Shown here one piece after another: positions 1 to 64,000 of a stretch of DNA of 64,000 bases. Source of the stretch: Trichoplax adhaerens (lineage: Eukaryota; Animalia; Placozoa); contig NW_002060956.1 in the NCBI RefSeq assembly GCF_000150275.1, positions 711,379-775,378 on the forward strand, written 5' to 3'. A model generated the notes under the pieces. It worked only from the letters and a program-made list of their open reading frames with translations. It ran no database searches and was not told the origin of the DNA. A program made the position numbers and the translations under genes. Every line of letters begins with the position of its first letter. Position 1 is the stretch's first letter.

Positions 1-83
1 TGAGTTTAATTTAAGTATATTACTGTAAAATGCCATTACAGCATTTATAGTCAGGGAAATAAATTTGCTATTTTAATCATCAG

Positions 84-1177
84 CTATCGCTTGCGAGCAG
101 AATTCGAAGACAATAAAGCAGTAAGAAGGAATAAAAAAAGATTATATGAAACACAGGTTACAAGGTAGCAACTAAATCAAAACTCTATAGATTACAACTT
201 ACCTAATACATGCAGTTAAAAAGTTAGTTAATCACTCTTGATTGATTATGATTTAAACATAAGGATTCAACGGGCTTGGAGAGGATTCAAACGTCGACAA
301 AGTCAGGCGTCGCTTGCTGATGAAGAAGTCAATCAAGAAGAGAAACCTATTGAAGATGATAAGAACGAAAACTCAAATATGCCATCTAAAATAGCTGAGC
401 TAGTTGCTGAAGACGTTAGTGATTATAGTGTTACTACAAATATAGAAGAACAAGTCTTTAACGGAGGTCAACCAAAATCAGAGATGGACGTGATAGCGAT
501 ATTATTATCAGAGATAATTAATAAAGCGATAGATAACGAAACAGAAAGCCAAACCGAATCTCACACAATTTCGCGAGATCATCACTCAAAAATTAATGAG
601 CACAAAGCAGTTTTTGACGACGATAAGTTAGATATTTCTTCTGATGAAAAAATACAATTGAATGCTACTCCATTACCCAATGACAGTAATTTATCTAATA
701 AGGATATTCAGTCTGAGGCAGGTTAGTTATATTATACCTAATGTGATCATTTTAGTAAACTGTTATACATAACCATAGGTATTTTTAACACTTGTAATAA
801 ATCGTATTGTTTTTTTCATGCTGCAATTACTGCACTGTGTATTTATATTTGCAAGGATTGAATATCGAAAGTATCCAAAAGTCCTTCGGTGATGGCTACA
901 AGCCATTACTCAATTATTCTAACGATGATTTGAGTGAGAAAAAAGTGAAACTAGAAAATTTGATCCAAGGTTGTTCTTTCAGTCTGATATTACTTTATAT
1001 AATTTTTTAATTATGCTTGTGAATGCAATAATTTCGTAGCTAGGATAGCTAACTATAATTATTTACGTTAATTTTGCAGATACGTCCAAAAGCCTAATCC
1101 TACTTCTAGTAGAGCAGGATGAACTGAAATCGGCTAATGTTGCATTAACTACTCACGTTGAAGAGTTAACTCGGTAA
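84..1177 (+). CDS. 3' part of a spliced gene with an IQ motif, an acidic linker and a C-terminal SCHIP1/FEZ-like coiled coil (IQCJ-SCHIP1-like architecture); 5' end lies outside the window
   Basis: Exons ~84-164, 264-721, 856-969 and 1080-1177 join in frame through GT-AG introns. They give ...ETQVTRIQRAWRGFKRR (IQ motif) and end LLNYSNDDLSEKKVKLENLIQDTSKSLILLLVEQDELKSANVALTTHVEELTR*, which aligns without gaps to my recollection of the SCHIP1 C-terminus. Confidence 0.6.
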
Positions 1178-2445
1178 TAACAAATCTCATACGAAAATGA
1201 ATAAAAATCAGTTAAAATGCAATTTTAGGATCCGTTTGTCTTTAAATTTTTGATTATGAACGCTCGTAGTGGAGAATAAATCATTGAACGAACGCTTCTT
1301 TTACTTGATTATTTACAGAGTTGTACAAAAGCGAAACTAAAGTTGAAGAAAGACATATTTTTAAGATCTTGAGAAGGAAGTTGGTATAATGACAATTTGG
1401 ATTGTTTCTTGCTTTAGAAATTCGTATTTGCGATGCTGATTCATCATGCATGCTTTCATTAATAAATCAGTGATTAATAGATATAATCAGAACTGATAAC
1501 AATGTTATGTTATACATTGCAATGTAAAGACATTATCCAAAAATTTAGGCTCAAAAATGACTACTATAACAGGATCATAATGTTTATTTGTCAGTCTGTA
1601 TACAAGGTACAGAAAAGTACGGTACAATTTTTGCATTTCTTTAATTAGCAGTAAGTTAACTTTCCTAACATTTCGTTGCCTTTTAAAACAAAAAATCGTA
1701 AATCCTATTTATTTTTTATTCCTACGCAATTTGATGTAATAATTTTAGTATTGGCATTCGATAATGTATTTTTCATTGACTCTTGATTTTTCTGACGAAA
1801 ATTTAAGTTAAAAGTTCAACCCATTACAGTGCGATAGATGGGTATCAACGCTTACTTGTCGCTTACACATTCTACAAAATTAGACATTCAGATTCACCAT
1901 TAAAGATTTTAAGATGTAAATGTCAACGTAGTACGGTCTTCGCTTAAAATAATGATTAGCATCATACACATCTTCTAGCGCCAAGATAGCGTGTTATAAC
2001 AAAATTTCAAACAGTTTAAAAAGAATACACAGTTAAGTATATAGATCTATTAGAGAGCGAAAATCTGACAAGAATTAAAAATGACCGATTAACGGTCACA
2101 GCTTTAAAATCAATCTGTAAAAATTCAAGTAAACAGCATATTCCTTAGAATCACAGACAGACTTGAGATATAATATGATCAATTAATACCAGCATGCCTC
2201 AGCTGATAATGAGCTTGCCATGTATCGCCTAAGTGGATTCTCTTATAACGTTAAACACGTCTTATCTATATAATTAGAATTGTAAACTTACATTCAAAAA
2301 TATAACAGTAGACAAATAAAAATCGTCTTGCCTAAAGTTTCACTCCCAAGATTATTCCTTAGTTAATCTTGATTAATTTTAAGACTACTTTACGTGTATA
2401 ATTTGGAACGAAAATTCATTATGATACATTACTGATAAAGGAAAT

Positions 2446-5400
2446 TTACTGACTCGATCCTAAGTGATCCGGTACCTAATAATTGGAAGAGTAAGATTTT
2501 ATGTATAATGAATATTTTTGAGCTATAAAATAAATGTACAAGGTAGAAGAATTTCTCACCTCCGATCCTACACGAGCAGTAAATCTGTTTCTAACGTCAG
2601 AATCATAGCCCTGCTTGAAATCAACTTCGCTAGGATGGACTAATTGCGGATCGTTAATTGACGTAGACGCTTTTCTAGAAGATAAAAGATAGGACCTCAT
2701 ATAAGAGAAGAGTCACAATAAACATTGAAAAATTGATGTGAAGATTAATGTGACCGAATGCAAATCTTTCGAAAGACTCTTCTATTAAGTACATTTAAAG
2801 TAGACACTTACAAATTTTCTGCTTCAGCTAGCATATTGCGTTTTTTCGCACTATAATTCAGCGTGCCACCTATCATTATGGTATTATTGACTTAGGATTA
2901 CATTTTCTCAAATACCTATGTGTAGTATTCTTTACTACTAACCTCTTGCAGCATCAACAAGGTACAATGCTACAGCAGCAATAAGTGCAACTAATAGCAA
3001 AAAGGAAAGTGGTTACACTTGAAAATTTTCATATCGAAACTTAATTCCCTTTATGTTAGTTATATCACCGATGAGTTATATAGTAACTTACTGCTTAAAC
3101 AGCCTCCGAAAAAAACTTCTAAGAACAGATAGCCTTTCGAATCGACAATATCCCCAGCAACTATAGCAACAACGGCCAATCCAAGATTTTGTATAGCTTG
3201 CATGCTATCAGGAGAAATTTTATTTTTATCAATGTACAAATGCAACAAGAAATTAAATATAGATTCAGAGTACGATTTAAGATTATTACATGTTAGAACC
3301 TACATTCCGTAAGCAGTTCCTAACTGATGCTCTGGTATAACATATGCTACCATGGGCCATAATGCACAAGCAAGTAAAGAATAAGCTAAGCCCATGGTAA
3401 CCATAGCAATATAAGGATTTAAGAATGTAAAAGCCATCAGCATGTGGCTCCCAAGAGTTGCAACAACGCCCAAGATAACTGCGATTTAATGATTAAATTA
3501 ACAACCAGATTAGAATTAAATAAAGGAAATTTCAATCTATTATTTATGTTTGATTTTCTTCGGATTCATCTTTACCCCAATATAAATTGCGACCCACTTT
3601 ATCCACAAGAATACCAAAAATGGGGGACATAAATGCTGATAGGAGGTACACAATACTATCGCGGTAGAATATTACGATTATAATATTAATATCAATTTGG
3701 TTATGAAAAGGTACTCTTATTCTTATTATGTACCTGTTTACCGCACTTGCAGCAGCGGGGTCTAGGCCAAATCTTTCTTCAAAAAATACTCTTTAACAAT
3801 CAAAGTATGGAGAAAATTATAAAAATCTTTTAAGTATTGATAATCATTACCGAGAAATTACGCAGTTGAATAATTATAATTCACCATCAGTTTATATACG
3901 CAATAACTTACAATCCTAAGCTTATGAAAGGAAATACTGTTACGTAGTACGCGACACAAATAATAAACATAAGCCATATCTGTAAAGAGAAATCTTTTAC
4001 ATCCAGAAGACTGACTTTTTCTCCTGAAAAAAGACCAATCCAATAGTATATGATTACTTGATGTTAATAACAAAAGGTAAATTTTCTGAAAGTTGTTATA
4101 CCAACCAGTCTTTTCATCATCTTTTCCAAGTAGTCTATTTGCTCTCTTGTCGTAATAAGCCAGAAGGACAGCACAAAATAGTGACAATATGCAAAAAGCG
4201 CATCCTAGAGAGTAAAAATATAAGGTTGTTGCTTATCATTCGTAAGCTGTGAGTAGTGACACTAGCGGTGAGCCATAGAGTTGAAGTAATTTATTGGCTC
4301 ATAAAAAAGGCAGTTAAGTCTGCTACGTACCAAACCATAATGTAGCACCTAAACATTGGTAACCCGATAAGTAATTGTTCAACCAACGATAAATTGGTCC
4401 CATGATGTTTATATTGACCGTACTACCCTATATTGCAGCATTAACATATAATTGTAAAATAAATTCAATTTTTATGTAACTAAGGAAAGTATCCTGATAA
4501 TTTCTACAAAATTGAATAAAGTTATTACCACTCGAGAGAAACTGAGCTGCAAACCAAAAACCATATTTAACTCTTTGCCTTTAAACCAACTAACTGCATA
4601 GGTATTTTGGCCCACTGCTAAGGATTCTCCACCAATTCTAGATTACGGAAAAAAAATTTAATCTGCTTAAGATCTCGATCGTTACTTGTGATTCACTTGG
4701 TAGCTAACATTGTCTATACATTTTGAAATAATTTCCGATAGTACAATTTAAGACTTATGGTGATGCAGTGCGTTTTTTGTTTTATAAATTTTAAAATTAC
4801 TGTTAGAATAAAAATGTCAATATATAGTTTCCTATTAATGGGAGCAAAATTTCGTGCAGCGACAGAATATAGGTACTGAATGACCTATTTACCGAAAATT
4901 GAGGTCGTTTACAGCAAAGTCTTACCCAAATACAAATCTTCCAACACACATTAGCCAATATTTATCCAGTTGAGCACCTATAGCAAATATGATCTGTACA
5001 GATACATGATATAGATAAAATACATGATGTTAATTCTTTTAAATCATGAAACTGGAATGATTAAATTATATTATTAGAGTATACATTTATGACTGTCTTG
5101 GTCGTCTATGCATTTTTAAGTAATCTATCAGAAATGATGATATGTAAGCTAAAGGCAATTAACAATGTTAACGTACTTGACCAACTAATACGAAAAGGGC
5201 GAATACAATGGTTCCAAACCTACAATAAGATAGGACATTTTCATACTTAAATGCAAGATCAGTGACAGCCAAGATATATAAATTAAATTACAGTAGTATC
5301 AAATCATTCCAAAACTACTTAACAGTACTATTACTGATTTAGTTAATTGGAATATTTGGGAAGATTATTGCAGCTATTTTACAAGATATAAGCTAATGCT

Positions 5401-6740
5401 GGTCTACGCGTATTAATCGATAGTAAATGAGAATGTAGGCTTAAGCTATTATCATTCTATTATTTTTTCGATTTTCTAGTTATATACTGTATGATATAGT
5501 GATTACATATTACTAAAAAGGATTAATCACATTCTGTTGCTACTAAGCGGATATTATAGATATAATAACCTCAGTCCTAAAAAGGTATCGAGTAAGTAAC
5601 CACCAAAGAAGCAAAGAACAACATTAGGCCATGAATATAAAGAATATAAAAGTTCATAGTTGGCAGCATTAACCCGCATATCCTATCCATATAAATTATT
5701 TGAAATGAGAATACAGGCAATTTGTGTTAGTTCAACGCTTACCGCAAGCGTGTTCGATTATAGAATTTAAGAAAAAGTTTCCATACCGTTTCAATTTGCT
5801 TCTCTAATGCAGCAGGATTATCGTAGACGAAGTAGCTGCCTGTTATTATGGGAGAAAGTTGATATTATTATTTAATAAGTCACTTTATTTTTATCATTTA
5901 CTCCATGCGGCAATCGATTAGATACGTAGATGTAATGCAAAACGCTATATGCAATCTACACTCCACCGTAGTCTCTATCCATTACACTAAAGGCTAATTG
6001 ATTGCGATTTACCTAATAGTATTCTTAATGATTAGTCTATCTTGGTGTGATGAATATTATTACTGTATACTGTAATTTGGCATGCTATAAGGTACCTCTG
6101 TTAATACTGTACCTTTCTTATAGGCGGTACAATAATGTGTGCATTAAATTACAATATTATGCAGGACTCTCTAGTGGTTGACTGTCGCCTCAGCGACTAA
6201 AGACGTAACATTCTTTTCTTTCCTTGAATACTAATAGTCAAGATTGACTGGATCTGTATTCTTCGATCAATCTAACGCTATGACTGATAGTAAGTAATAA
6301 TACGATCAGAATGAGACAATGTTTGTACTTGTCACGAGGCGACGGCGACATGCTTCCATAATGATTGGACTATCTCGTTACTACTAAGCACATCGATTGT
6401 AATGTACGTACTATATGTATAAGTTTAAAATGTTTTTATGATAATCCTTTTACGATTATACGAACCAACATTTCTCCCACAGTATACACTATGCTCCATT
6501 TCGTATCATTGGTATATCGATATAGTAGTATACATAGAGTACGATTTTGCTAGAATCGGTAGATATCTTACCGAAACTTAGAAAGCACATTAAAATTAAA
6601 ACCAAATAACGATGTAATGCACGTCGAGGATCGCAAGCCATGGTGGCCCCACAACCCGTCAATTCCTCAGTTAATGGTTGCTCATCGGTGGTAGTATTGC
6701 CTTGAGTTTGTATCAATGGAGTATTCTCATCGATAGCCAT
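2446..6740 (-). CDS. MFSD1: Lysosomal major facilitator superfamily transporter MFSD1 (multi-exon)
   Basis: Spliced translation gives CDPRRALHRYLVLILMCFLSFGSYFVYDNPAALE, LLYSLYSWPNVVLCFFGGYLLD, GRFVFGIGGESLAVAQNTYAVSWFKGKELNMVFGLQLSFSRVGS and ALWPMVAYVIPEHQLGTAYG, all typical of MFSD1. There is an N-terminal acidic dileucine-type signal (DENTPLI). Exon 1 is 6740-6572; the last exon (2475-2446, VPDHLGSSQ*) is tentative. Confidence 0.93.
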
Positions 6741-7104
6741 GATGAGAATGAGTATGAATTAATTGCAATGGAAAGACAGAGTGATTTAATGAATTATAAA
6801 TATCAATGCAAGGAGAAGATGGCCACAAAGTGATTTTGACCGCAATGATAGACTAGTCGAGTCGACGTTTTGCTTTCATCCATACAGGACCACAGCCTCA
6901 TCTACAGTGCACTACTGTACAGTGTACAGTAGATTCGTGACGAATGAGCTGATGGTACTGTACACTGTACTGTATGACTAGTGTCAATTTTTAGCGATAC
7001 TGTCCAAAGCCAAGGACGGTATTCAGTTGATACAATCACTTGTATAGCGTAGTAATGTTTACGTAGGTCGAGAAGTATGGTAGACAAAGCCGTGTGAAGC
7101 CGGG

Positions 7105-7114
7105 GTCACATGAC
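7105..7114. promoter_or_regulatory. CLEAR/M-box-like element GTCACATGAC (MiT/TFE-type E-box)
   Basis: 9/10 match to the CLEAR consensus GTCACGTGAC, ~365 bp upstream of the MFSD1 ATG in a GC-richer divergent promoter region. Confidence 0.5.
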
Positions 7115-7444
7115 GCTCACCAGGCTGTCGCATCACTTGCATAGGCTACAGTAGCAGTAGTGTATCATGGACTTCGAACCAGGGGACTTTATCCGCTAGT
7201 AGGACATTGCTAGTGAACGATGGTTTCTAGTCCTTCTTTCGTTGGCTAAATTAGCGATTCTACTGTAGGTCTGGCAGACATTAGCCATCGCTATCACAGA
7301 ACCATTCTATTCATAATATCTTTTACGGTAATGGTAACCCTCGCCCTGGTACCTTTTCGTTAGTACCTCTTTTACTTTGCACCTGGCGTTTCCTAGTCGT
7401 TACGCAATTTTACTGTCTACAGTATAAACTAGTAAAGGAAACTT

Positions 7445-7863
7445 GCAGCATCAACGACCAAATGCAGTCCTGTATATCTGTCCAGTAGTCCATGCTTAGA
7501 GTGCCATGTCTAGTCGTCCACTTGTCCATCGGGAGAATGTTGAGTGAGCACTGAGCAGCATCAACGACCAAATGCAGTCCTGTATATCTGTCCAGTAGTC
7601 CATGCTTAGAGTGCCATGTCTAGTCGTCCACTTGTCCATCGGAAGAATGTTGAGTGAACAGCATCAACGACCAAATGCAGTCCTGTATATCTGTCCAGTA
7701 GTCCATGCCTAGAATGCCATGTCTAGTCGTCCACTTGTCCATCGGAAGAATGTTGAGTGAGCAGCATCAACAACCAAATCCAGTCCTGTATATCTGTCCA
7801 GTAGTCCATGCTTAGAGTGCCGTGTCTAGTCGTCCACTTGTCCATCGGGAGAATGTTGAGCGA
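7445..7863. repeat. Minisatellite, 4 x ~103 bp
   Basis: The unit GCAGCATCAACGACCAAATGCAGTCC...GAATGTTGAGTGA starts at 7445, 7555 (after a 7-bp insert), 7658 and 7761, with few substitutions. Confidence 0.97.
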
Positions 7864-8227
7864 GCCCCCCTCCCCCCTCCCCCTGTGTAGTACTAAAACA
7901 AATGGACGCGTTTGACTGTATACTGTACACTACAGTAAAACACTTGTATAAGACCAGCGACTACTAGAAGTCCATCATGTACTGTGCAGCAAAATTGATT
8001 GCCAGCCATGCTAAAGTAAACAACTTAATCATTTGATCATAGCTAGAAACTATGGCAATATCGATCCAACAGCAAGATGTAATGGTTATGAAAAGTGATG
8101 ATTAAACTACAACATACGCACGTATACGAGTAGAATACTGGAAGACTATCCAAAAAAAAAAAGAGCTTATTGATCAATACCGGTTTCCCTTTAGTCGTAA
8201 AATTACACATCAACTAGGCTGGAAAGG

Positions 8228-9904
8228 ATGATTCAATCATGGGTTAAAGTCACTATAACATTATGCCTTTATGGCTTCTTTAAAGAGATGAAACCATCTG
8301 AGCCGTTTTTAACACCTTTTCTCAAAGGGTTGAGTAATAATTTAACTGAGAATGACTTAGAGCAAATTTATCCTGTTTGGACATACAGTTATCTAGGCAT
8401 GTTAGCCATCGCTCTGTTAGTCACCGATTTAGCTCGTTATAAACCGATTATTATCATTGAGGCGTTAGCTTACTTGGCTACTCGTATCATTTTGTTAGCT
8501 GGCCATAGTGTGCCTATAATGCAACTAATGCAGTTTGCTTATGGCATAGCGACCGCAACTGAAATTGCATACTATGCTTATATATATGCTGCAGTCTCAT
8601 CGCAACATTATCAAAAAGTAACCAGTTATACACGCATGGCTGTATTATGTGGTAGATCATCGGCAGGTTTTATTGGCCAACTATTAGTATCATTGCATGT
8701 AGCCAATCTTTACGCTCTCAATGTTATTGCTACCTGTAGCGTTTGTATTGCACTGGTATTAGCTGTATTACTTCCAAAGATTCATCCTAATGATTTGCAA
8801 TCAAACCAAGATCCACCCCTAATGGTATCCATTAATAATCGTGCCCTAGAAACTGAGAGTCGACATGATAATAGTCATCAACAACATCAAGATTCCAAAG
8901 TAGACAATCGTGTTAATACGGCGATGTTTTCACAAAGTAAGCCGCAAGATACTGACAACAACACTACTTCTTTAATCAAGGATAATAATGAAGATGAAAA
9001 CATACCTAGAGGATGGAAGCAGCAAATAACCCATTTTACTTGCACCTTGACCAATCAAATTGCCTATATCTACTCCAATCATTGCATATTGCGATGGTCT
9101 CTTTGGTGGGCATTAGCTACATGTGGTGAATTACTTGTAGGCAACTATGTAGAAAATTTATGGGACGTTATCTATCCCGCCCGCTATCATAATGAAGATG
9201 TCTATAATGGCCTAGTTTTGGCTGTTGCAACCTTGTTGGGAGCTGGTGCTGCACTAGCTTTAGCATATGTAAAATTTGATTGGGGCTTTTTCGGTGAGCT
9301 AACGGCTGGTATTGTATCTGCCATCGATGGCGTTTTACTATTAATTATGGCATTAACCAATCAAATTTGGCTATGCTATGGCTGCTATGTCATATTTCGT
9401 ACCTCGTATGCCTTATTAATTACGATCGCAAGGTAATTAAATTGATCTACATCTACTTTCTGCTTACCCTCAGCTATAAAGTTCAATAGCATACTAATGA
9501 CTAATTTAATTTATACTGTATTGAACTAATTGCATGATATCTGAAACATAATTAATTTTGATTCCATTATCTGATCTTCTTTTAGTCTACAGATTGTGAA
9601 CGAAATTAAAAGAAATTGCTATGGATTAGTCTTTGGTATAAATATGTTCCTAGCATTGAGTCTTCAAACTATACTCCAAGCGGTCATACAAGGTTACAAA
9701 GTACATGTCGTTCATCAATTTTATACGTATTCTGCCTACTTTGGTCTTCTTGGATTAGCGTTTACTGCTGTTGGAGCTTACAAAATTGGTAAGTTAGGAT
9801 GGAGAAAAAGCTGGCAATTCTCAAAGCTAAAGTATATTCAACGAGCGTCTGGCAATGAATCTGTTTCAACAATTGATAATAATAACGATATTGACAGAGT
9901 TTAA
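8228..9904 (+). CDS. SLC19A family thiamine transporter / reduced folate carrier; 2 exons (8228-9432, 9586-9904)
   Basis: Motifs LCLYGFFKEMKPSEPFLTP, YPVWTYSY, TDLARYKP, YGIATATEIAYYAYIY, RWSLWWALAT and YNGLV. The phase-2 GT-AG intron joins TIAS-LQIVNEIKRNCYGLVFGIN, the conserved TM11 region. Closer to SLC19A2/3, but orthology cannot be assigned here. Confidence 0.93.
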
Positions 9905-10909
9905 CAAAAATTTTTTTCTGTATTCATTTTATCAAAACTCATAAGCAACACTTTGCTAAATAACTACGCGTCCACATGAAATAAATGTAAAATACAAATT
10001 TTGTATATTAGTGTTATTAATAAAGTACGGTAAAAAGGTTATATTATCGCATTGATTAGCATGAATTCAGTTGTAACACATTTACTGCTTTAGTTATGTA
10101 TCTTGAAATCATTTAGTTAAACTTCAATTTTCATAAACTATCAATTTATTAGGAATATTTAGTTATTGAACTGGCTGTCTTTATGATCATAGGCCTAGCG
10201 TACTATAATTTAATGATACAGTTTCATATGTACCCATATATACTCGTATATAGGTTGAAATACGTTAACTGATTATATTTCATGTAATTAAATATTTTCG
10301 AGCTTTTTTTCGCTGATTTAGCAAGGGCAAACATGATTTTAATAATCTAAATTATCTTACACGATCACTGTGCGTTAAACACATTGTAGTTTAACATTGA
10401 AGATTTTATTTTTAGAATAAAGTCAAAGGATAAATATATCAGTGTGCTACGTTTGCAAATATTAAACTATGAAAGAATAGCTAAAAGTAATAATATTTCG
10501 CCACACATTCAATTTTTTTACAATTTTTGGCATATTTTTAACTATTTTAATGCTGTATAGAAAAATTTACTCAAATTTCAAATATATGTAAAATTGTTTA
10601 TTCAATTGCTTTAACTCGATTAATTTTAAACAATAGCATAATAAAGCTATGATTGTTTTTGTTACAAAATTAGTGATGCTAATACAATTTCTATATTATA
10701 AGCTAAATGCAAAGTTTAACCCATTTTGTTACGACTATGATAGTATGTCCACTTAAGCATAAGATTTGCACTACATAAGTCTATTCTGTTACAGAATAGA
10801 AGAGTTTCGAAAACGTAACAGCAATACAAATTGAAATTAGTCTATTCTATAATCTTATTTTCAAGGCATAATACAATGTATAATACTGAAAGTCTAGTCT
10901 GTAATAGAA

Positions 10910-11150
10910 GGACACTAAAATAAAATTTATCACCATACTAATATAATCATTACCTATAACATTGAGAGCACCAACAAAATGATAAAAACTAACATTACTT
11001 TTTGTTATGCATTCTTAATCGACATTGACACATATTTACTACCGTTTGACAGAATATAAGAACTAAAATTTATCACCTTACTAACGTAATTATTATTTAA
11101 GACATTGTAAGCATCAGCAGGATAATAAAGACAAACACTAGTTTGTGTTA
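10910..11150. repeat. Old, diverged direct duplication (~143-bp period, ~2 copies)
   Basis: TAAAATTTATCACC at 10921 and 11064, each followed by a similar sequence (ACATTG..AGCA.CA.CA..AT.ATAAA.AC.AACA.TA..TT.TGTTAT). Confidence 0.6.
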
Positions 11151-11375
11151 TTCTTTTTTAAAAGAGTTTAAAAGAATGCTAAGCAACATTATTTCTATGG
11201 TTGCGATTTTAATTAAGCTGCAATATTTTAGTGAAGTAGGGCAACGAGATACTAAAAAATTGCGATTGTAGCATCTATCGAGATTGGAATACCCGTATAT
11301 GATTACGTATACTATCGTTCAAATTAAAGCTTAGTTATTTTGTCGTATACCGCTTCAACCACGCTTTAGATACGC

Positions 11376-14300
11376 TCACATCAATCGATTAGGGATAGTA
11401 TTGCATTTGATTGAGATACTGTAAAAGGAAGTTTGAGGATGTATTAATAGACAATATTGCTGCAAGTCTGATCTAAATCTTAATATAAAATTATATAACA
11501 AATATTTTACACTACAGAATAACTGTATACATATTACTGTCATAATTGATCCATGATAATTGCAGATATAAAACAGACTTACTCCATGGTACCGATTTCG
11601 TCGTCATATTGCCTAACCTTCTCCGACAAAACACTGTATCTGCCAAATTGAATTTTTACCAATTGGAAGACTGCACTACCTGTAAATATTATTTAGATTA
11701 AAATAAGCTAATCCCATTGAATAGCAATTAATACAGTAGTTATCTATGATACTATATCCATTAAAAATTACTCAATTAGTAGATCATTCTTATTAATTTT
11801 ATTCTTTACCAAAATAATCCTTTTGGTGTGATTTACTATTGACACTGTGGATAGCTACAATCAATAACTGTTGTTTCAACGAGATTTGGCTTCCATAGAT
11901 AGGGACTTTTAGCTATTATCAAATAAGAAAATGTAAGCTATTAGGGTTGAAAAGCTACATTGGAGAAGCTCAAAAGTTCTTAATACAGCATCATGAATTC
12001 CATCTCAAAATGTACGGGTGTATTATGTCAGTAATTGGTACCGCTAGATCAAGATGAATATCGAAAAAGATTAAATTGGAGTCTATTATTATTTTTGATA
12101 GGCAAAACATGCTATACCCTTTCAATTCATCTTGTAATAATTATTTATCGCTTGATAAATTCTACTGAAATATCGATACCTGCTTAACAGGACTATTTTC
12201 ATGATTTGACCAATGGCATGAAACCCTATCATTAGTGATATGTGTTGCATTACCACTGTTGAAAGATTGATCTTGGCTTGTATTTGTTGACTCACTAAAA
12301 GTTACTTGACTATTCTCTATTAAAATGATTGAAATGTAGAAAAAAGCATATATTATTGCTACGACCAAACTCATTTGAATAACGATTAATGTGATTAGAA
12401 TGTGATATTTTAATTATATAGGATTAAATAAAAGAATTCGTTAAATTAATGTGCTATCTTAATTCTACTGAAGTAACGAACAGTAAATTAACAGAAATTG
12501 ATATAAATTTTGTTAATGAACTTCCATATTGTACTTTGAATATGGTCAAGGATAGTTATGGTTTATAATAATTTAATTGATAGACCTGTTAGATCTAATC
12601 AATTACCGTTACATCCTATAATATATGCCTTGATTTGGATCTTAATGTTTTTTTCTTGACGCTTAGTGCTAAACTGTTAGATTGATAAATTAAATTAAGA
12701 TAAAGAAATTGTGAAATGGTTTAAAAGATCATGAACTGTCAATTTACATGTATCGTACTTAAGTACGGATCCATATTGAAATAGTATAAGGCAGTTAATA
12801 TCACTGACTATTGTGCATATTTTTTGCTTAAGTTAATTAAAGTATAGAGTAATATAGTAATTACCGTAGTTTCGATTTCTGCAATTTCAAGATTTACATA
12901 AGCACGACTCTCTATAAAGATTACAATGGATTTTTAATCTGTTAAATTCAAGATCAATAATAATAATAATTGTGTAATCAGATACAGGTATTTATAATTT
13001 ATAGATTGACTAATTTTACTTTAGTAATGGATATACATGTAAAATTAGCTATATAGCTATGAATGTTATCGGTATTGGTACTGATTCAAGCCTAATTCTG
13101 GTATATTTCAACTTTGATGTAGGTATAAGATAGAAGTTGATCCTGGCATATTACCTTCATCTTTAGGCGTTTTAAGTAGGAATGACGAAAATACTGGCCG
13201 TCGATTAATACCATAACTAACATCTGGACAGCCTAATTTTTTAGACAGGAATTGGTGATCAAAATTGCTTTTTTTATCAACTTAAGTATCCAGATTGAAG
13301 CTGTTGTTAGACAAACCATAAATTGTATTGCTGATCGCACCATTCATGTAGCCTTTCTTATACAGAACTCTTCCACCATACCATGCCTCAGGAGTATTCT
13401 TTAAAAGTATGATTAAACCCATATGATAATTAATGAAGTACAAAAATGTAGGTATGTAATAATATGATAAGCGATGATACTGCTACATACAAATATCATA
13501 GTAATGAGTTGTTTCACGGTTAATGATCAAAGTTATTATCATAGTGAGTTATCAAAGTAATACTTCACTTACGAGCTTGTCTTTACTTTCGGCTGCAGTT
13601 GCAGGAAAATTACATTCAGCCTCATCTAAGGTTTAATAGCCAAAAGATCAGCGAGTATTTAAAAAACTTTATCATTACTACTAAAGTATACCTATAACGA
13701 TTAACCTACCGAAACTTGGTAATGCAACTGGCATTACTTTTTTAAGTTTATCTCTCATTTGCCAAACTCGGATAAGATGACTTAATTCTCTTGATGGATC
13801 AACTCCCTGTTTTAATCGGTTTCAAAGGCAATTAATATCATTCTTTAAGTTTATCTTTTCAGATTGCTACACATTAACAGCGTTATCGATCGACGTAGAT
13901 ATAGTAGTGATATATGTATAGGATTAGAAATGAACAGCCAGCTCGTTAATTACCATTTCAACTTTAGCACAATTTTGAGTAATATCTCCTAATATAAAGA
14001 TATGATGGAATTGTTGCGTTACATCATAAATAGGAATGCCATTACCATCAAACTTGATCTTTTTTAGTACATCCATTACGTCTTGTTTGACTCTGAATAG
14101 AAGTAAAATAAACGTTATTTCTATTATTTTATTGATGAGCCGCTGTTTTTTGATCAATTTATGTTCCTGAAAGCAGTATCATGCTGTTATCTAGGTATGA
14201 CTTAATTAGAACTGCAGTCCATATAGCTATAAAAATGGCAACATACGTACACGTCACTATGAATATGTTGCTTAGTGTCGCAAACTAGCTCTATGACAAG

Positions 14301-17300
14301 ACAACGAGAAGCTAAATCTACATATCTTTTCCCCAACCAACATATCAGGGTACTAAAAACTGTCTATGGAATTCTGTGGATACTTATCCCTAATTTTACA
14401 AATCCGTAGTTATCTGTACGCCTTTAACTTTGTGTTAAACACTAAACTTATAGAATAATATTTTTATGCAAAATACCGGATTTATGTACTTTTCTGCGAT
14501 AATTAGAAGTTACAATTAGCATCAATAGTACCTGTAAAATCAGGTACTAAATTTATATTTCAATGCCTAATTAATGCGGTAATAGCAAGTTTAAGATCAT
14601 AAGAATTGCAACAGCCACGCTTATGTATTTGTCGCCATTGCGTTGTACCACAAATACACAGAATCATCAAGTCATAATACACATTAACTGATAATTAGTC
14701 ACAATCACACATTACAGTACAAGATGTGTAAAGTATAAGCTATCTTGTAATCTACGTAAAATAAAGCTATGCCAATAAAACATCGCCTACTTCTCTACGG
14801 TGAAATAATACCGTAGCTGCCAGAAAAAAATTCACGTACTTTTGGTCTACATCAAAATTGACCTTCATCTGCAGATTAAGGAAGCAAATATGTCTGCTAA
14901 AGATGGTGAAAGATATTGCCGTTGCTAAAATTCAAACAATATAATTCAATGATATTTGTGTATAGTGAAAAATTGTACCTTTTTTGTATCTATACACGTG
15001 CTTAAACACAGTATATATGTCCGAATACATGTTTTATAATCGATCTTATTTAATTAATCAATCTCACCATCCGAACTTTCTGCTTTTCGTATATTATCGA
15101 TCTTCCTCAAAATATTTTTGCGAGCAAATATCATTAATTTTAAACTAGATGACGATAAAGCCGTAGAGGCGCTGCTACTTTCGCATAGCTATCAATTTAT
15201 TTAAAAAAGTCAAGAATACGTTATATACCTCAGGACTTTCGTAACGGTAAGCGATCAAACTATAAGTAGAGAGCCAAACTCTTCTTCACTATTGCTACAA
15301 GCCATAAAAATTTCTTACCTTTCCATACTCTTGGGAATCAGGTATCGCTTCAAGTAAGCGCTTTTTCCCTTGGACATCATTACAATTCTAAAGTAATTCA
15401 AGATAGGCATAACTGCGATTAATACTGCTCGTACAAGTATGTATAGATCACAGAGTTTCAATTATTGTTATGAATAGCAGTCAGTAAATATGTTAAATAA
15501 ATCAATACATAATTTTGGAAACTAGCTTAAAACTTAAACTATGATTTTCGTAATAGTTACGTTACTTGAGGTCTGAAAATAAAATAAATCTCTGGAATAT
15601 TTATAGTAAAGGGTTGTATATGTTTTATAAGTAATATCGAGTTATTCTATATACGTCGAAAATCTTACAATTTATCCAGCTCTGTAATGGTTATATAAAT
15701 ATGGGATCTCAAAAAGTTAATCATGAAAGCGAAAACGACTCACAAAACTACGCTAGTACAGGTAAATACCTTTCAATTCTGATTTGTCAACACTGCACCT
15801 AATCCGCTAGCTACTATAAAGCTTGGAAATTCTATTAACTATCAAATTAAGAAGAATTATGATGCTAGGGTATTAATGCTATAGCATAAGAGTGAATGTT
15901 ATTACTGACAAATCAAAATAAAAAAATCTGAAATTTATTAAATCAAACTAATACATCATTGTTGTGAATGGTATAAGTATGTGAACTAGATCTTGGCAGA
16001 GTTACTTACGACAGATGGTATAATTAAAATATCTATTAACAGTTCAAAAAATATATCAAAATAATAAGGAAAGAAAATAGTAATACAGTTATTGCCGCAG
16101 TGAAAACCCATCAAAATTGGACAGTTAAGTACTTTAAAACTTATTGAAAGGTTTCGTTGAAATATAACAAAATCAAAAACTAACACAATATAAAACGAAT
16201 ATTCAAAATAGACAACCATATTCATTTTACAGTACCTGTAAACCAATAACGTATATATCACTTGGTTTATAGCTGGATTCAATCGTGAGATCACTTCGTG
16301 GATGTCCTTGATTTGTTAGCCACTTTTCGATATTAACATTATTAAAGTTTACTCCCTCTAATGGAAACAAGAGGTAGTCGCTTTTATTAAGTAAGAGTAA
16401 CACTGAAATCATATCTAATCAATATACTATTTTTAGGAAATATCTAGGATGGCTAAAAGATTCAGATGGGCGTATAAGGTTTTAAATTAATATCAATTCT
16501 ATAGATTGAATTATTAATATTACTTCGTTATAAATATAATATATAAGCGCATATAATAATCTTCGAAAGAGCAATTTAATTGATCCACGTAAAAGGAGAG
16601 AATAACTTTAACTGACTTGAAGCGAAGGTCCCAATAAATATCGAAAGCTCATTCATTTTCGCAAGTGACCATTTATCGTATAATGTATTCCATACATTTG
16701 TAAAGACTTTATAATCCTGTATGGACAAGACAACATGGCCTACTTTAACTAGATGTAACGATTAAAGACTTCCATTATGGTTATGAAATAAAAAACTATT
16801 AGCATATACCTGAGTCTGCTTAAAGCAAATAGTCAACGTTATCATCGGGTGAATTTTGATTTGGCTCATGTTCACGTCAGGATTTTCAGTAATTTCTGAT
16901 ACTAAGATTAAAATCACTATCATTACATCAAGTTTAACTATATATTTTTAAATAGACGAAAAGTAACGAGTTTATTTATTATGGTATTTGACAAAAACTT
17001 ATCACTGACAATATTATCGTTAGATCTATTGATAATACAACATATTACCCTGGTCTAAAGAATAAACTTCTGTATTACGATATTGCGGCTGTTGATTTTC
17101 GTATAGGATTGCAACTAGAAAATATAATTAATATGCCAATAATATATCATAACATAGAAATTTAAGATTTTAATATTTTAAGATTAAGAGTAGAAATCCA
17201 AGAAAATTTAATGTAACTGTGGTTAATTTCCAAAGTAATTTTATAAGCTACTGTCGTTTGTTACCAGAAATTTGTATATAACTGATCTCTTTGGTATTTT

Positions 17301-20300
17301 ACGAAAATGCAGAAAATGTTTACAACCGCGTATATAACATTAAATGGGCGTTAGCTAGTTTAGATATAAAAGTTCGAGGACTTACGCTGCTCAAAATCAA
17401 GTATTATCTTTCCCGGATTAAATGTAGCATCATCATTATTAATATTCTTTTTAATACTAACCTATATTTAGATAGGTGTAAATTAAGATCTAGTTTAGAA
17501 TCTACTTTCATTGTAAGAAAGAATGAAAATCAACACCATTCTATTTTACCAGAGAATTACAATGTTAGCTTCATCGTAAAGTACCCGCATGCTAAGCATC
17601 GCTAATGTTACAGTCTATTTATAGCATTATATTTTTCTTATTTGACAAGACTTCTAGAAATTACTAACTAAGATATCTTATTATTCATTGGTAAATAGAA
17701 ATTATAAATGCCTACGTGAAAATTCCTTTTAGTAGGCGAAACTGATTGTTCAGGAGCCGAAAATATAGAAAGAATTTCGCTCATATATTTTTTTACTTCA
17801 ATGATTTTCTTCTCTAGACTAACTAGGGAAGCGGAAAGATCTTCACTCTTTCGCTTGTTATCTATATCCTCATATATATTATTGATCGTCTAAAATAACA
17901 ATAAAAATTGAATATTTTATAAATCATCGTAACTCCAAAAATATTCGTCGTACGCATACGCCGATGTATTTTCTTAATTTCGCTTATGATACGAAATGTG
18001 GAAATCGTCCTAAAATTATGAAACTATCTACATTGTAAATAATTTCATGTTATCATTAGTGCAATTATTGCAGTGATATTATATCTTTTACCTCATTAAT
18101 TCCTGTATTAGCTTGCTCCTAGAAGTAATAGAAATACGTAATAATAATTTTGTACATATCAGTATGTAAAGGCGATGTTAAGATTGCTATTCTATTAGGC
18201 TATAGAAGAAAATGCTAGTAATCTCACATCATACTCGAAAATAAATGTAATAGCAAATGATAGAGATCTCTAATAAATACTAATAGAAAGGATAAATTAA
18301 GTCCAAGGGAAAATTTCGCGCTAAATCTAAGAAAAAATTATAGATAAAGTTTATGGTACCCTATTCTCAGGATAATCTGACGCAAGCCGTTGATGAACCC
18401 GACAAACCTTCAGGAAAGCTTCCACTTCCAATGTAAATTTTGCAGTTGCTCTACAGAAAGATAAAATCAGCATATTAATATAAGCGTTAGCATTGAGGGC
18501 AGCTCTTACATGCTGTATGATATATCTAAAAATTACTAGCAGAAATAGATAGATTACCATTTATTATGTGCTAGTAATTTCTTCTTAACTATTTTGGAAA
18601 TGAGAATTCTCTATTATACCGTAAGTCGATATTCTATTTGATTTGATTTTGTTCCGCTATTATTGACATTTAATACTATAATCTAGCGATCATAGTTACC
18701 AGGATGCTCGTATAATATATCTTTAGTTAAGGCTTATACAGTAGATAATCTAAACTCTAAGATAGATTTTTTTGTAAATTGCTAACATTAGATGATAATT
18801 TAATATCGCGTAAACTATCCCTATTTGTAGATATTCCGTTTATAGTATTATCAATATGATTAGTTGGCTGACAACTCTCAGTCTATCATTTTACTTTTCG
18901 ATCTAAAATTAGATTTAAAAGTCCTTGCTTGATATGATTTCAATAAACTTTGAAGATAAATCTCCACATGCAACTAGTCAATGCAAAATAACAGTTAAAA
19001 TTTTTAGAATCTTACGCATAGCAGTTAGTTTTCTTCAACAACTTCTCAATTATACAGTTAGCATTGTCTTTCCAATTGCTTCTTTCAAAGTGGAGATCTC
19101 GTACATATTGCCTTGCTAACTCTATATCTGGACATGTGTTTGAAATTGTACCCGAAGGCTTAGATTGGCTATTTTGGGTGTTTAATGTCATGTTATCTGG
19201 CTTATAATTTTTATGTACATCTTCACATACTGGACTCATTTTTAAATACCCGAAATGACCAAAATTACTCTCATTGCTAGTAGGTCTATTTTGTCTTAAT
19301 ATAAAATCATGATCATTTGAAAAGTGATGGATAGATGATGTTGAAGAAGATGTATCTGCCGTTGATTTGGTTACTTCCTCATTCGAAAAGGGGCTGGTAA
19401 CTGGTTTTGTAGAGGTATAACTCATATTTTCAATTGAAGGTGATTTGCTCAGAAATGGCCGTCTATTAGAAGTTTGATTGGTAGATTCCTGACTGTTAGG
19501 AGTTAATGGAGGCCCATTACATCCTATTGGGCTGTTAATTGGTAACTGAAAGGCTTGACTTGTAGCATTGATTAGAATTGGTAGATCACTATTATTGATC
19601 TTATTAGCCTCTGGCTGAAAGTCGCTACTAAATGAAGAAGAATTTTCGTGTATTGGTGAGTAAAGACCAGCCCTATACGCAGAGTTAAAATTATTCGCTG
19701 AGTTGAAATCGCTAACAGGATACAGCGTTTTAAATGGTAGTTTATTGCTCTTGGTATAATGATTTGCAATCTCAGACAATGTTTGAAATTTCCTTTGAGT
19801 TGTTAAATCTTTGTCTTCGGTCTATTTAGAATAAATCGCAAAACTCAGTACAATAACATTGTAGTAATACAATCATTGAACTGAAAATATCAGATTATTT
19901 TTAATGTATATCGTACAAGACTTTAAAATATATTTTTATTCTGCGTATAAGCAGTATCACGTTATTTAGACATCCGTACCATTAAAAAATATATCGTACT
20001 GTACTTTATTTATGTATAGTTAGCAATTTAGGAGTATTTTAATTACTAAAAATCCCTATATCATGAAAGAGGTTCTAAACTTTGATATCATCATAACTTT
20101 CAGTATTTAAAGCTAATACAATGCTGTCAATATTTTGTAGATACATCGTTCATCATTTTTGCAGTTAATTAATTAACTAATATATATATCGTTTACCCTA
20201 AGCAACTACATCACAAAACGACAATTTACATTTTAGTACTTATCTGGCAAGGTATACGTACGAGTTATATAATCAGCAAGACTATGGCCAGTAAAAGATA

Positions 20301-20815
20301 CTTACAAGCTCCGGAACTATATAATGATCATTATTTCGTATGATTCGGTAATCGTAAATGGTCCCTTCCCAACTATAATATTAATTGCAAGACAAATTAA
20401 GGCATAAAGTGAGTAGAAAAGAAAGAATTTAATTTATACACAATCAAAACTCGAATATCAGTTACAATTAGAAATTGCATATTAATTTAGGAAATGCAAG
20501 AAATTAGGTGGCTAATATCGTATTATTAACTTAAGGAGTGATGACAATGTTAAAGATCTTGTACAAGAGGGCATTACAAGTCGATTCCTTATAGGACTTT
20601 GACATGTGAGAACTGGAGTAAAGTACAATAGTAAGAGAAATGATTCCATCCTATTCAACTTACTAAACATTTATTACAATAAAGTTCATAGACGTTACAC
20701 TATATCTGAATAAAAATGCTCCGTCTCTGCCATCATTTTCCAATCGAGTACGGGCGTCTACTGCAGTAATATCACGAAAGAAAGCAGGATAACGTAAAAG
20801 GTCTTCATCGCACAT
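11376..20815 (-). CDS. SHIP-like paralogue A: SH2, linker, PH-like region, catalytically degenerate inositol 5-phosphatase domain, C2 (candidate pseudophosphatase)
   Basis: ATG at 20815: MCDEDLLRYPAFFRDITAVDARTRLENDGRDGAFLFRYS (SH2). Later exons give LSIFIGTFAS, SDIYVIGLQ, ICFLNLQM, DVTQQFHHIFILGDITQN, NTPEAWYGGRVLYK and RRPVFSSF, then C2 exons. Phosphatase and C2 exon boundaries parallel paralogues B and C. No stops in the exons I traced. Confidence 0.85.
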
Positions 20816-22199
20816 TTTGCTAACAAAACTAAGAAATTTAATTCCGATTTCTAGCTGTAATTCGCGATAGCCGCAGCGAGTTTCTTTATTAATGAAGTGC
20901 TGGTGTCTAGTAAGCTATTAATTCCGATTTCAAATGCTTATGTTTAATCCTATGCAAAAAATAAAAATTAGATTAAAATTTTGTATTTCAGTGCCGTAGT
21001 TTAACACATTTGAAAAATACATTGTATCTGATGAATTTGTTATGCTCACTACTATTAACTTTAAATTTTGCTCAGTCTTCATCTTATTTGTACTGTAATT
21101 TCGAAATTGCGTATTGGATTTAAGGGGAATTGTATCTTAACTTTATTTTTGGATTGCGCATCAAAATTTGCTATTAAAGGAACCAAATACTAGAAAATTT
21201 CAACAGTCTTTGCTCAATCCATAAGCGTTGTTTACTACTATTGTACTGCATAAGTAAATGGGTATCAATACAAAATAAGGTGTAGATAATCAGATTTTAT
21301 GTAATTTCAAGTCATTCATATTTTGATATATTTTCTTCATTAAATTTATCAAGAAACATACTGAAATACAATATAATATAAATGACAAAATTTTGCTACA
21401 TGCCAGTTTTGAGGTAAATATTTGTAAAAGTTAGCATTTAAATCAGATAGTTATGTGTTCTAGACGCAAGATAGCTTTTAAGCAATACCGTAGTTAAGTC
21501 TATAAATGTGTATGAGAGTAGTAGATGAAATAGTTTTTCACTTAAGCAATTCGATACATGATTTTAGTATCAGAGTTCTAGAGATAGTTGGGTTTTACAG
21601 GTCCTACAGCTAGTAATTTTTGGCTGACTCCCTACTCTAGTATCACCAGTCTTAGTTTTCTATAGCATTATATAGCCTAGCTATAGTATCCCCTTCCCCT
21701 AGTCTTAACTTATGCGGAAGTTGATTACCATTTCAATTATTTTCTATTTTCTATGTTTATCACTTAGGATTTCAACTTTCACAGTATTGAACTACGAGTA
21801 CATGACTGTATATTTCAAGAACAGTAGATCTTGTCAAGTTACTTCAATGTTGATATTCTCCGTTATTGCTGAGTCATTGAAACATTTCCTATATCTATAT
21901 GATTCATAATATAAGGAATGTATTAATGTTAATGAACTCCTGCTACACTTAAGTAATAGCGTGTACATTTCTCATCGTTTTGTAAACTAAAAAAAGTATG
22001 TTAGATTTCATGATTTTACATTAGTGTTCTCGCCACTAATATTATCGAAAGGGAGTGTTTTACTTACAGTCTTATCGGAGCAAAACACCATTAATACAGA
22101 TATTAGTTGTATGAATACCCAGCTAAATGTTAAAGTGTATAGAAAATTTGCACGCATTCAACATTGTTCCATGATTCTGATTAAATTGGTTAAAAACTA

Positions 22200-24450
22200 C
22201 TATTAATCAGTAGTAATATAAGATATGATGAATACGATGCCACGCTTAATATCATGAGCTTGAACAATTTAGTCAGTTAAGAAATACTATTAAATCGAAA
22301 TTATTAGCTCTATCTAATTTAAAGGATGTGATATCGATAATCACTTGTCTAGGTGAGGACTACTCTCCATAATAATAGAGGCGTCTAACGTAATAAAGCC
22401 AAACAGTTTTAATTTTGGTTTTATTACGGAACATTTGAGTTTAAATGTGCCTACAGTTCGAGGAAGATTACTTTACAACTACAATAATGTCTTATCTTGA
22501 TAGTGGCTTATGTAGCATACGATTTACGATAAGCATAAACAGTAAATAGATGATAGAAATTTAGCCTCAAAGTACGGACAACTTTCTGTACTATATTTGA
22601 AAAATGGAGATAAAGTAATTCCTTCGCAACATGTTTCAACTTCAACGAAGAAACTTATTTGATCATTTTAGAACGTATATGAGTTATAATATATGTAATA
22701 TTATTTTGGGAACGATATAATCTTAATATGAACAGCAATATCTTGATGTCGAAGTATTGAACCACGGTAGTATTGAGAAGGATGCCACCACTCTCATCCC
22801 TCTACTTTCTAGAAGAGCTAATTCTGTATTTAGTAGTCATACTCACTCATACAGATGTAACCCTTTTGATCTCTTTCAAGCGGATAGAAATTGGGAATTG
22901 CAACCCGTACGAAATTTGTTACCCAGAAATGATTATGATCATCTACGGCAGTATAGGATTTGATGGATAGCAAACGTACAAGTATACGCATTCGGTAGAA
23001 AAAACATGGCTAACTATCACTTTTGTATCATCCTTAGCAAATTGTAGTAAAAACTCTCAAAAATTGCTTTCATAAACGAAATATTTCAACTTAATATCAA
23101 ATGAATTGAGAAGCCGGAAATGATTTAAATTACCACCACCTGATGATCATACAGTAACATTATGTCACAAAATACTGTAATATACCATCGCCAAGAAGGA
23201 AGTAATCAATCTTACTTTTACTATTGTAGTTTAATTTTACACTATAGGTGCTTAATGAATTTGATATAGATAAAGTGTTCATAGTAAAGAGAGTCGATAG
23301 ACACATATTATTTTATCACACTAGTATATTAGTAGATATCGCCTCTTTTGAATTAAGATATCATATGGTTACATTCAGTAAAATTGCTTGAAGTTTTTCA
23401 CAATTTTAGTTTGGACTAATAGGAGCTATCGTAATATAACGGCTTGGAGTTAACGAGAAACTGAATCGGTTTGTAGTATTTTAAAATTGGCGTAAAATTA
23501 TAGTATGGTAGGCTTCGATGTTATATTAACATTGAAGAAAATTACCCATACATTTGCTATGAGAGTACAGTATTGTATGTACTTTCCTATCAGTTTATTA
23601 TTAGTCAAAGCTTAATCATTGCCGAAAAAAGCAAGATCAAGTTGAATAGAATTGTCATTAAGATAGCTATTATCTCGGAAATTAAAGTCTGAAGCTATCC
23701 ATAATACAGTACCATAATTGACTACTTCAATCTAATCGTAGCTGCTCATTTTAAAAAGCACAGACATAGATTGTACTAGCTCTTACCGTTTGTGCCTAAG
23801 TCATTTTTGGGAAAGAACCCAAGAATATCAGACCAAGCCTTCCTACAAGATGATCAATTGAACGTGATGATTCTCCTTATATCGGGCAGTATTCAGGCTA
23901 GTTTTCTTAACGATAGTAAGAATAGCTATTCTTTCGATCTTTTATTTCCGTAAGTTTATACTTTCGATGGGGATAAAAGATTTAATATAGTTACCAGTAA
24001 AACGTCAATTACTTGCGTAACAGTGATTGTACTGTATATATTTGAATAGAGTAGTACTTCTATTATATAGACAATGCGATCGTAGCCAATACTATATATA
24101 AATCGATCAAAGGAGGTCAAGGAAGAATGTTAATATTTGTACTGAAGATGTAGTTCCTATTTGGCGCTTATTGTGGTGCAGTTTTATGCAAGTTTGCAAT
24201 ACACAATTAGAGGCGTGGTATAAGTTAGAGCCTTGGACTTCATAATTTGGTTAGATAGATGTAAAGGAACTACATTTAGCTATATGAAAGTGCATATAAC
24301 CGGTAGTATTAAAATATGGCACCCTCCCTATCAAGAAGAATTTAAGCTGACTTGTTAACTAGCTATTTAGCATAATAAAGCCCATTATTATTTACCTATT
24401 CTAATTGAATCAGAGCCCTTTCTTCTATAATTCACTCATTGTATTCTCAA
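22200..24450 (+). pseudogene. Possible decayed LRR-containing GPCR (LGR-like) relic
   Basis: Stop- and frameshift-broken fragments in a plausible order: LRR-like (IKPNSF, LSVLYL, PLSSLYFLEELIL), Cys hinge-like (YRCNPF...NCNP/VRNLLP), TM-like (KTWLTITFVSSLAN; W..RETESVCSILKL; ITHTFAMR; LALIVVQFYASL). Pattern recognition only. Confidence 0.3.
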
Positions 24451-24765
24451 ATATTGTTTATATGGAAAATGGAATAGAATCACAACGAAGTAAATATTTT
24501 AGTTCGTATTATTTCCTTGTATTTTTTCAATATGATTGAATGTGATGAAGATAGAATTTCTTCGATGACAGTAATATGGAACATTGATTACATTACGTTA
24601 TAATAGCAATTGAGTAGTTGAACTACGGAAAAAGATTATTAATAATACTACGATAGGACGTTAGGAGCAGTTTATCCGCATGCAAATATTAAGTGCATCG
24701 AATACTCCAATTTTTCTTACTGTTATCGTTAGTTATTTCGTATATTAGCATAGTAAATTAAGGGC

Positions 24766-25150
24766 AGCTATTCTACATTTTCATAATTTCTTTTAGTTAT
24801 AGTAATTAAAACTACTTATTTCTCCTAGTCAAACGATTTTTTGCTAAATATGGGTTCGTCGTTGGTGCAATTGTTACTTTGAAACTGCATCTACTAACGT
24901 CTTTTAAAAATGAACTTGATCTTGTTGGAGCTATTGTTTTACGTTTTCATAATATATTTTAGGGGTAGTAATTAAAACTACTTATTTCTCCTAGCCAAAC
25001 TATTTATTTCTAAATATATATTTGTTGTTGGCGCAATTATGACTATTAAATTACATCTAATGCCGTCTTTTAAAAATGAACTTGATCTTATTAAAGCTGC
25101 TATACTATATTTTCATAATATCTTTAGGGGTTATCATTAAAACTGCTTAC
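24766..25150. repeat. Diverged tandem repeat, ~166-bp period, ~2.3 copies
   Basis: ATTAAAACT(A/G)CTTA at 24805, 24971 and 25136; CGTCTTTTAAAAATGAACTTGATCTT occurs twice. Confidence 0.9.
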
Positions 25151-25866
25151 TTGGTAATTTAAGAGAAGGGATTGCTTACCCTTAAGTGTTTTTAAGTAAG
25201 AGTATCATGTCTAAATTCTGAAATTCGCATAATTAAAAAATTACTATACGTAGCGTATACAACTGCAACATATATAAGCAGTAGTATAATCAATATCATA
25301 AGGGTTCTATTACATATATCTTGATAAAAGAAACCGCCATCGATACAATCTATTCTAACTGTATACTACTATTTCAACCATATATTACCACAGTCTTATC
25401 GAATTTATTTATAATTATAGCATACCGATATTATTATTAAACAGTATCACATAACATCACAAATTAAAGCTTTGAATCATGTTACGATACTGTCACAGTA
25501 CTATACTATCTTACTGCCTTACTATAAGTACGGTACTGGTAGAAATTATGATGTTAGCTTTTATAAAATTATGACTTCATCTACAAACCTAAGTCGCTAA
25601 CTATGGCATCAGTATCAATTTTTCTGATCCTGAAGTATTCGTACCGTATTAATACAAGGCCTCAGTAAAACTTAGCTTCAAGTATCCTTAATAAACACAA
25701 GTATCTATAAACTCCAACAGACATGAATCAGCAGTTATGGGCAATAACTATAAGAGTATATAATAGTTATACCGTGTATCGAAGTTTAAGCTTCAGTTTA
25801 TAACATTTACATATTATAAAATATGAATTATTTACCTCAGTCATGAACTAAAATGATTATAGTTTT

Positions 25867-28800
25867 CTACTTTCTAAACTGAGATTCTTTTACTGTATTA
25901 CTGCCGTAAAATGGAGCATGAAAGGTATCAAATGCAGGATCTTTAGGGACTTTTTGCTTCCTGTCTAGAATTTGTATTCTTTACGAAGTGAAAACTAAAA
26001 CTAAAGTAAAGCAAAGAAGTATATTACCACATTAAAATCTAACCTAGGCAATTGAATTAAATTTGACATTTTTAAAGCTATAATGCGTGTTGACGATGCA
26101 GACATACTCTATTTTTCCGATAAATTTTCCATAATATGATAGATCAACCGCTGGTGTCCTTTTATTATTTTGGTTGATGATTAAATTGAGAGGTATGCAA
26201 CCAGCACCTAGAGCAATTGAATTAGAATTTTATAAATTCATATTGCTTTACAAACCTTACTATTGTAACATTGTAAATTCTTTTACCTTTATAATGTTTG
26301 GTGTCGCTCGTTTTCAATATAGCTAGAAGAGTTTGACCGTTTAGGTATTTTAGATCTGAATCTTTGAAGTACTCTTCCTATGATTAATACGCACGAGTAA
26401 GTTTGAAAATGTTAAAATCGCTTAGATTTAACTTTCTTATAGACTGTATACTGTCCATTCTGAAGCATTAATATTTTAATTTATTGCCAATAAGAGAGTA
26501 AAAGACCTGAGAGAATTCACGAATTGTCCACTCTGGGCACTGATGACGATCTTCAAATTTTTGTCCAAATCTTGCAAACTGCTGTTCACGAACATTGAGA
26601 TTATCAGACCAATAGCTTTTGTTTGGGCCGCTGATAATTGGTGCTAACAAAGAAATAAAGTAACTTATATTTCTAATTAAACTGTACGATCAATAAGATA
26701 CTTTTTTTAGTGTTCGTAGCCGATAAAGTTGAAATTAGATTGTATCTGCACTTATGAAAGTATAGACGACTCATTAAAATACATGATTTTCATTCTGGTA
26801 CGTGATAGCTAGAACTATATTGGAATTATAATTTTTTGAGTGAATTTCATTTTTATCAAAAAGTTGCATGTACAAATATGTTAATAAATAGAATCAGGTC
26901 AAAACTTTGCCCAGTAAGTGTGTTTAATGAGTAAACGTCATAACAGCATTTGATGGCGATAACAAGAAGATGTTAGATCTGTATCAGATATCATAAATAT
27001 TATGAAAATGGAGATGCGACTAAAAATGGAATTAAGAGCTTACAATTTAAGCAATTGGAATGAAATTCCAAAATCAAGCTTTCCGTAATTTCTTGATGCG
27101 ATTTTAGCTAAAACATGAATCGAATATGAGGATCAGTTGAGTATCATTTAATGTTATAACTACAGTATTTACTTATATGATTTTAACGTTATGAAGCACT
27201 AACTGCCTACATATATGTAAAACGATTTAGAGCTCGTTTTTAAATTTATGACTAAGAAAATAAAATAATAATTGCCATGGTTTCAGTATAGCTATTTTAT
27301 TTGTATAATCTATTTATTCCTAAATGGCTATATTTGCTACGCTGAATTTATTTTGGTATATGAATGATAAGTACCGTCCGTATTCATACTAAAACACCAT
27401 CAACTTATTCAATGGTATTATCATAGATCTAAAATAAAATTTACAATCGAGGCCAGTATTCATTCGAAAGGTGTACAGCATTAACCATAAATATAGAAGA
27501 TGCTTGTAGTTAAGGTCAGTTCACTAATGCTAAGATCAACATAAACTTACTAAAACATGGACACTTATAACTTTTATATAGGCTAAGTGATCTTTTGGTT
27601 TCCAATCTTTAGGGCGTTGTGCTAGAGTAGGTTAAAAAGACATTAATATTACAGCAACATGTAACATAAAATATAAAGAGACAGTGTATAAGCATATAGG
27701 CACTTTACTATCAAGACAGTTAATAGTCCGTAGGGTACCGAAAAAAGTAAATTAATTGCTGATTTCTTTGTTTCAGTACTTATAAATGAAGACTGCATTA
27801 CTTTACAGCTACATGACTAGATTTATATTATGAACCTACATTTTCTAATTGAAAGCCATACTTCAATATTGTTATGATAGATGTCTGCTTCAAATAAGCC
27901 ATAAACCGGCAGATGATCGCTTGATTTAACATCCATCGCTGAGCCTGATCAAAATCAAAGAGTAGTACTACTTAAAATGCGAAATTAAATAGGCGAAAGA
28001 TTCACAAGTTACTTGCGATCAATTTAATGATATACTATATTGGACTGATGTGCTACAGCATAATAAAGGCCAATTTTTGGAATTTTTCTTCGTCAATTTT
28101 ATCTGGCAGAAGCAATTATGAATTACATAAAGTACGGTACTTGATGTACAATTTTAGAGGCAGATTAAGACCGAACCTATCTTGGTAGTAGAGGTGTAAG
28201 CTTATGATCCTATAAATGGATTTAATAGCGTTGTGTAGTAACAGTAGTCTCTAATAGATGGTGCAACTGTCCATTTCATTGATTTTCCCGATTGATGTTG
28301 CGTGAGAATTTGCGAATAGTATTTAAGCTTAATATGCAAAGTAACAAAAGGATTTCGGTAATTTATCGTATACGAGTAAGAAGTTAGACGGTTTATTATA
28401 GTATGCCTATCGCGGGATTCAAGTGAAAAGTTTATAGTATAGACACTACAGAGTACAAATCTTGATATGCAGTTTAAGCTTAAAGGAGACCAAAAAACAG
28501 TTCTACATATACTTTTATCTCAAGATTATATACTTATTAACGATAAGAATAAAGTGGTGATTTTATACTTAAGGTTCTTCTAACCGCTTACCATAGCATA
28601 CAAAAGGTAGCATTAACTATATAATATCGCCTAAATAACACCGATATATTATGCTTATGTGATATTGTAGAAATTGATTAATAGCAATATCGTTACTTGC
28701 CATAAGCTAAACACTTTACTTTCTGCTGTGGATAAGACTTCCATAAAATTCGATCGCACCAAGAATGAGCGTTAACGATGAGCTAATATTGTATCGGATC

Positions 28801-31800
28801 AAAATCCAGTATTATTAAATAAGAAATATGGCTATAATCAAGAATAGCTATCAATGTTAATATGTTGCCTTATCATTGCATATATATTGTATATTTAAGG
28901 AAATAAAGACAAGTCAAGAAAGATAATATCCGTCATCAAATATTTCATTCACTCACCTTATTTTTACCTTTATTTTTGTAACACATGTAACGGTTGTTTG
29001 AACCAACAACCAAGCGATAGGTAGGTGCGAAATCAATTTGCTTTTCCTCTATCAATCACGAATAAAAGGGAATATTGTATTTAAAAATTGGTGAATGCTA
29101 ATATAACGGTAAAAAAAAGAAATAGTTTGATTTGGAAGCTTAAAGATACTAAAAAGCGACAACTAATTTTAGGTACAACATCTATCAATAATATTTATAC
29201 TCTGATACAGAGGATTAATGGGTCTTTGTGCTATGTAAAATAAAAAAAATTTAAATTGAATAAATCAACATACCCCAATCAAAAAAGATTATTCCATCGC
29301 TTTTCTGTTGATTAAGTTGGTCCTTATTCAGAAGGCCTGTAAATTGTTTATTGATCACTTTCTCATTGACTTCCTACACGTATAGAGTAATTTTATCATT
29401 ATTATTACGGTTCAATGTCGATAATTATACGTGTTGTACCGTATTTGATCAATTATCATTATGATTCATATTAATTAAGACATGCAGCTACATCAGTAAT
29501 GGTAAAAAGATTGCTATCATATCCTGCGACCTTATCTAGAATTTATATTAGCATCAGTATTACAGTAGTAATAATAGCTTTCCGTAAATTCTATTTTTTC
29601 TTATAATAATCAGCCAATTGATTAACTAAAATTAATGGTAATGTTGCAAAATGGAATTGTTTTCATTCATTTTATAGCTTTACAACCCTGTATTTTCTTA
29701 TCTTATTATGCTAGAAATGGATAGTCTACAAGGTTAACCATAATACCTTCAATATGATTTAAACTTACGCTTATATTCGCATCAACACGGTAATTTAAAT
29801 CTCCAAACCAAAATATATGATGAAATTGATGAGTGACATCTTGTAGCTTCGATTGAAAATTTCCTAGGCGCAAATTTTGGGCAATTCGTTGAACTTCATC
29901 ATTTCGCCTATCATTGAAGTGTTAGTCATAGTTGATAAATCTGTTAAAGAAGTTCAGTAAGTTGATTTTCGAAGTTTTCAGGCTTTTGCTAGATATTCGT
30001 ATATCTTACTTTACTAGGTTTTCTGCTCTTGCAGCCAAGTGACTATTAATGAAACAAAAATGGGTTTGATGGAGCTGAAAGGAAATGGCTACTGCACCTT
30101 TGTTGCCTAAAGAAAATATAAGAAATTATTGTTTCACAAAGAATAAGGTTTAGGTGAATTATATCGCACAGATCCAAGGTAGTCAAGGCGAAATAATAGC
30201 ATGTAATAATTTACCAAATCTTGGAACTCCAGGTATATTACCAGTTCTAACAAAGTCATGTTTGATATTAGTGATCACTTTATGGTAATCAAGGCTACAG
30301 AATACTGCAATCTTCATTTGAACTAAGCCTAGTGCATCCAGCTATAAAAATAGAAACAGAGATAATTCTTTAATTTACCGCAGTAGGTTATGTTTTTACA
30401 GTCTGTTCCGTTACTTCGAATATTTTTTAGCACTATTTTATTCAGTTAAAAAGTCAAATGAATGTATCCTAATAATTAGACACGATATATTTCTGAAATT
30501 AGCTGTAATAATGAAAATTCTAATTTATAATATTAGCAAACTGATTTAATATATTTTTAACTATTAAACAAGTCTAGTTTAACAAATAAATACTTTATCT
30601 TGCATTACTATAAATACTGTATTATTTACTGAGTTTAATATGCATTATATATTATTTAAGGAATTATGCTGCTTTTGTCATCAACAAAAATTCTATTGTA
30701 GTACACTAAATTTTAGCTTGATGCATACGATTAGCTATGATATATTTAGGTAATAAGTATTTTATCTTATACAAGCTACATCGCCGGTTCCGTGAATGAA
30801 TCATTGATCCCCTTAAATTACGTAGCTTAATTTTATATTGATCAATGCTTAAATTAATATTATTGGCAGGTATATTTTATATCATAAAGTTTGGCTGAGT
30901 AAAATAAGGTTATATACGACGCAAGTTAATATTCTTTAAGACTGTGTGTTCTCATGATATCGAATGCGCATGCAATATTTACACTACTAGACATACACAC
31001 TTGTACGGTATAGTTTTCTCTAGCTGAAAGAGCTTAATATCGTAGCGGCGTCATGTTAAATTTTCGTCATCAATCAACCTCGGGCTTTAAGTTCAGTAAT
31101 TTTGCAATGCTATTAATAATGTTATACTGTTATTACTGTACCTTTACACTACGCTACTGTAGATGCTTCTTGCTGCCATACTGAATGAAATAATGAACTG
31201 TTTTGGCAATTTGAAATAACCAGATACGTGCAGTATATTGCAAAATACTCAACATACTATATTTAAGAAAGGAATTTTCATCAGAAATTACTTTTATAAA
31301 CTGAACATTAGAATAAAAATTGTGAAAGAGTAAGGATTCCTCTATTTCAGTGTATCGGCATACAGCTTACGAAAGATCCTAAGTAATATACCTACCTTCA
31401 CGTAAAATTTTGCAGTCATTTGGTTTAATAAATTTTTCACATGATTAGTCCAGGTTGTAAGATTACTCATTCCACTCTCCTGAGTAATACAAATTACAAA
31501 TTAATTCATAATTTAATCTAATGTTTTAAAATCTTAATGAAATGTTAATGCAAACTTATCCTATATATTACTCTTTATGTATTCGTACCTGAGTACCAAT
31601 AACGTAAATATCATACCCTTCCTGTAAAGATGAAGATATATTGGTGGATCCTTGGCATGTTAGCCAAGGTCGAATATTTGGAGCTTTAGAGAGATTTCCA
31701 CCTAACGTTGTTATTTAATACGATTCAAATAAAAGCGAGAATTCCTATTAATAATCGCTTATTTCTATTACTTTTATCTTTATCATATCTAAAGCCTTAC

Positions 31801-34800
31801 TTATCATCATTAATTTAAATTATTATATACGCTACCCATATTCCATGTGCCAACAAATATTTTGACTTTTGCTTTAGGCGTCAAATCACTGCTGAGACTA
31901 TCTAAAATACCGTAGAATTTGTCCAGATCCTGATATCGTAATAAATCGTATACAAAAGAATGATCAATCAATATGTTAGAGATTTATTATAGCAGACAAT
32001 CTCCTCTAAATCAGCTAAAATCTATTTCTATCTTGATTTTTACCAAATGGTTAATATTAACAAATACAGCCATTAATGTACGAGAAGAGCTAATATCATA
32101 TTATCACTACATGTTCAATTCATTAATTTTACATTTTTGTCATGGAATTCGATGATTTTTGGCCAATTTTCATGATGGTTTGCATAATTAATAAGAATAC
32201 TTTTTGCACTCTCGTCTTTCTTTACAGTTCGAACTAAAATGAAATTAGTAGCAATAGTTCAGAAAAAATGCTACTAATATTGGATTACACTGCAAAAATT
32301 GGTAACAATCCTCTAATAAGTATTATGATCTGTAATAGAAGTAAATAATTATGAGATTTTTATTTATACATATTGTCAGAATATCTAGCTTCTAATAATT
32401 AAATTTATTAATTATTGGTTGCAAACGTTATAAGTTAAGAGAAGATAGAGACATCAATACTCTGCTAAATTTCTTATATCTTCCTGTAAACTTAAAGGAA
32501 TCTACTGTATTATCATTTTAATTTATAAAATACAACTGGTTGTCATATATAAAGTCATAGGCTACAGAGATATTATACCTGATCACTCTATCTGAGAATC
32601 TTATTTCTAATAATAAACTTAAAGAAATCAATTATGCTTATTGCTGTAACTTATGAAATATATCCGACTATTACTTAGAAATTTATAAATTAGAAAAATG
32701 CTTACTAGTGATGTTGATTATGTCTTAACTAACTGACTTAAACGGGAACTTGAAGCTATCCATTATTATAGTCTCCAGGGCATTATTATAAATACTCAAA
32801 AGTGCACTGGTTTATTGATATATCTAATAATATATTATTCGAGCTATTAACTTAAGATTTACGAAAATTCCAAGACATTTAGAAATTACTTTCTGCAGTT
32901 GAAATATCTTCCATCAAGTTGCTACTTTGATGTTTGTCTTGAAAGCTAATGATTGCTGTTTCTAAGTTAGATAAAATAACCATTGATACATAAATGGTAA
33001 TATCAGTTTACAACATTACGGAATATAACAATCTAATTTGTTCTACCTTTCCCTAAATTCAACTTTATCAAGACATCATTTCGTATGTTTTTGCTAAGTA
33101 GCAAAGTTGCATTAGCCTAAAAAAACTTAGTCCATGAGAACACTAATTTAAAGCTATCGTATATTCAATAAATCAAGTTAAATGAACAGTTTTTGGTTAT
33201 GATAATGATAAAGCTACTAAACCTCAAAGTTTGGTTGAGGTTCTTGATCCGAGAACAGCGTAGATTCATTGAATGCGAACATATTTTGACCTTCATGAGA
33301 AGTATCTGGCTCTGACATGGTTTGTATTGGATTCGTATTACGCTCTAACGTAGAAAATTGAAGCTTGTCGTAGTTTTCATTATCTATGTCTTCATCGTCA
33401 GAATTACGATCTGTTCTTTCGGAAATATCAACAAATTCGTAAGATTCTGCATGATTAAATTCGTTGATATTTGTAGCGGCTTTAACTTCCATCATTTTAT
33501 AAAACTAGAAATGGATAAAATTTATAACATATCAAATATCATCAACTATGCTTTAAATCACAATTTTATTTAGAATTTTTATTTGATTACGGCTAATAAT
33601 CTTTGAAAGCATTATAAATATAAATCACTGTCTATATCATAAGTGAAAGGTTTATGTATATTAAAATTAATGGAAAGACCAATTTGATATGTGATTCATT
33701 CGATCACAACTATAAAATTTTTAAGCTTAAAGTATAAAACTAATATTGCTTAATCGTAGAGAGAGTCTATACATGCAGTAAAAAATAACGATGAAAGCAT
33801 AAATTATAACAGAAATTATACAGGAAAATATATTTTCTTTTAAGATTTGACGTGACAATTTTAAAAATTATATAAAGCTAATATCAGTACATTCTCGCAG
33901 AAGAGCAGACATTTATTAAAGTGGGATAATTTACGCAATATTTATCAGTAATTGTATACAGTCTTCGCTATTTACTACAATGATTTAATATTATATAGCC
34001 TGTTTATGGTATATGATGTATCTAATTTTACAATCCTGTTATCTGCATGTGTTCTCACTCTAAAATTATAAATACTGATGATTTCTGCCTCAGATTTGTT
34101 TTGTTGCACTTGTTGGTGTTAGTATCTACTCACGTTACTTCACGACAGCTTACACGCTGATCTACTAGAAACTACCACACTGAACCTAGTTATTCTCTAC
34201 AATAAATATCTCTTTTTCTAATAATCCCCGTATCATTATTGTGAAATGCCTAAGGAGTCCACGTTCGCAGACTCTTTGAACCCTCCATCGCAGTAATCAT
34301 TGCTACGAATTTTATCTGTCTTAGTGATTTAATTACATAAATTGGTAAAGATTGAATATACAGTATATCAACCATCATACGTACTTTCTTATGGATTTCT
34401 GTTATGAGATTTTTGCAGACCTCAAACTGGCATACCATGTCACCTAATGTCATTTGACGGTTTTTCCATTCATCAGTACGGGTAAGAAACTTGCAGGGAA
34501 TTTCCGATGGCTATAATCATAAGTACGTATACACTTAAAATAAAAGCTCTCATGATATTGATAGATAAAGCCAAAATTTTTATTAAAGCTTGCGATAGAG
34601 AAATTTGGACATGGTTAGTTATTTCGATAAAATTATAAACTAGTACTCCGTTATTCATCATAAATATTAATTATTTTATTCTGTTTTGAGTACAGTATGA
34701 TATTAATTATTTTTAATCATTAATTTAAAAATTCCTTTCATTCTTACTTCTGTTAACCGCATAAGTACTTGCTCTAGATTCTTCAGATAGTTATAATATC

Positions 34801-37800
34801 CATCCATTTCCCTATCAGATGAGGATATTTTACAAAAATATTGTATCATGAAATCTTAATTCTAATAAAATAGAGGTATAGGCATTCATTATATATGAAA
34901 TAAGATGGTTGATAAACTTATGTTCATGGGCAAAGATTTAAAAGTCTAATTTAATATTAAATTCAGAATATTTAAAATGCATCGTTTGAACTACCGATAG
35001 ATATAATATGAAAATTTGTAAACTAATATGCTACAGATATTTTACTTAGTTGAAGTATTGCACATAAATTACTTTTTATATAAGCTCCTTAAAAGGTGAT
35101 ATAGCATATTAATTTCTGAAGATCCTGTGCTTATACTAAACTAGCTAAATTCTTCTGTGGGGCATACTTATCATCTACAGTAAGCATTTCAGGAAGGCAT
35201 TGTTGCGTACTCTAATTTGTAAATTTTGATAAGTATTCTGATTTACGTAAGGATTATGTATATTTAGCATATAAGCCATTTGAAGTACTCAACAAAATTA
35301 TACGGGATAGTATATTTATAAAATGAGGATATTTAAATTTTAGGCTATATTAGGTCTCATATAATACACTAAAGCGTGACATCGCAAATACAGATGTGGT
35401 TTAGTTCTAGATCATGTCAATATTACGAACTTACTTATTTACTTTACTAGCTAAGGATAGCAAAAGCGTCTCAAGGCGTTCACACGATAATTCTCCATTT
35501 TGAATACCTTCGACGTCTTTGTTAATGCCTTGCCTGAGATAGTCCTGCAGTAGTTGTGTCTCCTGGTAACCATATCTAATTGTAGGAAATAAATAAATAA
35601 TGCTATGTAGTAAATCACTATGTATATTCGATGTCATCTCGAAAAAGCTATAAATTCAGCAATGTAATAGGGGAGACATGATTTACGTATTTATGAACCC
35701 TGGATGAATTATCTAATAGGATGTATCAAACTTTATTTTTAAAAGCGTATTATTGATCACAACAGTTTCTAGAAAACTTTAATAAGGGCCTACATCCACA
35801 ATTATGATTAATTTTCCGATAACTCGATAAGCTTTGAATATATCAGTGGCGAAGTATCGTTATTTATTAAGGTGTATCTAGCAAGTTATAATCCCAAAAT
35901 TGACTGTATTGTAGGTAAATTCTCTGATTATGAATAGCTATGTTATTGCTACCGAAATAAGCTTTACGTAAGTATAAGTACTAAATTCTTACGATAATCT
36001 TCCAAATTGTCTATGAGCTTCCTCAAAAACTTCATTATGATGCCGGTTGGAAGAAATACCTATACAATTTTAATATACCCAATTAAGTTAGAAAGCTGGT
36101 AGAAAATAACATGAATAGAACATTGGGTCATGCTATTGCTGCAACCATACGAATAGAAGTATATGTTCCAATACATATAGGCATGGGTATAATTCGGATA
36201 ACTAATCAAACTATTTCATTACCAATTGTCAACTGACAAAATTTTAGCCCAGTAAACGAAAGTGTGGCGAGAATCGATCAGTTGACATATAATAATTTAC
36301 TGTTAATCGATAGCATTTAATTTCTAGAGAAGTTAGAAAATACGAACTAGCTGAAAGTTATGATTATAAAGTGATCATGAGTTTAGAAATCTTACAAAAT
36401 CACAGAAACGTTGGTTATTCTATAAAATTCTCAAATTTGCAAATAAGTGGAACTTATGAAAGTAGACTACTGCAATAAATGAAGATATGATTCACCAAAA
36501 GTATTCAAGAAAGAATATTAATAAGTAGTGACGGTTAGAGTTGAGCAATGCCTCAAATGATAAAACCGAGTTGTCCATAGCAATCAACTATTGTACTGGT
36601 ATATTCAGGATTAGAGACCGGATCAACCGAACCTAATAATGAACTTAGTACAATAATTTAATTTATTTTGAACTATAAATAGCGGACAATGAAGCTGACC
36701 AATAATGATAAAATCTTGTAAATAGGCTGATAAATAAATCTTTAGAGAGAATGGTAACTTACTGTTTCTGGGAATCTTATCTATCCCGTAAACACCCTCC
36801 TCACGACGGCGAAAATTCAAAATATCGCTAACGTTGTCAAAAACCAGTTGATTGCCATCATCCTATAGGAATCAATATTAATCATAATTTAACCGAAATT
36901 ATCTACGCAAGGAACTTTATCTCGTATTAATAGCTGCTAAGCTTTGGCTCATGAAGAACTAATGAAGAACAATTGAGAAGACGGTATGTAATTTATTGTT
37001 GAATTTCTGTATATCCTAGTATAAGCTTTTATTTTCACCATATTAACTACGATATTGCTTATTAACTACGGTATTACTGTTAGGAGGAAATTATTTCCAT
37101 ACCCATGTTGTTGACTAGACATGAATTTGTCGTAGTTATACTATTACTAAAGAATTTAATCAATTTGTTTCACATTAACAATTTATTTTTCTTCTCTCTG
37201 CTAATAGTTGCTACATATTGATCCCGAAGAGGTAGGTTTCCTTATGTAACAGACTTATACCAGAGCTGAATAAAATAGGCTTAAAATTGGAATCTGTAGT
37301 TAATAATCTTACCGCAAAGCGATCTCCTCGGATGATGTGAATGTGAGGTTTTCTAAAAGCAAGAGAATTCAGTTTATGGGCATGGCTAGTTTCTTTGGCG
37401 TCAAGCTGCTAACAATGTGCAATTATGCTGTAGCAATATACTTCATTTTATTTATTAAATTGTCAAGATATTTAAATTACGTTATACTTCAAGATAATAG
37501 ATTTTAGTCGGTGAGGTTGATTACCTTTGATTAGCTGGGGTTTGTTCTCCTTTAATATTTTTAAATGGATTTGTTGAAGTCTTAATTGAAGATCCTGGCG
37601 TCAATTGTGCATCATTTGATCGAGGCTGATTGTGGGAATTGGTTGGAATAGGCTGAGGTAGTGGACGAGCTTGATGGTGATTTAAATGTGTTTCTGCTAC
37701 ATTAAGAGGGGTTAATGTCTTAAAGACCAATTTAAAGTTGTCTTTATAATAGGCAGTAACTGAGTTGAGGTCCGTAAAATATTTTAAATTTTCTGGGATG

Positions 37801-38535
37801 CCTCCAGGTTTACTCTTAAAGTAAAATGATGGAATATTGAGATGTTAATATTACATATTATTGCCAAGTACTGACGGTAAAACCAATACAGTAGTTAAGT
37901 TGTCTATTCTAACTCAAAGATATGGAATTCTAGGATTTAGATGATCTATTACTTACAACTTCCGGGACAATAATCCTGGTCGGCGTAATAATAATACGAT
38001 GATGATAAATTTTCCCATCCCAGCTATGAATCACAAAAAGAAGAGAAATAAAGTTGAGTTCTGGTTGCAGCTTTAGGCGTAACTTTTACATAACTGGTTC
38101 GTATTATTCAGAATATTAGAGTTAGATAATTTCATCTATGAGATAGATAGATAGATATTTGCTCAGATCATTTAATTAAGCAGTATTCCAATTCAGTAGC
38201 TGTACAGTACTCGTATGTAAGAGCTAAAATTCGAAAGGTTATACGTATACTCGTGTTTTATTTCAGTATTAGCTTGTAACTGGACTTTACTATCTGCTAA
38301 ATTTATTGGTTTAACTTCTATATTTACATGGATTGAATAAATTAGGATAGAAGAAGTTGAGTTGATCGACTTACTAAGCAGTAATGGTTAAATCGCCTTT
38401 AGCACTTCCGCTAGGCCTAATTACAAATGCTCCCTGCATTTCAGTTGCTTGAACCAGTTCAACAGCTTTTTCGGCAGTAAGCGATGGATCATAAGCTTGA
38501 CATGACAACAACTTGGAATTAATGTTGGAAGCCAT
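25867..38535 (-). CDS. SHIP-like paralogue B (SH2-containing inositol 5-phosphatase, INPP5D/INPPL1 family), catalytic motifs intact
   Basis: ATG at 38535; SH2 GAFVIRPS and [10 protein letters not shown]. Phosphatase motifs [68 protein letters not shown] and SDHLPV. C2 exons follow, then a last exon EIQILDRK...QFRK*. Confidence 0.92.
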
Positions 38536-39749
38536 TGCTAGCTTGATAGCGTCTTGGATTTCACCAAATGAATCAATTCAATGCTACTAAATGATGAAGA
38601 AGTTATTAAAGTATCCATTTAATTTGATTTTAATTTCAGTATTATATTAAAAGATCAGTTGATAGTGTCAAAAGTTGTTCCATCTAGATGTCAATATATC
38701 ATCTCGATCATTTTGCCCGATTCCGACTAAAACAGATATTTAAAACAGACAACTTGAGTAGTAGGATGTATGGAATTTCTGTTTATGATAGGATTACACA
38801 AACAACAGGTTGTATTAAAATAATGAAAGTCTCAATTGCTAGTCAATATATTAATAAATCAGCAAAAGATAGACAATTTTCTGGAGGAAAAGTGTATAAC
38901 CTCGAACTTCCTTAGTGGACCACTAAAGAATGTATTGAAATACGATAAAATTTTTTAATAACTTTCTTCTCTATGATGCAAAAATAATCAATTTTATCAC
39001 TTTCTTCTTTTACAATCAATGTGAATGTTGATCAGGCTAGTAGCTTAAAATACGAACAATATCAGTGGACATAATAGCTGTAAAATACTAACAAAATTGA
39101 TGGCATTCACTCTTAAATTGAACTGCCAGTGTCATAAGCAATAAAGTGCATAATTTCGAGGTGATGCCAAGGTTTACAGTAAAGTATCTCAAAGATAATC
39201 TATCAAGATTTCCAATTCTTGATCAATTTCTTATTACTACATAGATCAGTTCTTCACCTAGAACTGTCTATATTTACATGACTACATTTACCTTTACTTC
39301 TATGGCTTGTACAAGTAAAGTTTTGTACAGTAGACTCAACTACTTCAGCATACGGGTAGATATTTCGTATACTTCACTGAAGCTGCTCTATTGCACGTTC
39401 TTAGAGTCTAATCTACAAACATAATTGTTTTAGAGGAGGCTGTACTATAAAGTAATTTAGTACTTACGACAAATAAAGACCAAAATTACAATTTTATTTT
39501 TAGCTTATTCGTCAGTCGAATCCAACGAGTCTTGTAAACCGAATTAATAATGAGCCATGTCTAATGGAAAGTAAAGAAATGGTTAAGGATTCGTCATCAA
39601 CTTTAAATTTCTGAATCGAAAGTTCTCTTAGTAGTTATTGCCGTGGATAATCCTCAGCAAAGAAGAGTAGATTAGTATACAAGCTTGGAAAGGATGCCTC
39701 AACTCTTTCTATTTGTTGTTCGTGTATATGCCAAAAATAAATAAGAGAC

Positions 39750-40750
39750 ATTCTACTCTACTTCCGTGAACAATAACTTATCGTTCAGTATAAAAGAAAT
39801 CATTAGCATCCAATAATATTTAGACAATGCCTTCCCATATTGAAATGTAAATTTTTTCGCTAGTCTCTCGGTCCAAAAGGGAACAATAACTTGTTTAATA
39901 CATTGAATAACGTTTATGGGAATGAAGGACGGCCAACGTATACTCGTACATCGGCATTAATTTGATTTTGTAAACCAAAATCATGATAATTGACATTAGG
40001 GAGTACTTCCCAGGGAAAAATCAAGCTTATAGCATGGGGTTTCTGACTGCTATAAAGCATGACATCAATTTTTATGAAGAAAATAGATGGATTTAAGGTA
40101 TACAGGTTGTCATTATGAGTTACATCACTATAGACAATGAATATTAAATATAATAAAATGGAATCCCTAGGTGTCCATCAGTAACAAAGATATTTTCCAA
40201 CAGCCTACTTAGAACAATTCTTTGACCATAATCGTGCAACATCCAATTAATAGCATATATTATTGACGGGTGGAAAACTATAATGAAAAATTAAAATAGT
40301 TTCAAGATAGTAATTCATAAAGTTTCAGGGGAAGATGAATCCACATCATTATAATATATTGAACCATTGAGCGATGTTGCGGCAAGTATTATAGAAAAAT
40401 GAATTAATTGATAATTATGCTAGTGATAGATCACTAGCAATCAGGATCATGATCAATATCAGATCAAGTTTCTTTCCCGAAATCGAAACACGATTTAATT
40501 ACTATTCTTGGTAAATTTCTTTATTATAAGAGCAAAGCACATTTAATCAAATGCTATTTGATGGCTATAATATAGTAGCAAATACTCTAACTTACAAATT
40601 GTAACAGAAATACCTAATCTTTTTCGGTTACAAACTATAGTCAATATATTAGAAATTACTAGACTTATTTATGCTAATGGAGAGAATACTTTACATTAGA
40701 TAGTAATCTTAATATAAGAATATCCATGTCTATTTACTCATCGACAAATA
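39750..40750 (+). pseudogene. Possible decayed LRR-coding fragments
   Basis: Interrupted frames with LRR-like pieces (TMNIKYNKMESL, LEQFFDHN, QSTFNQM, YFTLDSNL) and many stops. Confidence 0.2.
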
Positions 40751-41704
40751 GCCATAGCAATTTTACGCTATCAAAGTCAATGACGGCGTAATAATATTTA
40801 AAATCGCTGCATAGGCTTTAACCGTTAGAGATCTGCATCTATACTGAAGGTAGCATGCATATGGTTTGCCTTTAGAAATACTACGTTCAGTTCTGTGTAG
40901 GTGACAAAGTAGGACTCTTATTGAACTCCTTGTATTATCTTTTTCATAAGATAAAGTTTTATTACAAAATACGAGCGAATACTTCTATATGGGAAGACCG
41001 AGTTATAAATATCATTCTTAATCAAAAATTAGTATCCGCTAATAGGTCTCTATGATCACCAGCATTTTGAATGTAAAAATAAGATTTATAGGTACTTCTG
41101 AGAGTAAAATTACTTTGTATCCATGAACAATTACTACGCTAATTTTCTAATACAAAAAATATAGCACTTGCAAATAGCATTTATATCGAAAAGCATAAAA
41201 TATAATTGATCGATTGCAATTTTTGCTCATTTGCACTACCAGAGTAAGATTCAAAACTATTGACCACCATTACCAGCTTAATATGATACATAAAATAAAA
41301 ACCATTCTGTCTTTTACCAGTTTTTAAAAATAATCTGCAAAATTGTTAACTACAAAATCAATATACTTATTTATAAACTTTAACTGAATGCACAATTAAC
41401 AATTAATTCTCCTCGCCGCGGCAGTATGCACATATATATGCTTATATTCTCCGTAATATTATCTTTAATACATACATATAAAAAATTCATCTACATTTAA
41501 TTTTGGCAGAAAATTTTAAAATATTAATGTTTAGGGCAGTAGACCGCTAATTTATATTTATCAATGTAAAATAAAATAGTTTTATTTCAACGGTGGTCTG
41601 TATACCATAACCTTATGGATGTAACAGCGAGAAGTATTAACGTTATAACAGCAACTTGCATGGAGTTAAAATTCTATCGCCCTTGGATATTAGATCATGT
41701 AGCA

Positions 41705-44700
41705 TTATCGAGTGATATAACCACTAATTCTGTAATAAATGAAGATAAAGTTAAGGCGCGTACACCAATTCAAAGTAAGAATTGCATTAAATACGATAGT
41801 AACTATAGTTAAAACTAGTGCCCAATAATAAACTTACTCGAGCTTGCCAATCTCTTCCCCATAGAGTGTCAAACTTGCTACATAGCTTTTGCTTTCATGT
41901 GTCATGAAAGTTGTTAATGGAACGTGACAAGCGCCTATACAGAAAATAAATCATCTAATTTAGGGAATATGTAGATTATCATTAAGAATTTTTATGAGGT
42001 ACATCTGTATGCAACCATATGGTGCTAGTACAAAATGTGCTATAAAGAGGTATACTTGTAGAGCACTAGGGAAATAACAAATAACCAAGACTTTATAATA
42101 TCGCAAAGCACATTATATAATAAAAGTATAAATACTAAAGTTAATTTGTATGCGTATATAAGATTATCGCTACGTACCCAAATATTCTCCATTATCACTT
42201 GTTTTTAAAGATACTAAAAGCGATTGGCGTTCAAGATATTCATCAAAAGGGTATTTTGCTTTCATCTAGATAGTAAAGGATAGCAACTAAATATTTCAAC
42301 TACAAGAAATGATGTTAGATAAACATTATAATAAAACCATTATCATCAATACCCTGTTAGGAAGATCAGAAGATTCCCACAGCGGACAAAGATGGATTTG
42401 ATTTGATGGGATTGATGAATGGGGTATTTGTGAAGTAATTGAATTTATTTGCCATCCTGAGGTATTAGGTGCGCTTTCTACGGGATCTGCATGCGAATAA
42501 AAGCGTTTCCGAATCGCAAGATTTACAATTAACAAAGTCCTTAACGAGAATTAGATGAAATAAAATCGTAGATATTGCATTATTTAACATATTTCAGAAA
42601 TGTGGTTTTTATAATCGATCAGATTATATTTACCTTCTAAACAGGACGAAACAAATTCTAAAGTGAAATGAGCAACATAGCGTTTAACTGAACGGATCTG
42701 TAAGTAAATAATATCTTATTTTAATATCATATACCGTACAATTGCACAGGATCTTACTAAAATGAATTAAAGTGAAAATATTTACTTAAAGATGAGACGT
42801 TAGTAAAAACAAATAATTAAGCTTTCAAAGTTATTAAAAGTAATAATTCGGTTGAATTGCTAATCAATCAAGATTTGACTTTAATTTTTGAAGTCAGATA
42901 AGCACGATAGTTAAAGTTTAATAGATTGATGATACTGAATATTGATGGGACGATAATCTCAGCAATGTAAGGCATTGAGGATCAGAACAATAGACGACGT
43001 ACCGCAGCATGAGCATTCAATATTGCAATATACGCGGGCATCTTATGCGGATTATAATTGAGCTTTTTCACTTAAACGTGCGAGTTTTATAGTCAAAATT
43101 AGTAGTTAAAACAATTTTAAAAAAGTATATATATACACATAGAAATTTTTTTGTGATAATTTGTAACCTAGCAAACGTTCCAAATTTTTATCCAGTATTT
43201 ACTAAAAATGCACATATTATTAATAACAATTACACACACAGTATGATAATAAGTTTCCGTAAACTTACTAATATCGACCAAACGGTTACTATTAACATCA
43301 GTTTGGTACAATCCAAAAACAGGCAAATGATCGCTTGTCAGTATATCATGAACGGATCCTACACAAATTTAAATTACGGATAATTATAGATGCTACGATA
43401 TCTGATTGATGCTGTTGCACAAGTAAGCGTATTTCGTCTTCTAGCTAAAGTAGAAATATTTATAATTCACTCAATCACTTAATTTTCTCATACAGAAAAT
43501 GTACGATGATAAGAATAGGCAAAATTAGCTTTATTGACTCCACTCAGTACCTTTATAGGTAGGTAGGAAAATCAAACAAGCTTGCATATCAGCATTTGTG
43601 AGAACAAAAGTAACAGTGACTTGATGCATCGTTTTATAACTATGACTAAATTATTCAAAATTCTTTGCTATAACAAAATCTAAGTGCTTTACTGCACGTA
43701 TATTGTGGTAGCAGTCTTCGGTAAGGTATTACAATTTGCCTGCATATGTAGTTCATGTATACGTACTAATTTTTACTATGGACTAAGAAAGAAACTGCAT
43801 CTAGTTTTGAGACAACTTTATAATGTCACGAAAGTACTAATAGCAAATCATACCGTATGATATACATTCCATAGCAAGACTTGGATACGACTTCCATAAG
43901 ATACGATCACACCAAGAAGGTGTATTAATTGCGTTCTAAAAATTATATCTAAGATTAGATGTAGACTATTTATAAACTGAAAAGAAAAGTAAAACATAAC
44001 ATTAAGTTAATCATGCTTACTCTGCCTCCTGGTCTCCTCTTGAAACAATCATATGCATCATCTTTACCAACCACTAAGCGATAAGTTGGGGGAAAATTCA
44101 GTTCTCTTTCACCTGCATAATCAGTTATTTAGTTAATAATAAATAATCGCATAATCATATCCGATATCAAAACAGGTAACATTAGGTGATCGTTAATATT
44201 GTAACGTCAGTTCAGGTACCAATTTTAATAGACGAAATCATTTATTGTATGTTTTATCCCACGACAACTTATCATCAAATTGAAATGTCTAATTTTGTGA
44301 TTAATCTAAAGCTATAGTCAGCTCGTGACATACGCCAATCAGTAAATACACTGCCATTCAACTTCTCTTGATGCAATTGGTCTACTTGAAATAATTTGGC
44401 AAAATTTCTACAGGAAATACCATTATTGGCTTCCTGAAATGATAAAAAGTTAAAAGCGCTACCTTAAGTTAACCTGTCGTAAGATATGCTAAAATTTTAA
44501 AGACAGTTTATCTAGTAGTGAATCAGTTTACAAATGAAAAAGGGTGCTGAATTAAATATAACTTTTCATGTTAATGAATTGCACAATATCAATCAACCAA
44601 TTGATTGATCACAGATGCAGGGAACAAAAATTTAAAGGCTTGAGATATTTCCACTAGAGCTGAAACAAATATAACTGTATTCTTAAAGGCTACTAAGGAA

Positions 44701-47700
44701 GGAAATTACCGGAACAGCCATCTCTAATCTATAATTCAAATCGCCAAACCAAAAGATATGATGAAACTGATGTGTAACGTCCGTTATATTTGGATTTAGG
44801 TCTCCCAAGCATAAATTACGGGCAATGGCTTGAACGTTATCTTGTCGCCTATAGAATGCCAAAACTTGTGTAACTTTACTTCAATTATAATAATAAAGCC
44901 TTACCATCGGTTAAATTAATGTAAAAGTAATCTCTAACATTTTATTACACATCAATTGAAGTTAGTGTCATGAGATTGATTTTTACCTTTTCTTTTCTTC
45001 AACTCTCGCAGCTAAATGACTATTGATGAAACAAAAATTTGTATCGTCTAATCGAAATGATACGGCTACACCGCCTTTATTACCTACAAATATAGATTTA
45101 AAATACTTTCAAAGATTAATTCTCGATTATTTACAGATTGGTGCTGAGTACATAGCAGTAAGGGATCTTAAACGCTATTTATACATCAGAAATGTCATTT
45201 GTAAATCGTTACTGAAATTTTACCGAGTGTGCCTCCTGCTCCAGTCCTAACTTGAGCGGATTTAACGTCAGTAATTCGGAAAGCAACTTCTGGCCGGCAT
45301 AATATTACAATCCTAATTCCCCATAAGCTATTCACTTGTACCTACGTAATTGATTAATTAATATCACGATATAAACTTCCTAAATCAATATTTATTATTA
45401 ATTAAATTAGTTAATTTAACTACTTAAATTAATTATATAAAATATTAGGATCAAAAGATCGTCCTACCATACTATAATCCAAATTAGTAATTTGATACAA
45501 TGAATTTTTCAATTTGTCAACCCACTCTGATTCGGGGATTGATGAACCCTCCTTTGTTTAAGATTAATAGTTGAGAAGGCTAACTTTAACGATAGATATA
45601 TGGATCGTGATATCTAATGCATATATCACCTAACTAATTACTGATAGGAGCCATTTAGATAGTTTTTACTTTATTACTATACATCGATAGTGTACAGTAT
45701 ATCTACCTGTGTACCGAAAGCATAGATATCAAATGCTATATCAGCTTTCTTGTTCAGTTTTATGCCTTGGCCGTGACACAGCGGCCATGATTGTATATCA
45801 TCTGGTGGACGTTTACCACCTATGATATGGCATTCATAAAATATCCATTAGTATCAATTACCGACTTAAAAATGTGCAAAATAGAATTTAGATCTGTTTG
45901 CAGATACCCATATTCCATGTACCAACAAAGATATTGATTTTATCGCTGTGTTTAGATGTATCTGGGTCTTTTAAACTCTCTACGCCAGAGAAAAACTGTT
46001 GCGCTGACTATTAACATAAACCAATACAAATGCAAAGCGTTATAATTTCAGAGGGTTAAGATTGCTGCTTTCTATAATTACTTGTGAGTTTATTTGCAGA
46101 ATCAAACTTACGCGCGCATCTGGAAATCGAAAAATATGCTGCCGGCTAAATTTGCCTTTACCGAAGATTAATTTCAATTTCTGAAAGTCTTCCGGATCTT
46201 TAATAACGCGATAAACTAGAAAATTGATTGATTTATTACTGAAAATCTTAACAGTTCATTCGCCAGCGAGAAGATTGACGTAGAAGCGATTGCATCATGA
46301 GAATCGTTAATTAGAATAGTATTACTTTCTGAGGGGAGGGTTTTAGAAATAACCGTTCCTTCTTCCGAACTAAGCAAAATTTCCAGTTGTCCTACAGACA
46401 GAATTTACGAAAAATTTCAATAACGTGATTGACTACAAAAATAAGTTATTTGGCAGCAAATATTTATGCACGTTAAATGTTACTAGCGTATAATCCAAAG
46501 GGATTAGTAATTGCAAAATTGTTAAAATGTAAATATCAAGAGTATAAAACATACTCTTGCTAAAATCTATTTTAATTGCGGCTTCGGTGGTTTTTCTCTT
46601 TTCGGATAGGACAATTACCTAAAATGGAAGTTCGATAGAGATACAATACATTAAGATCAATCACTAAGAACTGTCTTTTAGAAAGCACACTGATTATATT
46701 GTTGATAATAAATTAAACGACTACGCTGTCAATATTTGGATAAAATGTCAAGTTTAATGCTCCTTTGCATCTCACTTTGTAAGATCGATTCGGCAAACGA
46801 ACTTCCCGAGGTTCATCTGCATCCGGAGATTGTCTTGTAGCAGGATCATGATCATCATCTGAAGTCCTTGCTGGGTGAATATCGTCACTTTCGTTACTAG
46901 ATGTATGATCAGTTATCATTGCAGAATCTCCACTATTTGAACCAGATGATGAGGGATTATCAGCATCAACGTCAGCTTTCAGTAGTTTAAAGAACTAGGT
47001 TTGAAATTTAAAACAAATATTTTCATTTTCATCTTAAAGTATGTATGAGAAGAAACGGAACGGAGTGGTATGATTTAATGACAATTGCTTCTTTAAAGTG
47101 AATCTCTCTTCGATATCAGTGCGTCACTATTTCAGTCGGTTTATTGATTCATTATACATGTGCATTTTTACCAAGTACGGCGATAAATAAATTTAATATT
47201 CTTATTTTACCTGGTCATTAACGTTTTGTAATAATTGCCGGCAAGAAGACAACTTATTGACTACCGCATCAACAGTCAGTTCCATGGGTGAATCATCGTT
47301 ATCAGGTCGTATTCGATAAAGGAAGTCCAGTGAATCCGGAGCGGGCTAGATTGTATTGTGGAATATAGTATACAACAGTAAGTCATGGATTAATTTAAAA
47401 TTATAAAAATTACTCGAGTTTAAAGTAATCCTAACGAATCAATATGTAAAAAATATTATACTCTAGAATTTACACTACCAGCTCTCAATGGTATAAAAAT
47501 TCTTCCTAATTCACCTCGTCATGATTGCTACTTAAGATTAGCAACTCTATTAGCTTTTGAGCATAAAGTGTCTGTATTATACGCTTACAATAGCTACAGG
47601 GTCTAGCTTTATTCCATATGCTGTACATAAGTGTAAGCTACATAATTCTGCATAAAGTATTTATGGTTTTAATTGCAGCGCAAGTATACTGTATATGGCA

Positions 47701-50700
47701 TGCATCACTTGCAGCAGCATCCTTTCAATTTCATCATTGAAATTATACAGTAATTTATTGAATACTTATCGTAAATTTCACGAATTTAAGTAACCGTAAT
47801 ACAACAGATATACAAATATAAATATACGGATAGTTTCTTTATAATCCGTAGTAGAGTAGTACAGTATATTGATTATTATCTATAAATCTGTGATATTAAC
47901 CACTGTGACTAAATATGCAATATATTAGAAAGAATTAATTATTAATTATTAATCGATAAAATTTTTCTACAATAGACCGTTCTAAACGGATAATTACAAT
48001 TATCATATCTTTATAATAGTTCTCTATATATGAGATTGTAATTGCTACCTTACCTGCGCAATCCTAGTTGTAATCTGTGCCATAGTGTCCAAGTAACCAT
48101 TAAAGTGATCAATCTCGCTAGAAAATACGTATTATCATAAAATATTGGCTAACATATTTGTGATAATATATCATAAGAAAATGGTAATCTAAATTGCTAC
48201 CTGTTCAGTTGCTTTGACAACAAAGCTAATAGTTTTTCAAATTTCGTACAACGACCGCTGTTATTTGTTTTAATGTCATTTAAGTCGTCTAATACTTCTT
48301 TTTCAAAATAGGTTTGCATCAATTTGGTATGTTCATTAGAGTATCTATATCGAGATTAGGTTTAGCTTAGCGCATAATATCATTAACAAATAAGTTTCAT
48401 ACAATGTTATCTACAACAGTTCTATACATAGCTGATATATTGACTTTTATCGGACCTTGTAACAAATACGAAGATATGTTTTTTGATAGCACATAATTAA
48501 ATTAAGCTCACCCTAAGGAAGGTATACTCCTGTTAGCGATCTCTTTAAGTAATGTTTTTAAGCTGTTTTCATAATTTGATTCATCTTTAGAAATCAATGA
48601 AGGAAGAGTATATGAATCATAAACAATTTATTTTAATGTCAAAAAAGACAAGTGGATGATTTGCTACAACTAAAATATAGGCGTCGAGGAAATTGCTCGA
48701 AAATACGTGAAACTGCTAATGAAGTGTGAAAATCTTATTATTTTTAATCTCGCTGATCAAATTTGTGTATAACAATATAATACTGATATGAAATACGTGT
48801 ACTATTGCGGTACAATAGTCAACAACAATAACTGTTAATATCTTTACGGAAATCAGGTTGAGCGATAACTGGTAAGAGCAATATTAAGTATAGGGTATAT
48901 TGTAAAGTCGTGATGTTTATTTTAATTTATTGTACGCAATTAATAAATGCTATAACGTTTATTGGCTTAGAAGTAAAATAAGTATAGTAATAGAAATACC
49001 TTCTTCTGTTGGTGTTGGTGGAGAGACTGACTTAGTAAGGGGATGCGCTAAGCCTTGGTTAGGCTGCCTGAAATGCTTTACCAGTTCGTCCATACTGCTG
49101 AAAGTCTTTTCGGTAAATCCTTCACACTATTATAAACAAATAAACAGCTCATTTTTAGACATAAATCTCATATTGTTGCGATTAATTAGATGGCAGTGAT
49201 ATTAGTCACCTATTTTCTATTTTAACGGCCTTAATTACTTTGTACTGTAATATTTGATGCTAGTTGCTTTTAAAAATTAGGTGAACCTTCTGCAGTGCTA
49301 AATTTTATGTTAGGTAACTAATATTATATATAGCAAATATAACAGTAAGAAAATTCCAAAACAAAAGTAGGTGAAGTGTGTTATTCTTTATCCAAACACG
49401 CATGCATAAAGGTATTGCAGGGAAGTGAGTTCATGCATGCTTCATACTATTTTTACTAAATATTAAGCTATTACAACATGATTTAACTATCAGTTCTTTG
49501 GTACGGTAAATACATATAAAATTGATTGACATTTTTTATTAGCTGTTCCATTATGGCAATAAATAGTAAAATTTTAAGTTATCACTTACCACAAATCGGC
49601 CATGAAATACTTTTATCCTATGATGGAAGAATTTGTTGCGATATCTAAGAGTGTTATATATATATTAGAATAATGTCATTATTAAATTCATTTTCGAAGA
49701 ACAATAAATCGACACTAATTACACATGTAGTGAAAAGACCGAAAAAAATGAACTCCAATTCTTTAGCGGTATTCTATTTATGATACTGTAGATTTTTTTA
49801 CTAACATAGCTGTTAGATGTTATTTGGTATACTGTAACAGATTGATTGCTTAACATGATCCACAGATCGCCTTAAACGTTAATGAATATTACATTATTCA
49901 GATACAGATAACTGATATCGTAAATGTAAATCCCTTTTTCAATCATGGATTACTAAATGGTTCTAGTATTTTACATACTAAACTATCAACTCGGTACTAT
50001 TTTTTAACAATATATTGTAGTGCTTTCTTGGTATTATCTTTCTTCATACAATCTACATTACTGAAAGGTTAATTATAGCTTCTTTGACAGACAATGTAGA
50101 GGAGGACAAACATCGTAAATCAATGATAATTATAAATTTAACGACAATAGATAGCTATCGTACTAGATAAAGCAGTTAGTACGTCTATCGAGTAAATGGA
50201 GTGACTTGAAGTACCATTCTAATAGTTAGTCAATGATCACGAAAAGTAGTACAGTAGTAGTATATATGGGTAAATATAACATGTAACTGTAACAAGAATT
50301 ATATAGTATACTGTATTAGTGTATACAGTACGTAAACTAACTGCTTCATAAAAGACAATAATTTAGATAGTGTAGCTAAGGAGCAAGTCTGATTTAGACG
50401 TAAAATTACAACTATTTGACTGTTCCATGATTGGTTGTCACATCGAAAAGAAGGACGGAATCATATCGATAGGTATGCATTCCATATTGTCTATGCGTTT
50501 TTAAAGTGTGCTTACGATACAATTCCCAGCAGCTCATTTCCTATTGACTTAACTTATGATATGTTAGAGAGGATGAAACGGTATAAAGTAATCTAGTTAT
50601 TAGAGCCTTACATATGAACAACTTATCCAATCGATCCATTACCGCCAAAAATGTAGTGTAAATATAGTGAATTAATGATATCGGATATCCTGCAGCGACT

Positions 50701-51268
50701 TAGGATAGGTAAAGAGTATTGATTATCATCTATTAGTGCTCTTCTCCTGTAGCTAACAATCCAATTTGCAGTCATTTCTTTGAGTATCAGACTGATAGAT
50801 CTTTTTTAGTGTATTTACAAATACAGTCTTTAACTAGGGCCAGGAGATACTTAATAAGGTATACCTTTAGGTTTAAATTTATTCGATACACCAATACAGT
50901 GATTAATTGGTGTTATCCTGCAGATAATTTAAGACTTGACTTCGGAATCGAATCAATCGTATGATTGCTGTTGCGATTGCATGATTATATATCATATTAG
51001 GTCAGGAATTAACTCCTGATTTATAATTAGTTGTGCAAATTTTACATTTATCGTTCGTAGTATGATAGAGCAAGTTCATGTCTGATCATAACAGTCAGTT
51101 TTTTTAATAATAAAATCCATAAATACTGTACCTTATTGATAATGCGAATGTGCCCGGTACACGATGACTAGGTCTGATTAGGAAGGCACCATCTTGGTCT
51201 TCTAGTCTGAGTAGGTCTTCAGCCTGTTCATAGGAAACGTCAATGTAATAATTGGCTAAGTTCTCCAT
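41705..51268 (-). CDS. SHIP-like paralogue C (SH2-containing inositol 5-phosphatase), the most canonical copy
   Basis: ATG at 51268, with an in-frame stop upstream: [34 protein letters not shown]...[11 protein letters not shown] (SH2). Motifs [76 protein letters not shown], and C2 [11 protein letters not shown]. Ends KLEISGYITR*. Confidence 0.93.
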
Positions 51269-52355
51269 GACTACTCAAAATGACCTCTACCTAATTTATA
51301 TGGACCAGAAGAAAGAAAACGAAATTAATAATAATTCGAAGTTACTGTAGCGTTGAATCAGGTAGCATAAAACGTGACTGGCAACGTTCACATATTAGTC
51401 GCATCCATAGTTCTAATGTGCGAATCAAGTGATATATTAAGAATTGCATTAAATTATGTAGTAATAATGTCGTGACTATCGATAATAATATGTAATTGAT
51501 CCGATTAATATTGGAGAAAATGCAATTTTTTCAACATGTAATGAAAGTTTAATTGGATCAGACTCGATTCATGCAATTAACCTTCAAGGTGTAGCAGCTC
51601 GGTGACTCTGAGCGCTACAAATGATGATAAAATAAAGGAAAACTTTACGATACGTAACATATATGTTACGGCCAAAACCCGAAGTCCGGCCAATACGCGT
51701 AATGATAACCTATATATGTATATTTAGGATTAGTTTGCTCAACATGTTCGAAATATCAACAGAGTGCAGAGTGTATTAGATAAGATCCTGGAAATACTTA
51801 AGTGTCAATGACCAGGAACATCGATTTACTATTAACGTTTGTAGAAATCAGGAGAATTGATTTCAACCAATTAATCGTCTTATCTACAATACTATTTTAC
51901 TGCCAATTGCTTGACCATTTTAAATTATTTACAAATTGAACATGAACTTGATTTATTCCGGTTGTACACGAGTATACTGCAAGTCGGGGTCTACTCTACT
52001 TAAGAGTTTCAATATTAGTATGATAGTCATCACAGGAAATGATCACTATTCTAATTTCAATGATACCATCTTGATAGCAAGCAATCAATCGATGCTGTAA
52101 TCTAATGAAATATTTTTGATGGGCTCTTTAACACCGCAATGCTGCATCCTCAGTACAAAACTATGGAATTATGACATCCAGGGCAATAACGATTCATGAA
52201 TAAGACGTTGCAGGCTTGATTAATGATTTGCTATGATTGCAACTAAACTTTGACAAATACTCACGCTGACTACGGTGCCAAATTCAATCATTTCAACGAC
52301 TCAACAATAGCAACATCAGTCTCATTTCAACTTGCCTCAATTTTTCGATTGAAAA

Positions 52356-53160
52356 GCTCTATCAGGCTTGCTCAATATCCAAACTTTCGCAATATTCTCC
52401 TGATTACAGCGATCTTGAAACTCCAAATCACTGTTTTCACCCTTTTGTTGATACCGTCTATCCAGCAAGTTCTACTTTTATGCTTGTATGGCTCTGTCAG
52501 GCGTGCTCAATATCTAAATTTTCGCAATATTCTGATTACAGCGATCTTGAAACTCCAAATCACTGTTTTCACCCTTTTGTAGATACCGTCTATCCAGCAA
52601 GTTCTACTTTTATGCTTGTATGGCTCTATCAGGCTTGCTCAATATCCAAACTTTCGCAATATTCTCCTGATTACAGCGATCTTGAAACTCCAAATCACTG
52701 TTTCCACCCTTTTGTTGATACCGTCTATCCAGCAAGTTCTACTTTTATGCTTGTATGGCTCTGTCAGGCGTACTCAATATCTAAATTTTCGCAATATTCT
52801 CCTGATTACAGCGATCTTGAAACTCCAAATCACTGTTTTCACCCTTTTGTAGATACCGTCTATCCAGCAAGTTCTACTTTTATGCTTGTATGGCTCTATC
52901 AGGCGTACTCAATATCTAAATTTTCGCAATATTCTCCTGATTACAGCGATCTTGAAACTCCAAATCACTGTTTTCACCCTTTTGTAGATACCGTCTATCC
53001 AGCAAGTTCTACTTTTATGCTTGTATGGCTCTATCAGGCTTGCTCAATATCCAAATTTTCGCAATAATCTCCTGATTACAGCGATCTTGAAACTCCAAAT
53101 CACTGTTTCCACCCTTTTGTTGATTGCGTCTATCCAGCAAGTTCTACTTTTATGCTTGTA
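52356..53160. repeat. Minisatellite, 6 x 135 bp
   Basis: Units start at 52356, 52491, 52623 (copy 2 has a 3-bp deletion), 52758, 52893 and 53028 and are nearly identical. Confidence 0.98.
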
Positions 53161-55956
53161 CTGTACTTTTATACAGTATAGTACAGTCCATTTAGTGGTT
53201 GGTTGCTGTTGACAGTACAGTACTGCACAGGATGGTACTTTGTACTATATTGTTCATCATCATAACAGGGACTACTGGAAAGAGGAGGAGGGTCAGAGTG
53301 TAGTTAAAATAACCAGCAAAAAAAAGGTCGGCCTCCATATTGCTTACGAAAGTTCATGATAATTATTGTTATAATAACTCGCCAAGAAAGCCGTCCTCTC
53401 CCTCTGGATCACCTTGTTTGCTAGCTTTTGCCGAGGGCTGATTGCACCCTGGGGTAGTAGTCAGGGACATCCAGATGCTAAATTGCTAAGTTGGTTTTGT
53501 GCAATATATTATACGGTTTCATGGATACCGTAGAGTAGAAGGAGTAGAAAAATGAAATGATCAAACTCCGTATTATTTTGCAATGGTGACGGTTTGACGT
53601 CCCTCTTGCTTTGCCTTTTTTATACAGTATAGACGTTTTCGAAATCCAACCTTCTTTTTCTGTAACAAACGAGCGCTTCTGTGCAAATGTCCCTGCGGAC
53701 AGACATTCCAGCTTTATGGATGAGATTGAATTGCAAACTTTACACTCCAGTTTAGGCGTTATGACTGTTTACAGTAAGTTGAATTTCCTTGCAGAAATGA
53801 TTAAACTGTACATTTAAATGAAGGTAAATTTGATTAGTTTTGATAGATTCCTAACCCACCCTCTCTCATAAACTCCCAGCTTTTATACCCTCGACGGCGG
53901 ATTATACCGTAGGGTATCTGCAAAACCGAGCAACACTTGCAAATCCTAACCGTACAGGTCCTTGTCCTAACATCGCTATTTTATGTCATAGGTGTTGCAC
54001 TAATCTTAGCACTTTCGAAATGGCAGTAGAGTACAGTACAAGCTGTAGTTGTGGTGAAACTACGCCATCATAAAACTCTATCTGTTATATCGATACCAAA
54101 GCATGATCATGGAGAAGAATCGAACAGGTTTACTAAAAACTACCTGGTAGTCACACAAGACACAAGTCATAAACTCACAATACTATACAGTTACTGTACG
54201 GAAAATTTCTCATTCGCAAAGTACATTGCAGTAATAGTTTATTTATTTAAGAAAATTAATGACATATCACCGCACGGTGGGACGGTATAGTCAGATCAGT
54301 ATTAAAGTTAAGTGGAAAGGTCAGAGAAATTAGCTTGCTGTAAATGAATGCAGCAGTTGCTTTCAAAAATTGACAGCCATAACGATGATCTCACCTTTCA
54401 TTTTAGTCAATTTTACGGTATCTTGCTCGCTAAAGAACGGAGTAATTGTATAATGCATCATTCATATTATAGTACTCGTATATGAGAAGACGGCCAAAAC
54501 GCGTATAACAGGTTAACGTGATGGCTGTCAATAAATTTGATTAGGCTGTTGTTACTGGTAAAAATACCTTTCGGTAGTGAAAGACAGCTTGGCCAAGATT
54601 GTGTAGTTCCAATCCTAAAGTACACGTACATGTATTCTGCAATTCCATAGATATCAATGCCACAATTACTGCCATTAAACAATATCGCCGAACAAGTTGT
54701 TCGTGCGCTATCGCAAAATGCCTTAAACGCTGTAATAAACAAATCCCTAACGTGATAACAATTTTACGATTAATCAAATCTTGAATAAAGTATTTGCATT
54801 AGATAAGTACTTCAGTACTAGTACTAAGGCTAAACACGATATTCCATTTCTAAATGATGATGTAAATACACTTAAATACACGCGTAAACGTATCCTGAAC
54901 CTCTGTCAAAGGAGGAATCGATTCTATACTGTAATATAGTAGCACAATCTGCAGTAGTGTTCATTAAAATAACCATGAGAATAATATTGCATTTATTATT
55001 TTTTTTGCCCTGTACACTGTACAATAGTAGACAGTAGTATTCTGTATCCCCACTTCTGCTCTAATAACGCTATTCAGCATGCCTTCCGAATATTATACTG
55101 TTTGGCAATACTGTAGCACTGTATATGTTATTATGAATGAATATATGGTTTGGTTTACTGTTATTGCGTGCGTGAAAATTCTAAAGTAGAGACTAGAGTA
55201 ATGTTGAACACTCCTTTAGCATTTTTTGTAACTAGTGTACTGTTATTACGTTTTGGCATCATTTCAGCTATCGAGGAGTGCTAGCAGGCAGTTGCAATCA
55301 TGAACTTTTGGCTTTTCCTTGTTGATCAAACATCCTCTAGTTCTGGAAGGGAAATCATATTGTGAAGCGGCAGACAACTATATCTATACCTGTAAATACT
55401 ATAGACAGAGAATGACAAATATTAAAAATAATTGATATCATATTGAATGACGACCATTTTTTTACCACTTTTTAAATTCCTACATGATGTTATCAATTAT
55501 GATTGCTTTATCACTAGTACTAGTTGGATGACTAAAGCGATTACGTAATGCGTACATGGCACATTTTTGATATAATCAAAGTATTTCTACTATCAGCTGG
55601 ATGATTTATGAATGATAAGCTGGAGTGTATGAATAACTAGCAGAACTGTTTACATTGCCAGAGCTTCGTGATTGAGCAATGAAAGGTTCTAAATTTCTAG
55701 TAATCCGTGGCAATACCATACGATATGTTGGTAGGCTATACGTGTACTACAATACTGTATGTAGAAGAATACCTGTTTAAATATCTAATTTTTCGCTTGA
55801 TTAAAAGTTTATGCTACTGTAATTATAATATATTCTTTCCAACTGAGTTCATTTATTTAGCCAAATATCATCTCTTGTACTGATATCGTAAGTTTTGCTC
55901 TATAAGCACGATTTGTGTACATATGTAATTGTTGGTACGATAGCTAAATAACCGTA

Positions 55957-57830
55957 ATGAATGAAAAGGTAAAATTGAAATCATGCGATTATGACTATGA
56001 AGCTAATGGCTCACCCAAGAAGAAAAGTAATTTTGAAATCATTAGCATAACAAATAATTACTGCCAGAGCCGGCGACAAAGTTTACTCGATGATGACACT
56101 GATGAGATAGATGGTGGATTTCGAGGGAAAGGAAACATTCAATTCTCAAAGTCATTGATCAAGCGTCAATCAGTTAACAACTGTAATAACATTCAAGAAG
56201 AGGCAAGTAATGACAAAGTAAGCAATCACAGGACAGAAAGTACTTGTAGCCTGGCCGTTTCCAAAAATACTCATAATAGTGCAGTAATCTCAGATGTGGC
56301 AGACAGTGCCACTTCTACATCTCGCTTCAGGATAGCTAGACAGTATAATCTATCTGAAAGGGGACGATGGACTTGTCGAGATTATATTTCAAACGAGATC
56401 AAGACGGGTAAAAAATTACATAATGATCGGTTAATGAATGCTAAAGAGGAATGTAATTATAAAACAATTCAAAACACTAACAATGGCAATTCTAGTCTGT
56501 ATCATTCAGATGATCTATCACTAGAATCGAGACGTACACTACCTGAAAATACAACAGTAAATCTATCTAAGAACGTGCCATCATTAGTCCCCAAAACTAA
56601 TAGCACATTAGATCGAGCATTAACAACTACTGCCAGTACAAATATTGCCAATGCATCTATAAATAATAATGATCCACTTGCCAACCAGTCTAGCCCTAAG
56701 GAATCCGTTAACTATTTTAAAACAAATATCATCAAACATGGCCAGCTAAATTTAGGAAGAAGAAGTGAACAACCTGGAATGTTTAGACCAATTCAAGACA
56801 AGAATGGGCTATCTCCAACGAATATTGACATTATGCACTATCAACAATATGATCTAGGATCGCCTAATGACTTTCCTAGGACTATAAATTCGCCTCTTGA
56901 AGAAAGCCTAATATTTAGAAACAGGTTTGTTAAGCAATTGTAAAAACACTGACAATGGATATTATTAAAATTAGTTGTAATATCATAAGCACCATGAACA
57001 CGTAGATTGAAGTGGATGTATTATGCTCATTTTGATTTAAAAGATATTTACAGACCTAAATTGTTTTATGCGCGTTTAGTCCACAAACTGTGCATCAAGA
57101 CTGCGTTAGAGAAAGGGCATCTGTAAGTTGCAATGTTATGTTATATTTGCTTATTGTATATATCTCAGATTTTAAAACGTTAGATAAGAATGCGTTTAGC
57201 TCGTATAATTAATATGATACGGTATACTTGTATAGTCACTTCATGAGAAATTTTTAAAAGTAAAGCGAACATAATTCACTGATCTACTCGTACTGTCTTA
57301 ACTAGAATAGAATAATAAATACTATAAAATTTTTATGTTCTATCTACTATCGTCCGCGATATTTTGTTGCAATATAAAAGTTAATAATTTCTTGCCATGT
57401 TAAGAAATGTTAATTCATGTACCGAGCAATCAGTCATTACAGTACGCGTATGTTGTATGAATTAATCATTACTGAAATGGCTAATTACAATATTCCTTCT
57501 TTCTTGCATTTTCTTGTCATTGAAAACGGATAAAAATAGACTAATTATCAATACCGTCAATATCAATATCGCAGTCCTCAGCACTTTTCGCCTCATCATC
57601 ATCATCAATATCAAATAAGTAATCATGACCACTACCATACGATTGCCGGCATTGTTGAGGAACAATTACATCGAGTTATTACGCCACTTTATGAAGCTAT
57701 CGATTACCAAGTTCAGGAAATTATGAAATTAAAGGATGAAGTTAAACTTTCACGTACGGACCACTTGGTGGCTAGTGAGATTGCCTTATTAAGAGCGGAA
57801 ATCGATTCCTTAACGAAAGTGTTACGATGA
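55957..57830 (+). CDS. TSC22D/bunched-like protein (long-isoform type), paralogue 1; exons 55957-56924, 57080-57122, 57540-57830
   Basis: TSC22D motif 1 KKKSNFEIISI and motif 2 SRFRI...ERGRWTCRDY. The phase-2/phase-0 GT-AG splicing gives a C-terminal helical region ...QVQEIMKLKDEV...EIALLRAEIDSLTKVLR*. Confidence 0.75.
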
Positions 57831-59125
57831 TTAATCGTACTTACAGTGCTTTTTGGAAGGAATTATGTATGCTAATCAGTGGTTGCTATAGCTGCAATTA
57901 TATACCTGCGTAAGTATTTACAGTATATTTAATACGCGCATATGGTAGTATATACGCTTGGTTCAAGCTTTCATCTATGTACAGTATAAGCGATACGTTT
58001 TACTTACACACTCAATTGTACAGAAGGAAAGCAATCAAAAATTATTGCTTCTCTAAACTCCAATCTAAATCATATGATAGATAATAAAGAATTCGTGTAT
58101 AGTCGTGTCTTGCTAAAGTACAGCGCTACTAAAAATTATTTAGTAACGCGTTATGTTAGTTAACCTATCGGTATAATATTCTACAATTTAGGTAACTTTA
58201 TAACTGTAATAACCTCTAATATCGCAATATATAATTATTCCAAAGTATATACTATCATATCTAAGATTTAGGTAACTTTTATAAAACAGGCAAAAGCTTA
58301 AATTTTGATGAATACAGGATGCAGTACTATAACATCGTTGCTAAATAAATTGCTCGGTATGACTGTTAGCTTGTAAAGATGCTATCATTAAATAATTTAA
58401 ATTATTGCAAAGACTATCTTGAATAAAATACCGAATACCTATCATATCTACTTAGGCTCTTAAAAAATTCAGACTAATATAGTTGAGGGCATAGATTACT
58501 AACACTTCGGTATTATACAATCGGCAATTACTTTTATTATCCGGTATCATTTCCTCATAACATTATTACTAAAATGTACAAGACCATCTCTTATATATTG
58601 CATATATTTATAATATGAAAAAAAATATAATTTTTGATAGCGTAAGAGTGCGATCGTTATGAAAGTATCCTATATTATTCAGCATGTTTCGATTAATATG
58701 TGTATATCGTGATTCGGACCGGAATTATGCAATTACTAAAAGTGATTTCATAATATACAGTAACAGTATAAATAACACTTACTTTTACTATGAACATTAG
58801 CTTTATACAGTATCATAATTAAATGGTACGAATAAACGCCCATACAGCCTCTGTCAATTAGCAAATTTGCATCTAATTCCCAGATTAATTGTAATTATTT
58901 GAAATTTAGCCCATAGCTATAGTGCGGTAATATGATGCCAGAAACTTGTAAAGTACATACTCCAATTTATACCATAAAATATAGAGCGCACACATGCAAC
59001 GAGATAATAGAATTTTAAGCGTTGCATTAATTGCTCAGATATTAATTTACACTTGAATCAGCAACTAAAGCAATAAAAACTATGTTAGAGTACATGTGCT
59101 ATTTTGATTTTAATGATGGCTACTT

Positions 59126-61163
59126 CTATTTTGGAACGGATTGTTGAAGGATTGCTTTTAATCGTTCTATTTCTTGCTTTAGATGAGCATTTTCTTCCAT
59201 TAATAGGTGTAATTGAGCATTTTCCTCCTTTAATCGATGTAATTGAGTATTTTCCTCCTTTAATCGATATAATTGAGCATTTTCCTCCTTTAATCCATGT
59301 AATTGAGCATTTTCCTCCTCTAATCGATGTAATTGAGCATTTTCCTCCTCTAATTTAGCGTTTGAATGAATTAAATGGCTACAATGTCGATGCACCTCTC
59401 GCCTTAGCATATCAGTAATGCCATCCTAATATACAATAGATACAAATATGTGAATACTACAAACCAGAGTGATTGCCTTATAAAACAGAGTATAATTTCA
59501 TCGGTACGATAATCGAATATGCATTTACCATGAATCTGTTAGTCATTTCATTGCATTCGTTATGCTGGAAGCTAAATCAAAAATGAAAGGAATACATTAT
59601 TAGCAACGGAGAACTATATCAGCGGGGTTATAAGAAATTCTGTATCACTATAGATGAGTAGTTTACACGATATTTAACGTAATGTTTAATAAGCATATAG
59701 GAAATATCATATGATCAATCCACTGATTTATGGCTGTGTCAGTTTTTAACGGTGTTTTAATATACTAAAATCAGAGATCGATGATAGCGTAATCAGACAA
59801 CCTTACTGATCACTATGAATGCTATCTTCGATGTACTGTACAATAATTTTTAATTAAGCAACCTGTGTTGAGGGCCAAGAATAGCGCTGTTGGCAACACC
59901 AGTTGAAAATTGATTGTCCTGAATAGATTGTGTGGGATTACTCAGATTACCAACGGGAAAATTGTTCTCCTGTAAAGGTGGCGGTAAATAATTTCCTGTA
60001 ATATTACTAGTTGGAGCATTATTAATAGGGGCACCATTCTCGGTTAAAATAGGAGTATAATTGCTGTCAACAGCTTGAGACATGTTTGGGTAGCCAAAGT
60101 TCTCTGTCGAAGTAGTGTTGGTAGTAGCATTACTCTCTGTAGGCGATATCTGATTAAGCACCATATCATTTAATTCTTCTTCTTGAATACCTTCTATTCC
60201 AATATTGGTCATTACATCACTACCGCTGTTAGAAATTCCTGATGCTTGAGAAACGGTATTATTGACATTTGTAACATCGTTATTAACATACACACTGACA
60301 TCTTCATTGCTTTCAACGATATTATTTGTATCGTTAGGTATATTTGCATTCCCAATGACAGTAAGTATTTCATTTTCTTGAACGATAGGCTGTTGTTGAG
60401 ATTCGTTTTGTGGTAATTGATCTAATTGTTGCATTGTTGGTTGTGAATGTTGAGCTTGCACCTGTACTGATGATCCAACCTCATTCAGTTCGCGTAATGT
60501 CTGATCAGTGTACTGAAGCGCATTTTGTTGCATTGTATCGTTAGGTACAATTAAATCAGCATCAGGTATACTAGGATTAACAGGCTGCTGCTGTATATCG
60601 TCAGTATTATTAATGTTTTGTGACGGCTGGGGGACCACAGGAGACGGTAATGTTATTGAAGGTTGTTGTGGCTGCCGCTGTTGAGATGGTTGCTGTTGAT
60701 GCTTATTGTTGCTTTCATCCAAATTATTGATGCCATCATCCACGGTAGTGTCACTGCCAGCATCTGATTTAATAATTTCCTGTCTTCTTTCTAGATAATC
60801 ACGACAATTCCAGCGCCCGCGCTTGAAAGTCTTATTCCTAACATCAATAATTACACGAAAGCGAGAAGTCGGAGGAACATTGTGGCCATTTGTTGTTGCC
60901 TCGACTTTCTCTTGTTGTTCTTCAATAGGCAATAAAGCATTATCGTTTATAGTTAATGTACTATCGTTATTATCGTATACTTCACTATCTTCCAACTCAT
61001 CGTCAACTACACTAATATTGACAATTTCACTTTTGGTAGATCTGATGCTGGTAATTTCAAAATTGCTTTTTTTCTTTTGTAAAATACTTGATTGAAGATT
61101 AATGGGTTTCTGATCAGGAGCGACTACAGCTATGGTAGATTCCTTTAAATCGCCCTCGGCCAT
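59126..61163 (-). CDS. TSC22D/bunched-like protein, paralogue 2; exons 61163-59863, 59571-59529, 59425-59126
   Basis: Motifs KKKSNFEITSI and SRFRVI...FKRGRWNCRDY, then a Q/N/P-rich disordered region. The spliced C-terminus NEMTNRFM|DGITDMLRREV...NAKLEEENAQL resembles a TSC box plus leucine zipper. Confidence 0.85.
59174..59353 (-). repeat. Coding tandem repeat, 6 x 30 bp (LxEENAQLHR) in the TSC22D-like zipper
   Basis: On the + strand, TGTAATTGAGCATTTTCCTCCTTTAATCGA repeats at a 30-bp period. Confidence 0.95.
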
Positions 61164-63525
61164 GATGAAAGATAAACTTTCCACACTACTTGTAAAACAC
61201 TTAACGATCTATCTTTCTTTTAAGAAACAAACGTGTAAATATTAATGGTTCGCTGTCTTATACCAAAGTTTGATTAGTCAAGGCTTGCAAACTTAGCTAT
61301 ATTGTACGTAGGGATTGCTAAGTATACTAAGAAGTACAATCTTGTGGGGGGGGGGATTTCAGTATTTGAACAATATTATCTGATAACGAAGGGTTCTTTT
61401 CTTTTCGATTATGACAATGAATTGTTTTTTAGACTTAATCCGTAAATGTGTTCGTATCTATCCAATTAGGTTTTTAAAATTTCCTGTCTTTTAAAGTTTT
61501 GCAACTTGGATGACGACCAGAAGTTATGAAAAATGACATTAAAAAAATAATCTCCTGTGAAGTACCGTTTTAATTTCTTTTTGATTTGAAATTTTTCTAT
61601 CCCTCCTTCTGGTCAGTGAAGTCGGAGGAAACACGATAGCAGTCTATCGCGTTGATAACAAAGTTGAATTGAATTTGTCTGTAGATACTATGATAAAATG
61701 CAGTCTTGTATGTGCAATCTGCTTTTTCTTGATGCGCACAGTTTGAGACCGCAGAAGATCTTAATAATATTAATTAGCTATCAACCACAAAGTAGGAAAA
61801 TGGTGCTCGATAGCAAAATAAACCTATACTAGGCCTACTGTGATAACAATACTACGTGGTTGAATAGTGAATGAGTAACACCCTGTTTTTAAAATAAAAA
61901 ATAAAAAGCAATGAAACCTTGTACTGAGTATAGTTATGACTGAAGTCGTTTGGATTTCAAGACAACAGTAATCCAAGTTCAAAGCAGAACTTACTATCGC
62001 AGCAGTAAAAATAAGTAAGATTATGACAGTGATAGAGCTTTTCTGCGATACCAAAGAATGATCACCAGTCCAATGTCGGTCTATACTCTCGATACATAAA
62101 GTGCCTTAACATTTCAACATGGCCAATACAAAGTAGTCTAGAGCTATCCACTCCTCACAACTGGGGAGTGCCTTGATGTTGTGGCAGCTTGGTTTTAAGA
62201 CGTTGAATAACCATATCGTCGATTTATTTTTTCGCCTTTCAACAACAGAATTTGGTTTATGAGGCTATATCAAAGTAATTTTCTTAGGATAAGCCAATCT
62301 GTTTAACGTAAATTTGATTTACTTTTACTTTGGTGTCGTGCAGTCAGTCACTGCCTTTCGACACTACTTTCTTCCTATTGACCTGTGTGGAGGCTTCAGT
62401 CTGCTTCACGATACAGTCAGTCACAGTATTGAAGTTTGGTAAAAGCGAACGGTCACACACGGCTGACGGGGGGGGGAACACGATCTGTGCCACTGTGCTA
62501 GTAGAGTACAGTATGAGAAACGAAGTGCTCAGTGCGATACCAGGGAATTCTCTGATCTAGACGCTATATTGTCCATTTGCTTGCATAGCACAGTATACAG
62601 CGGCCACACTGATTACACCTAGCACTTCAAATCCCTAACAATAAGTTTTTACAGTCAGCAACGACAATTTGGTAATGCTATTCTTCTTTCCTTTCCGAGA
62701 GTTGTGTGCGTAATATAGGACTTAGTATTAAAAGCGTTTTTTCCTGCGTTCTTTTGATACGTTGCAGTTCTGTACAGTATACTGTACTGTACTGTGACAA
62801 TGAATTCATGATACAGTACAGTACTGTATATTAAACCCTTACTTTTACTTTGTACTGTAGCCGTTCGACTACTTGAACTAATGATTATGAAGAAATTAGA
62901 CGTCGTACGCCAATTTGAATGACTGAACTATGTTGGTTAACTCTCTACTGATTGATGTATAATTTATCTAGGATAAAAAAATGATTTTTGTTCCAATTTT
63001 TCGGCTCAAAGTTTGGCGGCATACTGTACTGTACACTGTACAGTACAGTATGCTAGAAGCTTTTTTCTACCGTAGTCTGTACAGTACTGTACTATACTGC
63101 ATCGATATAGAAAAGAAAAGAGAAAGAGATTGACTGAAACTCTGAAAGTGAAAAACGACCGTCCAAATGTGCACTACAGTACTGTACGGTAACCCAGAAG
63201 GCTTAGATAATACTGTGTGCCGTACGGTTCCATGTAGTCGGTCAATTTCTACAACAGCGCAAGACCACTTCAAGTCTTTCTCTTTCTACAGTACAAAAAT
63301 CGTTCATCACATACTGTACTGTACTGTAGGTGATGTATCGTAGATATCGCAGCGCGAAACTTTTTGTTTTACAAAACTAAAAATTAACACTACAGTACGG
63401 GGATGCTTGTATCAAATATTGATGTTAACTCATGGATTGGACTTTTAAAAGATCCTTTTCAGGCTGCTTGGTTATAATACGCCACACTATTTGATTAAGA
63501 TGGCACCGCATAGGTGAATAATGAC

Positions 63526-64000
63526 TGGTAGATGTCAGCAGTCTACTAGCGACTACAAGAGAGTCTATTAGGTCTCTAGTGACTACTAAAGGCAGACAAA
63601 GTCCCTGATAGAAATAATTGTTGATATGCATTGCAATTTCTACTTTGGGACAGTAAACTAGTGTCTACGAATAGTCATCTTACTGTAAAAAAAGAATTTG
63701 GAAGATTCCGGTTGATTTGATAGATACTATCTATGTAAAGTTTTTATTTGGTTGGTAGATGTCAGCAGTCAGTACTAGGGACTACAAGAGAGTCTATTAG
63801 GGTCTCTAGTGACTACTAAAGGCAGACAAAGTCCCTGATAGAAATAATTGTTGATATGCATTGCAATTTCTACTTTGGGACAGCAAACTACAGTGTCTAC
63901 CAATAGTCATCTTACTGTAAAAAAAGAATTTGGAAGATTCCGGTTGATTTAATAGGTATTATCTATGTAAAGTTTTTATTTGGTTGGTAGATGTCAGCAG
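63526..64000. repeat. Tandem repeat with a ~230-bp unit, at least 2 copies, continuing past the window end
   Basis: TGGTAGATGTCAGCAG at 63526, 63753 and 63985, with near-identical intervening sequence. Confidence 0.96.

Follow-up and report, generated by a model that had tools for sequence, protein, structure and literature searches.

A diverged SHIP paralogue of Trichoplax adhaerens that has probably been retained as a pseudoenzyme

In the 64,000-nt stretch of the Trichoplax adhaerens genome that we analysed (contig NW_002060956.1, positions 711,379 to 775,378; here, the window), three genes lie in tandem, each predicted from its sequence to encode a protein with an SH2 domain ahead of an inositol 5-phosphatase domain. 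One of these, here gene A, is genuinely paralogous to the other two (B and C) but has diverged very far, and it is the most diverged of the three. We think it likely that the product of gene A is a retained SHIP pseudoenzyme that works without catalysis, as an adaptor and/or a competitor of B and C. Key residues have been lost from its phosphatase domain; the gene is expressed, its frame is intact, its splicing is canonical, and its five variants point to purifying selection.

Gene structure and transcript

Gene A lies on the minus strand and runs from window position 20815 to at least 12865, in at least 20 exons. The first-pass annotation of this region had placed it at 13155 to 16717. Both limits fall on exon boundaries of the phosphatase domain (13155 bounds exon a10 on its low side, and 16716/16717 bounds exon a1 on its high side), but the gene extends beyond each of them. 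Outside the ten phosphatase-domain exons, which are given in the following section, we recognise these exons:

20664..20815, minus strand: exon 1; begins with the ATG at 20815; encodes the N-terminal SH2 segment, including GAFLFR; phase-2 end with a GTAAGT donor
20306..20372, minus strand: exon 2, predicted together with its joints; middle SH2 strands YWEGTIYDYRIIRNNDHYIVPEL; GTAAGT donor
19016..19821, minus strand: exon 3; last part of the SH2 domain and an S/T/N-rich linker of ~230 residues; stop-free over 269 codons
18360..18450, minus strand: exon 4; RNA joints
18092..18118, minus strand: exon 5, a 27-nt micro-exon; RNA joints
17716..17889, minus strand: exon 6; RNA joints; synonymous variant at 17833
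17386..17461, minus strand: exon 7; RNA joints
17049..17114, minus strand: exon 8; RNA joints
16810..16901, minus strand: exon 9; RNA joints
12865..12911, minus strand: exon following the phosphatase domain; SRAYVNLEIAEIETT; start RNA-supported, donor at 12865 predicted and low end uncertain

The spliced transcript was found in Logan RNA contigs from four studies (runs X5, X6, X7 and X15). Between 13155 and 18450, these contigs connect 16 exons of the minus strand and skip the 15 introns that separate them, at identical joints in all four runs. After allowing for a placement ambiguity of 1-2 bases, every one of the 15 introns is GT-AG. Summed contig word depth is ~15-20x higher over exons than over introns, and spliced RNA predominates over unspliced RNA in the four studies. 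When the RNA-supported exons are joined, they give 490 codons with no stop, whereas the two alternative frames contain 65 and 30 stops; from composition alone, the chance of such an open frame is 1e-17. Adding the 5' exons, with two 5' joints predicted, extends the open frame to 848 codons from the ATG at 20815, and neither a frameshift nor a stop was found in the true exons.

The SH2-length module of ~110 residues is complete over the first three exons, again given the two predicted 5' joints, and contains the FLxR arginine; the SH2 arginine that the annotation had read as kept is present, as GAFLFR in exon 1. The phase-2 intron position at the end of this exon is that of exon 1 of B (38375-38535). 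A Pfam search with the stop-free exon-1 piece matched SH2 over a partial domain only (E=0.003), under the curated cut-off because the piece is a fragment of the domain. Among the listed candidates that start in phase 2, exon 2 alone combines a consensus GTAAGT donor with a phase-0 end. It can therefore be spliced in frame to 19821, the best acceptor of a long exon, and the resulting frame is open. The joint from exon 3 to 18450 is supported by loose contig ends of four runs that match 19016-19045, across a GT-AG intron. The linker exon has no relative among the 1.84 billion representative proteins searched, and the modelled part of the protein contains no NPxY motif.

At the 3' end, loose contig ends of four runs match 12882-12911 across a GT-AG intron (12912-13154). 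In all, 17 joints of gene A are RNA-supported, with no broken splice site among them. Either a C2 domain comes next or, if the donor at 12865 is not used, the frame stops at 12811. By eye only, SRAYVNLEIAEIETT resembles the first C2 strand of B ('AYIKVISVH'), of C ('AYIAILNAH') and of human SHIP2, and a candidate C2-like exon, not chained to the upstream exons, lies at 11583-11679. A search of the genome with the PF24147 profile gave no match, and its control was likewise silent. A C2-like module may follow the phosphatase domain.

The phosphatase domain and its replaced residues

The ten exons of the phosphatase domain all have RNA joints and are as follows (a slash marks an exon boundary), with the corresponding regions of B and C:

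16617..16716, minus strand: exon a1; SIFIGTFAS/K in place of GTWNM/G; intron at a codon and phase shared with B and C
16236..16357, minus strand: exon a2; DIYVIGLQ/ in place of DIYxxGTQ/; one variant that changes Asp to Asn (16292) and one synonymous variant (16311)
15319..15387, minus strand: exon a3; first residue Asn, against the metal-binding Glu of B and C (GTQ/E to GLQ/N)
15068..15188, minus strand: exon a4; core strand LKLMIFARK retained; loop ahead of GNKG replaced
14840..14924, minus strand: exon a5; shortened by 12 nt relative to B and C; CFLNLQM in place of CFINSHL
13954..14092, minus strand: exon a6; DVTQQFHHIFILGDITQN; D607 equivalent retained, N609 to Thr; synonymous variant at 14005
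13710..13806, minus strand: exon a7; homologous exon in B and C
13573..13625, minus strand: exon a8; FPATAA in place of FPPTYR (Y661 and R662 lost); shortened by 39 nt relative to B and C
13317..13398, minus strand: exon a9; NTPEAWYGGRVLYK, with AWYGGR in place of PSWCDR; N684 and R691 equivalents retained, D690 to Gly
13155..13232, minus strand: exon a10; INRRPVFSSF in place of TSDHLPVF (D717 to Asn, H718 to Arg); synonymous variant at 13186
27840..31929 (about), minus strand: exons a1-a10 of paralogue B; homology model; PF22669 six-frame matches; all canonical motifs
43290..46007 (about), minus strand: exons a1-a10 of paralogue C; homology model; PF22669 matches; all canonical motifs

The whole genes span about 26000-38535 (B) and about 41800-51268 (C). 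Both keep the canonical 5-phosphatase residues, with GTWNMG, GTQ/E and SDHLP present in each, and exons of C match the human SHIP2 and SHIP1 structures. Gene A shares ~25% identity with either B or C, and B and C share 45% with one another. Over nearly its full length, the domain of A matches B at 4e-16 and C at 8e-15 in blastp, with a Smith-Waterman z of 24. No exon of A is matched by Pfam PF22669, whether searched as stop-free pieces or in six frames. As the annotation had proposed, A is spliced in frame at positions shared with its siblings: intron positions and phases are common to A, B and C in 10/10 phosphatase-domain exons, where the exons of B and C are candidate GT-AG exons, and in SH2 exon 1 as well. 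A is also the fastest-evolving of the three copies.

We assigned residues by combining the A/B/C alignment with matches of C's exons to the human SHIP2 and SHIP1 structures, and placed the lost residues of A on that mapping. C's counterpart of exon a2 maps to SHIP1 23-58, and its counterparts of exons a5 and a8 map to SHIP2 chain 124-149 and 236-264, respectively. Exon a6 of A itself matches SHIP2 chain 158-193, weakly (E 0.7), in register with the match of C (2.6e-10). Every motif replacement quoted in the annotation was reproduced in the RNA-joined frame, which also contains ATAISF..CFLNLQM (without GNKG), HHIFILGDITQN and AWYGGRVLYK. The hydrophobic core strands of the 5-phosphatase fold are retained.

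Within the metal-binding and catalytic set, the GTWN Asn is replaced by Ala, the QE Glu by Asn and the NSHL His by Gln, and N609, D717 and H718 have become Thr, Asn and Arg, so that only D607 is retained from the D607/N609 and D717/H718 set. Among the substrate contacts, the 12-nt shortening of exon a5 removes GNKG and with it N540/K541, both Y661 and R662 are Ala, and the N684 equivalent is kept. The annotation's wording that essentially every catalytic motif was lost therefore stands for most residues, but not for the D607 equivalent (the catalytic-base Asp), the Asn of NSHL, or the N684 and R691 equivalents. H718, N540/K541 and Y661 of SHIP2 are needed, as judged by mutagenesis or structure (PMC5550278, PMC7610569), and all are among the residues lost here. 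Together, these replacements support, at the level of sequence, the view that the gene A protein would be enzymatically dead, as first proposed.

The retained D607 equivalent, NSHL Asn, N684 equivalent and R691, together with the constraint on the domain, might be taken to mean that A is still an enzyme, either with some 5-phosphatase activity left in an atypical active site or with a newly acquired ability to hydrolyse another substrate. Residual or altered activity is formally conceivable given the D607 and N684 equivalents, but we regard it as very improbable. The metal-binding Glu, GTWN Asn, NSHL His, D717 and H718 are all replaced, N540/K541 (P1) are deleted and Y661 (P4) is replaced; in SHIP2, the single changes D607A and N684A are each sufficient to abolish detectable activity (PMC5550278).

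A different reading is that the dead motifs reflect exon choice, and that another isoform uses exons with canonical motifs. Our evidence comes from contigs, not raw reads, and contigs drop rare variants. This reading is nonetheless scarcely credible. Identical joints are dominant in four studies, and a tblastn search of the whole window with the stop-free segments of C recovered only exon a6 from the A region, with no second, canonical copy; exon a6 is also single copy in the genome.

A third possibility, also raised by the annotation, is that A is a non-catalytic sensor of lipids or their head groups, whose dead pocket binds PI(3,4,5)P3 or PI(3,4)P2 and masks or reads it. Substrate-binding dead lipid phosphatases exist in other families, and the possible C2-like module (12865-12911; candidate exon 11583-11679) would fit such a role. 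In SHIP2, however, N540/K541 contact P1, and Y661 and N684 contact P4 (PMC5550278, PMC7610569). In A, the P1 contacts and, of the two P4 contacts, Y661 are gone, with R662 also replaced, and exon a8 lacks 13 residues just past the PTYR motif, before loop L4. We therefore disfavour the sensor role and consider it unlikely, even though the N684 equivalent is kept.

Selection and retention

Gene A is under constraint on amino-acid changes. Four of its five exonic variants are synonymous (17833, 16311, 14005 and 13186; the fifth, at 16292, changes Asp to Asn), giving a pN/pS of 0.065 from five variants among very close strains (Fisher P 0.007, rising to 0.03 if the synonymous fraction is set generously). 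Non-synonymous variants are less dense than intron variants (P 0.03), and all three indels in the gene lie in introns. We also simulated neutral drift to the divergence of A. Within the 330-codon domain, 14-18 stops are expected, and 0/1000 runs were stop-free, indicating that the drift of A to its present divergence was not neutral.

Gene A is not a decaying pseudogene. Its lost catalytic motifs, its rapid evolution (A matches 50 of the 147 columns in which B and C agree) and its long linker exon without relatives could suggest a transcribed pseudogene in early decay, which encoded a working, diverged protein until recently and has gained no disabling mutation yet. We give this reading only a slim chance. 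The 848 or more codons contain no stop or frameshift, none of the 17 RNA-supported joints has a broken splice site, current variants are 4:1 synonymous, spliced RNA exceeds unspliced RNA in four studies, and the simulation places the divergence out of reach of neutral drift. The annotation had called the gene retained, and the transcript, the open frame, the lack of exonic indels, the variants and the simulation all bear this out.

Proposed function and comparison with known systems

As a retained pseudoenzyme, A would be recruited to phosphotyrosine sites by its SH2 domain, with its FLxR arginine. Scaffolding would then fall to the dead phosphatase fold and the long S/T/N-rich linker, probably together with a C2-like module. 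In the simplest case, A would occupy docking sites but leave the 5-phosphate of PI(3,4,5)P3 in place, and so be an adaptor, a competitor of the active paralogues B and C, or both; we infer that both roles are plausible. Mammalian SHIP1 has phosphatase-independent adaptor functions (PMC11311582). The domain of A may no longer form a compact 5-phosphatase-type fold, since Pfam does not recognise it and loops have been lost (exons a5 and a8 are shorter). Much more tentatively, A could be a conserved placozoan dead partner that is recruited through SH2 to the same phosphotyrosine sites as the active SHIPs and tunes or blocks PI(3,4,5)P3 removal. If true, the 5-phosphatase family would have evolved a dead/active phosphoinositide-phosphatase pair of its own, separately from those of the myotubularins.

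Kinases, tyrosine phosphatases and myotubularins all include well-known pseudoenzymes. In agreement with the annotation, the literature searched described none for the inositol 5-phosphatases or the SHIP family. A is a lineage-restricted gene of a non-model animal, and the surprise is moderate. How much of SHIP biology is scaffolding and how much is catalysis is an open practical question (PMC11311582). Gene A would separate the two genetically, as a natural paralogue that dropped catalysis yet was maintained by selection, in an animal whose signalling repertoire is small, and it would show which surfaces of the fold matter without an active site.

The catalytically dead myotubularin-related proteins (MTMR5, MTMR9-13) are the classic lipid pseudophosphatases, and they work by pairing with active members. 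Like them, A is a phosphoinositide-phosphatase paralogue that has lost catalytic residues and is retained beside active paralogues. Their fold is that of a PTP-type Cys phosphatase, whereas that of A is of the Mg-dependent exo/endonuclease type.

The closest comparison is with SHIP1 and SHIP2 (INPP5D and INPPL1), which are the best human structure matches of the B/C-type exons; the domain of A is homologous to those of B and C. A shares with them the order of SH2 domain, linker, 5-phosphatase fold and, probably, C2-like strand, as well as the FLxR arginine. It differs in that most of the residues for catalysis, metal binding and substrate binding have been substituted or deleted, the modelled part lacks NPxY, the ~230-residue S/T/N-rich linker stretch is without relatives, and the phosphatase domain escapes Pfam. 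Mammalian SHIP1 can also act without catalysis, using its SH2 domain and additional interaction regions (PMC11311582), and A would be limited to that mode. In SHIP1, one protein is both enzyme and scaffold, whereas in Trichoplax a separate gene appears to have dropped catalysis.

A trio of SHIP-type genes and the transcript of gene A

The window is AT-rich eukaryotic DNA (~30% G+C) from a 105.6-Mb assembly of 1414 contigs, and it carries three genes of the same kind, here A, B and C, arranged head to tail on the minus strand. Each opens with an SH2 exon containing the FLxR arginine (GAFLFR in A, GAFVIR in B, GAFLIR in C), and in all three the inositol 5-phosphatase domain is spread over ten short exons (here a1 to a10). 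The gene models of B and C were built from homology alone.

Extent of the three SHIP-type genes in the window
Gene A: 20815 down to at least 12865, minus strand, from RNA joints and inferred 5' exons
Gene B: ~38535 to 26000, minus strand, homology model
Gene C: ~51268 to 41800, minus strand, homology model

The surrounding sequence includes several other elements. Tandem repeat arrays are present at 7446-7860 (103 bp x4), 24768-25149 (166 bp x2.3, between A and B), 52356-53160 (135 bp x6, just upstream of C), 59184-59354 (30 bp x5.7) and 63526-64000 (232 bp x2.1). On the plus strand, open frames of 411 codons (8201-9433) and 109 codons (9575-9901), by eye resembling a multi-pass membrane transporter, converge on the 3' side of gene A.

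To examine the transcript of A, we aligned Logan contigs from four RNA runs of four studies (X5, X6, X7 and X15) to positions 12901-18900. The same 15 joints were found in all four runs, and every one of the 15 introns is bounded by GT..AG after allowing for flagged ambiguities of 1 to 2 bases. The 16 joined exons read through 490 codons with no stops, compared with 65 and 30 stops in the other two frames. A first-pass annotation had proposed that A, at 13155-16717, encodes a SHIP-family pseudophosphatase with an open frame and replaced motifs, and each of the altered strings that it quoted is present in the RNA-supported translation: SIFIGTFAS|K, DIYVIGLQ|N, ATAISF...CFLNLQM, HHIFILGDITQN, FPATAA, AWYGGRVLYK and NRRPVFSSF, with GNKG absent. 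The observation as a whole is confirmed, spliced transcription and in-frame exons included, and the analysis supports its core reading. When contig word depth is summed, exons reach ~15-20x the value of the low-depth contigs covering introns, the pattern of mostly spliced RNA, although the tool itself warns that expression is poorly gauged by contig depth. One contig each from X15 and X6 touches intronic positions 15842-15863 and 17901-17918; the two places are separated by 40 foreign letters and flanked by ~184 and 248 loose ones. Either an accidental match to an unrelated transcript or a different RNA might account for these contigs.

Loose contig ends extend the transcript in both directions through GT-AG introns: 18450 joins a long exon whose end lies at 19016, and 13155 joins an exon that begins at 12911. 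Farther upstream, the SH2 domain is completed in frame by exons at 20664-20815 and 20306-20372, each of which has a GTAAGT donor; their joints are predicted, and with them the model has 848 open codons from an ATG at 20815. The 269-codon linker exon (exon 3, ~19015-19821) had no match, itself included, among 1.84 billion representative proteins, so gene A is absent from public protein sets in this form.

At the 3' end, the exon from 12911 reads SRAYVNLEIAEIETT, by eye like the first strand of the C2 domain in B, C and SHIP2. A contig in X15 record 1 extends 458 nt past the 13155 joint; should the donor at 12865 be unused, the frame would meet a stop at 12811. Downstream of 12865-12911, the minus strand carries two similar stop-free pieces, 12737-12826 (LFQYGSVLKY) and 12457-12555 (FKVQYGSSLTKF). 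Each looks like the second strand of the C2 domain in SHIP proteins, and the pair may represent a duplicated exon. No plausible intron connects either of them in frame as the next exon, and no chain of exons below 12865 was obtained: for the LILFQYGS piece, the sole phase-0 acceptor would give an intron of 38 nt. A candidate exon at 11583-11679 (minus strand) has a good acceptor and a GTAAGT donor and encodes ...YDDEIGTM; by eye it is like the C2 exons of B (26107-26211) and C (41837-41950), a similarity not above noise. Smith-Waterman comparison of the downstream pieces of A with the C2 exons of B and C likewise gave nothing above noise. Pfam searches of the candidate C2 and SH2 pieces returned nothing for A and weak PF24147 matches for C, and a six-frame genome scan with PF24147 found no matches, its control being equally silent.

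Active-site residues of gene A

Because the exons of C match the structures of human SHIP2 and SHIP1 where expected, SHIP2 numbering can be transferred to the three genes; an offset of 416 from chain 3nr8_B recovers the published D607, Y661 and H718. In the PDB search, there was no SHIP match for A exon a2 and none whatever for C exon a1. Across the superfamily, the Asn of GTWN and the Glu after GTQ are metal ligands. In SHIP2, D607 is the catalytic base, H718 touches the 5-phosphate, N540/K541 contact P1, Y661 and N684 contact P4, and R682 contacts P3; activity is undetectable in D607A and N684A (PMC5550278, PMC7610569). Mapping through C onto SHIP2 and SHIP1 places the losses in A at known functional residues.

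Active-site positions changed in gene A (SHIP2 numbering)
Asn of GTWN: Ala
Glu after GTQ: Asn
N540/K541: deleted, exon a5 being 12 nt shorter
His of NSHL: Gln
N609: Thr
Y661, R662: Ala, Ala
Directly behind PTYR and before L4: loss of 13 residues, exon a8 being 39 nt shorter
D690: Gly
D717: Asn
H718: Arg

The claim that essentially every catalytic motif had been lost needs a small correction: most of the residues are replaced or deleted, but D607, the Asn of NSHL, the N684 equivalent and R691 are kept. Retention of the structural strands and the SH2 arginine was borne out, with the hydrophobic fold strands (SIFIGT, DIYVIG, LKLMIF, AISF..CF.N, HHIF.LGD, RVLYK and PVF) in the alignment and GAFLFR in exon 1. 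One possibility is that A has residual or new catalytic activity; the kept D607 would be compatible with this, but the Glu, both His residues and D717 are lost, making it unlikely. Likewise, the suggestion that A acts as a sensor of the lipid head group is disfavored and less likely, since the known contacts to P1 and P4 have mostly been lost. Judged by its sequence, A would instead work like a pseudophosphatase.

Descent and selective constraint

As the first-pass annotation had indicated, the splice positions of A match those of B and C. All ten domain exons have GT-AG candidates in B and C with the start and end phases of A, except for one GC donor in B (exon a9, 28700-28701, GCAAGT, where A and C have GT). 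The three genes share both an unusual split within the codon after GTWNM/GTFAS and a phase-0 intron between GTQ and E. Exon-length differences in multiples of three were dropped as evidence because the boundaries of B and C had been picked by phase. Domain identity is 24.5% for A-B, 25.4% for A-C and 45% for B-C, and of the 147 columns in which B and C are the same, A matches only 50. The domain of A finds B and C by blastp at 4e-16 and 8e-15, with a Smith-Waterman z of 24 against shuffles. On these comparisons, we regard the homology of A to B and C as secure.

Exon a6 of A (13954-14092) is single-copy in the genome. A six-frame genome scan with Pfam PF22669 recovered B, C and three other 5-phosphatase loci and did not detect A, and Pfam searches of ten pieces of A gave a sub-threshold SH2 match only. 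A was searched exon by exon, its exons being joined solely in scripts for the frame check and the A/B/C alignment.

Further inositol 5-phosphatase loci found with PF22669
Contig C1391: 366921-367839
Contig C1404: 335970-337349
Contig C1413: 2948594-2949364

Base composition alone would yield 490 codons free of stops with a probability of 1e-17. We also simulated drift with the domain coding sequence of B or C as ancestor proxy and intron-like base frequencies, to 45, 34 or 25% identity. These runs carried a mean of 14-18 in-frame stops (minimum 4), and 0 of 1000 were stop-free; since simulated drift always brings stops, A diverged while its open frame was being selected. Stops and frameshifts, which would have spoken for a pseudogene, are absent from the 490 codons. 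The four runs, from very close strains, differ at five exonic positions (four synonymous, one Asp to Asn), and the introns between 13155 and 18450 hold 19 single-base differences and all 3 indels. The resulting pN/pS is 0.065 (Fisher P 0.007; P 0.03 if 30% of neutral changes are synonymous), and non-synonymous differences are less dense than those in introns (P 0.03). This shows recent constraint on A, in a small sample that is no substitute for a cross-species test. Taken together, the frame, the simulation and present-day variation argue for a retained protein rather than a pseudogene.

At 16292 and 16311 the window differs from the three runs labeled organism A and equals the organism B run, which itself differs from the window at 13186 and 17833; the runs are very close lineages. 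Run X18, labeled organism C, contained 6% of the sequence words and may lead to an orthologue of A.

Possible function and comparison with known systems

Gene A is an expressed, spliced and constrained SH2 protein whose 5-phosphatase domain has lost most of its metal-binding, catalytic and head-group residues, and we infer that it functions without catalysis. Its SH2 domain would bring the protein to phosphotyrosine sites, where the remainder may act as a scaffold. A could be a competitor of B and C wherever they share sites, because it would leave the 5-phosphate in place. Catalysis-independent adaptor functions are already present in mammalian SHIP1 (PMC11311582).

The first-pass annotation knew of no SHIP pseudoenzyme, and we likewise found no description of a SHIP or 5-phosphatase pseudoenzyme in the literature searched. 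Compared with SHIP genes, A is alike by descent and architecture yet fails the defining catalytic features, and we therefore class it as a dead SHIP paralogue and not as a SHIP enzyme. Its nearest functional analogues would be the dead myotubularins, whose fold is unrelated and which work by pairing with active members.
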